Part shown: one piece after another, positions 1-64,000 of the stretch
Numbering within the stretch: the first letter of the stretch is position 1
How the letters are laid out: every line of letters starts with the position of its first letter
Assembly (NCBI GenBank): GCA_051294375.1
Contig: CM119266.1
Coordinates: 26,292,851 to 26,356,850, forward strand
Direction: 5' to 3'
Length of the DNA stretch: 64,000 nt
Source: Paraspadella gotoi
Taxonomy: Eukaryota > Animalia > Chaetognatha
Position numbers and translations under genes: made by a program
The notes under the pieces: generated by a model
The model's database searches: none
What the model was told of the DNA's origin: nothing
Seen by the model: only the letters and a program-made list of their open reading frames with translations

Positions 1-141
1 GGCGAGACATAGTTGAACGATGCAGTCTTTGAGTAACTGATGGATCTTATGACGTTCCACATAAGCTTCGCATTCTTTGAGGTTGGTCTCGGAGGCAGAA
101 GCTCCGTCACGCGTCGTCGTCGAGCTACTAGGCGACGCCAT
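1..141 (-). CDS. PRKAR1: cAMP-dependent protein kinase type I regulatory subunit, N-terminal part (continues beyond window start)
   Basis: Hand translation from ATG at 141: [47 protein letters not shown], matching the RI dimerisation/docking domain ([25 protein letters not shown] in vertebrate RI-alpha). Not in the ORF track. Confidence 0.9.
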
Positions 142-531
142 TCTTACTTTATTTTTTTCAATACGGTTTTTTGTTTTGTTTCTTTAGTGAAACATCACGC
201 GTATTCTTCGGAATTAAAAATGAACGGAAAATAAACGAATAAGAAAATTTCCAACGGTGGAAATTACAGACACAAACTTGTATAGAAAAAACTTTTTAAA
301 AAATTAACAAAAACTAATGAGAGCGAAAGTAAAACGAGATTAACAAGACTAACTGAAAACTCCGTTAATAACTACAGTATGAGGATACTGTAAAAAAACT
401 AAACCAATAGTATGACAGGAAATAGATCAAATGGTAAAAACAAAACTGACGTTCAGTCCTTAATTGCATTGCATTGATAATAAAAATATCTATAAAATGA
501 AAAGATTAACGACGCTCTTCGATACACGACG

Positions 532-1666
532 CTATTCGAAAAACAACGCCTTCAAAAGGAACAAAGCGGCCATCAGAATCGCTTTTAGGGAAACGTCCAA
601 AGACTTTGGAAAGCTGACACCGACGGCGCCGGAAGCGGAAATGGCGTCAGATCCGGGCGGACCGACTCGAGAGAGGAACTGATCGTGGCAAGAACACAAA
701 TTTAAAAACGAGAGACCAAACTTTATACCGCGGGAACGAACCTTGCCAATTTGTACTTTCCCGTCGGCGTCAAAAATTTTGAAATCGCGATCGGCCCGGT
801 TGGATCCCATTAAAGGAACGCGGCGCCTCTTGACGTGGCAAAGCGCCGAGACATCGTCGCCGGCGTGGACGGTAAGAACGTCGTGAAAGGCCGCCCACCG
901 TAGACGGACGCAGCCGAAGACACCTCGCGAGTGTGACGACACGTCAACGCGCGGAAGGCAGGCAGGAACCAAGAAAGAATTGCATCCGGCGGGACGGCGA
1001 ATGGAGAAAAGCTTTGGAGGCATCAACGAAGAAAAGCGGAATTAAAATTGAAATACATTGCGAATCTTACGCTTCTTCCGGATTGGCCACACCTCCTTGT
1101 AGGCGTGGTCCGTGACGGTGATCTCGAAAGGCCTGTTCTTGCCCATCATTCTGGCTCCGCAACTGACATCTTCCGAGGCCGACAAGACGCGACGTCCCAG
1201 CGCGTCTGCAAAGACGAACTCACCGCCTTCTCGCCAGACGCGCACGTGATCAATCGAGGCGAGGGGCGCGAGACCGAAAGGGTCATCCGTCTCGTTGGCG
1301 GGATTATACAGCGTCAACGGAATCGACTGAAGTTGCGATGGAGAAAGAATCATCGGAGAAACGATGGAGATGTTATGGTTGGTCGTCGGAGAGGGAACAT
1401 CTAAAGGACCGCGATTGACGACGAAGCAGCGAGAATGAAAAACGATGATGAAACTATTTCGAACTACAGTAGCTAGATTTACCGATTCCGCTCTCGTTAC
1501 TTGGATGCGAGTCCGCGGATATGCGTCGCACTGCGGGAGAATCCCCGCCGTCGCCCGGAGGTTCTGCGTAGAACGGAGTGTAAGGCGGTGGCTTTGGTTT
1601 CTCGGGTGCCGAAGGCGCGGCAACGGGGTCTCCTTCGCAACCCTCGGAAATTTTTTCCAGCGACAT
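532..1666 (-). CDS. Phospholipid scramblase family protein (multi-exon)
   Basis: Pro-rich N-terminus (PKPPPYTPFY), scramblase-like core (NRPFEITVTD; DFKIFDADGKVQIGK) and C-terminal VSFPKSLDVSLKAILMAALFLLKALFFE*, like PLSCR [26 protein letters not shown]. Confidence 0.8.
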
Positions 1667-1924
1667 TTTTTTTCTGATTCGAGCTATGAGACTGGACTGA
1701 CTAAATATTTAACAAAAAGTGAAAAAAAAAAAGATGTACAATGAATACATGCATATTTATTGGGCGTCTCTCGTGGGTTGCACCCAGACAATCTACAATC
1801 AATGAAAATAATTGACTTATCCGATCGCGGATTGATGTAAGAGCCAATTTTGAAAAAAGCGTGTTTTGGACTGTTGAAGGGCTAAAAGGCCCGAAAAAAC
1901 AAAAGCGTAAGTCGCCTTGTTCGT

Positions 1925-4900
1925 TCACAGAGGAGCATTGTCGTCGTCCTCGTTTTCTGAATCTGTTCCAAAAATGAAAAATAACATTGAATTTTTAGTT
2001 GCGCCGCGAGTCACTTTTCGGTCGGTCGGTCGGTCTGTCTCACTTATGTTAAAAATGCATATAATTTGTTTATACTATATACGGCTATAGTTGGTTGATG
2101 TTTTGTTAAGACAGGAAAAAAAATTATACTAATCACAGTATTACAAACAAGGAACTCACCGTCAGCTTCTTCGATTTCGTGAACATCTTCATCGCTAGAG
2201 TCTAAAAAGATCTCGTCGTCGTCGTCGTCCGAAAGGGCGACCGCAATGGGACCAAACAATTGTCCTCCAGCTCCATCAGTCGGGTGTCGAAGAAAGCCTA
2301 CGAAACCGAAAATGTTAACAAAAGAAAACAAATTTTTGTTTCCGCTTTTATCCGAATACAACAAGGTTGATTCAGTATAATCATCATCAACAAACAAACA
2401 GACTAAGTCTGTGCAAACAAAAAACATAATAAAATAGAGAAAAAAAAGTTAATTAAATAAAATTAATTAATTAATTCTTATGTGGCAAAAAATGGAACAA
2501 GTTTCTGAAGAACAATATTTTTCATTGTGTAGATCTTTGAGATAAAGGTTTTCTTACGATTATTAAAAATAGTAAATAGGTCGTGGTATCCAAACATACT
2601 CCTAAGTTCTCTCACACTTTCCCATCGATTATATCCAAAAATCCTTCGGGCACCATCCTTTACAGCTACATTTATATCTAAACCTGGAAATTGAGTGGGC
2701 CTGGCGACGGAGACAGAGTCCTCAAGAGCCGCGATGCGCCCGAGTGCCGAGACGCGGGATCGAATCATAGAAGCAAGTGGGCGAGGAAGACAAGTATCCA
2801 ACGAGGGGAGACAATCGCTAGGAAAAAAACACAGACAGCCAATCAATTAATTCATTATCTTTCGGTTTGGATTTTCTTTTTTTTACCCCTCAGACTGGCC
2901 CTTCACGAAACCTCTTGCCCTCCGTATCGAACGCGACACGACCTCGAGCGTCAGACGGGTAAGCGATTCCGCCTCGAACCGGAAGCGAATCAAGTGTGAG
3001 GAGTGAAGAGTTTCGCTTGGCGTGCGCCCGATCGGCGACAGCATTCCACCAAACACGTAAACGCCGGGAGCGCCTGCACTTGTGGGCGGGCTGGTCACGG
3101 TTACGCCCGTGTGCCAGAAAAGACCTGTGAATGTTGTGAAATAAATGGTCCGCTTTAAATAAATTATATTTTTTAATATTTTGTTTATCAATATTTAGTA
3201 AATTTTTAAAGAAATTGTTACCCTTCTTGGAGAGCGGAGTATCGACATTTTCCGGCCAAGGCATCGGAGGAAAAAGCGGTAAGTTCCCAAGGTCAGGAAG
3301 ATCGCGAACGAGATTCCAGGCGAAGGAGTGGACGTCGAAAAGGAAGCCGTCGTGAAGAGGGCGCGAGTTTTGGTCATAGCCGCCGAAGAGAAAGAGAAGC
3401 GAAGGGGATATCGGAGAGAGAGAAGACCAAGACCGACCTTATAATAGTAAATAAAATTTACGGATAATAAATTAGCCGACCCTCGTGACCTCACCGGCTG
3501 GAGGTATGCAGCCCGGAGGAACTGGCAGTTCTCCGCTCCATTCCATAGTTTCCAAGTCGAGTCGGTGCATGTCAGCGTGCCGCGTCAATTCATGACGACC
3601 ACCGAAAAGAAAGACGTAGCTACCGACTCGCGCGCACGCCATCGCCGCCCGCGGCAATGGTCGTGTTCCCAGAGTGGCCACACTTGACCACGACTCTGAG
3701 TCGAGATCAAAAGCGACGAGCTGTCGTTAGACAACGAGAAGACAAGATTACTTATAAAGTAAATAATCTCATCAATATCTCACCAGTAATAAAATATCCG
3801 TCACTATTGGCGTTAAACCTGGTTGTTCCAGCCTCGAGAAGCGCTGATGGGATTGGCAGTGATATCTGGTCGCCACACTCCGTCGCCCTTAATGAAGGTT
3901 GGATCGGAGTCGATGCGAGGACCGAAACCCCCGAAAAAAAAGAGCCGATTCCCGTAGGTCCAACCGCAAAGTTTGTCGCGGCGAGAGGGAAGGGAGGAAG
4001 GGCGAGGAGTCGCATCGGAAATTCTGAAAGGTTCAAATTGAACGAAATGACCAAGTTGTCGCAGCTGTAATTTTAAGTTTAAAAATTAAGTTTAAGAGAA
4101 GTCATAAGATAAAAAAAAAAAAAAATTCTGTGAAGATTGAATTCCTTTGCCAAAGCAAATGACCGAAAGATCAAAGAATTATTGTTATTCTTTCTTTTAG
4201 GAGTCTACGTCGTTCTTAGAAATCGAGGAAGACTTTTTCAATTGAGATTTTCGTTAAAATCTGACTACCAAATAATGTCAACGCTCCTGGAAAAAATTCA
4301 GGTAAAAAATAGATGTAAAAACACTCGATTCCGATCCTGTTGCATCTGAAGGGCTCGCATTTTTTTTCTCTTGACAAATAACCATCATTTTGACATCAAA
4401 CCATCAGATTCAAATGGACTGGTCCGCTCGGGAAAATATTTTTGACGCAATTTTTATATATAAAATAAAGGGATTTCTCAACTTCAATACAATGTCAACG
4501 CATTTAACATATGTTGTGATTTTACAATAAACTTCAAATTCAGGAATCCGATAGCCATATGTCTGAAGGGCTCTCAAAATTTTTCTTTACATTTTATTTG
4601 GTTATTTTGATATGATACGATCATGGGAAAGTGAATTAGTCCATTTTGGTGAAATTTTTATTTAAAGTAAAAGTAAAAGAGGAGCTAACGATCGGAATTC
4701 TAAGAGTTTTCAACCGGGAGTCAGATTCGGGGAAAATCTTCTATGGCGAAAATCTTCCAAAGAAGGGGTCAATTTTCCGAAGATTTTGGTTAATATTTTC
4801 TATATTTATGGTAGGATTTTTTTGAAACTTAATATTAACAATATTGCCATCATTCTACCTTGGCCGGTATAAGAATATATTAAAAAAACCTCTGGCTTTG

Positions 4901-7900
4901 TTCGTCAGAGCTTAGTCCTATTTCTTTAGAAAGAGAGAAACTTTGAACGTTTGAAATTTTTTTCTCGATCGCAACTCATTCATCGTTTTTGCCACTATTT
5001 TTCTCGAGGACCTTCGGCCCTCCACTATACTTGTTCGCGGCAGAACCACGAGCGATTTATTTGAGAGCCTTGGTTAGAGATCACACGCCATATGTCTCCT
5101 AACTTTTTTTAATAGTAACCCTTCATATAACTAACTGTAATGGGAGGGAAAAACAATTTCTACAGGGGTGGGACCACATATCTGGAAACAATTTTAAAAA
5201 TTTGATATAATGCATATTTTGATGCAGCAAAAGCAACTGCTGTGTTTTCTCAGCGCGGTTTGGAAAAAAAAAGTTACTTATTCAATAAGTTATTGTTTAA
5301 TCCTATTCTAAAATTCTAAAATTTCTTCATAAAATTATTAAAATAGAAAAATAAAAAATAGTGAAACAAGTAATTTGCAAATTTTCATATGTCACATAAA
5401 ATTATTAATGAAAATGCTTATTTATAGTATAAGAATGCTCTTGGTATGGTATACATTATATTTTTGTCAAAAAAATATTGTAGTAGTTAAGGTTCGGGTA
5501 AGTTACTATTATAATCAAATTTTTCCCCTACCCCACAATAGAAACAAATAAAAATATTTTCGTCATATTCCATTTATTGAATATCAAATGGTACCGAAGG
5601 TACAATTCATCAAGTTTAGGTTTAATCCGCGATCTTTCAATTTTATCTTTAAAACTCTTCGAAGAGAGATTTGAACTTGTCCGAAGCACCGATGTGTATG
5701 TGCTCTTCGTTTTTTTGGGCGTGAAAGTACTGCGCATCCCCTGGTCCGGCGAGCTCGGGCACAAAAGGCGGGCGCACGGTTTGATTGTAAATTCCTTGAA
5801 AAGACGTCGTAGAGAACCAAGGATGATTGAGGACGTCCAAAGCTCCAGCTGAAACCAAAAATGACAAATTGGAAGGGAAAACATGAAAACTTACCAAGAT
5901 TTTAGCTATAAACCAAGTGGAAAATCACCAAGAAAGAAACCTACCCTTGAGGCAACCGTAACGTTTTGATACGTCATTGTTGAGCAAAGATCGAATGATG
6001 TCGCACAATTCCGAAGAAAAAAATTCAGGACATTTGAAGTTCCCCTTGACTATGCGAGCGTACATCTCCGAATGATCTTAGATTAATTCAAAGCGAGATA
6101 AAAAATCTTAAAAGCATAAGCAATTGCATAAAGAGAGAGAGAGAGAGAGAGAAATAAAAACGAAAAAAAACCCCGATGTTGCGATAGCAAAATGATAACA
6201 TGCACGAATGCGATGCCTAATTTTACGAGTTCAATCCTAATTAACTTTTTTTTTTAATAAAAACGCAGAGAAAGAGACAGAGAGAGAGAGAGGCCAAATC
6301 GTTTTCGGACGAATCAGCAGCGGCAGCAGCAGAGGCAGCCAGAAAAAAAAGAAATCATAAGGTAGAAGCAGCAGAAGAAAAGAAAGAAAAAGAAAGAAAG
6401 CCCCTGCAGAGCCAGCTGCAGACTCGTTTTTTTTTCGATGAATCAGCCTGGGGAAGAGAGAGAGAGCTACATATAATTAAAAGAGAAAAGAGAGAGAGAG
6501 AGAAGACAAAAAAAATTTATTTATTTTGATAAAACATAAACAAAACATATTTAATAACTGTCCTCACCCAATTTCAAGGACCTCGATGATGAGAAGCTAT
6601 ATATAAATTTTCAGCTTCATACACCCAAATTTAATCATGAAAAAGGCGATCTATAAATTGGAACGCCAACGACGACGACGACGCCTACGCCACTTAAGTG
6701 CAAAACCACGTCAAAATCGTCGCAATCGTTTAGAAAAATACAATAACTGAATAAGAGAAAAAGATGAACCTTTGCAGTGAAAGGGAACGTTTCCTGCAGC
6801 CATCTCGTAAATCAAAATCCCTACGGTCCACCAATCAACGGATTTCCCGTAACCTGGCGGCGCAGTTAAATTAAATAAGACGAAAAGAGAAAATCTCATC
6901 TTGTGTGAATCTTTGCACCTTTGTGCTTGATGACCTCAGGAGCAAGATATTCTGGCGTTCCGCAAAGTGTGTATGTTCTGATAAATAACTCGGTTAAAAC
7001 AGACGAAATAAAACTATTTTTCAAGGGCACCTTTGATCTTCGGCAATTCGTTTTGCGAATCCAAAATCGGTTATCTTTGTGTAACCAGTTGACGTGAGCA
7101 ACATATTTTCTGGCTTTAAATCTCTATTCCACAATTAAGAAAAATTAGTAACACTTATACCACTGTCGTAACCTTTGATAGGTTTTACCGGTAAATTATT
7201 CCCAGTCTGTGCAAAAAGTCGAAAGATAAGACGACTTGGGCGCAGTAAAACCTTAAAGAGACGCGCGTTTCCAGTCAACTAAGGTATCGGATCTAAAAAT
7301 AAAAATATAGGTCCACAACCTCGTTGACGATTCATTGAAGCGCCGAGACTTTCTAAGGTGAGTAAACATTTCGCCCCCGTTCTCGAATGACAAAACCATG
7401 TAAAGGTTCGAGGTGTCCTATTAAACAAAAATCAACCCATTCACCACCGTAATTCCATTTTTATCATTCAATTTTTTTTGCCTTGAAGCAGTACACGAGA
7501 CGTACGATGAATGGAAAATCTATCGCTTGAAGAATTTTTTTCTCGTTCAAAGTATGTTCAACCTAAAGTAATCAGAGGAGGATTTAGCTTGCCGTTCCAT
7601 TCCTCCTGCCCCTCGGTATATTTTGTCTAGCGATACATTCTCTAGTTTCTACTCTTCGCGAAATATACGATTTTTTCCTTCTATTTCCTCACGCCTTCAA
7701 TACCCCTAAAGTAGAAATCTACTATGAAATTAAATTCAATAGGGGCGGGGGTTCAAAACTTTAGTCTTGAAGTCTACTTTTAGGTAAAAAAAGAATTTTT
7801 AAAAAATGTTCGATTTTTATGCTTTTATTACAATATTACTATATAATGATAAAAAAAAAATTTAATCAATCTTAACTTTTTTTGATGGATTCTGTTAGAG

Positions 7901-10900
7901 CATAAAAAGTTAAATAAAAACTTTCAAAAATATTTAGGTTTTCTTGGTCAAAATTAAGGAAAAAGTAATAAAATAATCGAAAAATGATGATGATGATTAT
8001 AAATAGTTTTTCATATTTTTCACACACTTATGATCAAAATATTGAAAAAAGAATTATACTTTGTATAGACAACTTTAAAAATAAAAAAAAAAAATTTTTT
8101 AGCCTTTCCTATTTATAAATAAATATTAAAAAATTAATATATGGAGTATGGAGTAATATTAAAAATTTTTATCTATTCAATTTTTTAAAAAAATGTTTAA
8201 ATTTTCGTTTGAGCAGGTGCTTAATTCAAATTTCTTAACCACCTTACTGAGTTAGTTTCCCCCTATAAAGGTAATGACTAATAAATCGAAATTGTTCTTA
8301 TAACCCCTAAAATGAATCGAGAGCCAAACCTGTTTTGTCTTGACGACCTTTTCTTTGACAAGAAGTTTCATGGCGAAATATTCCTTTGTTTTCTGATGTT
8401 TCACCTTTTTGATATAACCAGAAACGACTTGGATAAATTGTTTCAACAATACAGCAAGTAAGGGGATGAAAAACGAACCAAAATAACTCGCCCGAAAGAT
8501 CCCGAACCCAAAGTACGAGTCAAACGAAAATCGTCCAATTTTCCGTTGTCCCTCATCGGATTAGCCCACTGAGTTTCGAAGTACGCTTTGTGTCTTAACA
8601 AAAAATTGTGCAAATTTTCAAACTTTTTAAAGGCGGTTAAAAGAACGTTAAAAATAACTATTACCTAAAATATGGCAGATTGACATTAATTAACAATAAA
8701 TGTTTATAAAATTAAAAACATGCGGCGACAATAACAACAACACCAACTTGGTGATAGCTTCAGTCCACCACACATCAGCCGCGTCGTTCTGACCACTAGC
8801 GATGTTGTTGAGGCTCAATACTGTGGTCTGAGAAAGAGCCTGGGCGGAACTTACCCGGTTACGATTGCTGAAATTGAGTGCATGTAAATGATAAAATTGC
8901 CAGAATTGACGATTTATATAGGATAATAACGAATAAACTATCAACATAAATGCGGACAAAAATAGGAAAAAAATTATATCAACGTTTACTCAGAAACCAC
9001 AATGCTGATAATAATAAAGCATATTAATTAAGTAGCTTAAACCGAATCCTTGACAAAAAAAAATGGGTACTACCTTTTTTTTCATTCAGCAGATTATAAT
9101 TTTTTTCATCCATCGTACCTGGCTTTCGAAGCTAAGGTCTTGGCATTGGCGTTTACATCGTACAAGATGTCCGAATTTCTAAATGTTTCATCAATAACAG
9201 TAAAAGAAACTTTTTAGGGTCTTCCCCAGAGAATTCGAGACGATCGAAAGAAACCTACCGAAGAATTGACCTTAGCGGCTTGTTGGCAGCAGCTATGGGC
9301 CTCAAAGGCATGATGATTTTGTGCGATCAAGAAAAAAAAACGAGATCGAGAGATTTAGCTACAAATAATCGAGACGGAAATTTGTTCTTGCCGCCAAAGA
9401 TTCCAAAAAAAAGTTTTTTTCATAATAATACTTTATGGGTTATAGAAACAATATTCGCTACGCTATATAATTAAGAGTCGTTACTTCAATTCACTCCCGG
9501 TTATTAGTCAGAAGAGTAGCATAAAACTCAAAAACCCATTACATTATAAAAGAATATACTCTATATATAGTGAAATTTATTAAATTCTAACATTTATTTT
9601 AAAATTTTAATCTAAAATTTTAAAGTCTAATTTAGTAAAACAAGTAATCTTGCAATTTTTCATAAAGTGGCTAGCGGTTTATCTGATATCTTGCGCTCCT
9701 TTCTCTCCTAGCTTTTGAGTATTTTTTCCCCCAATTTTTATTTCAATTATAACCTTTTAAAGGCATAAACAACATATAACTTTTTAACATTTCTCATCTG
9801 TAAATAAATATTGAAAAATCTTAAAGTATTCAGGGGTGGGACAAAACTGCCCTGTCTGAACGATTTGAGATACAATAATAAAATGAGTGGGAAAAGTTTT
9901 ATCTGGATTTTCACTTTCATATACAATGAAACAATACATTTTTAAGCAACCGCAAGGCGTCGTGGATGTTTTCAAATCAATTAGTCGTTTTTATGCACGC
10001 GCATTGTAGTGCATACGATGAAAGCCGTACTTGTTAAATATTTTTCAGTTGTCATTTCTTAACATGACAGTGTTATGTGTTTGTTTTATCTTCAATTTAC
10101 CTGATTTTAAGCTTTTCATAAATTTCCAAATTGAACCCATGTACAGAAGGCTTCATATTATAAAATGTGGTGCCCCTTTTTTGTGACCAGAACACGTTCC
10201 GAGAAACTATTGAATAGATTTTAATGAAATTTGGTATAAACGATCCCTATGTAAATACAAATAAAAATATCGAGGCGAATTTCAATATTGCACTTGCCGC
10301 TGAGCCCGACGTATTGGGGCCCGGTAGGGGTCACTCATGGGGGCAAAAATGGTTAAAATTTGTTGTTATTATTATTTTTTTTTTTTTTGGAACAGTTGCC
10401 CAGACATTTACTCTTCCACAAAAATGTATTTATTTCCACAAAAAATATTAGTTTACCATAAGTTTCAGCTTCATGAAACATCAGCTGTTCAAGTCAGATT
10501 TGGAATAATTCTGGAAAATTTGGAGAAAAACGATGAACCATGCATCTTCAAACACCGATTAATTAGCAAAAAAATTTATTTTAATTTTAGTTTTAAAAAA
10601 TATTTTTATATGGTTAAAACATCGATGAACCTGATTCTACTAAAAAAATATAAAAAATGCAAACATAAATTTTAGCCTTTTTTGGCCCCCCAGGGCCCTG
10701 TATCTCTTGTCAGGGGTTGAATTTTAAAATGCGCCTCAATAGTTCCATTTATATTGTCATTTGAACTCTAAATGTAAAATTTCATGAAATTCGATTCAGT
10801 AGTTTGGTGGGAACAGATTTTGGTCACAAAAAAGGGGTACTGTGGACGAACAATTACAACACGCAAATGGTTTGACCGAGGTTGCGTGTTGTAATTGTTC

Positions 10901-12067
10901 GTCCACAGTACCTCATTTTATAATATGAAGCCTTCTGTAATTATTTTTCAGGTAAATAAAATAAAATTTTAGGAAGATTTTAACAAATATGCTTAATTCG
11001 TCAAATACTTTGTGTATTTCTTACCATTTAGACCCTTTTATTATGTATTAAGAAATTTTACATGATTAATTTAATTATCTGACAAATCAAATCTTTTGAT
11101 ACAACTAAGTTTTATTAAAAATTAATAGAACCTTACCTGCTTACTTCAAAATTTTTGTAACCAAAATGCAATGTCCCCCTTGCCAGAATCATTAGTATAC
11201 TACAAATATGTATTTTTTATTTTATGTATTTTATGTATTCATTAATACAACGATAATCATTCATTAATACAATGATAATCATTAATGCCAAGAATCATTA
11301 ATACATTTGTTGCCATAAATTATTCCTTGATGCAATGATAGCGATTCCTTGATACGATGAGTCATTCATTGATGCAAAGATAATCATCCATTAATGAGAT
11401 ACTAGTCATGAATAAATGATGATAATCGTTTATTGATGCGATGATAATCATCCATTGATGCGTGGATAAACGTTTATTAATACAACTATAACGATTAATT
11501 ATCAATGCAATAATATTTGATAATGATCATGATCGTCGGTGACCGGTTGTACTGCGGCTCAGGTTCCGAGAAAACGTACCGTTTTTCGTCATCGTCGTCT
11601 TCCTCGTCTTCGTCTTCGTAATGAGGAAGTCCGTCGGCCCTCGTCCAGACGAAGGTCTTTAAGTTCAACTTGTACAATGAGTTGAGGTTCGAATGACTTT
11701 CGGTAAACCCGGCAAAGAGATACATAAAGTGACTGTGAACGACAGCGCAACTACCTGCGAGGAATAATTATAAATTAATAAGGGCAAAACAAATACACTT
11801 AAATAAGCGAAGTGGATACGCACCTGACGAGACTCGCGGCAGTTGTCCAGTGCACTCTTGACGTCTCCATTCTTGAGTGAAAGTGTTGAAGATCCAGACG
11901 ACGTAATTGGGTAGGTAACGTTCGTCCGTCCAACGAGCCACGTTTAGTTCTTGGTAGCCTCCCCATACGTACACGCAGGGTCCATAAGCGACGGACACGT
12001 GACCCGAGCGCGACTCTGGTCGCGCCGATAGAGGGCGAAGGTGACACGGGACAATCTCGTGCGCCAT
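1925..12067 (-). CDS. KLHDC2: Kelch domain-containing protein 2/1-like (about 9 exons; 7.5 kb intron 4024-11579)
   Basis: Exons in colinear order: [19 protein letters not shown] (12067-), [35 protein letters not shown]...RGWNNQ (4023-3820), [45 protein letters not shown]...[17 protein letters not shown] (BC-box-like), then an acidic tail ending DDDNAPL* at 1925. Confidence 0.85.
4205..4920. repeat. About 700-bp dispersed repeat (second copy about 31498-32188)
   Basis: Colinear similarity from TACGTCGTTCTTAGA to GCTTTGTTCGTCAGAGCTTAGTCCTA. Confidence 0.8.
5649..9311 (-). CDS. Divergent PKA catalytic subunit-like Ser/Thr kinase, nested in the KLHDC2 intron
   Basis: Exons encode [87 protein letters not shown] and a C-terminal FEEF* hydrophobic motif. 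The N-terminal exons (9311-8750) are less certain. Confidence 0.88.
10144..10937. mobile_element. Tc1/mariner-type MITE
   Basis: TIR CAGAAGGCTTCATATTATAAAATG flanked by TA on both sides. A shorter copy lies at about 55232-55540. Confidence 0.75.
10840..10908. mobile_element. 69-bp palindromic MITE nested in the above
   Basis: 27-bp TIR CTGTGGACGAACAATTACAACACGCAA and TA TSD. The empty site GGGGTACCTCATTTT is present in the 55.5 kb copy. Confidence 0.8.
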
Positions 12068-12571
12068 GTATCTGAGATTCTCTTCAAAGTTTTAGAGCTA
12101 CGGGATTAAAATTCTACATTTTCTCCCCACCGAGCTATTTATTCCGAAAAGAAAAAGAGGGTTCTCCCTTCCCTACATTTGTTGCTAAAAAAATACAGAG
12201 GTGAGGGGATGCGCCATTTAAACATATTTAAATTTTTTAAAAGTGAAATGAAGTATCCAATTGAAGAAAATTAATCGAGATAAAAAACTCGAATATCACA
12301 TTAATGATACACATTTTCATGGATAAAAACAACTTAACAAGTGCTAATGGTTCTTCTGTGGGACCATTGTAACGCAGAAAGTGCGAAATGTCCTTGTTCA
12401 CATTTTACTAAGATTAAAAAAATACGAAAACCAAAGAGCATGAATGTAAACGAATTTAAAACTTCCTATCTCGTGAAAAATTATTTTTCTCAACAATGTG
12501 TTCAGTTTAAAGTAAAGAACAGGAAAAAAAGAGAAACATACGGAATCTCGCGATACAAGGGAGAAAGAAAT

Positions 12572-12933
12572 TCAAAGCGCTAAAAAGGATTCGCACCATT
12601 CCCGAAGGCAGTCGGAACAGTCCGTCTGTTGCTTTTTGTTCGCTCCGCAGGTTTCCTTCAACCATTCCTTGAAGAGCTCCTCGTTCTTTTTCAAGAGGAG
12701 GAACTGACCTAAAACAACGAAGGCCTGATGGAGAAAAAATTTATAATTCATTATTCATTAATCTTTTCCAATATTGTCAGTCTACCGAAAATTTTTTCGC
12801 CGTTCACCTTATCGAATCCTTGTTCCTCCAGCCTTTTGCCCAACACCTCGCCTATGCCGGCCAAATCCGTCACGGGCTTCTCACCCATCGGCTCCGACAC
12901 GAAGTTCCTGTGCTTCTGTGAAGTCGACGACAT
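12572..12933 (-). CDS. BANF1: Barrier-to-autointegration factor (2 exons)
   Basis: [42 protein letters not shown] / [50 protein letters not shown]. Confidence 0.95.
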
Positions 12934-13103
12934 TTTTACTGAAAGCTGTTTTAATTTCGAAGGATCGAACTTAATTTTGTTTACAATCGCGTAAATGGAA
13001 AGTATGTACAACTTTCTGGAAAAAGAAATGTCAATAACTATTTTCTTAACGAAAAACAAGTTTAACAACTCATTTACAAAATAATAAATACTAAAAAGTG
13101 GTA

Positions 13104-14665
13104 TCATTCGGAAAGAGATTCGACCCCCGTCGCGACGCCGGGAAACGCCTCTTGATCCGACAAAGTCTGCCGCTTCCTAGCGGTGTTCATGTAGGGCCTG
13201 AAGACCCATTCGACGTCGGCGACGTCCTCTTGGTCGACGGTGCCGAGTACGATCTTATGCAGTCGAAGTTCGAAACGAGGACCAGCCTCGGTTAACTCAG
13301 TACGCCGACCCTCTGATAACTTGTAACTGGATAGAAGCAAAATGAATCTACACAATAACGAACTCAACCCCCTAAAGCGTGCTTTGACTAATGGGCATAC
13401 GTGTGATGTCTGAAGGATATGTAGTCGCGGTTGTTAACGAAGGTGACCATTCGGCGAGTGTCCTCCTTGGGCACAGGGAAGAGATGCTTGAGGATCATCA
13501 TAGCCCGTCGACCGAGCTTCGTTTTAAAGTTGTGGAAAACGAGATGAGGGAAGGCTTCGGACATTGGTCCCACATCTGGAATTTTGGAAGAAAAAAAAAT
13601 CATTCATCTCAAAGAATTTTTAAAAAGATAATAAAACGATCTACATACTGGGAATGTCATGGCGCATGACGGTGTTCATGATGGAAAAATAAGCGGTGGG
13701 TCCGTAAGGAAGATGCGAGATCACTGAATGAAAGAAATCACGATTAAACATTTCAGTCCGTCGATGAGGATTAAATAAAAACTCACCAATTTGATCGGGT
13801 TCACCCCGCGTCTCGTGCAGCATAACGAGGTCGGTGACCTCGTTGGCGACGCAGGCTTTGACCAGCTCGGCGATTTCGTAACCGCCACGGTTGATCCGCT
13901 GAGCACCGGGCAGCAGCAGTTTGATCTCTTTGGCGAATTGCTTGAGCCTCGCCGAGGGGTCGCGTGAAGTGGTAAGCATGATTTTAGGGTCTGAGACGCC
14001 GGCCCATCGGTATTCGTCGTCTTGGTTGGTCGTGAATCCCTCGCCACCCTAAAGAAAAACAAAAGTTCAAACTGTAAATGGAAATGTCAAACTATTAAAC
14101 GAAAATAATTGAACAATAGATTAAAAATATATATACATATACTGTACAGATTAACGCTGGCAGAGCGGTCTTATTATAAAACTCTCTCTTTTTCAGTGAA
14201 TTTGATAATAATTCTTTGTTTAGGTTGAACTTCTCCTTTCTACTAAAATATAGTAAATAATTTGTTCTACATTCGGGCTTTTAAGGTTTTAGGGCTGCTA
14301 GAGGTTAATGACGCGCAATTTTATCAATATTTGGGCTTATTTGGGCGGCATAAAGAACATATACAGTGATGGAGGCCTTAAACCACCAAAGCCTGTCCAA
14401 AGTCAGGGGCAAGATAGCTTATTTATTAAATGAATGGATAATTTTTATATTGGTTGTACCAATTTCATAAATATATAACCTCGTCGTCGTATTTGATTTG
14501 CCGCTCCAACTCGACGGCTTCCTTCCGCAAATCTGTCGGAATCGGCGTCATGTCCTCCAACGATTTTTTCAGTCGATCTTTTTTTTCTTGGATCGAGCGT
14601 CTTTGTTCCTCCACCGACTTCCGGTAAAGGTACTCGCGTCGGAGGCGCGCCTGTCGTCGTAACAT
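13104..14665 (-). CDS. IMP4: U3 snoRNP protein IMP4 (multi-exon)
   Basis: [17 protein letters not shown]..., [70 protein letters not shown] (Brix domain). Confidence 0.95.
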
Positions 14666-15063
14666 TGTTTTGTTTAGGGTTTCTCGTGAGGAGTTGTGTA
14701 TTAACTCTAAAAAATTGCATCACAAGTTGTATAAAAGCAAAAAAACGGAGAAAAAAGGGCGAAAAACGGACTCTAAAAATAATAATAATATTATACCCAA
14801 AATATGGAACCTTAACACGATTCCCGAAATTCAAAAAGCATCATATATTAAGGACTAAAAGTGGCGGGCCAGGCCACTTTTTTGCATAACTAACGACTTG
14901 TTTAATTTGCCACTCAACAAAGCAAAATCGCAAGATGCTTTAATCCTCTTGGTGGAGGATGTAATTATTACAAAGGAAATTGCGATGGCCACGCAGAATG
15001 AAAAATCGAGATTCGTAGGATGATAAATAAGAAGGAAGTAGATGGTCAGTATCATCGCACAGT

Positions 15064-18000
15064 TTATTTTTTCGATCTGATCAGCAGGACTTGAAAATCC
15101 CCTACGCTTGTCCCCGTTACACCAGTTACAAGGTGGTGCTCGTCGGCCTGCACACTTTCGAAGGCATCGCCCGCGGTATCGGCGCCGAGAAGTCGGAAGA
15201 AACCGTAGGTGTTGTTTTCGCGCATGAAGGCGTCGGGATCGAGGCCCTGGTCACGTGCGCGGAGAATGGTATTATCGTCGACAAAAACGCCGGCAGCGCA
15301 GTGGCCGGGGCCGTCGAGACCGTCGGTGGCCATGCAGAGGAACGCGATCTCCACGTCCTTGTGCCACGAGGCGTTGCGACCAGCCGTCTTAAGTCGGTCC
15401 AATTCGACAGCGGCGGCAAGGGCCAACGTTTGATTCCTTCCCCCGAGGCCGGAACTGTTCAGAGGGACCGCCACTTCCGGACTTCCAGCTGAGATTATAC
15501 ACAATCCCTAGTCGATATAAGAAAAATCCTGTTAAATTAATGTTGACTAATGTTGTCATAAAAAGCTCGTACTAAAAAAAGTACCTGGCCAGAGTTAAAA
15601 GCGGCCGAAGCGACTTTCCCTAACTCTTTCGCGGTCTCCTTTCGTAATCCCTTTTCCACCAGCGACATCTCAAGCTTGACTAGATCCTTATCCGGCTCCG
15701 AACCTAAAGACAAAGTATTCTTTGACGATCAAAAAAAAAACCCAAAAAAAACCTCAATTTCCAATGTCACAACTGTCTTACCTTTCCGTTTGAGCATGTA
15801 ACTAGCGTAGGCGGCCAAGCGTCCCCATTCGACTCCTCTTTCCGAGGCGACACCGGTTAGTCGAGAAGTCAAAACGAACGTATGATATCTACGTCGTGCG
15901 TCGTTATAAAAATATAAAAACCGTCATGGTTTAAGAAAATTTTTTTTATTTCGGCTTTCAGTTCCTTTTTGTCTTCGATACCTTCAGTCAGTTCATATGC
16001 CGTTGCTTGTTTGCATTATTATTATATTGGTTGTACCAATTTCATAAATTAATTTTCAAATTGACAAGTCAAAAAATCACATTTTTTAATTTTATTACAA
16101 TTTGTTAAACAAAAATAGTTTGATTTACCGACAATTCTGCGCTTCTGACACCTAAAAATTAGGTCAAATAATTCAGTAATGAAAAAAAAATTTAAGCCAA
16201 CTATGGCAACAGCCGGGTTGCCTGTGATGCCCATTGGGATGGGGCATCTCACTGTTGGCTCTGGGGGCTTCCGACCCTCAGTGGCGCCTCCAGTCACTGG
16301 CGCGGTTACCCTAGGACGGTCTCGCTTTGCCAACGCAGAGGGAAGTCGTTAGGACTGGATGGAACACTACGCCTGGGATGATGTGTTCCCCCTCTGAGCC
16401 AATGGATTTGGCTGAAGGATGGTGGACGTGAGGCGGTGTGAATATACCGCCACACAACATTTTAACTTATTTTATAGTTTTAACAGATGAGAGAAGGTAA
16501 TGGTGACAAATTAAAAAAAAAAACCGCGTTCTTTTAATGGAATGGAAAGCGTCAGTATTTTTTTTTATCTCAATCAAGTTTTTGCGGAATAGTTTTCCGC
16601 AAAAATCAGTCGATTTACTAAATCTGCTAGGCAACCAAACTGCTACTAAAATCATATACAATCATATACTACACCGAGTTAGTTCTCTGTTATAACCAAA
16701 CTTTTTTTTTGAAATAAAGAGTTTCATATAAGTCAGTGGGAAAAAAACAAGTTTGAGTAAACAATGTCGGATCTGCCCACGATCATTATCGGTAATTAAT
16801 TCATTAATAATTAAATAATTCAAGTTAATTAATTAATTATGCAATTAATTAATTAAATTGATCTCAAATATTTGTTTTTAGGTCTTTCCGTCACTAACCA
16901 CGATAAAAGCAATGACGACGATGAGAATAATATCGATAACAATTGACTTGATTGATTGACTGATTAATTATTGATTAACTAATTGACTAATTGATTAATT
17001 AATTATTTGATTTATTAATACATCCTGCATTTACATTTAATATAAAAGGAAAAAGAAGCATAATCAATTAGTGAAATAGGTTTTTTGTTATGAAATTGGT
17101 ACAACCAATATAAAAATTATCCATTCATTTAATAAATAAGCTATCTTGCCCCTGACTTTGGACAGGCTGTGGTGGTTTAAGGCCTCCATCACTCTTACAA
17201 GATAATGACATAGCAGGTCCCTGCAAGCTTTCAATCAAGACTCTCTCAGTCTTGTTTATTCACTCCCAGAGTACCTGGCTTCCCTATCAATGAAGTGGTT
17301 TAATATTTTAAAGAATGTTCAATTGTATGAAAAGGCCGCTCCCTTAAGTATTAGATCGGAGAATACTTATTGTACTCCGCACTAGTATCAAAATACAAGG
17401 AGCTGAATTTTATGAAATTGGTACAACCAATATAAAAATTATCCATTCATTTAATAAATAAGCTATCTTGCCCCAGACTTTTGACAGGCTTTGGTGGTTT
17501 AAGGCCTCCATCACTCTTATTTAAGTTCCAAATTTGTTGTTGAAAATACCCGCATCACAATTACTGCCTCAGACACCTCATCCCTAATATTAATGCTTTT
17601 GTTGTCATGTCACTCACCCAATGTTGGTGGCCCTCTCGGCGGCGGCCAGGCAAAGGGCCTTCCCGTTGGCCACTAGCACGTTTTGTACGTGGGAGAAATC
17701 TTTTTCCGATGACAAGCATCCGCCGAGAAATTCGACGTGGAAAGAGGATGACAACGACGACGAGGGACGACTTGCTTCCTCCAACTCCGTCAGCCTCCGC
17801 GTCAAGACGCTCCTCACGGAGACAGGAAATTCCGCCTCAATGTTAAAGGCTGCGTGGATCGGATTTCTCGTTGAATTAAATATGAAAGATATTTTGAATT
17901 CGAATCTGTCACCAACCTTTAACAAGATCCAAACAGTGCCGTGGCGTGGTAGGATCCGGTGCCGTGGGTCCTGAAGCGATAACCTCGAGGGCGTCGCCGG

Positions 18001-19670
18001 GAGTGTCACTTACGATGAGAGCTAAGACCTTGGCCGGCGCCGCTAAGCGCGCCAATCGTCCACCCTTCAGCAGGGATGTGTGACGTCGCATGGCGTTGAC
18101 GTCAGAAGCATTGGCGCCTGCGTGGAGCAAAAGGCGGGAGACGACGTTTTGATCGTCGATCGTTATGGGCGGACATGGGGCGGAAAGAAGGCGGGATCCT
18201 CCGCCGGATATCAGTACGATGAGAATGTCGTTGCTCTAAAATGAAGTTTCGGGTTTTGACAATTAAGAACGAGGAGAAGAATCGATGTTAAAAATGTGGC
18301 TTCTAATCCGAGGTACCTGGAGCTTTTTAGCCAGATCCCGAATCTGCAGCGACGTAGCGTTGGAAATATCGTCCGCAAAATTGCTTATTCCTCCTTCAAC
18401 TATTTTCACGGCAGAATCTTCGGAAGGAACTCGAGAGGAAAGCCCTGGTAGCGTAAAATCACAGAGAAAATCAACGTCATGAAAAAACAAGGCCGCTGTG
18501 TCCATTGGTTTTTTTTCATTGTTTGTTGCCATAAATGTTTTTTGTTCATCCTCCTTTTCTTCTTCCGGCTGATCTTGATGTAGCGCTTCTTTTCCTCTTC
18601 CTCTTACCTCTTTCACATTCGAGCTACAAAAAGAAACCTTTTTCTATAACACTTATGGACTGAAACAGACAGAAAAGCGTTTCAACCGTTCCAGCTTGAT
18701 TAAATAAAGAAATGTACGAGTGAACCTTGTCACATCAAGTTTTTCTCGATGATGATTTTTAATTGTTTTTTCTTATTTTTGACACACTTATCTAGTCTTA
18801 AAATTTAAAAATTCTAAAAAAATTTTTTGGCATTTCCGATCTATAAATAAATATTACAAAAATAATTACTAGGGTATTGAGCCATATTAAAATTTTTTTG
18901 TCCATTGAAAGTATTCTTAAAAATGTCTAAATATTCGTTTGAGTATGTACTCACTCTAAATTTTTGACTCACCCCATTGAGTGCGGCTACCCCTACCTTA
19001 GACACACTGAATATATGAAAGCGAGGCTTTTTTCGTCTACGAAAACAATTGAACAGTTTTTCCTTTCATACGCGAAAACAATAGCCGAAAAAGGATCAGT
19101 GGACTCACCTTTGGCTTTCAAGGCGTCAATGATGCCGTGGCGAACGGAGGCGATTCCAGTGACAACGTGATCGCCTAAGACATCATCAACCGCCCTTACC
19201 ATTCCCGCCGCCGCTTTCCCGAAAGCCGCCACATAGACGTTGTGGTCGAGGTGGTAGGAGATTTTTCCGACTCTGTTTCAAAAATTAACAAATCCTAAAA
19301 AACCATAATTACTTCACGTCGTCATGTGGAGATTAATGCAAAACAAATCTTCTCACCTCAACACGTCTCCTTCCCTAATTAGGACATTGGCGGCGGCGGT
19401 CTTTGGATCCACCACATCCAAACCAGCGTAATATATGTCTAAAGCATCGTTTTTCAGTTTTTTATCCTCTTTTTTGGCCTGGGCTTCCGCTAAAGCGGAC
19501 AAACAACGAGCTAAAGAAGAGCGGTGCAATAAAGCCGTAGCTTTATACCACGTCTCGAGAAAGTGGGAATTCCGTACAAGGCTTTCGTCCGCCGTGAAGC
19601 CCCGAGCGGCACCGAATACGAATCCCGCGCGCCTTACCGTCACAAATCGTGAAGAAAAAGTCGACGCCAT
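15064..19670 (-). CDS. GLYCTK: Glycerate kinase (GLYCTK/MOFRL type), with a transit-peptide-like N-terminus
   Basis: VYVAAFGKAAAGM, ILIVLISGGGSRLL, KGGRLARLAAPAKVLALIVSDTPGD...IASGPT, GGRNQTLAL, ATDGLDGP, TGVTGTSVGDFQVLLI. Confidence 0.9.
16202..16454 (-). mobile_element. Solo LTR of a related tRNA/twister TRIM family (GLYCTK intron)
   Basis: Ends TGTGGC...GCCATA, 4-bp TSD CAAC, A-box-like TGGCTCAGAGG, B-box-like GTTCCATCC and a twister core. Confidence 0.75.
16254..16334 (-). ncRNA. Twister ribozyme motif, P5-type
   Basis: Minus strand GTTGGC-AAA-GCGA-GA-CCG-TCCTAGGG-T^AA-CCGC-GC-CAGTG..CACTG-AGGG-T-CGG-AAGC-CCCC..GCCAAC. T1 is CCG/CGG; P5 is GTTGGC/GCCAAC. Confidence 0.75.
17089..17520. 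repeat. Dispersed 322-324 bp repeat in partial tandem (TATGAAATTGGTACAACC family)
   Basis: The unit restarts at 17411. Other copies lie at 49986-50385 (restart 50310), 57501-57780, and inverted at 14365-14470, 16025-16047 and 27180-27550. Confidence 0.85.
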
Positions 19671-19983
19671 TCGGTGTGATAATTTTTTTGAGCTTCAGAG
19701 TTAATAGCTCATTTCATTTTTTATTCCGTGAATTAGTCCCCCCATGCCCAGATGCTTAATTTAGCTTGAAAAAAAAAAAAGGACGGTAAAGTATTAAGCT
19801 AAGTACTTAATATTTTCTACCTACATGTTCCCAAAATATCAATCTCGATGATTAATTTAGAAAATACGAAAACACGAAGGGGTCATGGAAACAGTGGATA
19901 AGCTCAGATAAACGATAAAAGGGGGAAGAAGACTGGTTTATCGCGGTAGAGTAATTATAAATACTCTTGAACTATGTAGCTTC

Positions 19984-22900
19984 TCAGAGCGCTGAGTCAC
20001 TGCTCAGAGATATAGAGGATAAGTCGGGGCAAAGTTTCCCAAGATCGTCTGACATCTCATCGGCGAGGGCATCGATGATATCGAGGAGTAATGGTCGCGG
20101 TAACGACTTGATCGGCGGCAGTCGCGCCACTTTGCTAAAATTGTGGACGATAAGGTTAAGAGCGTGCTTCTTCATGTCCATAGCCTGGTTGAAACAAAAC
20201 AAATAGTAAGAACTCGATAGAAAACGATGCAAAAAAAACGTCTTTTCAGCGGAAAACCTGAATCTTGTCGGAGGCTTCCAAAATCTGAACAACGTTTTGC
20301 ACTGAGACGTTCATTTCAAGATTGTGTTTGCAAAATGCCTGAAGACGGTTGTTGGTGAAACCGTAGAAATAAGGGGCCGAAAAGAGATATAATGAATCCT
20401 CGGGCGGCATTGTGACGTCGCCCCAATAGAGGTACCGAAGAAGCGAGTCGAAAGCCTGAATCAAGAGGGAACGTTACCTGCTTGCATTGACAATTATGCA
20501 TCCTATGAATATATATTATATATATTATATATTATGAATACTGTCGTATCGATGAGAATTACCTGCCGTGAAGGTATCATTTCTCCGATGGAGATGGTAA
20601 CTTCGTCGTTTTCCGGCATAAATGAGCGAAACATAGCCTCAAAGTAAGACGACCTCGCCGCCATAATCGCCTTGTGTGCAGCGACGGGAATTTCTCCTAA
20701 TCTAAGGACGATATCGCAGAACTCTTTTCCTTTAAATTCGAGGAAGGCTTGGAGATCCTGCTCCAAGGATTTATTCATCAACGACGATGAATCAGGTCCG
20801 GGTTCCGGCAACGATCTGAGAGTAAAAAAAACAACCGGTTTTACAACGACTTTCCACATTGAAGTTGCCGCAATAATTCTGTCAAACCTGACGATAGGCA
20901 TTTGTCGCCTTCGGATAACCTCGACCATCAATGGTTGCTCCAGCGTCTCAAACTCCTTGGACATGACGATTTCGTCGTAGTTTGTTTCTTTGACAACGAA
21001 CTTGAGGCAGAATTCCTTGAGAAAGGCCAAATTCAATCTGGCCGCATTCTGCAGCGCCGCCAACACGTTACGATGGCTGATGGAAACCTCCAGATAATTT
21101 ACGCACAATTGCTCCAGACGGGCCATCTCGAATTGCAACGCAAGCCGGTAGACCTTGGAAGATGATCGAGTAATCGTCAAAAATCAAATGACTTTTTTTC
21201 GTTGGACCAATCAAATTTTGAGTACCTCCATCATTAGCAAAATAACTTGGTTGCTGTTGGGGTCACGGCCTCCTCGAGTCGGGCAGATCCGGTCCGTGTA
21301 AATATAGGACAGAACGAGGCGAAAGGCCTCGGGTACGGCGTCTGGTAAGGCTACTGACGCTTTCACGGATTTAAAGCGAGTTTGAGGCGCGAGGCGACGG
21401 ACCGCGGACGAGCTCACACCCTAGAGCAATCATAAAAAGAAATGTTTACCCAAAAAATACAAGTTGTAAATAAGTTTAAGCAAACAATGTCGGATCTGCC
21501 CACGATCAATATCGGTAATTAATTAATAAATAATTAATTAGGCAATTAATTAATTAATTTGATCCCAAATGTTTGTTTTTAAGTCTTTTTGTCACTCACC
21601 ACGACAAAAGCAATGACGACGATGAGAATAATGCCGATAACGATTTACTTGATTGATTGATCGAATAAATAATTAATAGATAAAAAAATTGATTGATTGA
21701 ATAATTAATCGATTGATTAGTTGACTGATTAATTAATTATTGATTAATTAATTGACTAATTGATTAATTAACTGATTAATTATTTGATTAATTAATACAT
21801 CTAGCATTTACATTTAATATAAAAAGAAAAAGAAGCATAATCAATTAATGAAACAGGTTTTTTATTTTTTCCATTTAAACTCATTTCCACTCAAACGATT
21901 CCATTAAAACTTGATTTCCAGCTTAATCACACACTTCCCTACCTACACACAAAATTTCATTCCAATCCATCCATCCCATCACGAGTAATTGGCGTTTTTT
22001 GCTAAGGTGGGACGGACGGACAGACAGACAGACGGACAGACTGACGGACATAATTTTTTTTGCATAATTTATCATAATTCGATATTTTGACATGATATAA
22101 GTGAATGCCCAACAAGATTCAGGGGGCGGACCGACGGACCGACAAAGTGAATTAGAGTCGGCATCTGCTGATAAGCAGATCCGACTAAAAACGCTCTCTC
22201 GATGAAACATATTTACCTCAGGAGGAACGGAATGCGCCAGAGATTCCAGAGCCTGTTTGATTTTTAACTTCAACCAATCGGATCTACAAAAAATGTCGAG
22301 ATAACAGTCGAACTACTAATGTTTTTCACTCGAATTTCGTCGACGAAATTAGTGAATAGTGTTTTAAAATTTTAACTCGAAATATTACGGAACCTGGCGG
22401 CGACGATGGCGACGTGGGCGCCGATGATGACGCGTTGGACGCCAACGACGAACTCAAGATCACAGAAGAGGCGAGACTCGAGAAGCTTCCCGTAGTCGCT
22501 GTGGAGCGTGCACTTGGGGTAGGAAGAGAACTGAAACCGGTACATCTCCCCAGAGCGTATGTTATTGTCTACGGTGCCGCCAAATACGAACATGGCGTCC
22601 CCGACCACGGCAGCAGCGTGGAAAAGCCGTCCGGAGGGACGTTGGGAATCCTGGTGTGAAAGAGAAGCGATCGAAACGCATTAAAACTTGTGTTAAATAA
22701 ATCGAAGAAAATAGCAATTAAAAGAAGAATGAGGAAGTATTAAAGATAAGTATAAAGTTATTTAATTTTCTCACTGGTGTCGGAGCGACGACAGCCCAAG
22801 ATTGGGCGTCAAGATCGAAGCAGTGAAGCTCATTCGGCATCGCCTGACCCGCCGCTCCGCCAAAGACGTAGAGGTGGCGGTCATGGGCGACCATGGTATG

Positions 22901-24133
22901 GCCGTAGCGACGCTCCGGCGGCGGCGGCGTGCCGCGTAGGATGTGCTCTGTAGAAATACGAGTCCAGCATCGATCCTAGAACAGAGAAAGGAGAAAATTG
23001 CAAAGGCGATATTCAAATTTCTAATCAGACATTCTTTGTTGGGTACCCGAAAAAAGAACTGAAAGAGATTGTTCGTCGTCTTGGCTCCCGACTGGCCAGA
23101 AAAAACGAACATGGTGTCGCGGGAAACGGCGACGGGAAAGTTGCAACAGGTTGGTGGGGAATCTCCACTTTGCACCACCTCTTCCCAGAGGAACGAACGC
23201 GGTCGCAGGGAGAGCGTCCACATGTCGTTGAGCCGCGAGTTTCCGTCGTAACCGGCGAAAATCCACATGTTCGAGTCGTAGACGCATGCGCCGTGGGCTG
23301 CTCTGGCGACCGGAACGCGGCCTAAGATAGGATTGTTTTAGTCACAATTTGAGATTAATGGTATATAATAAATGAACTTTGGATTCAACGGAAAATGAGA
23401 TTGAGCTCAGCAATATCGTGTTGGTATTGACTTGTCAGGAATTTTTCTGTACTTCTGTATTATTGACATTTGAGTCAGTTTGTCTAGTTCTTTTGAATCT
23501 ATCTTTAGTAATAAAAATATAACACGAGTGAAGAAGCAGGATGATTACCGTCGAACCTCCATTCGACCCACTGGCCAGTAGCGAACTTGTACTCGTACAA
23601 ATCGTTTTTGTTGGTCAAATTGCTGTTGGAATGAATGTCGCCGGTATAGCCACCGAAAACGAACATGCTACCTTCGTGAACGACGGCCGAGTGATGATAT
23701 CTGAACATGAAAAGCATAGTAAAAGTTTGATAACGGCGAGAACATCGAGTGATCAACTACACCATACCTCGGAGCAGGCGGCCATCCGGTGGAAAAGGCG
23801 CGGCCCCAGGATTTATCCTTGCAGTCGAAACGAAGAAGGTCGTTCAGCATCGATTTTCCATTATCGCCTCCGAAGACATAGATGGCTTCTTTGTAGGCAA
23901 CAACCGTGTGCTTGCTTCGACGAGTACCCACGAATTCGTCGCATTCTGGTCAAGTGATTTTACATGAGAAAATTCGGATTTGATAATATTGTTGAGACGA
24001 GCCCTTTTTTTAAACCTGGCATTCTCCGCCATTTCTGAACTGGTTCGAAGGGACCAAAGTCGAGGGTAAGACATTCCGCGCTGTCCGGCCAGTTGTGGTC
24101 GAACTCGGCACCCGCCGGCCGAGCAATCGCCAT
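19984..24133 (-). CDS. LZTR1: Leucine-zipper-like transcriptional regulator 1 (Kelch-BTB-BACK)
   Basis: [77 protein letters not shown], two BTB regions ([23 protein letters not shown]) and C-terminal [14 protein letters not shown]. Confidence 0.95.
21470..22190 (-). mobile_element. DINE-1/HINE-like (Helentron-associated) non-autonomous element
   Basis: Subterminal inverted repeat GTCGGATCTGC/GCAGATCCGAC, an adjacent hairpin at one end, a GTCY microsatellite (about 22010-22050) and A/T-run flanks. Related copies at about 16745-17088, 58145-60083 and 61480-62690. Confidence 0.65.
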
Positions 24134-24544
24134 TTCCCTGTCGCTCAAGTCCACGGAGGACGATGGGGTCGGGAATCGAGATGCATCATTTAAAACACTC
24201 TCAAGAGATGAACTATATCGGGCTAAATCTGTTTCTAAAAACAAGAAAATAACGAACGAAAAAATTTAAAAAATTAAAATAAACTAAGCCAAAATATGCA
24301 AATGAGATAGATGTGAGGTCAAAATGCTAATCCGGTTGAGAATTCTTTGGTTGCGCCAAAAGCTGTACTTAACTTTGGAGATCTGAAAGGTCCCTTTTCT
24401 TCCGACACAATTTCCTCGAGTTGGGTATAAGTCTTAGAAGTCGTACGTGAGACGTGAGCAGCATTGGACGTCAATAACAGCAAACAAAAATGCAAACAAA
24501 AAAGGCAGAGCTGGAGATCCGGAACAATAATCTGCAGTTAGGAT

Positions 24545-25857
24545 TCAAGAGCCTTCACGATTTACTTCGACAAAAACTGCTGTCTTTCCTCCCCGACTTC
24601 TATTATTTTTTGAGAGTTTAGAAGCTTCCGTCGTTAGAAATTTTGACTCGCGGGCGGTAAATAAAACGCAGTTGGTCAAAAACGGCTCCACGGCGTCGTT
24701 TGAATTGCCCCCTTTTCCCCCGGTCTTTTTCGCGAAAGCTTCCCTCTTCTTTCGCTCCTTGACTTGATCGCGGCTTCTCTTTTTTTCAAACTTGTCGGAC
24801 GCGTGGATCACTTCGCCGCCGTCGACGTTCTTGGCATAACTGCAAATGCAGAGGGCTGCGGTGACGCAGACAAAAAACGCGGCGATACACGCAATAGCCA
24901 CGTATATATTAGTTCGGTACTGGAGAAGCTTACGACGTCGCGCCGCCGCTTTCCTCTCTTTCTTGAAATCGGCGTTGTAGTTTCTCGATCCGAGACGCCT
25001 ATGCTCGGGACGAAATTGTTCCAGGCAACCGAACTCGTCCGAGGAATCCCCGCAATTATCGATAAAAAAATCGTCACATCGGAGCCGGAAATCCAGGCAA
25101 CGTCCGTTTCGGCACCGAAAGGCATCAAAACAGGGGTCACCGCAACCGTCCTCGTCGGAGCCGTCAGGGCAGTTGTCGAGGCGATCGCAGCGGAGGTTCG
25201 CGGGCAGACATTCACCAGTTGAGCATCTGGGCGAGAGAAATGAAGGAGAAATGCGTTAATAAAGGTCTATCTCCGTGTTCCTTTTTTGCACAAATAGTCA
25301 CATACCCAAACTGATCCGAACGACATTGCGTTCTGTTTCCGACCCCTTCAACGACCAATTCGACGGTAACCTGGTCTCCCGATCGAGTCCTCGATCCCCA
25401 ATTTACGGCGCACGCATAGAGGCCAGCGTCTTCGCTTCTGAGGCTAGCGAGACGCAATTGAGAGGTGGATGCGTCGCGACGTAAGATGGTGGTGCGGTCG
25501 TTGGTGTATTTGATGCGGGGCGCGTGAGAACCTCTTTGACGTTCCTAGAAGAAAGAAATTGAAAAGAAAAAATGCAAAGTTAACGTAACTTGCAAACGTT
25601 TGTGAACTTACTTTATCCGAAAGAAAAAGCCATGTGATCTCCGTGGGACTGTCGTGGCCACTAAATCGGCAGGTCAGAGTCAATTCGGCATTGGGGCGTC
25701 GAACTACAGCGCCGAAGGGGTACATAAACAGATTCTCGGCACGAGAATTAACGAAAAGCGAGAGAAGTAAAATGATCGACATGACACAAGCGGATGAGGA
25801 AAATAAAGCGCTAATTTGGGGCGATAGCTCGGAGGAAGTTCGAAGTAACATCGGCAT
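24545..25857 (-). CDS. Single-pass membrane protein with signal peptide, Ig domain and two LDL-receptor class A repeats
   Basis: Hydrophobic IILLLSLFVNSRA; Ig motifs LTLTCRF..ITW and LRSEDAGLYACAV; LDLa CSTGECLPANLRCDRLDNCPDGSDEDGC and FRCRNGRCLDFRLRCDDFFIDNCGDSSDEFGC; TM IYVAIACIAAFFVCVTAALCIC; basic tail. The start codon (25857 or 25782) and last exon are uncertain. Confidence 0.75.
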
Positions 25858-26007
25858 TCGGAGGCGAGTAAAGAAATTTTTGAGGGGAACTGCACCATGG
25901 AGAAGTAAACGAGAATCTAACAAACAAGTTTATATTCTATTTCAGCGAATTGAAGTCCGATTGGTTTTTCCTTTTTTTCGTCCAATTGGTAACAAAGAGA
26001 GAACAAA

Positions 26008-27984
26008 TTATTCTTCAGTCACTTTTAATGATGATTCCTCTCGTATTTGAGGGTCTAAATTGATGTTTTGGTGGCCACATAAGCGTTTGAGCGGCTCTTC
26101 GATCTCTCTCTCAAACCGTCGAATTTGTTCAGCATTTAAATAGTTGACCCAGTCCCCGATGGCGCCTTTGCGCATAAATTCCCCTCCCTTTTTGATTATG
26201 CCGAGATCCTGGAACCAGGAATAATTGCAAGTCTTTATATTCCGCAATACGGCGAAGCTGGTAAAATGCCTGAGAGGGAGACGCGTAAGCTTTACTTTTC
26301 GCCAAGATTTCGCAAGAAGAGACAAGAGCGTGCAGGAGAGTACAAACCTGATCCAATCCAGTTCCACGGGACTGTAGGGCCCTACGCGCAAAAACTTGGA
26401 GATACGATCCACTTCCCGTTTAAAATTGGTCTTTAACTCTTCAAAGTGGACGATCAGAATCCTTCGATTGATGCCTGGCAACTGACTCGCCGAAACGTAC
26501 GAAGCAACGTGTGGAACGTAGGGAGAGTAAGGAAGATCGCCGCTGAAGAAATCCTCGATGAAATCGGAAAAGTCGAAACCATCGGCCATCTGCACCTGAG
26601 TTTCGGAAGTTATTGATATCTGAGTGAAGGCAGAGCACAATAAAGTTCTTTTATCCAATTTAAACAGTTTTTTAAAAAATTATACCAAATCAAGATAGCT
26701 TATTAATTAAAAGAAGTGGTTATACCAATTTCATAGTGAAAGTTAAATACGGGAACTTAAAAATTTATTAGTTTAAGATCTAAATTTTCTTGCCTCGGTC
26801 AGGATGCCCATGAAATGAAAGAGACTGACTGCAACATCCCGAGGATTGCGAGTAACATAGATAATCTTCGTTGCGGGGCACTCTAGTACGGACGGGGGAA
26901 GAAGTGACAACGGCAAATGGGATTTGATGATGCGCGGCGAAGGCAGTTGATCGATGGCATCGCGGCCCGGGCATGGGAACTCGATGAAAGGAATTCGCTC
27001 GTCCAGATTGGTCTTTACGGCTTTCTCAATGGCTTGACTCATATGATAATCTTCGTGCCACTGTGGCAAAGCGAAGGGCGGACAGTTAAACCTCCCTGCT
27101 ACACCTTAATATACATTGTATACGTATGTATGTACGCACGTATACTTATGAACGTATATGTACGTATGTACATATGTATTGGTCGTACCAATTCCAAAAC
27201 GGTCAGCTGCTTATGTGTAGCTTATTTATCAAATGAATGGATAATATTTATATTGGTTGTACCAATTTCATTGTATTCCCGATCCCATACTTAAGGGAGT
27301 GTCCATTTTATACAATTAAAACATTCTTTGAAACATTATACCACTTCAATGATAAGGAAGCCCTGAACTCTGGGAGTAAACAAAATAGACTGTGTGAGAG
27401 TCTTGATTGAAAGCTTGCAGGGTCCTGCTATTTTATAAGCCAATAAGAGGTATGAAGGCCTTAACCAACCATAGCGTGTCCAAAGTCAGGGAATAGAAAG
27501 CTCATTATTAAATGAATGGATGATTTTTATATCGGTTGTACCAATTTTATGCCTAAAATCGGTACATATTTCTTTTTTTACCCTGTTAAGGAGCATGAAG
27601 ACGATCTCTTCGACCCATGTTGTGCCGCTCTTCGGATAGGAAACGATCCAAACGTCTGATCGTCGAGTTTCAAAATCCCGAATCTTATCGAGCTCCACGA
27701 AATCGGGAAGGTTGAAAGAAAGACACTGCAATTCAAGTGTGAGAAACATCCTTCTTTGTCAAACGATTAAACATGAAGCGAATGGAATCGAATACCTGTT
27801 TTACTTTAAAGTTGGGTCCATACTGCGGCAGACGCTTTTGTGTGATCGCAAGTGATTCTATCTCCGGAGTAGACAAGACCGCGCTACCTTTCGTTGTTTC
27901 GTAAGCATAAATCGCTAGACATCCGGTCCCAACGGCAGATGCCAGGAAGACGCATTTTCTCGTCCAAGAAAGTTTTGGTGACAT
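26008..27984 (-). CDS. Cytosolic-type (Sulfotransfer_1) sulfotransferase with hydrophobic N-terminus
   Basis: 5'-PSB loop DVWIVSYPKSGTTW, IIKSHLP, 3'-PB motif RNPRDVAVSLFHF and C-terminal FMRKGAIGDWVNY. Confidence 0.9.
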
Positions 27985-28167
27985 TAAAATGTCGTAAAAC
28001 TAAAGTGTTTTGTAAGCGGAAAAAGCACTTTCTATATATAAGTTTTTTTTTAAATAAGAAACAACCACATAATAATTAATCAACTACATTTTTTTTCAAT
28101 TTTCGTTAAGGGTAACAGTAAAAAAAATTATTTTAGAACTGTGACTATAATTAGACAATATTAAAAT

Positions 28168-31100
28168 TCACCACCCTTTTTTCTTCTTTTTTCCTTGTGG
28201 TTTCTTGCCCTTATTTCCACCGCTTCCGGATGCTTTTTGCTGAGACTGTTGCTGCTGTTGTGGTACCGATTTCCCGCCAGTGCTCTGTAGCGTCGGAGAG
28301 GCTGTTGGAGGTGAAGCAGCCTTCGGTACGGCTCCTTAAACAAGCGGATAAAAAGAAATTCATCTTCCCCTAAAAAAAACCTCAAATCTCTCCCAAATCC
28401 CAAAGATAAACCCTTACCTGGGGCAGGTTTAGACGCGTCCAAACCCTCCACGGTTCCAACGCCGCCCTGTGTTCCTTTGCCAATTCCGCCGTCTTTGCGC
28501 TTGTCGCGACGTCGGCCCTTGTAATTAGAGCGATCCTTGCGAGGCAGCCAGCGTTCGGGATCAGGATCGGATTTTGGATCAAAGTTCTTTGGGAGTTTTC
28601 CTCGTCGTTTGCGGCGTTTCTTTGATTTCGACAGTAGGAGTTCCGTAGCCCCGGCTTTAACTGAGAAAAAAGAAAGCGATTAATCGTGGTTTGTAGCGGT
28701 AGTATTTCATACCCGGCATCGTCTTCCACAGGTTGAACAATTAAGCGGGATGGGAGACTTACCCCCGGCGACAGAAGGCGATGTTTTCTTGTCGTCGTCC
28801 TTGGTCTGAGTCTTTCTAGAGTACTTGGGACCCGAAGCGAAACAGTGAGCCTCCAGCTCGTCAACGTTAACGCCGTGAGCCATTTCCTCGGGTGATGGCA
28901 AATCGCGAGAAACCTGGATCAGAAAAAAAAATTTGCTCGAGAACGACATTTTCGAATTTTCGAAAAAAATATTTTGACTAAAAGATGCGCTAACCTTCTG
29001 CGCCTTCACCGGATCAATTGTGGCGTAGGCGGTAATGAGCTGCGCCAACAATCTCAGATCTCTCGGAGCCTTGGTGCGCAATTCCTCTAACAACGTCACA
29101 GCACTGGAATTTTGCCCCAGAGAAAGCATAGTCGAAGCGCATTCTCGCATCAGCATTTCTAAAGACGAGTCACTCAACCGGTTCTGTTTTGAAACATAGT
29201 TATCCATATGAAAATTGTCCACTCGGGTTGAAAAAATCAGAGTCATACCTCTTTTTTGTTAAAAGCAATAGCGGAAGACAGGTAGTCGACGGCGGCGTCC
29301 TTGTCTTCCATATTTTTCAGTAGGGCCACGACAGTAGCGACAACGCCCAGGCGAAACCGGGTCCCCTCGCCTAAGTATTTAAGTCTTTCCACGGCGAGAC
29401 TGATGGAACCTATAAAAAATAACAGTTAAATTTATTAAACTTAGTTTTTTATTTTTAATACGTATATTGTGGCGAAACCTGAATTCGCCTCCCGTATAGC
29501 TTGGACGGTTAAGTACTCGTTCACCGTGAGTTCCCCGTGAGTTCCGGGTTCAATCCCCTCACAGTCACGATGGTGTCGGCATAAACACGCCAGTGACATG
29601 GGGTGGTCACTGCAGGTCCAAAGCCCTGAGCGCCAGCTTTCGGGAGATGCCTCACACTCTTGGTCTCCCCGTTGCCATAATATTATGAATTAGGATAAAA
29701 AATATCAGGGCACCTTGCTGAAGATGAAGTTGAACTAGGGCCAAGGCGGCGCGAAGGCATTCCGAGTTTCGGTTCTTTGCTTTCTTGGCGGCCACGAACT
29801 CCTCGAGGGTCGCAAACGCCTAAAACCATTTTTCTTTAATAATTACGAATCTTTAAGATAATCTCGATCTCACCAAACCTACGATCCTTACCTCGGAGTT
29901 TTTCTTCTCGCGCAAAAATGAGGCAGCGATAACGAGGGTCAACTCTTCCTGCATGTCTGTCTCCTTTTCCAACAAAGTCCCTATTAGTTTTCGAGAGGCG
30001 TCGCCCTGTCCTATTAAGAGATAAAAAAAAATATTTTCTTGAAAATTTAGGCGGAAGTTCAACACTACAAAAAAAGTAGCCACTTGTTTCGCACCGAGAA
30101 AAACTATATTGGATAACTGAATTTCATAAAGATATAAAACAAAGTTTATTAAAAGATGAGGCGATTGGTCCAAGACCTATAAAATCAAGCAAAGTGGTCG
30201 AAAATTATAGGATGTCTAAGTATTATAAATATTTAATAATAGAAGAAAGTCATAAACTCTTTGTCTAAAATATTTTAAAAGAAAAATAAAGCAAATTTAT
30301 TGCCAACCCTCTTATATATTAAATTCCGTTATGATTTTATTAATTCTATTTTGTAAACATCAGTCCAAAAAAGAAGTGTCATTAACTCTAACCTTTAAAA
30401 ATAACATTTTCCCTATTTCGTTTTGAGACTGACTAAGGTCTTGCGGTAGACCGCCTAAACCAATTAAAACTTTTTTTGCACCAATCGATAGCTCTTTACA
30501 AAATTTTAAAAATATAGTGATCTCGTCAGACGTTGCTATCAAAGAAAATTAATGAAAAAATCCGAAAAAAAAAAACGAATGATTCATGCGATAACAAATT
30601 ATTGATGTAATTTGACCGGAATAAAACTCACAAGAGCGATCAAATGATAGAGTACAATCCCCTTTTTTGCGGTGTTTAAACATAATAATTTAGAGTCACT
30701 TTAAAGATGAAATCAATTTTAATCATAAATTTTAAGATAAATTTTTGATTAATATCATAATTACTAATATTATTAATATTTAATTTTTATTAATATTTTT
30801 AATAATAATAATATTATTAATTGACTAAATTTAATTAAATTTGTTTATTAATTTTTTTAATTTGGCTTACCCTTTACCATATCTCATATTAAACATGGCC
30901 ATTCAACTTATTCTACTTAAATTTTAAGTTTTATTAAACAAACCTTTATAATACTTAGTAATAAAGGTTAATAAGTAATAAATATGAGATATAACAAGAT
31001 AAATTTTTAATTTTTGATAAAAATTATTTTTTAAATTAATTCTTAGAAATTAAAAAATTTAATTATAAATAATTAAATCTAAATTCAGGTAAAAAAACTC

Positions 31101-34100
31101 TATAATCTTGCATTATATCAGTATTTAAATTGATTTAATCTGAATTTGGTCTTTCACTGTTTTTGTCACCTTCTCTGCTTTTTTAAAAAATTTTTTGAGG
31201 AATTTTTTTTGTGCAAATCATTCAAATTAAATTCTTAACTGAAAGGTTAAACAGTAAGGCGGCCAAAATTGAACACTTTTTATAACTTTTAGTTCTCTCA
31301 AAAAAATTTTTCCCCTACTATTACTAAATCGATTTTCAATGCAACTTTTTGAATTTGTTCAATGGGTTGTTGCATGCATATTTATATAGTAATAAAATAA
31401 TCTTTAAATGCTTCCGTACGCTTATTAATAAGATAAATTTTTAAAATTATTTTATTTTCATATTCTTAACAGTCACTTAACCATTATTTATTTGAGATTA
31501 CGTCGTTCTTAGAGATTGGAAGACTTTTTCAATTGAGATTTTCGTTCAAAACTGACTACCAAACAATATAAACGCTCCTGGTAAAAATTCTGGTAAAATA
31601 TCGATGTAAAAACACTTGATTCCGATCCTGTTGCATCTGAAGGGCTCGCATTTTTTTTCTCCTGTCAAATCATCAACATCTTGATATCAAACAAGCCAGA
31701 ACTAGACTGCTTCTGGACGGAAAAATTTTCCATCTCTGAATTTATATGAAATGAAAGGGATTTTTTCCTTGAAAATGATATAAACGTGACTGAGGTATGT
31801 TCCTGTTCAACAAATGAGGTCCAATTTTGGAATCCTTTGGCAAAGTGTCTGAAGGGCTCTCAAAATTTTTCTTTACATTTGGTTATTTTGATATGATACG
31901 ATCATGGTAAAGTGAATTAGTCCATTTTGGTGAAATTTTTATTTAAAGTGGAGCTAACGATCGGAATTCTAAGAGTTTTCAACCCGGAGTCAGATTCGGG
32001 AAAAATCTTCTATGGCGAAATCTTCCAAAGAAGGGGTGGATTTTCCAAAGATTTTGGTTAATATTTTCTATATTTATGGTCGGATTTTTTTGAAACTTAA
32101 TATTAACAATATTGCCATCATTCTACCTTGGCCGGTATAAGAATATATTAAAAAAACCTCGGGCTTTGTTCGTCAGAGCTTAGTCCTACACTTAGTGTCT
32201 TATCCACAAATCTTTCTCTCACTAAATCTTTAAAAAATATTTTTATCATAATCTTATTTTTATCTACCTCCCAATAATATTCTACTTATATATTGCTGCT
32301 TTTAATATAAAGCAAAGATTTTAAAATGACGTAAATATTAAATAAGTATATCAAATTGTAAATAAATGTTTTTAACAAATAAATTATTGGTAAAATTAAA
32401 ATTATAAAAGAAGTTTTTAAAAAATATTATACTAAGATTCTGAAAAACCTTTTCTTAAGTGATAATTTAATTTGAATGATTTGTACAATAGAGATTCTCA
32501 CTAAAAAGCTGAAAAAGCAACAAGAACAGCTAAAGACCAGGTCAATTCAGATACTTATCTGATGCAAGATAATAAATAATAAATAAAAATGTCTTTATGT
32601 TTTATATTTATTAACCTTTATTACTAAGTATTATAAAAGTTTATTTAATAAAACTTTAAAGTTAAGAAAAGTTAACTTACTTGCCACATTTAATATGAGA
32701 TAGGGTTAAGGTTAAGCCAAATAATAAAAAAAATTACCAATAAAAAGGTTAATAAGCAAAACAGTATAATAATAATAATAAAATAAATATTAATAATAAT
32801 TGGAATTATGATACTATTTAAAAATTTGTTTTAAAATTATCAAAAATATTAATTAAAATCAATTTTATCTTAAAAGTTCCTATAAATTCTTAGGTTCAAA
32901 CACCGCCAAAAAAGCGACTGAACTATCATTTGATAGCTCTTGTGAGTTTTATTCCGGTAAATTTCTTTTGGTTTTTATGGTTCCAAAGTATAAAGCAGAC
33001 AAAGAAAAACCAAGAGCTGAACTCGTTTTTAAACAAATCAGAAGAAGCTGCGATGGAAAAAGAGAGATTGAGCAACATATAATTAAAAGAGAGAAAGAAA
33101 TAGAGAGCCGCAGGACAGCCGCTGGACAGCCGCTGCAGAGCTAAACTCGTCTATATACGTATATAAAAATTGTTTTGTAAATAAAACAAACAAATGAGTA
33201 GGAATATGAAACGTGTGAATCTAAAAGATTTTGCTGATTAGAAGCTATATCTAAATTTATAGCTTTTTATGGTTACACAGTTGAGCTATTTCCAATGGTA
33301 AAACAGCGTAACGACGACGACTACGGTCAAAGAAGCAGAACCAAATTAAAACCTCGCCCAAAACGGTCTTTCGACCGTCTGGCGAGTTAAAAAAAAGTGG
33401 TGTATTTAAAGCTAACTAGTGGCGATTTTTTTTTGCGCCACAGTGAAGTGTATAGCACATAGTACTAGCCTACCTTACTTATTCCCGAATCACATCAAAA
33501 CGTACCAGAGTACATGAGGATGAGGGCGTGGTTAATAGCAATGCAGGTTTGTTGGCGCGAAAGCAGTTTGTGAACGACCGACGAAGACGTTGCCGTTTTC
33601 ATTTTCCTTTTCGAGTCGAAGATATTTTGGTCGCGATTAAGAGTCACTGTAAAAGTATTTTTAACATTAATTCAGCCGGGAGGACGTCGTTGATCAATCG
33701 TCATAACAAAAACACCCACCGCTGTTGTTTGAGGCGACGGCGAGAACGGCAGGGTCGGACGTTTTTAGCTTGAGGACGGCGTTGTAAAGGTTGGTTGCTT
33801 CATTAATGCGACCCTGCATCTGCAGCACGTATGCCAACTGCACACGAATAACTACCATCTCTTCCTCGAGAGCCTCTGGGTCGTCTTCGAAAGATTGCCG
33901 ACAAACCGTTTCGGTGTGACGAAGCTTCGTCTCTGCCTCTGTCAAAATATAAACAAAATTGAGAAGGCTTTTAGAGATGGAAACGAAAATCATTTTCGGT
34001 TCCGTTTCGTTGCCCACAGAAACTAAATCTCACCTCTGTAATTTCCCCTGGAAATGTCGGCAAAGGCAAGGTTGAAGGAGCGCTCAAAGCCCTTCTCTCC

Positions 34101-34838
34101 TTCGTGGATGATAGCATCCACGGTCGAAGCGGCGGCCCTTTGCTCTTGCAGGTGCAGAGCCGCAGCCACCGCAGACACGTTCGTCATGCGCTCCTCTTCG
34201 TAGTCGTCCTCGCTTTCCTGGATACGAATGCGAAAAAAAATTATGAAAAAATTGATTTACAGTAGTAATAAGTGTCCAACCTTTATTAACTCTTTGTACA
34301 ACTTGAGGCAATCCTCGTATTTTTCCAGCCTGTAGAAAATCTGAGCCTTCAGCTCGTTTATTCGAAAAACATCGGCGTGAGATAGACCTTCGACAGAGCA
34401 TTTCGTCAAAGTCTCCAAGGACTCGTTCAACCGGTTCAGTCGGTACTCTGGTCAACCAAATGATTGTGTAAAATAATTTTTTTAGTAAAAACGTGCAATA
34501 AAGACTAACCCGCGTAAGCTTTTTCGAAACCAAGGCCATCGCTGAGCGAGGAATGCTTGTCGATGAGAACGAGTGCATCATTGAAGGCCCCCTGCTGAAT
34601 CATGGCCAATAGCTTGCAGCGAAAGGCATCGACATCTTGAGGACTGTCTTGTAGAATCCTGATAGAGTTAATAATAAAATTTAGAATATAAAGTAAAAAT
34701 CTCACGGGAAAAAAATTGGGGAAAAAAAATAACACACCGGTTGGCCACTTGTATAATTCGAGCATATTCTTGGTTTTGACAACAACGATGAAGCTCATTG
34801 AAAAGTTGAGGAAGGCCCGTGGGACCTGTACCAGACAT
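28168..34838 (-). CDS. SRP72: Signal recognition particle subunit SRP72 (multi-exon, about 3.5 kb repeat-filled intron)
   Basis: FEKAYAEYRLNRL, ELKAQIFYRLE, IRVQLAYVLQMQG, AVASNN, LLAQLITAYA, PDPERWLPRKDRSNYKGRRR and a lysine-rich end KKKKKGW*. Confidence 0.92.
29468..29679 (+). mobile_element. Solo LTR of a related tRNA/twister TRIM family (SRP72 intron)
   Basis: Ends TGTGGC...GCCATA, 4-bp TSD ATAT, A-box-like TAGCTTGGACGG, B box GGGTTCAATCCC and a partial twister core. Confidence 0.75.
29569..29628 (+). ncRNA. Degenerate twister ribozyme motif
   Basis: GA-TGG-TGTCGGCA-T^AA-ACAC-GC-CAGTGAC..GTCACTG-CAGG-T-CCA-AAGC-CCTG. T1 is TGG/CCA; the P2 and P5 partner strands are missing. Confidence 0.55.
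30616..32957. repeat. Large degenerate foldback (arms about 600 bp) in the SRP72 intron
   Basis: CCGGAATAAAACTCACAAGAGC at 30616 mirrors GCTCTTGTGAGTTTTATTCCGG ending 32957. Further mirrored blocks occur at 30950/32620 and 31210/32470. Confidence 0.65.
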
Positions 34839-35356
34839 GTTACTGCCCTAGTTTATTTTGAAATAAAAATTCGCAGAATGTAATTTTCTAAAAAGATGAA
34901 ACATTTTTACCGAAAAAGAATTTTTTTAGCGGTGATACAAAATAAAAAGATTCAAAGTGCAAATTAAAGAAAAAAATATTAAAAACCGAAACAACAATTA
35001 TAGAATAGAATAAGAAAACAATTTACAATTTATAATGTATACTGTATAGGGTAAGGCAGGACTAGAAATGTTCTTGATTACAAATACAAAACGTGCCACT
35101 ACTGTACGAAGAAAATGTGGCCTACCTCTTTGGTAGGTAACATGAAGTTTTAGTTCGTGATTTTGCAGTAAAAAGTTTTAGAATATAGAGTACCGTCCTA
35201 AGGATTTCACTGAAAATAATCCCGTTTTATGAAGATACACTTGGTCATTTGTAAGTTTGTCGGAATATTGTAAAAAAGTTTACCAAAATAAGAAAAAAAA
35301 AGAGTGACCAAACGGTCATTAGAAAGTATAGGAAAACGCCAAAATATTCAACTTTT

Positions 35357-36490
35357 TTAATGCCGGTCAGAGGCTTCGGGTGCCGTGCCGCTTTGAGCCG
35401 AGGGCGGCGGCATTTTCTTGTGAATGATGAGAAACACGATTCCGAGTAGGATGCACAACAAGGATACGACAAAATAAGCGATTGCAAGAAAGTTGTTCTT
35501 TCCTCCCATCCACGAGGTGTTCGAGATGATTAAAGTCTTGGTCCCGTCGAAAGAGACTACAGGGTAATTATAATCAATTTTCACCAAATAGTACCCTTCG
35601 GGAAGCGACTCAGTAAAATCGGACTTGGAGTGATCAACTCGTCGATAAAGCTTTCGGAAATTCGGGAGTGCGGCGGTTCGCATCCAGACGATGAGGTCCT
35701 CGTTCTGGAATCCGTTGTTCGTCTCTTTCTCGTTTTCCATGGTCGTAGTGTCGAGCTCCCAAACGTTCTTCTCCCAAAAAGGGGGTTTTACGGATCCCTC
35801 GAACGCTTCCTTCAGGGTCTTGCCGGGCGGATTTTGAAACTTGGTTGATTTGTCGGTGGGCCAAGCGATGCCTATTTTTAAGACTGGCACTTCCTCACTG
35901 TTGACACACCTCTCGTCGTCGCAGCGGTACAGCTTTAGGGAATCGTTGAAAAGACTATTGGCGACGGCCCCACATGGGGCAATGGGCGTCGAGTTAATCT
36001 TCTGAAACGGTTGGCACTCGTCCGAGGGCATGTCCTTGGGAGACAGCTTGCCTGCAAGCTGACTATCGTCACGAGACTTGACGTATCGCCGGTGATTTTG
36101 ATAAAAGTTGGTCAGCTTATAGTACAGGAAAACATTCTTGGAATAGTTTTCGGGGAGACGAAACTTTTTCACGCAGTTACACTTCAAGAAGATGTCCGTA
36201 ACGTTTCCCTCCTTTATTCGTTGCTTCTCGCTCTCCAGAAAGTCGGCGCACGTGGTCCCCTTGTCTGACGAATTGCAATGCGTGTAGTCGAGCTGGAATT
36301 CTTGCACCGACTGGGATGAGACGAATAGGCCGATGGCGATGGGCAGAAAGGCGACACCAACGACGAAAAAGGTGGGCAGAACCGTCGAGGCCGTCAGAAC
36401 TGGTTGCCACGCCGGCAGCTTTTGCTGTTTAAAATTAGAATCCTCCGGCCGCTTGTTCTTGGCGTTCGAGTTGTCGGGTGAATCCGGCAT
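35357..36490 (-). CDS. TMEM30A: CDC50/TMEM30 P4-ATPase (flippase) beta subunit, intronless CDS
   Basis: FKQQKLPAWQP, YYKLTNFYQNHRRYVKSRDDSQL, PCGAVANSLFND, FQNEDLIVWMRTAALPNFRKLYR, SWMGGKNNFL. First ATG at 36490. Confidence 0.95.
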   Translation of the reverse strand: MPDSPDNSNAKNKRPEDSNFKQQKLPAWQPVLTASTVLPTFFVVGVAFLPIAIGLFVSSQSVQEFQLDYTHCNSSDKGTTCADFLESEKQRIKEGNVTDIFLKCNCVKKFRLPENYSKNVFLYYKLTNFYQNHRRYVKSRDDSQLAGKLSPKDMPSDECQPFQKINSTPIAPCGAVANSLFNDSLKLYRCDDERCVNSEEVPVLKIGIAWPTDKSTKFQNPPGKTLKEAFEGSVKPPFWEKNVWELDTTTMENEKETNNGFQNEDLIVWMRTAALPNFRKLYRRVDHSKSDFTESLPEGYYLVKIDYNYPVVSFDGTKTLIISNTSWMGGKNNFLAIAYFVVSLLCILLGIVFLIIHKKMPPPSAQSGTAPEASDRH

Positions 36491-37568
36491 GATCTTTGTT
36501 AACTGTTTCCAAACGCCGAAGTTCTCACTTTTTAAAAAAGCTTTCACTGGCGATTTGAAGAGTTATTTTCGCCAACAATGGAAGCAAAGGCTAGGTTTTT
36601 CGACCAATACGTAGGCTAACTAAATTTTTAAGATTGACGCGACTGAAACTCATCTGGTCTGTCGTTTCTACGTTAATTACTTAAGTCCCAATCTGTGAAA
36701 AACAATGCACATTTTCAGGACACCTATATTCCAGACACAGTTAGAAGCGGAATAATAAAAAGTAGTTACGTTCATTCTATTATGAAATATGTACACAATA
36801 TAAACATTACCAGTAAAAGCAAAAACTTTCAAAGATTTTTCTCAAATTCTGATTTTTATATATAAATCGACATTAAAATCCTGGTAAAGATTTTTTTAAT
36901 GTTTTAAAAAACTGGAAGGTGACGGGTTCTTTTTCATAAAAGAACTTTTCCTAAACATCCATTAGTATCTGGTGAAAACGTAAGACTAGATTAACATTTT
37001 AAATATCCACAGAACCAAAGCGCTTGCTACGTATGCAAGGAGATCCACCCAACGTGAGAAAACGGGATAATTAAGACCACCAAACCGAATGTTTTCCTCG
37101 CACGAGGATTTGGTGAGAGAAGTCACTGCTCACAATCAACGCGAAATACCGAATGAGCTGACGGTAGAAACCATAAAAGGGATACAAAAGAAATACGTAG
37201 TGTTCTTAAATTGGCCAAAAGGATATAATTGCTACTTGATGCAACTAGTTTTAAATAAATTTAGAAATAAAATAGAATTAAAAAAGTATGTATTTTATTT
37301 GTTATTTACTTTCAAAATTAAAATGCTTTATTTCTTAAAAATATTTTAATCGTCAATTTAACTAACGTTAAACAAAAAATATTTTTAGAACCAAGACATA
37401 ACCGTTTTTGCGGCCTTTTCCCAAAATTTGAAAAACTGTCAAGAGTTTTTAATTATATTAAAATGTGAACAAAATACTAATTAACATTTTAAAGTCTGTA
37501 CTTCATCGCCTAAGTATAAAACTTTATATGGGTGGTGGGGTATTTCCTTGAGGTCGGCAATCCTTTAT

Positions 37569-40160
37569 TCAGTCCACTTTTACAACGCTGTATATTTTTG
37601 AGACGAACCAAAATGTGGAAAGAAATCCGATGGTGCCCGTGAAGATAAAGAAGATGAAAGAAAGCAGAAAGGTGTATCCAAAATACAAAATCGTAGATGC
37701 CACGCCTTCGATAGACAGCTAGAAAATATAAAAAGGTAGCAATTAAGGATATGCGCAAATTTACTTTGAATCTTAAGCCAAGTACGTAAGTCACGACAAT
37801 CACCTTAGAAAAGAAGTAGTGAATGCAATATAGAAAGAAGTAGACGCCGGTGAATCCAGAGGTAAGGAAGGACCTCCACCACCAGTGATAATCCTCGGCG
37901 CAAAGATGAAAATACGCTAACAAAATGGTCGCCTCGGAGCAAGTGACGATGAGAATGACGAAGACGAGAAAGAGAAAGCCAAACATGTAGTAGGTCTGAT
38001 GGGACCAGATGCTATTGAGGATGAAGAAGAGCTGGATGAAGATGCAGCCGAAGGGCAGGACTCCGCCCATGAGGATGCCGGGAATAGGGCGCGTGTAGAC
38101 GGACTGGTCGGGAATTTGGCGCGGGATTTGGTTGGTCCGCACCGGATGCTCGATGATGCGCTTTTTGAAGCCAAAGTAAGCGCCGACGAACGTGAGGGGA
38201 ACGGACACACCGAACCACAATGCCAACAGACCGACCTAAAGTTTAGTTATAAATACAAAGATACTTCCGTTATACAAATACTTAGCTGCTATAATTAATT
38301 ACCAGATAGCCAAAGGGGATGGCCGCCGACGACTGCTTTGCCCATAGGATCAAATTCATGATGAAGAAAACGCCGAAGACGATGCCAGGACAAAGATGGG
38401 CAGTGAGCAATACGTTCGATTTCCATTTTTCACCGCCGTACATCTTGTATATACGCGCGGAGACGTAACCTGTTTGGGCCAATAGAGGAAAAACGGCGTA
38501 AATACGATTACAACTTAAAGTCAATTTTCGGTTGGTCGGTTGATTCCTCTTACCGTCGGTCTAAATGATTTAAATGCTCATAATAATTTAGTTAATACTC
38601 GATAGTAACGTGATGTACCCATAGAAGCTTAATGTACATTATAATAATTGTGCAGTTACCTGAAAATGTGATCACATGAACAAAAATGAAATGCGGCGCA
38701 TTTCTTTTAATACCAAGTAATTTTAGTTCATACTTTGCCATCAGGTGAGGTATAAAAAAACGAGGAATGAAATTTTCGCAACCAACAAGCTATATACTAA
38801 TTTTTTTTTTCAATAAGAAGACTAACCGGCAGGAGTTCCAAGACAAACGTATAGCACGATGACGCACGTCATGAGGGATCCTCGGTTGGCCGGCGACAAG
38901 AATCCAAGGCAGGCAAAGACCAACGTGACGGCCATCATGATAGCGATCTGCGTCCCGTTGCCGACCAACACGGAAAGGAGCATGCCGCGCTTGGGCGGCC
39001 GGAATACGTCGCCGTGAACTAACTTCCATCCGAATTCCTCCTGCGCGTCTTCCGCGTCCATCTGGTTATAGCGGGCGATGTCTTTGTGTAGGGTGCGAAG
39101 AAGGATCATGGCCACCATGCCGGAGAGAAACACGACAATGACGAGTGAATTCATGATGGAGAACCACTGGATGTTGGTGTGTGGCATCGAGTCGAGGATG
39201 TAATCCCAACGGGAGGACCACTTGATGCTATCATCTTCTTTCCAGGTTACGCTGTAAGTGTACGGGATTGAAATCTTGGCCGCTTTAGGCTGGTCTTTCC
39301 CGGGGATGGACATGGGGTTTTGTTGGCGAGCTTCTTTGCAATCCTCGATGGTTTTGTAACTGCGAGGTTCTACGTTGACTTTCACGATGCGACCAGAGGA
39401 GGGTGGAAGATACTTTTCGCCCCACTGAGCGTCGCTCTTGGGCTTGTGATGGGTTATAGTTATTTCAACGTGATTGAAGATGTAATACGTATTAGGCGTT
39501 TTAAATATTGGATTGATGACGCAAGTATCTTTCGCTTGACCTTTTTCCGTCACGAAGCAACCGATAGGAAAACCTATAGAGAGGAGTCTTGTTATTGAAT
39601 GTATAAGTATATAAACGGTCAGTCCGAACTGTATGAAAATAATTCTTACCAGTCGCGCAGTATTTTGCGTTTCCCTCGGCGATGTAACACCAAGTGACAG
39701 GCATGTTGTCTACTATCCAGTGATGCTGGTAATTAAGGTACATCCCCCTACGCAAAAAGTTGAGCCGAGCTTTATCCTCATCTTTGCTGGAGTCGTACGA
39801 CTTAGTACACGCAGGCCGACACTTAACCTCATCCCTGAAGGAGAAGCTGTATGGCGAGGAATGGATGCGCTCGCCAAAAATGACCTGGCCCAGGTTCTCC
39901 GACGGCGGGTGATCTATGCTCGATGTGCAAAAGTCAAAGTGACTATACTCGTAGGGAAGGACGGATTCGACGGAGTCGAGTCTGTTGACAAATACGGTGA
40001 TATTAGAGGCGCACGTCGGTTTCGAATCTTCGGGTCTGCAGTAGTTGACTGGAGCGAGCCCGGGGAGATAAAAGGCTTCCGAGACGCAGCAAAGAAAAGG
40101 AAGAAGCCAAAATGGGGAGTCGAACGATTGAAGAATCACACATAAAAAGTTTGGCGCCAT
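37569..40160 (-). CDS. TM9SF2: Transmembrane 9 superfamily member (TM9SF2/4 type)
   Basis: [88 protein letters not shown], ending VVKVD*. Confidence 0.92.
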
Positions 40161-40392
40161 GATTTCGCCAGTATGTTCAAAAGGAGTTAATTTTACGGCA
40201 ACGTTTGTATATATATCGTTGCGAAAAAGGATTACCGAATTAACTAAAAATGAAGCTGGGAAAATTTGAAAAAACTGTTTAAATTTAATTTTTTATCATG
40301 AATTCAAAATTTAAAAACGGCAAACAAATTAGTTTCATTTTTCCTAAAGAAGCGTCGGTCACAACGTTTTCAGCATCGCAGTTTCTGACAGT

Positions 40393-41810
40393 CTATTTGA
40401 AGATCTTGCAGCTATACAGCTTGTGCCCCGCGTACTTCGCAAAAGCTTCTGCGTTGCGAGGTTTGTATTCTTGAACTTCTTCTTCGTGAACGAAGAATTC
40501 TTCGACTAGAGCTTTGGTCGTGTCAGCCACTGGGTCGAGCTTTTGCCAATCGTAGCTTTCGTAGTCGATCTGCCAGTTGTCAGAGAGAGGGAAGACCAGA
40601 TCTTGGCCGCGCCAGACCCAAAGACCTTGGATTTGAGCATCACGGCTTTTGCCGAAAAAGCACATGACTGCAAATGCGTTTTTGTTCAACTTATCCAAAC
40701 GTTGATACATTCCTGAACGGAATAAAATCATGTACATTGTACAAACGAAAATGACTTACCGGTTCAAATCGATGTGCCCAAAAATGTGCCATTACCTGAA
40801 ATCAGGTTCTCAACCTGAAAGGACAAACCGAGATCCTCAGGATACTTGTATTCGCAGAGCCAGATGGAGTAATTATCCTTGTCGAAATTCTCCCAAAAGT
40901 GGGGAATTGCAACGGTCTTGATATCTTCGTTGGAGTAGGACCTTTTGAAATCATCGAAAATGAAAGAGGATTTGGGGAAACCGGCGAAAGGATCCTTTTC
41001 CTTCTTGGGAGCGGGTTCCTCTTCCATTTCCTCTAGGGTCTTCTTCTCTTCCTTCTTCGGCTTTTCTTCCTTCTTGGGCGTTTTCTCCTGCTTGGGCGCT
41101 TTATCGCCCTTGCCTTCTTTCTTGGCTCCCTTCCCGGAGAATTCCGCGAACTTTTTGGCATCGAACTGGGCCATCTTCTGGCAGAGGACGAAGTCCCCTA
41201 TGACTTTCTTGACTTGGGGCTGATGCACCATGGTCATGAACCAGCGGGTGACGTTGTTGAAACCAGCGCGGAACTCCGAATCCAAAACCCATTTGTACGG
41301 CATCAAAAGGTTGGCCATGCAACAAATATCTGCCAGCGATACTCTCTCTCCAACCAGAAAGGTTCTCGTCTTGAGATGCTCATTCAAGGCGTTGAGGGCG
41401 CGCTTGAGATCATCTTGAGCTCGTTCGTGGGCTTGCTTGTTGAAACCCATGATTCCCATGCAGGGGAAAACCCAGGTGCAAGCAGGCGGAAGAATTTCGT
41501 TATCAGCAAAAGAAACCCATTGCTGGACGAAGGCTTGATCGTCGGCGCTCTTGCCTCTTTGCTGTTCGTTTGCCAGGTAGAAAGCAATGGCGTTGCTCTC
41601 GAAGATATTTTTTCCATCGGCGGATTCGAAGGCAGGAACTTTTCCTAAGGGAAACTTTGCCAGAAACTCTGGGGACTTGTTGGTTTCGCCCAAAACGAAT
41701 TCGGGTGGGTTAGATACAACCTTCACCTTGGCGCCAGAATACTCGGCGGCGATGAGCGCTTTAAACGCGCGAAAATTTTCCGGGTAAGTGTAAAGGGTAC
41801 CGGTAACCAT
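40393..41810 (-). CDS. EEF1G: Elongation factor 1-gamma (2 exons)
   Basis: MVTGTLYTYPENFRAFKALIAAEYSG, GST-like domain, FDDFKRSYSNED, GMYQRLD, WQIDYESYDW, ending KIFK*. Confidence 0.97.
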
Positions 41811-41936
41811 TTTAACAATTTTAAAAAAGTTGTCTACCGACTCTGAAAAGATGAAAGTAATTTATAAATTATGCGGACCCAAAAATCTGTCATCTTAAAA
41901 CTATGATGAAAATATCATAATGATTAATGAATGAAA

Positions 41937-43298
41937 TTATCTCTCAGTAATATCACAGTCTTCCGAAGCATCAATACCGAAGACTAAATCGATCAGTGTC
42001 CGAGCATAGTTTCTTTCTTCTCGGTGTTGCTCTTTATCGCGCAAGAGTTCCAGCCGTCTCTGGAGTGTTCGTTTTAGTTGTAGGTCGGACCGCCCGCATT
42101 CTTCGCGACAGTCGGAGTCGCGCTCTGCAAAGAGCAGGAGAGTCGAAAACACATGTTCGAGGACAAAATTGGTCGTCTCAACTTGATCGCGACGACGGAA
42201 GGCGAGGCCGACCAGCTGCTCGATCATTCCCATGCGACGAAGCTCATCGCAAACCGCAGGGTCTGAGGCGGCGAGTGACTTGATCAAGAAGACGCTCTTT
42301 AACTAGCATAAAAGTATAAAAATTAAATGTGGAGATTATTGACCCCAAAATATTCAACAATCCTGCGCACCTGAAGCTTTTCGACGTCGCTTTGCGATCC
42401 CCTGAGCAAAACTTCCAAGCCCCTTAGTCTCGTGATAAACTCCTTCCGGTTTTCATCATTATCGCGCACCGCACACGAGATGGCGTACAAAGCTTTGACC
42501 CGCACAGCTTCTGGTGCGTCAGGCTCCTCCAGTGATCGGATAAACACGGAAAGCCACCCCTTGGATCTCGCTTGATTCTGCGCCCACGAGTTATTCTGAA
42601 GTATCGTTGCCATGAGTTCAAGTGTTCGCCAACGGAGGCCTACGCGCGGAGAATCGACGAAACGAATCAGGGAATCCACTCCACCGATCTTGAAAAAATC
42701 GATGGCGAAATCGATGTCGTCACACCATTCTGAGAGAAACCAAACGAAGTTTATTTTCCTTTATATTAAACAAAAAAATAATACTACACTCAAGCACCAG
42801 TTAGGTCGTCGAGGGCCTGTTCCTTTTCCTCTGGACTAGACTCATTTGAGTTCAGCGTATCCATTAGCTGTTGGAGGCGAACAACATGATCTGAGGTGAG
42901 ACTCTGAATTGCTTCGGCCAAAAAAGTGCGCCTCTCTGAATCCATCGGCTGAGCAGTTGTTGAAGATAAAGCTGTAACGACGGCAGAGATTAACAGAATA
43001 ATATTTAATATTCAATAGACAATTTACGTATATAATATATTAATCTAGTAAAACTAACGTTAATTTTAGACAGACAATTTTCCAAGCTTCACTTAAACTT
43101 CAACTTCGATAACTTTGCCTCTTACATATTAAACAAGAATGTTTAAACTTTCATTAAGTACAAAGTTCTTTCATTCTAAATTTTAAAAAAACATAACAAA
43201 CCTTCGGGATCGACGCCGGCCACATACTGAAGAAGCCCTGGGAGGGTATTGGCACTCCGAGGCAGACGATTTTCGCCACATTGCCCGTCGTCACCCAT
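41937..43298 (-). CDS. HSPBP1: Hsp70 nucleotide exchange factor HSPBP1/Fes1-like (multi-exon)
   Basis: PRSANTLPGLLQY, MDSERRTFLAEAI, DIDFAIDFFKIGG, ATILQNNSWAQ, VRVKALYAISCAVRD, LRRMGMIEQLV. Confidence 0.8.
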
Positions 43299-43868
43299 AT
43301 TATGGGCTCTTTTGTACGCTAACGTAATATTAAGAAAATGGAATGATTTTGTTTTTTAGGATAACAGCAACGGTTACCGTAACGGTCAAAATTTCAACCA
43401 TTAGTACAATAGAACTAGTCTATTCTTAGAAGAAGAAAAAATTGTAAAAAAAAAAAAAAAAAAATCAAAATTAGTGGGCCGAGTTCGGGAAAAAAGAAAG
43501 AATTGTTAATTTCCATTTGTGTTCATTTAGCACTTGGTGATTTAAGTGATTACTCTATTCCAACGACCAAAAAACTAATTATATGACGTTACTGGAGTAA
43601 ACATTATTGAAAGATGATTGTTTTTTAAAAAAAATGGCTCGAGAATGAGCATTCAAATCATTAAAAATCAGTTTTTCCACCGTGCAGAGGAAGATAAATG
43701 TCATAAAATGATGTACTAAAGAAAAATTCGTGTATCTAAGAAAGACCAACGATAAGTGTAATAAAAAAAAAATTAAGGCGGTGATCGTTCCTGATATAAT
43801 AAGATTTTTTTAAGGACTTTTAATAATAGTATTTCAAATGACCGAGCGAACAATTGGCGCCAAGCTTG

Positions 43869-45413
43869 CTACACTATTGCGCGTACGTTTTCCGTGTAAT
43901 CAACTTTTTTCAAAGCTGCGTCGGCGTCTGAAAATGTTTTATCGGTGGTTAAGTCATCGTCTTCCTCATCGCTGGCGAAGGAATATTCGTCAACAGATTC
44001 GGGTAATTCCTCGGAAATGTCCTCCGAGTTTGAAAGAGTCGCCTTCTTTTGCAGTGTCGCTTTCGCCGGTGGAGTGGGTTTCTTAGAGCCGGCATCCCCG
44101 TTTTTCACTTCTTTAGTTCCGTTGCTTGGGCCTTTGGAGTTATCGCTTGAATCTTTTTCATCATCATCGAAACCTAACTGGGCGAGCCAGTCGGGCTGCT
44201 TCGAATTTGACTTTTCGTCCTTTGCACCATAATTGTCCGAATTCGTCTTCAGAGGGGGGAGATCGCTCAAAAAGCCCCCATTGACAGTAGGACGGTCGTT
44301 TCCCTTAAGACCCTCGGCCGATTCTTCGCGACGGCGGCGAGAAGGAAATGTAGTGACCCGTTCTTTCTTGCCGGCGCCGGGTCCGAACAAGTCGTCCTCG
44401 TTAAAGAGGTCATCTTCGTCGTTCTTTCCGAAGTCGTCGAAATCGAAGTCGTTCTTTTTAAGTGGCTTACCATGAGAGGGCTTCGTCAACGATATCGAGG
44501 GACCGTTAGAGACCGTGGAGCCCTTGGTGGACGAGGTTTTAGGGTCGTTTAAAGACGAGGGGGAGCTCTTCTTTGGTTTAGGATCTTCTTTCGAATGAGA
44601 GAATCGGTCGGAACCTGCAGGCAGTTTTATTAAAATCATCAGGGATAGAAGGATTTAACAGCAAAAACATCAGCAAACCTGAACTGCTGTTGGAGGAAAC
44701 AGATGAAGCCGATTTGGGTCGGGGTATGCCGCTGGAGGGCGCGTCATGAAGAGTGAATCCTTCCTTCTTAGCCGCGGTCGGACTGGTTGGCACAGGAATG
44801 CGAGACTTAGAGGCGGATGGAGAAGCGCCGCCACCGAGATCCAGGGACGGTGACCCGATCGAAATAGCGCGGGAAGAATCGTCATCGACCATCTTAGGAG
44901 GCTGAATCGGAGTGGATATCGTTAGAGGCTTCGGGAGATGATTGTGAGACGTAGAGCCAGTGCTTTCGCATCCACTCAAACGGCTCTGAACCAGTCGCTG
45001 CAAAACGGGAGCGTCTGGGTCCTCCTCGATGTCGAAGGTCCTTGCAAGGCTGGGTCGATCCTCGAAGTCGTCGAAGGCACATTCGGTGGCGAGAACCGAG
45101 GACGAGGCCTCTAGACCAAAGAAGTCGAGGAAATCTTTAACAAGACTCAGGATGAGGCGGCCTTCTTCAGAGGAGAGAACACGATGAAGGCAGGGATTCA
45201 AATATTGGGTGGAGTCTGAGGGGTCTTCAAAAACCTGTGTGATCGAAAACGGGATGAATAGTATTATTATTGACAAAACCGACGAAAAAGGCTCACCTCG
45301 AACACTGAGGCCATTAGCTGAGCACGAATTTTGGCAAAAAGTCCTCGCGCCTCCAAAGTCTGTTGGACGATCTCCTTTAAAGAAACAACGCTTTCCTCGT
45401 CTTCCGCCGCCAT
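43869..45413 (-). CDS. CEP43: FGFR1 oncogene partner / centrosomal protein 43-like
   Basis: MAAEDEESVVSLKEIVQQTLEARGLFAKIRAQLMASVFE, LisH-like EGRLILSLVKDFLDFFGLEASSSVL, FLSDLPPL and acidic C-terminus with DDLTTDKTFS and VDYTENV. Confidence 0.8.
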
Positions 45414-45685
45414 AATAAAGTATATATTATTTCACCCAAGGATTAAATTGTTAATGTGGAAGTGAAACGCATAACGATAGTTTTGCCAAGTTCATGGGAG
45501 ATAAATTTCTTAGTACTGTCATGAGGAAATAAGGAAATATTTTGAATTGAATCGATAGGAAAATTTTCTTTACTAAAACTAAAAAAATAAGACAAGATTT
45601 TTAATAGCTCGCGTTCATGGAATAGAGAGCAACTATGAGAATATAAAAGAAAACAATGTGAAAACAAAGTGAAAACGATATTTAA

Positions 45686-46220
45686 TGTAAAGTCCGGACT
45701 ACCATCTACAACTCAGATGCTCTTTTATATAGGAGATATCGACGTAAATAAAATAAATGTACTTTTAAACACGTTGGAAGCCAGCGCCCATTCCGGATGG
45801 CTGTTTGAATTATATCTTTTCTCAAGATTTTTGTACATTCAGGGTTTGCCGCGGACAAGAGCGGATTTTGTGAGAGATCCTATAGGTTATTCTAGCCATC
45901 AATTTAACAGAATCAGTACACATAAAACATTTTCAGTCCCGCGTGGCACAGAGCATTTCTACAAGATGAATCCCGATCAATGAATGAAGGATCCAAGATG
46001 GCGGAGTTTCATGAAGGTTTTGCGTAGCACATGTTCAGCAGAGTGCGGAGCGTATCCTGAGGACAGGATCTTGGTGGATAAGGAGGAGCTGTAAAGTCCG
46101 GACTACCATCTACAACTCAGATGCTCTATATAGGAGATATCGACGTTCGTCTCTTTCTGTCTTTCACGGTCATTCTGGATTCTGCGTTGAAACAGGACTC
46201 TTCTCTAAAATAATAAACAT
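45686..46220 (+). mobile_element. Probable degenerate TRIM/LTR remnant
   Basis: Direct repeat TGTAAAGTCCGGACTACCATCTACAACTCAGATGCTC at 45686 and 46090, a purine tract GGATAAGGAGGAG before the second copy, and PBS-like TGGAAGCCAG after the first. No clear TSD. Confidence 0.5.
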
Positions 46221-46699
46221 TTGTGGACGCTTTGTGGATGCTTAGTGGTTTCTTCGTGGATTTGTTTATTTGTTTAATATTACTTCTTTGATTAATTATT
46301 TAATTTTTGTATTGTAGGAATATCTATATGCTTTGATTATTTTATTAAGGTACCATTAAATATCAACAAGACGATTCCCAAGGCATAAGACACATTTACT
46401 ATTAACTTTCTGGCGCCGCCGCCCTCCCGGGTTTGAGGGTGGTTTCTGTCCCCACTTCTTCTCCCTCTCCGCTAGGTCGAGGAGGGGGTTCTGATGAACA
46501 GATCATGTCAAAAAGAAGAAAATATTTGAAGGATGCCATTAAACATGAAAGACATGTTATCATGTCCCAGTTTAACAGGAGATTAACGTTTCCCCCTTGA
46601 AGAGCAACGCAAAGCCGCCGGAAAAACTCCAAAGAGTTGATTTTTTCCCATTGTCTCTCTCCACCATACGGAAATAAAGTGTCAACAATTAAACTTTCT

Positions 46700-46830
46700 T
46701 ATCCCTTACCCTAAACTTACTTACCCCTACACTTAATTATCCCTCACCCTAAACTTACTTAATTATCCCTCACCCTAAACTTACTTAATTATCCCTCACC
46801 CTAAACTTATTTCTAACCCTAAACTTATCC
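46700..46830. repeat. Degenerate CCCTAA-containing tandem repeat (mirror TTAGGG-like tract at about 48420-48490)
   Basis: Repeated CCCTCACCCTAAACTTACTTAATTAT units. Confidence 0.6.
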
Positions 46831-48994
46831 ATAACTATTGCTTGTATTAAATATTAAATTATGATATTCTGCTTTTTCGTAATAAAAACTTATCCTCTTC
46901 TTTCCTACGTTAATTTATATAAAAAACCTTGCTCTTCCTTCAGCCATAAGCCGCTATAGGTAGGAGTAGACGCACCTAATGGGGCGTGTCAAAAATTTAG
47001 AGCGAGTTCATGCTCAAAAAAAATATATACATTTTTAAGTATACTTTCAATGGACAAAAAATTTCTTATATGGCTCTATATCCTAATAATTAATTTTTAA
47101 TATTTATTTATAGATAAGAAATGCCGAAAATTTTTTAAATCAATTTTATATTTAAAGACCAGATTCAGATAGCTCATAAAAAGTTGACTGCACAAAATAT
47201 AATTCTTTTTTAAATATTTTTATGATAAGTCAAAAATAAGAAAAACTATAAAAATTGTCATCATCATTATCTTTTGATGATTTTATTATTTTTTTAAAAT
47301 ATTTACTGAAAAAATGTAAGAATTTTTAAAAGCTGTAATTCTATTTCTGGATTATCTTTTTATGCTCTATTAGAATCCATCAAAAAATTGAAGATTTCAA
47401 AAATGTTTTTTCTCTATATAGTAATATGATAATCTTAATTAGGATAGTACCCTCAGAAAAAAGTATTTTTGACAAAAAATATTTCAATACTATAAACTAA
47501 GCTCAAGATAGATTATTTTAAAGCTGTATACATTAGCATTAAAATTTCATCGACTATGGCTACTATAGGGGTCTAAAATTAAATAAAGCCAAAATTAATT
47601 TTAAATAAATTTCTGACAAGAAGAAATGTGGAAATGGCACCAATTTAAAAAAAAAGAAACTAATAATAAACTACCCGTAATGGTTGTCTAGGCCCTAGAC
47701 TAGGGAGCTGGTCTTTCCCTAACGTCGAGCATTTTGGTGTGCAATATATGGTAATTATTGGATTGAGGAAAATAATCTTACCGGAAGCTTTATAAATCCT
47801 AATATATATAAATACCATTAAATACGACCATGCAAACGGGTACAACGTGGCGCGAAGTAATTTGGCGATTCTCTATTTACTAACTGGCCGCCGCCGAAGT
47901 CATCGTCTCATCGCGCCGAATGGCGGCAAAGAGAAAAAAGAAAAGAGCAATCAGTTATAAATTAATAATTGCCTCCCTCGGTGTCCATGTATGCTAATGA
48001 TATAGACTGTCCAAAGTCACGGGCAAGCTAGCTTATTTATTAATCCATAATCTTTATATTGATTGTAGGTGTTGGATCCAAAGACTCGCGAATTTTGGGA
48101 TCTAACATGTTAATATGCTTCTTTGACCGTAGACGTTGTCGTTACGCTGTTTTATTATTGGAAATAATTAAAAATGTATAAGTTCAAATGAATAAGCTAA
48201 AAATTTAGATATGGCTTCTCATCATTGAGGTCTTTTGGCATTCCTGGAGATCAATACGCTCTGGAGGCATATGGAAAACGAAAAAAGAAGCGGAAAAAAA
48301 CGTAATTAAAAATTTTATTATTTATTATTTTTGTTTTATATTTGGGTAAAAATTATGGTTATAATAAATTATGGTTAAGAATAAATTAAGAATAAATATA
48401 AGTTAACTAAAAAAATAAATTAAGGTTAAAAATAAGTTAAGGGTAAATTAAGGTTAGGGGTAAATTAGGGTTAGGGGTAAGTTAAGGTTAAATTTAAAAT
48501 AAAGTTTTAGCTTAAATATACAATAATTCAAAATTTTAAAAAATATTTTAATATTAATAAATTTATAAAAAATATAATATTAATATTTATAAAGTAATAG
48601 TTTTTATTTATGATTATAACGATCATTTAATAATTCGGAGAGAGAAAGTGTGAGAGAGGATATCAAGGTTAAAATTACCCTTCTCTTTTTCTTAAAGTTA
48701 ATATTTAAATATTCTTCAAAATTAGATGAAGGTTCGAAGAACAAAAACCAAAACATGTCCGAATTATTAAATGATCGTTATAATCACAAATCAAAAACTG
48801 TTACTTTGTAAATATATATCAAAAGCAACAAAAAAATAAAAATAATATTTTTTTTAAAATTATTCGCCTGTGAAGCTTATCATTGTTATTATGGTCTTAA
48901 ATTTTATTTTTTCACAAAAAAAACGTCAATGAATTATCATATCAATGAATGATTATGATCGGATCAATGAATGATTATTATTGGATCAATAAAT

Positions 48995-49290
48995 GATTAT
49001 CATCGCATCCATCATTTGGTTATCGTCGCATCAATCATTTGGTTATCGTCGCATTCACTCATTTGGTTATCGTCGCATCAATCATTTGGTTATCGTCGCA
49101 TCAATCATTGGTTATCGTCGCATCAATCATTTGGTTATCATCGCATCAATCATTTGGTTATCGTCGCATCAATCATTTGGTTATCGTCGCATCAATCATT
49201 TGGTTATCGTCGCATCAATCATTTGGTTATCGCTCGCATCAATCATTCTTGGTTTATCGTCGCATCAATCATTTGGTTATCATCGCGACA
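48995..49290. repeat. 23-bp minisatellite (ATCAATCATTTGGTTATCGTCGC)n, followed by AT-rich degenerate tandems to about 49620
   Basis: About 12 units are visible. A related degenerate array lies on the opposite strand at about 11240-11525. Confidence 0.9.
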
Positions 49291-49840
49291 ATCATATAAC
49301 ATATCAATCAATTACTATTACAATAATCAATCAATTACTATTACAATAATCAATCAATTACTATTACATTATTATATTAATCAATAAATTAATATTACAT
49401 TAATCAATAAATTAATATTACATTAATCAATAAATTATAATTACATTAATCAATCAATTATAATTACATTAATCAATCAATTATAATTACATCAATCAAT
49501 CAATTATAATTACATCAATCAATCAATTATTATTATAACAATCAATCAATTATTATTACATAATCAATTATTATTACATCAATCCATCAATTACTATTAT
49601 ATCAATCAATAATTTATTATTACAGAAGATTACTAAAGAAGATAAGACTATACAAAAAAATGGTTATCATCATCAAATTCTAGACTTTATTACACTAAAA
49701 TATATATGTACCTCACTTGACTTGTTATATTTCGTTATTTTTCAACGTCCTACTAAATAAGGTATATTTCATAAATGAAGATTTTAAAGTGAAGAAAGAG
49801 AAAGAGTCTGTAAAAATATTTGTTTCACAAATCAATTCGT

Positions 49841-49887
49841 TTTTGCGCTGATGAAAGATTACATTAAAGCTGAAACATGTCCGAAAT
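49841..49887 (+). ncRNA. Minimal type I hammerhead ribozyme motif (partly degenerate)
   Basis: TTTTGCG-CTGATGA-AAGATTACATTAAAGCT-GAAACATGTC^CGAAA, the same family as the 55.6 kb copy. Confidence 0.55.
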
Positions 49888-51448
49888 TTGTTTTTTTATA
49901 AAACTAGTACGTAAACAAATAATTCATTTTCTATCTCAAATTTTATTATAAAATTATAAAATTTGTATTAGTGAACAAAAAAATGTATGAAATTGGTACA
50001 ACCAATATAAAAATTATCCATTCATTTAATAAATAAGCTATCTTGCCCCTGACTTTGGACAGGCTTTGGTGGTTTAAGGCCTCCATCACTCTTACAAGAT
50101 AATGACTAGCAGGTCCCTGCAAGCTTTCAATCAAGACTCTCTCACAGTCTCGTTTATTCACTCCCAGAGTACCTGGCTTCCCTATCAATGAAGTGGTATA
50201 ATATTTCAAAGAATGTTTCAATTGTATGAAAAGACCACTCCCTTAAGTATTAGATCGGGGAATACTTATTGTACTCCGCACTAGCATCAAAATACAAGGA
50301 GCTGAATTTTATGAAATTGGTACAACCAATATAAAAATTATCCATTCATTTAATAAATAAGCTATCTTGCCCCTGACTTTGGACATATTATTGCCAAAAT
50401 GAGACTCGACGCTAAAGGGAAAACAAAATTAAATGGATTAACAAAACACCGACAGGTGGTAGCTAAAGTTGGTTGCGGACGTCGAATAGTAAAGTTACCC
50501 AGGAAGGGAAGGGGATGTTAAGGGTAATTAGGATTAAGGGATTTTGTGTTTAGAATTAATTGGGTTACTATATAAAGTTTAAAATTTTTAAAAAAAATTT
50601 TATTATAGATTCTGGTAGAGCTTTAAAAGTTAGATAAAGGTTATTAATACAACTTTTTAAATTATTTTTGTTTTATTGATAAAAGTTTAAAAAAAAACTA
50701 TAAAATTCAGCCAATGATGATGATGATGAATTTTTTAAGGTTTTTTCTATTTTTAACCAATTTATTGTCAAAATTTTAAAAAATTGTAGTACTAACTTTC
50801 ATTTAACTTTTTAAGTCATAGGAATCTGTTCTTAAAAAATAAAATTTAATTTTTTTTTCATTTGTTATATATTAAAAAATATTTAAAAGCTTCAGTGCAA
50901 CAACCCAATGAACTAATTCAAAAAGTTGCATTGAAAATCGATTTAGTAATAGAAGGAAAAAAGGATTTTTTTTAGATAACAAGAAGTGTTCAATTTTGGT
51001 CCGCCTAAAGGGGCTAAACTAAAGTAAGGTGTTCGACAAACAATTTTATATTAAAAATATTTTTTAATCTACAATAGGTTTCTTTACTTTCTCTACATTG
51101 TTGCTTCCATGAAACCACAGACTGGTAAGTTAAACAGTGAATCTGAATGTTAAATTTTACCGATTTGGATGCGATTGGTCGATACCTTGAAGTTAAAAGT
51201 TGAAGTTAGATACGTGATTCTTCATTCAATCCTTTTGTATGGTGGCGCCGTGATTCGGAAGTTTCGCAAAGACGAAACAGAACAGAAAGAAAAGATTTTT
51301 TTATTTCACTAAGGAGGGCGCCACTGTATAAGGTTATTCATGTAAAGCATAGCTGATCTAATCGAAGTCCGCTGTGATTCTAGATTCGTTTTCTAAATTG
51401 TCAAATATATTATTTATCCTAAGTCAAGAAACATTTTTGTCGAGGATC

Positions 51449-54370
51449 ATGGCCCATCAAGTTTTTGTTTGCAGTTACTGCGATAGAAACTTTTTTCGTC
51501 ATGAAACGGCCGAAGATCACGTTTTGTCATCACCCCAATGCCGAGGTCATAATGCAACCTGTGAAATCAAATATAAAAAATTATGGAACTCCAAACTTTC
51601 AAACTCCTTGGTTCAAAGCATGGCTTCATCTTACCTTCAGGTTATTTCGAGAAGCATTAAAGCGTATATTATCCATTACGGGAGACCCTGGAATTTTCTT
51701 TCTCTTTATTTATTTGTAGGAACGATTCATTTGTATGCAGTGCCCTGCTGAGTTTTTCAATCGGGGTCACATGAAAGCTCATATGCGTCAGGGTCACCCA
51801 ACACTACCTCTAGTCTTTCAAAGGGAGGACCTTATAACCGGAAAAATCATGACGTTCGATGAAACTCCGCAAGGAATGCAAGCAAACCGTAAATTCTTCA
51901 ATCACGAAGACACTGTTATAAAAACTTCCTTGAAAAATTCTTCAAATGTAGAACAAATTCACAAAAAAGCACCAAGAGCAATGAAAAAAAACTCATCGAC
52001 TGGATCTCTCGAAAAGGGTAAAAGCTTGGAAGGTTCGCTTCCTAAGAAGGCATCTCCTGTAATCGAACTATTGTCAACCAAAAAAATTATAACTGAAGCG
52101 AATTTTGATGGATTTGACCAACAAGATTCCAAAGAACGCCAACCGTTGCCCTCTGTCAGAAACACTCCAATTGTGTCCCACGATGGACGTCTAGTAACTT
52201 CGGGCGGCCATTCCTTCAAAGTTGTTTCATCGAACGGAGTTAAGGTAGAAGAAAAAAATAAAATAAGGCTTGAGAAAAAATTCCTTGATGAGGAAGTTGT
52301 TGGGGAAAATTGCAGAAACAAAACGAAGCAGTCATCACACGCCAATGTAGACTCAAATAGATCAGCGGCAAAGTCACAACCAAAGGTTATTCCTTTGCAA
52401 TCAGCTATAAAGGCCGCAGAGACTGGATCGGTGAAACGTATCCGACTCAAAGCAGCTGACTTGAAAAGGCTGCTTTTGAGTAAAAACAATAAAAGAGTAG
52501 ACGCGTCAGCAATAAAAAATATTAACATAAACAAAACGACTTCTAAAAATAAATACGGCACGAAATCTGCAATTTTTCAACCTCAAGAACGTGTTCCAGT
52601 GAAAAGTGTCCAGGTAAAAGTGGAAGAGGTCCAAAGTAGCGACAAGAAACTTGGGAAAGAGACATTGCCAAACCGCAATGAATACGTAACTGGTTCCGTT
52701 CCTCGGGTGATAAAAGTTCCTCCTGGAACTTCATCGGAAGGATTGCAAAAGTTATTGTCAACGTCTTTCGGGTCTGATATAAAGATTAAAGTGGTTCCTA
52801 AAGTTCCGGGTCCAATAAATATTCTGCCCGAGAAAAATATTTCTACAAATGAGACAAAATTCTCAGCAGTGGAATTACAAAAAGATAAATTATTCAAGTC
52901 TCATATTAAGACTGAAATATTTTCTAAGCCTTCGGGCACACCAGAGATCCACCAACAATCCTTAAAGTTAAACTATAAAAAACATACTCAAGTTAACAAA
53001 CAAACAAATAGAAAACCTTGTGAACCAAAAAAAATTCAGCTGCCCGTCGATTCTTTACTGATGAGCCCAAAGAATCACAAGTATTTACATCCCAATTTTC
53101 ACCCAGTTTTGCGTCTTAGGAGACTTCCTTCCAGTGTGACAGAGAAACTGTTTCAGGGCAAAACCATGATCTATAAGGGACCCAAGTCTGCATCCGTCCC
53201 TCCATCGTTGGAGACGTCTACAACCAAATACTGCGATCAGCAATGGAACGACGCCTTCGCTTCTCGCGCTTTCTCGTCGATATCGCCTCTTCCGAAGGAT
53301 TTAACGATCGATTTCGGGGAGGACGAAGCTTTTACCTATTCTTCGGCTCGCAAATGCTGCCCAGTTTGCATGAAAGCTTTCGAAAAAGTCAGTCCGCTTC
53401 GCTCCCATATACACCAAGACCATAACGTGGACCCTTTTGGTTACGTGGAGATGGACGAGTCGGGCGGGATCTCCAATTTCGTTCCTTTCGGGACTGGCGA
53501 TGATCTCGGAGGGATCGGCGATGACGACAGGACTCGAGGGAATAAAAAGGAAAACAGAAAAAGATCGTTAGACGTCGACAACGGCCGTATCGACGATGAC
53601 AAGGAAATTTCCGACGTCAAACCCAACGACGACAGTCACAACTACCCTCCGGGATCGTCTTTTACTTGCACCAGTTGTGGCGATTCTTTCGCCGCCATTT
53701 CTTCCCTTCGTTCTCACCTCTTGCAGGTGCACGGGATGCGAACGGATCGCAGACGCGGTATCTCTTGTCTTGTTACTGATCCGGTATTGGGAACGACGGA
53801 GTTGGTCAAGATGAAAGTCATCGCCTCGCCCACCAAGCCATCGCCTACGAAAGTCAAGAGAAGCTCAACTCATACATTCTCCTGCACCATCTGCTACGAG
53901 GAATTCAACGATCTTGATTTTATTCGAGCTCATTGTCGGTGTCAGCACAAAGCGACAAAGATATCCTTCCTCAAGAAAAATTTAACGACTGGAGAAGCAG
54001 AGATTATTAATGAGTCGGCTGGCTATGAGGCTCACGGAACGTCAAAGTGAGTTGAGTTAACCCAGTCAGCTTATTGTCGGAATTAACCATTGTAATTGGA
54101 GTTTCTAAAAATAAAATTTTTATTTGAATTAGGTTCGATTTTTTCTGCCCGTTCTGCAAATCACAGTTTTTTGCGGTGTCCGGTCTCCGTCAACATTGTG
54201 AACGTCTGCACGGAGTTAAAGATTTTCACTATTCTTATCGCGATCCCGCTACTGGAAAAACTTTTTACGCTGATAGTTTCACGTACAGTAAAGTTGACGC
54301 TGCCCTACGTAAAACCGGTTACAAAACGAATTTGGACAGGATACTCAGTAACGCTCAAGACATTAGTTAA
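51449..54370 (+). CDS. Multi-C2H2 zinc-finger protein (3 exons: 51449-51640, 51720-54046, 54132-54370)
   Basis: Dispersed fingers CSYC..H, CMQC..H..H, CPVC..HIHQDH, CTSC..HLLQVH, CTIC..HCRCQH and CPFC..HCERLH, with a long K/S-rich linker. GT-AG introns join the ORFs in frame. Confidence 0.8.
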
Positions 54371-55231
54371 TTGTCTGCATTTTAATTTAAATTTATTTGT
54401 AATCTGAATGAATATAAACATTCTTTTTTTTAATAAAATATAATTGCTTTGCGAATAATCTAAAAGCCTAATTTGTTTTTTGTCTTGGGCGGGATATTCG
54501 TTTACTATTGCTTTTTGTGTCATCGTTATCGTTGTCGTCACGCTTATTTTTTTTATATAAAAACTATTACAATTTATATAAGGGTTATTACAGATTATGA
54601 TAATAATAATAATAATGAATGAAGTAGGCGTGGTTTATAATTTTGAATTGGTAACAGTTATAACAATTTTTAATTGTAAATATTTGTAAAAATTAAAAAT
54701 GAGTTGAGCTCTGCAGCGGCTGGACTTCTTTCTCTTTTTTTTAAACGTTTTCCCATTAATCATTCTCTATCATCACATTAATAATTCGTTATTATCGCAT
54801 ACAAATTTGTTAATATTTAACTTTTATGCTCTATCAGAATCCACAAAAAAGTTAAGATGGTTTAAAAATAATTGTATTACTATATAATAATTATATGATA
54901 ATCCTTTCTTTTCGTTGTAAATGATTTAGAAAAAAACAAAGTTTTATTAGTTTTCAACGAATTTGTTTTTATTGGAAAACAATAAAAACAAATTCGTTGA
55001 AACTAATAAAACTTTGTTTTTCTCTATATAATAATTATATATTGTAATTTTGATAGAAACAATAAAATTGAACTTTTTTAAAAAATTCTTTTTTTATTTG
55101 AAAGTAGATTTCAAGACTAAAGTTTTGAACCCCCGCCCCTTTTGATTTTAATTTTATAGTATATTTCTATCTAAATCCTCATATACACTAGAATTAAAAG
55201 CCAATAATATTGTTGATACTTAATATGAATA

Positions 55232-55540
55232 CAGAAGGCTTCATATAAAATGAGGTCCCCTTTTTTTGTGACCAGAATCTGTTCCCACCAAACTACCCGA
55301 TCAAATTTCATGAAAATTTACATATCCTTATGACAAAATAAATGGAACTATCGAGGCGAATTTTGATATTCAACCCCCGACAGGAGATACAGGGGTCAAA
55401 TATTGAAATTCGCCTCGATAGTTCTATTTGTATTCACATAGGGATCGTTCATTCCAAATTTCAATAAATTTGGTCCAGTAGTTTTCTCGGTACGGGTTCT
55501 GGTCACAAAAAAGGGGTACCTCATTTTATAATATGAAGCT
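55232..55540. mobile_element. Second copy of the CAGAAGGCTTCATAT MITE (internally deleted)
   Basis: Shares termini and subterminal sequence with 10144-10937. Confidence 0.7.
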
Positions 55541-55567
55541 TATATAATTTGTATATATATATATAAC

Positions 55568-55749
55568 TTAGAGAAAAACAAAGTTTATTTGTTTATTTAC
55601 AACGATTTTTATTTTACATAGGGACATGTTTCAGCTTTATGTATAAGCCTTCATCAGCGTATTATCAGGCTTATACATAAAGCCGAAAAATGCCCCTATG
55701 TAAAATAAAAATCGTTGTAAATAAACAAATAAACTTTGTTTTTCTCTAA
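55568..55749. repeat. About 180-bp palindrome built from two inverted copies of the hammerhead-bearing element end
   Basis: TTAGAGAAAAACAAAGTTTATTTG... mirrors ...CAAATAAACTTTGTTTTTCTCTAA. A related palindrome lies at about 54925-55025. Confidence 0.8.
55615..55662 (-). ncRNA. Minimal type I hammerhead ribozyme motif (Penelope-like)
   Basis: Minus strand ATACG-CTGATGA-A-GGCTT-ATACATA-AAGCT-GAAAC-AT-GTC^CCTAT, with a palindromic ACATGT helix III. Confidence 0.65.
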
Positions 55750-56397
55750 ATCTACAAAAACAACGAAACGAAAGGAAATTAACACAATATATATAACTTG
55801 AAGTTTAACAGACGCTGTTCCTTTGTTTGATTATTCTTACTCTTGGGTCGAGAAAAGGAGACCTCTAAAAATTTATAGATATAACCATTTTAGCAACTAA
55901 AATTAAAGTAAAAGTAAAAAGTAAAAAATAACTTAGTTTCAAAGTGTCGACTGACGGTGAGAAACATTTAATAAATGTCATTTGCTATAATTTGTCTTTG
56001 AATTAATTCTCTCAATGTCGTAGTCAGTAACATGAATTTGAATGTTAACAGTAATTTGAATGTTTTTTTTTAATTTTGCTTGCCATAAGCTCAGGAAAAT
56101 GAGTAAACATTTATAATAATATATATATTATATAATTTATTGCGAAAAAGGGTTCTACCTTCATCATGAAGGCAGAAGAAATATTTTGTTTTCTCAATAA
56201 AAACAGTTCAAATTTAAACGTACAAATGACTACAAATGTCATGTAATGAGTATGTTTTTTTTTATCAGTTTACGAATAAGCCACAAATTAAATAGTTTAA
56301 TTACCATATTAATATTTGTAAATTAATATTTATTTTTGCCTAAGTTCAAAATCTGATGATCAATAGTTCCTTCAACGGACGTAGATTGAAAATGTTG

Positions 56398-59300
56398 TCA
56401 GCCTTCGAGTCGTGCGCGATGTTCCGTCCTAAGTAGCCATCGGCCAAGCGGTGTAGGAATGGTTAACGATCCTTTAGAAACCACAAAAAAAAAAAATTTA
56501 ATCAAATTTTAATATGGGTTTAAAAGATTTCTCCTCTAACAAACCACTGCTAATGACGCGTTCCCGACTCGCCACTTCTTCTGCCAACGCTTTGATCCCC
56601 ACAAACGTTTCCTATGTAAGAAAAACGATGTAAGTTCGCCGCTGCCATCGCCGTCTGAAAGTCCGTTTATCGCTTACCGCTCCGACCGGAACGATTTCCG
56701 TCGACGGGAGAAGAAACCCGTAATTTCCTCGATCCGGAAGTTCCACTGTGTAGGCGTACTTGACGCCGGCGATCCCCTTTACCCAGTCATCAGAACCTCC
56801 AGAAGCTGAGTCTGTCACAATCGATAAGGGCCACAAAATTTAAATTATTTATCACTTATGCGATTTTATTTATTATGTTTTCTTTGTCCTTACATAATAT
56901 TCTTGTCGACGATCCTGTTTGATAGACGGTATGTCGAACCGTTTTGATTGCTGCGATAGCTTTTTCAGCCACTGATATCTTGAATTTTGGCATGGTAAAT
57001 CAAACCAAACAAAAAAAATCTTAAATTAACATCAATGCTTCGTGAGAAGGACAAACTCTCGTGTAACATTTTTGGCACTACGTATTCCATTGATATTCAC
57101 ACATCAAGACGAAGATCACTGAACGTTGACGTTTGAAGAACAAAATAAACAACGATGTTAAGGGAAAATTTCTATCGGGGCTAGGATCGGCGAGGGGAGG
57201 GAAGCGCATTTTGCAATGATAACAAGTGGGCAGAAAAACAAACAGTCCGTTGTCATCTCGTTTAAGGTCTTCTTTACCCCCTGTTGCAAAGTCTATATGG
57301 CCATACGGCATTCAAAACGCTAATGTTCTTTATCTAGTTTCGACCATAGCCTTTATTACCAGTTCATCATAGTCGTTGGGAACGTCGTATGTGTAGCCCC
57401 ACGGAGTTAAAAACATTTGTGAATAGGAATGAAGTGACAGGTATATCTGAAAAGTTATAGCATATTAAACAAAATTCAGTAGATGCGACTTGTCAACTGT
57501 ATATGAAATTGGTACAACGAATATAAAAATTATCCATTCATTTAATAAATAAGCTATCTTGCCCCTGACTTTGGACAGGCTTTGGTGGTTTAAGGCCTCC
57601 ATCACTCTTACAAGATAATGACATAGCAGGTCCCTGCAAGTTTTCAATCAAGACTCTTTCACAGTCTCGTTTATTCACTCTCAGAGTACCTGGTTTCCCT
57701 ATCAATGAAGTGGAAAATATTTCAAAGAATGTTTCAATTGTATGAAAAGACCACTTATTGTACTTATTGTACTCCGCACTATCATTTTTACGGCGATGAA
57801 AATCTAATACTAATTAAGCTTGATTTCTTTTCCTGCTACAGAAATCCGCTCACCTTAAAAACATTTTGGTTTTTGAGGATGAATTCAGACATGAGTCTCG
57901 TTTCTGGTTCGGAAAACGGGAGTGACCCGGCATACGTGTCGTCGCATGGATTCGAGCTGGCGCCTGCGGGATAAACTTTAGCATCAACCAATGGTTTTAA
58001 CTTCGCTCAATACTTTTTATAGATACCAACAGAAGATTGTAAAATTGTGCCTAGCAAAAAAGTCAGTTCTTATAATATACATAACAATATCACGAACTTG
58101 ATACAAAAACTGATAGAGAATGACGAACAGTAACAGAATAAAAAAAAAGTTTGAGCAAACAATGTCGGATCTGCCTACGATAATTAAGTGGTAATAAGCT
58201 AACTTGGTCAACTTGCATAATTTAATCAACTTGCATTATTTGGTCAACTGGCATAATTTGGTCAACTGGCGTAATTTGGTCAACTGACATAATTTTGTCA
58301 GCTGACATAATTTGGTCAACTGACATAATTTGGTCAACTGACATAATTCGGTTAACTGACATAATTTGGTCAACTGATATAATTTGGTCAACTGACTTAA
58401 TTTGTTTAACTGACATAATTTGGTTAACTGACATAATTTGTTCAACTGACATAATTTGGTCAACTGATATAATTTGGTCAATTAACATAATTTGGTGAAC
58501 TGGTATAGTTTGGTCAACTGGCATAATTTTATCAACTGGCATAATTTGGTCAACAGGCATAATTTGGTCAACTTGCAGAATTTAGTAAACTGGCATAATT
58601 TGGTCAACTGGCATAATTTGGTCAACTTGCAGAATTTAGTCAACTGGCATATTTTTGTAGATTGGCATAATTTGGTCAATCAATCAATCAATCAGAGAGA
58701 GATAGAGAGAAAGAAACTTTAAAAAATTCAAATAAATGTGTCTTTTGGTTTTCTAATTTGAACTTTTTTCCACTCTTACGATTCCATCAAAAAATTTATA
58801 TCCAGCTTCATCACATACTTTCCTACCCACACACAAAATTCCATTTCAATTTATCTATCCAATTTTTCATAAACATAATAATTATGAGTAAATTTAAGTA
58901 AAAATACCTCAGGTAAATATGACTTTTGTTTTTTCCATTTTAACTCATTTCCACTTGCTCGATTCCATCGAAACTTTATATCCAGCTCAATCACACACTT
59001 TCCTACCATCATACAAAATTTCAAGTTAAATGTCATATTCACTCATGAGCAATGTAGTCGGGCATTGCCTAGGTTCACCCCGCCTAGAATCATGACGCTT
59101 TCAGTTGTGACCCGGTGGCTCATTGAGTAAAGCCATCAGCTCATGACCACTAGGTACCGGGTTCAATCCCAACCTGGTACCTACCCTGCGGGAAGCGTGA
59201 GGACGGCCGTAAGCCGCCTTGGGGTATGGCAAACCCTCAAGCCTGGTTCCAAGCCCAGGGACCCGTTCCATGGCTGTTAGAGGGGGTTATAGAAGTTACG

Positions 59301-61335
59301 GACAGTCATCTTCAGCCCACGTTGCGCCTTATCCACACTGGTGAGCCCATCCTGTCGAGCGTATTCCAACCTTCTGATTCCAGGCCCTTGGTCTAGCTGA
59401 AGATTGCTCCCCTCCCTCCACTGGAAGCAGTGCAGGGTGGGTTACAACTGGGGGGCATGTAGTCGGGCATTGCCTAGGTTCACCCCGCCTAGAATCATGA
59501 CGCTTTCAGTTGTGACCCGGTGGCTCATTGAGTAAAGCCATCGCTCATGACCACTAAGTACCGGGTTCAATCCCAACCTGGTACCTACCCTGCGGGAAGT
59601 GTGAGGACGGCCGTAAGCCGCCTTGGGGGTATGGCAAACCCTCAAGCCTGGTTCCAAGCCCAGGGACCCGTTCCATGGCTGTTAGAGGGGGTTATAGAAG
59701 TTACGGACAGTCATCTTCAGCCCACATAGCGCCTTATCCACAGCAATTGGCGTTCAAATAGTGAAATATATTTTTTTGTTTTTTCCATTCAAACCAATTT
59801 CCACTCGCACGATTCCATCAAAACTTCATATCCATCTCAATCAAACAGTTTCCTACCCACACACAAAATTTCATTCCAATCCATCCATCCAATCACGAGT
59901 AATTGGAGTTTTTTGCTAAGGGTGGACGGACGTACGGACATCATTTTTTTTGCATAATTTATTATAATTCGAGGTTCTGATATGATAATAATAATTTACC
60001 GACAATATTTTGGGGTGGGACCGATGGACCGACAAAGTGAATTATAGAGTCGGAATCTGCTGATAAGCAGATCCGACTAAAAAACTAGTTCAGAAAATCT
60101 AGGAAACGATAAAAAAATTCGAGGTTTATAAACCCACCGCTTTCCCGCCAATGAAAACCCCAGTTACGATTCGGATCGGCGCCACGACAGTTGGAGAAAA
60201 CTGTTTTCGATCGCGTCTTGCGCCACAGCCGATTGTGAGTCCACGTGTATTCGTAACCGTCTATTTCGAAAAATTGGGGAAAATACTAACTTGAAAGCTT
60301 TCAGTTTTCTCTTTCCTCTTCCTTCCCAGACACCTGGATTTGCGACGGGTAAAAGAAACCAATCAAAGTTGTCAATCAATCGCTTGGTCCTCGCGAGGCC
60401 ATTTCTCCATTCTTCAAGAAGCTGCAAAAGTATTCGCGTCGTAATTGAATTTTAAAGATTAACATCTTTTGTGGAGGTTTGTCCGTCTTGTCAGAGCCCG
60501 TAGATAAAATATATAAAATCTAACTTGAAATATAAATTAGTAATTGGGTCCTTTCTCATTTTCGTTCGTTCTATTTTTAGTATAATTCCGAGAAGCGACG
60601 ACAGTGAGCGGCTATTATTTTATTTTTCAGTCCGATTCCATCTCCTATTCCACGTATTCCACCTCCTTGGTGAGTCACCAATGGTGACTCGCTTGATTGT
60701 TGACTTCGTTTGCGTCCAATCGTGCGGTGTAACGAGTTTCTTCGTCTTAAAGGGAATTCCTAAACAAATCAATTCAGGAAAAAAAACCTTAGAGATCACG
60801 TAGATGAGCGTCGCTGGTGCGATCCACTCTCTCGCGTGAATTCCAGCGTCGATCCAAATGCCCGTCTTCGGCTGACCATCCGTTCGAGGTTTGCCGAGCT
60901 TCATCGAGAATGAGCAAAGATCAAGTCCAATTCATTAAACAATCAATTCTGTAACATTACCTTCAAAATTGCTAGTGGCCGTTGCTCGCTGCTTTTCCCC
61001 AGAAAAATAAAAGAACAAATTTCCGAATGAGCGGCGCAAGTTTCGCGCATCCATGAAAGAATCTAATGAAGAATAATGATTTTAATAATCAGCCCATTTT
61101 ATTTGGTATTTTTTAAACAGTCATTTTTAAAATGCCTTGTCTTCTAATACGAATTCCCTGTTTTTTCGGAAGATTAATAATTAAAAATTTCGACAAACAC
61201 TTTGGTCAGTCAGTACCTTTGTTTACGATTACCTCGTCGTAGCGCGCATAACGGCCAACAATGTTATGAGTTTGAGATTTTTCCTCCAGATCTGTCGACA
61301 GATAAAGACGCTGGCGTTCTTCCTCAATTAGACTG
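56398..61335 (-). CDS. M14A zinc carboxypeptidase (A/B type); 5' exons not located
   Basis: [86 protein letters not shown]. Confidence 0.9.
58200..58680. repeat. 18-bp minisatellite (GGTCAACTGACATAATTT)n
   Basis: About 26 tandem degenerate units are directly visible. Confidence 0.95.
59188..59266 (+). ncRNA. Twister ribozyme motif, P5-type permutation (LTR1)
   Basis: GCGGG..GT-GA-GGA-CGGCCG-T^AA-GCC-GC-[P3]-CCTGG-T-TCC-AAGC-CCAGG..CCCGT. GGA/TCC forms pseudoknot T1; predicted cut at 59210/59211. P2 is weak. Confidence 0.7.
59592..59671 (+). ncRNA. Twister ribozyme motif, P5-type permutation (LTR2)
   Basis: Same motif as in LTR1; predicted cut at 59614/59615. Confidence 0.7.
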
Positions 61336-61479
61336 AATAAAGTTAATTTATTTTTTTACTGGTTAAACAAGGGCTGGCCGTAGCTATTGTTTACATACAT
61401 GGTGACAATTTTTAACCGGCCGCTAAAAAAAAGATACCATTTTCTAACCCGTAAACATTTTTTCCATATTAAATATTAA

Positions 61480-62690
61480 TTAAACAAGTTTGAGCAAACA
61501 ATGTCAGATCTGCCCACGATCATTATCGGTAATTAATTAATTAATTAGGCAATTAATTAATTAATTTGATCCCAAATGTTTGTTTTTAGGTCTTTTTATC
61601 ACTAACCACGACAAAAGCAATGACGACGATGAGAATAATGCCGATAACGATTGACTTGATTGATTGACTAATTGATTAATTAACTGATAAATTATTTGAT
61701 TAATTAATATATCTTGCATTTACATTTAATATAAAAATAAAAAGAAGCATAATCGATTAGTAAAACATGTTTTTTGTTTTTTCCATTTAAACTCATTTCC
61801 ACTCGGACAATTCCTTCGAATCTTCATATCCAGCTGGATCACAAACTTCCCTACCAACACACAAAATTTCATTCCAATCCATCCACCCAATCACGAGTAA
61901 TTAGTATTTTTTGTTAAGGTGGGATGGACGGACAGACAGACAGACGGACGGAGGGACATCATTTTTTTTGCATAATTTATCACAATTTGATGTTCTGACA
62001 TGATATAAGTGAATGCCCAACAAGATTGAGGGGGCGGACCGATGGACCGACAAAGTGAATTATAAAGTCATCCCACCTTAGCAAAAAACACCAATTACTC
62101 GTGATTGGATGGATGGATTGGAATGAAATTTTGTGTGTTGGTAGGAAAGTGTGTGATTGTATATGAAGTTTCGATGGAATTGTCCGAGCGGAAATGAGTT
62201 TAAATGGAAAAAACAAAAAAATATATTTCATTATTTGAACACCAATTACTCATGAGTGGATGGGGCGATTGACTTGAAATTTTGTATTTGGGTAGAAAAG
62301 TGTGTGATTAAACTGGAAATCAAATTTCGATGGAATCGTTTGAGTGGAAATGAGTTTAAATGGAAAAAACAAAGAACCTGTTTCACTAATTGATTATGCT
62401 TCTTTTTCGTTTTATTTTAAATGTAAATGCAAGATGTATTAATTAATTAAATAATTATTCAGTTAATTAATCAATTAGTCAATTAATTAATCAATAATTA
62501 ATTAATCAGTCAATTAATCAATCAAAACAAACATTTTGGATCAAATTAATTAATTGCCTAATTAATTAAATAATTAACCTGAATAAATTAATTATTAATT
62601 AATTAAATAATTAACTTGAATTAATTATTAATGAATTAATTACCGATAATGATCGTGGGCAGATCCGACATTGTTTGCTCAAACTTGTTA
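61480..62690. mobile_element. Two HINE-like copies joined in inverted orientation
   Basis: AACAAGTTTGAGCAAACAATGTC at about 61483 mirrors GACATTGTTTGCTCAAACTTGTT at about 62667; the junction lies near 62070. Confidence 0.6.
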
Positions 62691-63054
62691 TCTTCTGAAA
62701 GCCCTTGCAAATATGAAGAGAATGGGCTGTACTCCTGCTTCGGGTATTTTAGACAATGATTTTGAAATTCGAATAACTATCATTTATTTTCACCCCACTG
62801 ATAAATATAGGACGTTCTTCAGTTAAAAAAACGGTTGGCTATAGTTATCTTTTCCTTATAATTTCGAGCACACTTGGTGAATTTCAAAATACGGTAAGAC
62901 ATGATTTCTTCAATCAAATCTCGTTATCTGCTTAATTTTAAGAAAAAGTACATGCGATTTTTCATGGTAAGCACAACATTTAAAGATTAAATTGCTCGTA
63001 GGAATTTAGGCGTCAATCAGATTCACAGAACTCTACAGGATAAAGATGACACTT

Positions 63055-63415
63055 AATCTTTTTCTCTTTTCCCCTCCCTTTTTCTTTTTCCTTCTCTTTC
63101 TCCCTCTCTGTCACTCTTTCTGTCACTCTTTCTTTCCCTCCTTCAATCCTTCTCTCATCCTTTTCCTCTCTCTTCCTCTCTTTTGCCTTTTTTCCCTAAT
63201 TATTTTTTTTCCTTTTTTATCTCTTCTTTCCTACTTCTCTCTTCGTCTCTCTCTCCTTTTCCATATTTTTTTTTCTTTCCTTCTCTCTTGTTCTCAACCG
63301 CCTCTTAATCTTTTTTTTCTACTTTCAAATTTAATCTCTCTCCCTCTACCTCATCCTCTTTTTTCACACACTCTTTCTCGCTCCACTTCTCTTTTTCTCT
63401 TGTTCTCTTATTTTT
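63055..63415. repeat. CT-rich low-complexity tract
   Basis: Near-pure pyrimidine stretch; it accounts for ORF 63046-63453. Confidence 0.85.
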
Positions 63416-64000
63416 TGAGGTGGCCAAATGAAAAAGTTTTGTACGAACAGTAGTAAAAGTTTTTTTGGGTAGCGCAAGATTTTATTTCAATTGGTGCCAA
63501 CCAAAGCAGATCCAGATTAGTGTTTGCCAAGCACGCCAGTGTCCATTTTAACGATCAATCATTCGACAATTGATTTAGTGGCCGACAAAAAAAACAAGTC
63601 TCCACTGACGCTTTCGATTGGCTGTTAACCCGTGCGCGCGCTCTCTTCTCTTTCCTGATTTATTAATCAACGTCTCGGAGTCCAGTACTGTACTTCTTCT
63701 CCTTCTAAAACTCAATTTGAAAATATTCTCTTCATCAAAAATAAATGCAAGTTACAAAAAGTCATAAATTAAAAAACGTGTTTAAAAATTATTTGTGGCT
63801 AAACCAAAAAAGTTTTTTTGGTTATTAAAAGCTTATTCAATAGCCTATATTTTCTGTTAATTTAAACCAATTTGAACAATTTTCGTTTAACAAATTATGA
63901 TAAAAATTGAAAATGAAAATTTTTGACTTGACAACATTAATATTAATTCATAGGCAAACTATAAATGATTTAAGGAAAAAAATTAACCCAGAGGTAAAGA

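Follow-up and report, generated by a model that had tools for sequence, protein, structure and literature searches.

The window analyzed here is a 64,000-nt stretch of the chaetognath Paraspadella gotoi, which is gap-free and contains no N. From position 24133 down to 1 all genes lie on the minus strand, comprising seven same-strand genes: an LZTR1-like, a glycerate kinase-like and an IMP4-like gene, BAF, KLHDC2, a scramblase-like gene and the start of a gene for a PKA type I regulatory subunit (PKA-RI). Pfam detects BAF, DUF4147 and kelch domains in these neighboring genes. The gaps between the seven genes measure 170-512 nt from stop to start; all six contain poly(A) hexamers, and in four of them the ATG is immediately preceded by an acceptor-like YAG. 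The window also encodes EF1-gamma. In a quick tree of 64 sequences, selected from at least 120 matches, this protein groups with 33 others in a long-stemmed clade of 34 that is separate from all 22 named animals included, none of them a chaetognath; from this placement a chaetognath is the probable source. A complete gene for a PKA-C-like kinase is located on the same strand within a single intron of KLHDC2 (Table 1).

Table 1. Features of the KLHDC2 locus and of the kinase gene nested within it (positions refer to the window).
Feature	Position	Strand	Remarks
KLHDC2 exon 1	11824-12067	-	ATG at 12067; 74-79% identity to P0001/P0003/P0004; kelch Pfam match
KLHDC2 exon 2	11580-11754	-	donor ACG|GTACGT
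KLHDC2 intron 2	4024-11579	-	7,556 nt, phase 2
KLHDC2 exons 3-5	4023-3819, 3720-3495, 3437-3222	-	open frame, homology, fit to length and depth of X9 contig 25
KLHDC2 exons 6-9	3124-2887, 2817-2684, 2297-2160, 1962-1925	-	open frame, homology, fit to length and depth of X9 contig 25
PKA-C-like gene	5649-9311	-	13 exons, 410 aa; 12 RNA joints, open frame, PDB matches
Kinase 5' leader	9312-9649	-	338 nt, colinear; X9 contig 27 piece 9259-9649
Kinase exons 1-5	9311-9259, 9178-9119, 8867-8748, 8593-8479, 8404-8330	-	
Kinase exons 6-10	7562-7482, 7417-7320, 7251-7189, 7123-7031, 6977-6919	-	
Kinase exons 11-13	6853-6770, 6076-5945, 5848-5649	-	
AATAAA	5573-5578	-	likely kinase poly(A) signal, from sequence
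MITE-like element	10142-10939		upstream of kinase; 30-nt terminal inverted repeats, 97%
Dispersed repeat	4187-4920		734 nt, between kinase and KLHDC2 exon 3; very high DNA depth
Scramblase-like gene	531-1666	-	258 nt past KLHDC2 stop codon; X9 contig 25; weak Pfam Scramblase match below cut-off
PKA-RI, start	1-141	-	PDB RI-alpha E 3e-8; X9 contig 25

Joined, the nine exons of KLHDC2 encode 537 aa in one uninterrupted reading frame. The preliminary description had placed the end of exon 2 at 11580 (AAAACG|gtacgt) and the start of exon 3 at 4023 (ctttcag|AATTTC) with matching phases, and both borders are correct, the phase being 2. A second, weaker donor for exon 2 is possible at 11544, which would be in frame and add 12 aa. 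The genome around the locus is compact, with a median intron of 81 nt, and the 40 other non-kinase introns annotated in the window range from 57 to 796 nt, so that intron 2 of KLHDC2 is about tenfold longer than any of them.

Three of the four matches to KLHDC2 (P0001, P0003 and P0004) are full-length, transcript-derived relatives, the fourth being a 156-aa fragment. Exons 1-2 show 72-79% identity to residues 1-140 of these three proteins, and exons 3-9 show 50-54% identity from their residues 145-156 onward. Both halves thus align in order, with no gap and no overlap and with the break inside a variable acidic linker, bearing out the claimed colinearity with KLHDC2 homologues. The closest solved relative of P0004 is human KLHDC2 (E 1e-57; KLHDC10, E 4.5e-16), and by Pfam and by this structure match, made via the relative, the protein is a kelch propeller nearest to KLHDC2 and belongs to the KLHDC1/2 family. 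Because the first Met within exons 3-9 occurs only at aa 235 and exons 1-2 are so well conserved, the two halves are sensible only as one protein. A metagenome scan with P0004 retrieved one distant locus of 24% identity.

For the transcripts we compared four sequencing runs over positions 1-11100 as assembled contigs: X9, which we took as RNA from its spliced joints, and three DNA runs. All RNA evidence comes from contigs of this one run, which hide transcript starts, ends and minor isoforms. The 12 kinase introns, of which intron 6 is GC-AG, are all removed as joints in one X9 contig (contig 27) and in none of the three DNA runs. Contig 27 (1,621 nt, depth 516) is unbroken across the 13 kinase exons and the leader, its exons form a 410-aa frame without a stop, and no KLHDC2 exon is joined to it. 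Since this contig has all 12 introns spliced and a colinear leader without foreign sequence, the kinase is transcribed into a message of its own that has no exon in common with KLHDC2. The complete multi-exon kinase gene postulated in the preliminary description is therefore real.

The same contig bears on the question whether splicing between host and kinase exons produces kelch-kinase or kinase-kelch fusion proteins to a meaningful extent. The reading frames would permit this: KLHDC2 exon 2 could be joined in frame to six of the 12 kinase acceptors (with kinase exon 2, a protein of 532 aa results), and six of the 12 kinase donors could likewise be joined in frame to KLHDC2 exon 3. However, the contig is intact at all 12 junctions and carries its own leader. 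Chimeric splicing, which had been named as an outcome that would speak against nesting, does not dominate. Dominant chimeras are all that an intact contig excludes, as assemblers can prune minor forks; fusions at a meaningful rate nevertheless appear very improbable to us.

How the kinase message begins had been left between a promoter of its own and release from the intron by trans-splicing, with spliced-leader (SL) addition expected near 9330-9400. The kinase leader carries five upstream ATGs and an unpaired acceptor, tttgtag, at 9359/9358, so a candidate site does lie in that interval. Contig 27, in contrast, is colinear from 9649 through this acceptor with nothing foreign attached, which supports a promoter of its own better than trans-splicing. 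A kinase promoter near 9650 is likely.

Alternatively, the kinase could be an alternative operon cistron: a polycistronic RNA would be cut early in intron 2 and the SL added at 9358, so that a pre-mRNA would give rise to either KLHDC2 or the kinase. The tight spacing of the seven genes, with their hexamers and acceptor-like YAGs, would suit such a mechanism, and about half of the chaetognath genes are reported to be trans-spliced (PMC12460157). An acceptor at 9358 would also strip off all five upstream ATGs, AATAAA is present at 11478 and 11434, and an assembly fork before exon 3 (see below) implies a second continuation of the upstream exon. On the other hand, the kinase contig retains 291 nt upstream of 9358 without a break, the two hexamers are ∼2.1 kb away from the acceptor compared with the 250 bp or less of the operon definition (PMC12460157), and the 24 loose ends shown, out of 1,592, include no leader. 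The unbroken contig still leaves room for SL addition at 9358, because contig 25 likewise continues without interruption across two gene starts at which trans-splicing would be expected in an operon. Overall, we consider this alternative unlikely.

The junction between exons 2 and 3 of the host was approached through X9 contig 25 (5,156 nt, depth 190), which contains KLHDC2 exons 3-9, the scramblase-like gene and the start of PKA-RI. Our exon model explains 5,126 of its letters; the remainder is exactly 30 letters, located ahead of exon 3, and is not intron. Thirty letters are the overlap left at a fork by an assembler working with 31-letter words. Among the 20 depth bins examined, nine fit the two X9 contigs within 0.05 and ten are higher (repeats or other contigs), while the bin with the start of exon 3 is 0.48 high, corresponding to one extra aligned letter. 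KLHDC2 exon 2 ends in CG and has one end letter in common with the intron end, whereas the chaetognath spliced leaders given in PMC2481426, with their final A, would have none in common with it; the depth thus favors exon 2 over a spliced leader. Kinase exons 1, 4, 8 and 12 would likewise share one letter, and the value of 0.48 could also arise from a faint additional contig, but the unbroken kinase contig counts against a major exit from kinase exons into exon 3. From this length and depth arithmetic, together with the homology, the 11580-4023 junction is likely used in host transcripts.

If the host gene were instead split, exons 3-9 would receive an SL, seen as the 30 foreign letters, after the 3' cut of the kinase message, and exons 1-2 would end within the intron. 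The overlap would be identical with a 36-nt leader, and contig 25 does stop 30 letters before exon 3. The depth, though, fits one shared letter, compared with zero for the listed leaders (two if a leader ended in AG), and the lack of a Met before aa 235, the full-length relatives and the high conservation of exons 1-2 also argue against two separate products. We regard a split host as very unlikely.

Several repeats flank the kinase, including the dispersed repeat (an 84% identical copy is located at 31483-32188), the MITE-like element and a short satellite. The DNA contigs break at the repeats on both sides, and no listed short-read contig crosses 4223-4894 or the repeats above 9564, as would be expected if a kinase block from elsewhere had been joined in through the repeats by misassembly. 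Such an error would require two misjoins that leave and re-enter one and the same intron. Moreover, the repeats are each shorter than 1 kb, there is no N, the unique DNA contigs over host and kinase have an even depth (96-116 in X1), and the sole sequence common to both flanks is a pair of 84 nt with 76% identity. A misassembly thus appears very unlikely. As an insertion mark, the 84-nt direct repeats are a lead; their 3' copy is part of a multi-copy repeat, and at the 5' copy other contigs exit the window. A search of the whole window against Rfam gave no match at gathering thresholds, so the intron is not explained by a snoRNA or leader RNA.

Taken together, we consider it probable that KLHDC2 intron 2 harbors a complete 13-exon PKA-C-like gene in the same orientation, which has its own mRNA and likely its own promoter near 9650, and that KLHDC2 likely removes the 7.6-kb intron. 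In KLHDC2 transcripts, the whole intron would be taken out in one step. Outside of the tissue in which the kinase is expressed, its small and GC-poor exons with somewhat weak acceptors would presumably be poorly recognized, and its poly(A) signal would be read through in host transcripts, allowing the remaining host exons and the downstream genes still to be made. The kinase exons have a median length of 84 nt and 45% GC, compared with 161-289 nt and 48-58% GC in the neighboring genes. Their acceptors are weaker than those of 41 other, hand-annotated introns (one-sided p 0.023; pyrimidines, p 0.042), these being two of 13 uncorrected tests with values below 0.05; the donors show no significant weakness against the same 41 introns (p 0.064). 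Splicing of KLHDC2 exon 2 to 9358 would lead to an immediate stop, but RNA decay cannot account for all of the skipping because half of the kinase acceptors are in frame with exon 2. Skipping of the kinase is thus explained only partly. Unusually strong splice sites of the host were ruled out, as the donor of intron 2 ranks 22nd and its acceptor 32nd of 41. The kinase is probably tissue-restricted, with the male germ line as our best guess by analogy to flies.

KLHDC2 itself appears to lie inside an operon-like run resembling the operons of chaetognaths, which show the same tight same-strand spacing of housekeeping genes, a hexamer near the next acceptor and RNA across the gaps (PMC2481426, PMC12460157). 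The run differs from these SL operons in that the loose ends shown include no leader. Contig 25 spans two of the gaps, although a contig across genes is no proof of one transcript. The PKA-RI gene is located 5.5 kb downstream of the kinase. One could imagine that a kinase promoter internal to a trans-spliced operon drives read-through into exons 3-9, the scramblase-like gene and PKA-RI, so that the kinase and the RI subunit would be activated together and KLHDC2 would be silenced or truncated in the same place. We consider this rather unlikely. If true, the nested gene would be a switch inside an animal operon, coupling a tissue-specific catalytic paralogue with its own regulatory subunit.

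With each of the three kinase exons searched (7, 12 and 13), PKA C-alpha is the first match in the PDB. The whole protein is 57.6% identical to nematode PKA-C and 43.8% to an RSK, with no named PRKX among the proteins compared. Its identity to named PKA-C proteins such as PRKACA and nematode PKA-C is 51-58%, whereas these share 78-89% among themselves. In the alignment, the kinase retains the catalytic residues K72, E91, D166, N171, D184, T197, E208, D220 and R280 and the C-terminal FxxF; an 11-residue activation-segment motif and all catalytic motifs are present. It differs from PKA-C in that E121, V123, W196, Y235, F239 and D241 are replaced by S, E, Y, N, H and K, D328-Y330 by HAQ and S338 by G/A, and its N-terminus consists of about 75 unique amino acids and lacks Gly2. 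In PKA numbering, the changed positions belong to the hinge, the P+1/PKI pocket and the C-tail tether. Of the residues with a role in inhibition by the regulatory subunit and its release by cAMP, H87, T197, K213, K217 and Y247 are retained, and W196 is Y; the kinase may thus still be under this control. Based on these features, the kinase is a divergent PKA-C paralogue and probably active. Divergent or sperm-specific forms of the PKA catalytic subunit have been described elsewhere (PMC5526564, PMC13425070).

When the last kinase exon was used as query, a word-based search gave no homologue. By HMMER we identified one close fragment, P0134, with 51% identity over 65 aa, from a marine sample whose longest contig is 1,266 nt. 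Since it shares the derived tail of the kinase, the paralogue likely predates this species. The Atlas matches are unnamed or Pkinase_C clusters only, and the paralogue appears to be unstudied. Its 12 introns disfavor a fresh retrocopy and suggest either a DNA-level duplicate of PKA-C or later intron gain; chaetognath duplicates in general are reported not to have fewer introns (PMC12460157).

Nested genes account for 5-10% of the genes in typical animal annotations and for 12% in a glass sponge (PMC10282587). Among those of flies, 28.7% are on the same strand as the host and 71% antisense; 72.5% of the same-strand ones have a single exon, and for those with several exons the median intron number is one (PMC3814207; PMC5174743). 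Testis is the tissue of peak expression for 58% of the same-strand genes (PMC3814207). Like the kinase, the Drosophila same-strand genes are complete divergent duplicates that reside in a single intron of a widely conserved host gene (Lee and Chang 2013; Assis 2016), but they are mostly intronless, whereas the kinase has 12 introns and its host is apparently internal to an operon-like run. Nesting on the same strand is thus well known, and the 12 introns are the extreme and unusual part. The standard explanation for the few introns of same-strand nested genes is selection against mis-splicing. With its 12 introns inside a conserved host, half of its splice junctions in frame and a poly(A) signal ahead of the downstream genes, the kinase gene makes a clean natural experiment on how a whole gene is ignored by the spliceosome and the 3'-end machinery. 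The locus is also an annotation trap, since any gene finder that does not allow nesting would divide KLHDC2 or merge the two genes.

In C. elegans, alternative or hybrid operons, in which a gene lies within a same-strand intron of an operon gene, were reportedly described by Morton and Blumenthal in 2011. There the inner gene is said to be cut from a shared pre-mRNA, whereas at our locus the RNA suggests that the kinase message starts separately, ∼2 kb inside the intron. Our literature search, covering main texts and few subscription papers, found no description of a gene nested inside a trans-spliced operon, and the main text of PMC12460157 does not contain the word "nested". The preliminary description had further stated that nested genes are more often antisense. 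This holds for flies; in mammals the same-strand share is broadly similar to the antisense one, with only a slight bias (Montibus et al. 2024, PMC11694760), making the arrangement less unusual than implied, and an early human set contained 75 nested parallel pairs (PMC2330155). As in the mammalian host/nested pairs, where the nested gene lies in the largest, 5'-proximal host intron (PMC11694760), the kinase occupies such an intron of KLHDC2, but here within a compact genome.

On the minus strand, seven consecutive genes in the same orientation occupy positions 1–24133 of the window, separated by only 170–512 nt. For several of them, a poly(A) hexamer is found shortly before the acceptor of the next gene, and the ATG of the PKA-RI gene is preceded by AATAAA at a distance of 12 nt. 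We propose that this run probably constitutes an operon. The nested PKA-C-like kinase gene (5649–9311) is followed, 5.5 kb further downstream, by the start of the gene for the PKA regulatory subunit (start at 1–141), a proximity that may be due to chance.

The transcription unit of the nested kinase is flanked on both sides by an AT-rich 84-nt direct repeat (5311–5389 and 9582–9664, 76% identity) that occurs nowhere else in the window. The 5′ end of the RNA contig covering the kinase is located within the upstream copy. At the opposite end, the last 31 letters of this contig, at 5630, depart from the window sequence at a site that looks to us like the start of a sequencing adapter; the contig end need not be the true 3′ end of the mRNA.

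The first 36 nt (11544–11579) of KLHDC2 intron 2, the intron in which the kinase gene resides, are the GC-richest intron start among the 53 examined. This segment terminates at a second in-frame donor, which would add 12 amino acids at a position where two relatives carry a longer linker. A further copy of the dispersed repeat in this intron lies in a very AT-rich stretch of ∼3.5 kb between exons of the gene at 28163–35000, which we take to be SRP72-like.

Additional features are compiled in the table. The multi-zinc-finger frames possibly represent a second nested gene in the window, and the first two of the satellite arrays are related to each other.

Additional genes, arrays and GC-AG introns in the window
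Feature	Position	Remarks
LZTR1-like second kelch gene	19984–24133	786 aa, 12 exons; member of the seven-gene run
Predicted membrane protein	24545–25929	Ig-like and LDL-receptor-like cysteine repeats, judged by eye
Apparent carboxypeptidase gene	about 46000–61000	
Multi-zinc-finger protein	51362–54407	long open frames; plus strand, antisense between exons of the apparent carboxypeptidase gene
Short-period satellite arrays	about 11250–11500; 48935–49400; 58222–58722	
GC-AG intron	7418–7481	kinase intron 6; joint observed in RNA
GC-AG intron	26596–26793	sulfotransferase intron; predicted

Follow-up and report, generated by a model that had tools for sequence, protein, structure and literature searches.

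What is the short repeat that lies in an intron of a glycerate-kinase-like gene on the stretch analysed here (64 kb in full; the window), and on what would the twister ribozyme motif within it act: on the host transcript, or on that of the repeat itself? To our knowledge, twisters occur widely across animal genomes and hardly any function has been assigned to them, and LTR retrozymes come mainly from plants and have been described with hammerheads only. The reading preferred here, to which a probability of roughly 0.6 is given, is that 16202-16454 is a solitary LTR bearing an intact twister motif and belonging to a non-coding LTR mini-retrotransposon of high copy number. With much the same confidence, the element would operate like an LTR retrozyme that has a twister for its ribozyme and a promoter of the Helenus kind.

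The 16 kb element and its twister motif

The features of the element are as follows.

16202..16454, minus strand: solo LTR-like copy, 253 bp, with TG...TA ends, of a high-copy non-coding element (ends from contig loose ends)
16198..16201: left 4-bp target-site duplication (TSD), CAAC
16455..16458: right 4-bp TSD, CAAC
16432..16451, minus strand: 5' terminal hairpin of the LTR (folding)
16205..16248, minus strand: two conserved 3' hairpins of the LTR (folding z -2.3; 1 variable site in 52 nt)
16391..16401, minus strand: Pol III box A-like motif (1 mismatch to a consensus of our own making)
16357..16365, minus strand: degenerate box B-like motif (3 mismatches of 11)
16254..16334, minus strand: type-P5 twister motif (descriptor and inspection of pairs)
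16334-29/16259-54, minus strand: P5, 6/6 pairs
16305-02/16325-22, minus strand: P2, 3 pairs and a C.A apposition
G16321, minus strand: general-base G
16319-17/16273-71, minus strand: T1 pseudoknot, 3/3 Watson-Crick pairs
16301-00/16268-67, minus strand: T2 pseudoknot, 2/2 Watson-Crick pairs (GC)
16299-93/16285-79, minus strand: P3, 6/7 pairs with an A.C mismatch
16277-75/16266-64, minus strand: P4, 3/3 pairs
16307..16308, minus strand: predicted cleavage site U16308/A16307 (from its position in the twister consensus)

The element with its CAAC duplication, as proposed in the initial annotation, is real, its ends being fixed by contigs in all four runs. Contigs depart from the window at exactly 16202 (173, 135, 104 and 32 loose ends) and at exactly 16454 (129, 103, 80 and 31). 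The flank adjoining the family ends is ATAT-like in the majority of contigs, and the contigs make the 16 kb copy one of at least 100 insertions of its family. No two-LTR parent of this family was seen in the 64-kb window or in the contig summaries of genomic copies, which carry no haplotypes. Depth across the insertion junctions (16180-16201 and 16455-16480) was near single-copy in runs X2 and X7 and near zero in X5, from which the insertion may be polymorphic; since a filter may explain the drop in X5, polymorphism is not claimed.

Read from 16334 to 16254, the strand order is P5, the 3' strand of P2, G16321-A, the T1 triple CCG, an 8-nt P1 segment and U16308/A16307-A; after the cut follow the 5' strand of P2, the T2 GC, P3, P4 and the loop U-CGG-AA-GC. 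The twister core of the copy accordingly reads GA-CCG ... UAA ... GC ... U-CGG-AA-GC, and the catalytic bases (cleavage-site AA, general-base G and A, and the AA of L4) are all intact. The P2 pairing had been overlooked at first; no variant row occurs at 16305 or 16322, so the C.A apposition atop P2 is taken as the state of the family.

The motif shares with the Rfam type-P5 twister (RF02684) its strand order, catalytic G and A, T1 and T2, and differs from it in that P1 is a loopless palindrome of 6-8 nt rather than a hairpin and P2 is irregular. RF02684 gave no match to the 16 kb copy even at E<=1, and by score the copy stands outside formal membership of that family. Excess folding stability was absent from the 16 kb twister region (z-score 0.05), as was an energy signal from the twister regions generally (z 0.05 to 1.0, and -0.6 and -0.8), and the minimum-energy fold of the 16 kb region recovered only P3-P5. 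A relaxed descriptor, composed after the sequences had been seen and tuned on them, matched eight sites in the window, where 40 shuffles averaged 0.2; the eight are the 16 kb copy, a 29 kb element, both LTRs of a 59 kb element and four copies of a separate repeat. A strict descriptor was set aside, two of its three matches being AT-rich chance matches. Two scans of JGI metagenomes for relatives gave 0 and 10 matches, with T1 pairing in none of the 10.

Related elements and the conservation of the fold

Two further LTR elements with a twister motif were found in the window.

59053..59742, plus strand: complete two-LTR TRIM with TSD GCAA (LTRs 97.9% identical, 285 bp each)
59053-59337 and 59458-59742, plus strand: LTR1 and LTR2 of the 59 kb element
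from 59339, plus strand: PBS-like TGG tract
59450-59455, plus strand: polypurine tract (PPT), a G-tract before LTR2
59210/11 and 59614/15, plus strand: predicted twister cuts, 404 nt apart
29468..29679, plus strand: related solo LTR with TSD ATAT, canonical box B and a twister with broken P2
29574-29581, plus strand: P1 segment of the 29 kb element

The predicted 404-nt stretch of the 59 kb element holds exactly one LTR-equivalent together with PBS and PPT; judged by its sequence, the element has the retrozyme layout, with two putative twisters bracketing a monomer that carries PBS and PPT. Energy folding of the 404-nt circle likewise yielded no signal (z -1.3, 50 shuffles). The 29 and 59 kb elements both lie antisense to apparent host genes. 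The young 59 kb element sits in another repeat, inside an intron of a minus-strand gene that, by its motifs, is putatively carboxypeptidase-like.

The 29 and 16 kb LTRs share the same last 9 nt and, across 73 nt, 71% identity (E 0.004). Between the 16 and 59 kb LTRs the similarity is 54.6%, with shuffles averaging 51.1 and reaching 54.6. The proposal of three subfamilies consequently holds for the 16 and 29 kb elements only, since the resemblance of the 16 and 59 kb LTRs does not exceed that of shuffled sequences; what these two have in common is architecture, not sequence. That shared architecture had been said to include the duplication, the A and B boxes and the twister. A 4-bp TSD flanks all three elements and a twister is present in each, but the boxes are weak at 16 kb: the pair was matched as well by 12 of 200 shuffles there, compared with 1 of 200 at 29 kb and 0 of 200 at 59 kb. 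No tRNA was called, and TTTT is absent from all three elements.

All three elements (16, 29 and 59 kb) retain both pseudoknots and the twister core intact. The T1 triples are CCG/CGG, TGG/CCA and GGA/TCC, respectively, as initially described, so that in every one of the three T1 pairs both partners change and pairing is kept; T2 of the 59 kb element is GC/GC. P5 is likewise altered yet paired between the 16 and 59 kb copies. A parallel claim for P3 and P4 stands for P4, which is altered and still paired, but not for P3, whose sequence is nearly identical in the 16 and 29 kb elements and thus shows no covariation between them. P2 is broken in the 29 kb element (0 of 4 in-register pairs) and is a bulged helix of 3 pairs at 59 kb. 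A MAFFT alignment of the four twister families (these and the separate repeat) was out of register.

Variation among genomic copies of the 16 kb family was taken from variant rows reaching at least 2% of depth in at least one run (30 rows at 28 positions). The 16 kb copy departs from nearly all contig depth at three positions; 16261, 16284 (the P3 mismatch) and 16381 are private to it and were dropped before counting. Of the remaining 25 variable positions, 16 fall in the 120-nt 5' part, eight in the 81-nt twister and one in the 52-nt 3' part. Within the twister, loops and linkers make up 18 positions and hold six of the eight (P=0.001); counting the P1 centre as constrained leaves 15 such sites with four of the eight (P=0.035). 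Constrained twister positions are variable at 2 of 63, compared with 16 of 120 in the 5' part (Fisher P=0.035); both of the variants that do fall in stems are CpG transitions, near 2%. As depth-weighted contigs are not independent copies, these P values serve as a guide only. Common variants steer clear of the twister stems. Together, the two-sided T1 changes and the bias of variants towards loops and linkers support the suggestion of selection on the twister fold, which is best read as acting on the replication of the mobile element itself and not on the intronic 16 kb copy.

Comparison with known retroelements

The Helenus/TRIMp3 elements, as described in the accessible part of PMC10886601, resemble the present ones in being short non-coding TRIMs with tRNA-like A and B boxes in the LTR, a PBS and a PPT, a 4-bp TSD in animals, and solo LTRs; the anatomy of two LTRs with PBS and PPT within about 1 kb is that of the 59 kb element here. 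The 59 kb PBS also has nine of its first 10 bases in common with the tRNA-Trp-type PBS of the Helenus supplement in the same source. They differ in that a twister here follows the tRNA-like part and there is no T-run, while that source, as far as its accessible text extends, reports no ribozyme; box B is, in addition, degenerate in the 16 kb family. No twister motif was seen by eye in those animal Helenus sequences of PMC10886601 that were accessible, and six L4 octamers searched in them occurred at three places, all unrelated. Two LTRs from Synergus wasps in that set (Helenus-2_SyJa-LTR and Helenus-2_SyUm-LTR) show by eye a hammerhead-like core downstream of the tRNA-like boxes, with a GUC site, CUGAUGA, GAAA and complementary loops; it goes unremarked in the accessible part of the source. 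These Synergus Helenus-2 LTRs are possible candidates for animal LTR retrozymes, and because of their hammerhead-like core the design of a promoter followed by a ribozyme may recur.

Plant LTR retrozymes, by the portion of PMC4918200 at hand, are similar in having a ribozyme in each LTR, a PBS, a PPT, a 4-bp TSD and solo LTRs, in lacking coding capacity and in having two cut sites that bracket a monomer. There the ribozyme is a type III hammerhead, the hosts are plants and the circles measure 600-1000 nt, whereas the present elements combine a twister, an animal host, a predicted monomer of 404 nt and a tRNA-like promoter. Rfam gave no hammerhead family match in the 64-kb window, and formal membership of the LTR retrozymes fails, the motif being a twister and not a hammerhead. 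What is new here is the combination of a Helenus-like Pol III TRIM with a probable twister retrozyme.

The non-LTR retrozymes and Penelope hammerheads of animals share circles of 170-400 nt and a short palindromic helix that is efficient in dimers, and are set apart as tandem repeats without LTR, PBS or PPT, with type I hammerheads and Penelope machinery (PMC7229834, PMC6765202 and 10.64898/2026.07.22.740005, each in part). The twister variants at the 5' end of Perere-3 in Schistosoma mansoni also place a twister in an invertebrate retroelement, which is, however, a non-LTR element with a single 5' ribozyme and a P1 completed by target duplication (PMC8501958, in part). Reviews, in the sections available, treat LTR retrozymes as mainly plant and animal retrozymes as non-LTR hammerhead repeats (PMC7761336; 10.64898/2026.07.22.740005), and twisters are reported in viroid-like circles (PMC12542633; 10.1101/2022.07.19.500677; both in part). 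Among the literature matches listed, drawn largely from outside subscription journals, none concerned a twister in an LTR element or TRIM, or a natural dimeric twister.

The loopless P1, a proposed cycle and the host intron

The segment that would form P1 is unusual in all of these families.

16309..16316, minus strand: loopless self-complementary P1 segment, predicted dimer helix (8/8 positions pair with a second copy)

Between T1 and UAA, the segment is self-complementary throughout and loopless in all four families (8, 8, 6 and 6 nt). P1 homoduplexes range from -9.1 to -11.0 kcal/mol, compared with +2.7 to +5.6 for forced hairpins; in the 16 kb copy the forced hairpin is unstable at +2.7 kcal/mol and P1 is stable as an intermolecular duplex. 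The central dinucleotide is UA, CG or GC according to family and cannot pair in cis. A self-complementary inner 4 nt in three independent families has a chance probability of about 0.003, for a palindrome noticed after the fact and compared across only four families. In one run, variants at the palindrome centre reach 2-3% of depth. As a control, P5-order twisters from viral contigs were collected (56 loci, 37 distinct), of which 25 were kept and 12 dropped for P2 or P4 with fewer than 3/4 pairs. In this phage set, which has T1 fixed as GGG/CCC and comes from another biological setting, the P1 segment is 15-26 nt long in 24 of 25 and 6 nt in the other. The short phage segment (L038 and L050, 61-98) is also a 6-nt palindrome if the cleavage-site U is counted.

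In Penelope hammerheads and amphibian retrozymes the palindromic helix is very short and only the dimers cleave well, the palindrome of the dimer-dependent hammerheads being stem III, with circularisation by RtcB (PMC6765202 and PMC7229834, in part). Since P1 of the present twisters is a loopless palindrome, their efficient cleavage would by analogy probably need two twisters; that the loopless P1 makes cleavage depend on a dimer is held tentatively, at a little under even odds.

The following cycle is proposed. The job of the twister would be to cut the element's own transcript into unit-length RNA, which would then be circularised and copied. Transcription would start in the left LTR from a tRNA-like internal Pol III promoter, which is clear at 29 and 59 kb and degenerate at 16 kb, and Pol III would read through both LTRs, as all three elements lack an internal TTTT. 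The two twisters of the 59 kb element, exchanging P1 strands for efficient cleavage, would cut 404 nt apart to release an LTR-equivalent with PBS, internal part and PPT. By analogy with retrozymes, a host RtcB-type ligase may close this 404-nt RNA, and a Gypsy-type reverse transcriptase and integrase may copy it and integrate the copy at ATAT-like sites, duplicating 4 bp; the LTR retrozyme cycle provides the precedent (PMC4918200, in part). For the 16 kb family this mechanism is borrowed from the 59 kb element, which does not align to it.

Two twisters come only with two-LTR or tandem transcripts, so an intronic solo copy in sense orientation would be slow-cutting and tolerated, a view rated slightly short of a coin toss. 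The broadest form of the proposal, that several Pol III LTR retrozyme families and a tandem non-LTR family use an obligate-dimer twister while solo intronic copies stay nearly silent, is somewhat less probable again and is offered as a possibility. If the retrozyme reading is true, twisters gain a concrete job in TRIMs that carry one in each LTR beside a Pol III promoter, and more than one kind of ribozyme has been drawn into the retrozyme strategy; the broadest form would add a twister counterpart of the double hammerhead and bring LTR retrozymes, with the ribozyme as an exchangeable part, to animals. The loopless palindromic P1, if dimer-dependent, would also explain how the genome tolerates sense intronic ribozymes.

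Each twister may instead be a self-sufficient monomer, with P1 a hairpin remnant that has lost its loop and solo sense copies cutting their introns and being tolerated because splicing is faster than the cut or withstands it. Monomers may be active since twisters without P1 still cleave (PMC5408937, in part), and in assays of about 2,600 natural twisters imperfections of P1, P2 and P4 were tolerated while changes to pseudoknots or catalytic bases were harmful (PMC11662667; also PMC5113685; both in part). The imperfect P2 of the present motif, with its intact pseudoknots and catalytic bases, fits this pattern of tolerance in PMC11662667. Slow intronic ribozymes leave splicing unaffected and fast ones impair it (Fong 2009, as cited in the accessible part of PMC10919898), and the minor variants at the palindrome centre are also in keeping with a monomer. 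However, the central dinucleotide stays self-complementary as it changes between families, which a loop remnant would not need, and the monomer is considered rather unlikely.

Less likely again is that the twister was functional in ancestors and plays no part in the present spread of the family, which would be an ordinary TRIM or solo LTR with a decayed or passenger ribozyme. The imperfect P2, its loss from the 29 kb copy, the degenerate box B and the want of an Rfam score or folding signal are what such decay would leave; retention of every catalytic base and both pseudoknots, and variants confined largely to loops among many genomic copies, argue against it.

The intronic setting of the 16 kb copy is as follows.

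15889..17617, minus strand: host intron of the glycerate-kinase-like gene, 1.73 kb (acceptor from reading frame and contig span)
17152..17190, minus strand: second intact twister motif, sense, in the same intron, from a separate tandem repeat family of about 322 nt

The flanking exons encode DUF4147 and MOFRL domains (glycerate kinase). A spliced contig joins exon 17849-17618 to 15506-14900 with 227 nt between, and these 227 nt can come in frame from exons starting at 15888 (two solutions, same acceptor); the contig is from run X9, RNA-like by guess, no run being recorded as RNA. From the contig junction and the exons in frame from 15888, the 16 kb copy lies on the sense strand of the 1.73-kb intron, and the sense orientation first reported is so confirmed. 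Cleavage of the host pre-mRNA, also put forward at that stage, is unsupported, as spliced glycerate-kinase RNA spans the intron, in a contig that may come from an allele with or without the insertion. No pile-up of contig ends was seen, an effect to which contigs are blind in any case, and in contigs a circle would look like two-LTR DNA. That the copy cuts the glycerate-kinase pre-mRNA or a polycistronic precursor to an extent that matters for the host is very unlikely: its sense orientation, its place some 420 nt before the acceptor and the reduced splicing caused by fast intronic ribozymes would favour this, but the spliced contig crosses the intron, the copy has private changes and is only one of its many insertions, other sense intronic twisters lie at 17190-17152 and 57603, and no sign of an operon was found. 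Short-intron housekeeping genes on the minus strand are packed very densely in the window from 8000 to 46000, among them Brix-domain, glycerate kinase, CDC50 and EF1-gamma genes. The closest named match of EF1-gamma is a chelicerate protein at 65%, below unnamed matches at 82%.

The tandem family, whose units of about 322 nt stand head to tail and of which there are also 5'-truncated copies, carries a type-P5 twister motif and lies at 17089-17515, 49986-50385, 57502-57675 and 14365-14470 and, diverged, at 27278-27558. Its T2 is changed to AC/GT, its P1 is a palindrome of 6 nt and it is without A and B boxes; RF02684 scores it at 24-25.8 bits against a cut-off of 37.6. Its sequence suggests a non-LTR retrozyme, or an end of Penelope type, in which a twister replaces the hammerhead. 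An AT-rich repeat family at 16745-17089, 21468-22154, 58143-58760 and 61482-62695, possibly Helitron- or MITE-like, contains internal tandem arrays of 8-12 nt and 18 nt, both direct and inverted.

Follow-up and report, generated by a model that had tools for sequence, protein, structure and literature searches.

A high-copy miniature LTR retrotransposon of Paraspadella gotoi with a tRNA-like segment and a predicted type-P5 twister fold in each LTR: a candidate animal LTR retrozyme

Papers up to 2026 divide retrozymes into LTR forms in plants and non-LTR forms in animals, both with hammerhead ribozymes (PMC7229834 among them). A 690-bp element in the chaetognath Paraspadella gotoi raises the question of whether animals too have an LTR form, and one that uses a twister. 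The element lies at 59053-59742 on the forward strand of the window, by which we mean the whole 64,000-nt stretch of DNA analysed here (GCA_051294375.1, contig CM119266.1, positions 26,292,851 to 26,356,850). An earlier note made from the letters alone had singled it out as a candidate.

The features of the element, a miniature LTR retrotransposon that has no coding capacity and is present in many copies, are collected in Table 1. Its LTRs are 97.9% identical and enclose an internal part of 120 bp. It interrupts a host repeat, of which an empty site with a single copy of the 4-mer is present at 62234-62259 on the reverse strand, and contigs from three of four public runs join position 59047 to 59742 across the element. 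The longest ATG-started frame has 60 aa, and no retrotransposon domain was found in the 26 ORFs scanned of the 139 in the window. The PBS-like stretch may resemble an arginine tRNA 3' end. The 285-bp TG..CA LTRs, the GCAA duplication, the TGG, the PPT, the lack of an ORF, and the A and B boxes at 59116 and 59159 had all been claimed by the earlier note, and each was found in its place. The 126-nt ribozyme stretch matches 1,959 and 2,194 contigs from two DNA runs, distributed across every identity band; this is not a copy number. Among the matches listed, 24 contig pieces lie on the element, and four of these, from three runs, begin exactly at 59053.

Table 1. Features of the element and of the second LTR family, in window coordinates; cleavage positions and folds are predicted.
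Feature	Position	Strand	Remarks
Target-site duplication, left copy	59049-59052	+	4 bp, GCAA
5' LTR	59053-59337	+	285 bp, TG..CA
Degenerate tRNA-like segment	59109-59182	+	A box 59116-59127, B box 59159-59170
Type-P5 twister fold 1	59188-59266	+	Rfam RF02684 sub-threshold; own model 27.5 bits; pairs listed below
Fold 1, P5	59188-92/59262-66
Fold 1, P2	59197-98/59213-14
Fold 1, G59199-A59200	59199-59200
Fold 1, T1 pseudoknot	59201-03/59248-50
Fold 1, P1	59204-09		palindromic
Fold 1, predicted cut	59210/59211		U-A
Fold 1, T2 pseudoknot	59216-17/59253-54
Fold 1, P3	59218-41		24-nt insert
Fold 1, P4	59242-46/59255-59
Predicted unit between cuts	59211-59614	+	404 nt; holds PBS, PPT, tRNA-like segment; no terminal repeat
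PBS-like stretch	59339-59356	+	begins TGG, one base past LTR1
PPT	59450-59455	+	short, six-G run, 2 nt upstream of LTR2
3' LTR	59458-59742	+	285 bp, TG..CA; A box near 59521, B box near 59563
Type-P5 twister fold 2	59592-59671	+	predicted cut 59614/59615; own model 27.9 bits
Target-site duplication, right copy	59743-59746	+	4 bp, GCAA
T7, first downstream T-run	59771-59777	+	within flanking host repeat
Second family, apparent solo LTR	29468-29679	+	divergent; TG..TA ends, imperfect inverted repeat
Second family, 4-bp duplication	29464-67/29680-83
Second family, A-box-like stretch and B box	near 29497; 29547
Second family, twister-like motif	29569-29628	+	T1, T2, P3, P4, short self-complementary P1

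Judged by its letters, the tRNA-like segment is likely a Pol III promoter, with a start near 59109 placed from tRNA spacing; ARAGORN called no tRNA on the element. The B box contains GGTTC, and the A box opens with TGGCT, which fits the TRGCY of Helenus elements (PMC10886601), with AG in place of the YGG of most Helenus. It had also been proposed that the absence of a T4 run would let Pol III read from one LTR into the other. There is indeed no such run in the element. When the 506-nt unit was shuffled 5000 times, however, 37% of the shuffles likewise had none, so its absence is not significant, carries little weight for read-through and was dropped as evidence. The T7 run in the flanking repeat would terminate a read-through transcript of this copy. 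One public run that may be RNA covers the flanking repeat too and is uninformative about expression.

Past the B box, each LTR holds what the letters support as a type-P5 twister fold (a ribozyme type reportedly described by Roth et al. in 2014) with an insert in P3. The invariant twister core letters are complete and in P5 order, the two pseudoknots T1 and T2 and the helix P4 have three, two and five standard pairs, and P3 and P5 are present in each LTR; the core letters stand as the earlier note had them, and so does the distance of 404 nt between the predicted cuts. The Rfam model Twister-P5 (RF02684), which that note had proposed as a check, aligned over its full length (positions 1-58 of 58) in each LTR, but its scores of 17.6 and 16.5 bits fall far under the gathering score of 37.6 (E-values 1.1 and 2.1 over 1.8 kb, 0.064 over 101 bases). 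Our own model, built from 42 P5 twisters of microbial or viral origin that have the pattern letters in common by construction, gave 27.5 bits for LTR1 and 27.9 bits for LTR2 (E about 6e-7; next best 10.2). On the same scale, held-out clear twisters reach 41.8-62.0 bits (13 rows) and most other pattern matches at most 23.8 (80 rows), while eight further rows of unclear standing lie beside this motif at 27.2-33.4 bits. Because pairing decided which rows entered our alignment A1, its covariation counts are a check on the model and no more.

The twister letter pattern occurs twice in the window and in none of 100 shuffles, and it has 26 matches per 596 billion bases of prokaryote genomes, or about 1e-8 per 285 bp; with the pattern letters fixed, 6 random fills out of 200,000 show all six pairing features at once. 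Letters, model and pairings agree on the proposed structure, a Helenus-like TRIM of an animal with a type-P5 twister fold in its LTRs. Rfam returned no hammerhead in the element up to E 10, BLAST found no kin of it among 150 loci from viral, metagenome and prokaryote collections, and no LTR-sized repeat was present at 11 inspected loci with a short P1 or several motifs.

The fold is atypical in P1 and P2, in two respects that the earlier note does not mention. P1 is a 6-nt palindrome that can form one pair in cis and six between two copies, whereas the P1 segment measures 13-24 nt in 58 of 59 natural motifs with a full P2. P2 has two of its three pairs (G.U and C-G), the third being mismatched; in natural motifs with a normal P1 it is complete in 52 of 56 cases and has one mismatch in 4 of 56. 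Natural P5 twisters include examples with a 3-nt P2 and with an A-U pair in T1, and T1 is paired in all 37 matches selected on P1 and P4 alone (27 G-C, 10 A-U). In folding predictions, which leave pseudoknots unscored, a strand-swapped pair of the LTR1 and LTR2 motifs lies 9.3 kcal/mol below two cis folds (-223.7 and -214.4), yet free folding reaches a lower minimum, -250.6, than either twister arrangement; P1 in the swapped form has a probability of 0.01, and in the isolated motif P2 has a probability of 0 and P3 of at most 0.18. The stability of the predicted 404-nt circle is unremarkable (z -1.0), unlike that of described retrozyme RNAs. Because of the palindromic P1, the P2 mismatch and the non-minimum fold, cleavage may need pairing of the LTRs or may be weak, and the motif may cut solely as an LTR1-LTR2 pair, make a single cut, or no longer cut. 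For twisters that lack P1, inefficient cleavage has been reported (PMC8501958).

Within the family, the P3 loop and the mismatched position of P2 vary most. Among changes in the core, G59213A is the commonest; it converts the G.U pair of P2 to A-U and accounts for 8-19% of depth in three of four runs. Variant rows are absent at 59199-59201, 59211-12 and 59238-57. This table is no formal selection test, since it is depth-weighted, clipped near the ends and taken from a young family, whose youth also means that intact core letters need not reflect selection. When the T1 letters are left free, a loose descriptor finds three sites in the window, all in LTRs with tRNA boxes, and none in 100 shuffles. 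The third belongs to a second, divergent family, where two T1 pairs are altered on both sides, a compensatory change, and P3 is a different helix of 7 bp; none of four P2 pairs forms there, and this T1 variant has no match in viral contigs.

Helenus elements were compared through PMC10886601, whose accessible part names no ribozyme in them. We found no twister L4 motif in its LTR consensus sequences, in which line breaks could hide one, and no match to the start of the PBS-like stretch among the Helenus PBS in its supplement. Two of the published Helenus consensus LTRs from wasps (Helenus-2_SyJa/SyUm) show, by eye, an unannotated hammerhead in the corresponding position.

How might such an element work? 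That 59053-59742 is an animal Pol III-driven LTR retrozyme, moved by a helper element, is the reading we prefer, at even odds. By analogy with plant retrozymes, Pol III read-through, double cleavage, a 404-nt circle and mobilisation by an LTR partner form a plausible course. Pol III would initiate near 59109 and traverse LTR1 and LTR2 as far as the first T-run of the flank. The 6-nt palindromic P1 lacks the length to fold back on itself, for which reason the two motifs would swap strands into a common 6-bp P1, and chiefly two-LTR transcripts would be cut. Cuts at 59210/1 and 59614/5 would release a unit that lacks a terminal repeat and has a 5'-OH and a 2',3'-cyclic phosphate; a host RtcB-type ligase would close this unit into a circle. 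A Gypsy-type partner would package the unit, prime on the PBS with a tRNA and copy the circle more than once round, which would restore two LTRs, and its integrase would insert the copy with a 4-bp duplication. Single steps have parallels elsewhere: LTR-borne tandem ribozymes yield circles in plant LTR retrozymes (PMC4918200), dimeric hammerheads and RtcB ligation are described in animals (PMC7229834), and animal Helenus elements have 4-bp duplications and a Gypsy-like PBS (PMC10886601), their Pol III transcription itself being unvalidated.

A wider proposal, which we offer tentatively and rate somewhat below even chances, is that animals own LTR retrozymes in the form of Pol III-driven TRIMs with a self-cleaving ribozyme just past the tRNA B box. 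The class of ribozyme would be interchangeable: twister in two families of the P. gotoi genome, type III hammerhead in Helenus-2 of Synergus gall wasps. In the present element, the palindromic P1 would be a gate that admits solely two-LTR transcripts to cutting and circularisation, giving a 404-nt, viroid-sized circle with its own promoter, primer site and PPT.

Other accounts of the same features have to be weighed. The twister could be a passenger from a captured tRNA-headed SINE or a Penelope-like terminal repeat, with the promoter in use, a weak or dead and dispensable ribozyme, and ordinary Helenus mobility. Kojima suggests that Helenus originates when a SINE inserts into an LTR (PMC10886601), and Schistosoma has SINE-like Pol III repeats with a hammerhead behind them (PMC6765202); the atypical P1 and P2, the missing P2 of the second family and the youth of the family would also suit such an origin. 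Yet the invariant core letters are all preserved, as are the two pseudoknots, and across many copies they differ little, whereas the P3 loop is free to vary. The layout is shared by two divergent LTR families, with compensatory changes in T1, and another ribozyme class stands at the corresponding place in the two wasp consensus LTRs. We think a passenger rather unlikely.

We consider it unlikely, too, that the twister is active as a leaky 3'-end former that replaces the Pol III terminator. Transcripts cut in LTR2 only, from about 59109 to 59614, would then retain a 100-nt terminal repeat (the tRNA-like segment and the 5' half of the ribozyme) and would be reverse transcribed as ordinary linear templates, like those of Cassandra, which initiates in the 5' LTR and finishes within the 3' LTR (PMC10886601). 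The motif does lie 40 nt past the B box, where many Helenus consensus LTRs have a T-run (by eye, uncounted) that is absent from these LTRs, and the weak P1, weak P2 and competing folds would make cleavage partial. Nevertheless some Helenus LTRs have, by eye, neither a T-run nor an evident ribozyme, the palindromic P1 favours a pair of LTRs in which both cores form together, and tandem ribozymes in plant LTRs yield circles (PMC4918200).

A very improbable alternative treats the element as a fragment, 1.7 units long, of a non-LTR retrozyme array that has a 404-bp unit and a Penelope-like mobiliser, the LTR look being incidental. Animal retrozymes are indeed tandem units of 150-450 bp with one ribozyme each (PMC7229834), but they lack LTRs, PBS and PPT and have longer duplications, whereas this element is bounded by TG..CA, sits in a 4-bp duplication for which an empty site exists, and has the TGG and the G-run; the contig pieces that begin exactly at 59053 and the separate 4-bp duplication of the sister family's apparent solo LTR also oppose it. 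A chance resemblance to twisters, to which the Rfam E-values would lend themselves, is close to refuted by the rarity of the letter pattern, by that of the joint pairings and by the second, divergent instance with compensatory changes.

No LTR retrozyme with a twister or in an animal was found in the literature, of which subscription papers and Repbase or Dfam entries could hold one; in print, the design of a self-cutting LTR element was found described solely for plant elements with a different ribozyme. The earlier note's suspicion that a tRNA-type promoter and a twister in the same LTRs are an undescribed combination is in line with this. If the retrozyme reading of the element is true, both rules of retrozymes are broken, with an LTR form in an animal and with a twister, the TRIMp3 and retrozyme classes are joined, and twister gains a second role in retroelements beside 5'-end processing in RTE-type LINEs. 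The element would also serve to test, on a small scale, whether a circular template that lacks an R repeat is used by LTR reverse transcriptases, in what way a Pol III TRIM sets its 3' end, and whether twister cutting occurs in strand-swapped dimers. The wider claim can be put to the test immediately in sequenced wasps, given the two Helenus consensus LTRs whose hammerhead had been overlooked.

Among known systems, Helenus/TRIMp3 (Kojima 2024, PMC10886601) is like the element in being a non-coding TRIM of less than 1 kb with A and B boxes in both LTRs, TG..CA ends, a TGG-type PBS or PBS-like stretch, a G-rich PPT and an animal-type 4-bp duplication; this is a likeness of layout, Helenus being a structural and probably polyphyletic label, and the element differs by its twister fold 3' of the B box. 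Compared with type-P5 twisters (RF02684, clan CL00120), it has the core motif order, both pseudoknots, P4 and a predicted U-A cut site, but also the 6-nt palindromic P1, the P2 mismatch, the 24-nt P3 insert, a closed P5 and a score below gathering. The twister T-variants that Perere-3 has in Schistosoma mansoni (Liu et al. 2021, PMC8501958) likewise belong to an animal retroelement and still cut with a relaxed P1, but they are of type P1, and the non-LTR element that has them is autonomous, with a single one at its 5' end that serves 5'-end processing. Animal non-LTR retrozymes and the Schistosoma hammerhead repeats (PMC7229834, PMC6765202, bioRxiv 10.64898/2026.07.22.740005) are small ribozyme-bounded units too; cleavage depends on dimers in the former, and a Pol III promoter precedes the ribozyme in the latter. 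Unlike the element, these units have type I hammerheads, tandem arrays and a link to Penelope-like elements, with no LTR, PBS or PPT. Plant LTR retrozymes (Cervera et al. 2016, PMC4918200) also are non-coding LTR elements with one self-cleaving motif per LTR, a PBS, a PPT, a 4-bp duplication, a unit between cuts that lacks an R repeat, and a GC content of about 56%. They have a type III hammerhead, units of 600-1000 nt and demonstrated cleavage and circles, whereas the element has a twister, an animal host, a tRNA-type internal promoter and a unit of 404 nt, with cleavage and a circle that are predicted from sequence, the circle not being unusually stable.

The first-family element is real. 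Its two LTRs are 97.9% identical, an identical 4-mer borders it on either side, and it splits a host repeat whose halves form its flanks and whose intact copy, with one 4-mer, lies at 62234-62259 (minus strand). The joint across the element (59047-59742) is present in contigs of three of the four public sequencing runs compared (X1, X4 and X9) and, together with the intact host-repeat copy, makes the 4-bp duplication and both element ends secure. TGG stands one base after LTR1, a G6 run ends 2 nt short of LTR2, and the longest ATG-started frame is 60 aa. These observations confirm the two TG..CA LTRs, 4-bp target duplication, TGG, PPT and absence of an ORF claimed in the earlier note, and its A and B boxes were found at the tabulated positions; ARAGORN called no tRNA in the element.

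Features located in the window
Feature	Position	Strand	Remarks
LTR retroelement (first family)	59053-59742		two LTRs
LTR1	59053-59337		TG start, CA end
A box	59116		in LTR1
B box	59159		in LTR1
LTR2	59458-59742		TG start, CA end
Apparent solo LTR (second tRNA-box family)	29468-29679	+	weak own-model match and B box scan

Copies are many, the 126-nt ribozyme stretch matching 1,959 contigs of X1 and 2,194 of X4 with every identity band represented, these being contig counts and not copy numbers. A 161-nt part of the LTR (59549-59709) is found with 5 differences in X13, a run that bears a second organism label, and pieces of the ribozyme stretch in the biofilm metagenome X10; these matches may be kin, contamination or a mislabel. 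Minisatellites with units of 18 bp and 23 bp occupy 58110-58757 and 48972-49665; to the left of the element, the 18-bp array is embedded in the host repeat region.

A scan of 26 of the 139 ORFs of the window found BAF, CDC50, EF1G, TM9SF and Kelch domains, and among the best 120 relatives of CDC50 the named ones are invertebrate (identity up to 59%), with others at 63-71%; judged from the encoded proteins, the host is an animal. Housekeeping genes with long exons (BAF, Brix, BTB-Kelch, SRP72, CDC50, TM9SF, EF1G, FOP) are dense on the minus strand from 12754 to 46698, which suggests a compact genome, perhaps with operons.

The twister core that had been proposed for each LTR was borne out. Rfam Twister-P5 aligned over its full length in both (model positions 1-58 of 58), the alignment carrying a long insertion and lacking the P1 loop, but scored 17.6 and 16.5 bits, under the cut-off of 37.6. 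We ran a gapped twister-core pattern with a 3-nt P2 on three collections, matching 6 viral, 118 metagenome and 26 prokaryote-genome loci, and 45 of the 156 pattern matches at these 150 loci passed all four pairing checks. T1 was paired in all 37 matches (of 125 distinct) picked on P1 and P4 alone, 27 by G-C and 10 by A-U, and therefore both the 3-nt P2 and the A-U pair in T1 seen in the window motif occur naturally; P2 was complete in 34 of the 37. A spacer of at least 15 nt at the place of P3, as in the window motif, occurs in 5 of 59 natural motifs.

Our own model, made from 42 natural motifs from the pattern loci with the window sequence excluded, and whose training rows have pattern letters in common by design, gave the motifs of the two LTRs 27.5 and 27.9 bits (E ~6e-7), the next match in the 64 kb being 10.2 bits. 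On 98 held-out loci, from which 10 near-duplicates of training rows were excluded, 13 matches reached 41.8-62.0 bits, 8 fell at 27.2-33.4 and 80 were no higher than 23.8, so that the window motif, lying between the highest and lowest groups, is intermediate. The argument against chance is stronger than this score: the letter pattern had no match in 100 shuffles of the window and 26 in 596 billion bases of prokaryote genomes, and when the pattern letters were kept and the other positions filled at random, T1, P4, P3, P5, two pairs of P2 and one of P1 arose jointly in 6 of 200,000 fills. By sequence, then, the LTR motif is twister-derived. We take G59199 to be the putative general base and U-A the predicted cut site, as in the twister family. 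That family is described in PMC8501958. Among the metagenome loci, L045:378-426 (minus strand) is a P5 twister whose P2 and P4 are full and whose P1 is self-complementary over 8 nt, and may be of a dimer type; contigs L072, L073, L037, L039 and L095 carry two or three P5 twisters each within 1-2 kb.

P1 of the window motif is a 6-nt palindrome, where 58 of 59 natural full-P2 motifs have a segment of 13-24 nt and the one exception has 8 nt, self-complementary. Its P2 holds two pairs (G.U and C-G) and one mismatch; P2 is complete in 52 of 56 natural motifs with normal P1. For the motif folded on its own, the predicted probabilities are 0.75-0.99 for P4 and P5, no more than 0.18 for P3 and zero for P2. 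For the 669-nt two-LTR transcript a nested strand-swapped pair with a common 6-bp P1 is predicted at -223.7 kcal/mol versus -214.4 for two cis folds, the unconstrained minimum (-250.6) lying below both, with pseudoknots and tertiary contacts left out of these energies. The predicted circle has a stability z of -1.0 relative to 60 shuffles. On these models, short P1, P2 mismatch, competing folds and circle stability count against easy ribozyme activity. Plant retrozyme RNAs are likewise predicted with the ribozyme blocked, and inefficient cleavage is reported for twisters without P1 (PMC8501958). The P3 loop (59225-59230) is complementary to the cut-site region (59206-59211), a pairing that is the predicted minimum fold in this copy and at three of whose P3-loop positions most copies differ. 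One X9 contig matches from 59210 on, beside the predicted cut site, after 176 unrelated letters; with one contig, from a run whose type is uncertain, this is a curiosity at most.

At a cut-off of 1% the depth-weighted variant table of the ribozyme stretch lists 31 rows. Variation is greatest in the P3 loop (59225 ~92%, 59226 ~28% and 59230 ~29% in X1), and the unpaired P2 position 59196 varies in 16% (X1) and 25% (X4). G59213A, the commonest core change (8.8% in X1, 18.9% in X4, 8.3% in X9, none in X10), keeps its P2 pair as A-U, and often one of three G 3' of P4 is absent, as a linker would allow. No row falls at 59199-59201, 59203, 59211-12 or 59238-57, and any single change at G59202, T59210, G59216 or C59217 stays below 2%. 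Copy variation fits the twister fold and is no test of selection, because the family is young, mapping favours conserved words and variants near the stretch ends are clipped.

Pol III would start near 59109 and read through both LTRs to a T7 run at 59771. The earlier note took a missing T4 run as a sign of such read-through; the predicted transcript unit indeed has none, but this is unremarkable, 37% of shuffles being likewise without one. The two LTR motifs would pair via the P1 palindrome and then cut, giving a 404-nt RNA without terminal repeat whose circular form would be the template for reverse transcription. We propose a circular template because a linear RNA without terminal repeat cannot undergo the usual first strand transfer, an argument made for plant retrozymes (PMC4918200); animal retrozyme monomers are circularised by RtcB in vitro, and some hammerheads of animals depend on dimers (PMC7229834). 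The partner would be a Gypsy element, to judge by the TGG of the putative PBS and the 4-bp size of the duplication, as in animal Helenus (PMC10886601). We give this Pol III-driven animal LTR retrozyme, with two-LTR pairing and a 404-nt circle, an even chance. It is rather unlikely that the ribozyme is a passenger, and unlikely that a single cut in LTR2 replaces the terminator, leaving a 100-nt repeat. That the element is a fragment of a non-LTR retrozyme is very improbable, and chance likeness, against which the shuffles, genome matches and random fills all speak, is negligible.

The termini of the second-family copy (TG..TA) make up an imperfect inverted repeat. The copy has a 4-bp duplication and boxes of tRNA type but no T4 run, and its BLAST similarity to the first family is only 17-18 nt. 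With T1 letters free, a descriptor found three sites in the window, the two first-family LTRs and this apparent solo LTR, and none in 100 block shuffles. Here two of three T1 pairs are altered on both sides (compensatory), a 7-bp stem unlike that of the first family forms P3, P4 is made up of 4 pairs, and P1 consists of 8 self-complementary nucleotides; because 0 of 4 P2 pairs form, this copy may have decayed or may adopt another fold. Rfam twister-P1 gave 20.8 bits (E 0.038). Read from its motifs, this family shows that the layout of tRNA boxes followed by a twister-like motif recurs. The copy sits between minus-strand ORFs, near an SRP72-domain exon.

The first-family anatomy fits that of Helenus/TRIMp3, non-coding TRIMs with tRNA-like LTRs (PMC10886601), but a motif search of the Helenus LTR consensus sequences in the supplement found no twister L4 motif, although one broken across lines could have escaped it, and in the accessible text of that paper ribozymes appear only in a reference. 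Two of its gall wasp consensuses (DataS1), Helenus-2_SyJa-LTR and Helenus-2_SyUm-LTR, contain by eye a complete, unannotated type III hammerhead directly 3' of the B box, with complementary loops 1 and 2 and no T4 in the LTR, and are a candidate hammerhead LTR retrozyme. In the openly accessible literature that was searched we found no twister-bearing LTR element and no animal LTR retrozyme, in agreement with the earlier note, which knew of no description of a tRNA-type promoter and twister in one LTR. A 2026 preprint (bioRxiv 10.64898/2026.07.22.740005) describes LTR retrozymes as primarily plant, with type III hammerheads, and hints in a 2020 review indicate that work on insect elements with type III hammerheads was being prepared. 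Tentatively, animal Pol III TRIMs with a ribozyme just after the B box may form a recurring class of LTR retrozymes. Our element is proposed to work like the plant LTR retrozyme, but with a twister fold, and because it has no hammerhead it is not classed as one. Schistosoma has Pol III SINE-like repeats with hammerheads (PMC6765202), and RTE-type LINEs carry twisters at the 5' end (PMC8501958), whereas the element described here has a twister fold in each LTR.
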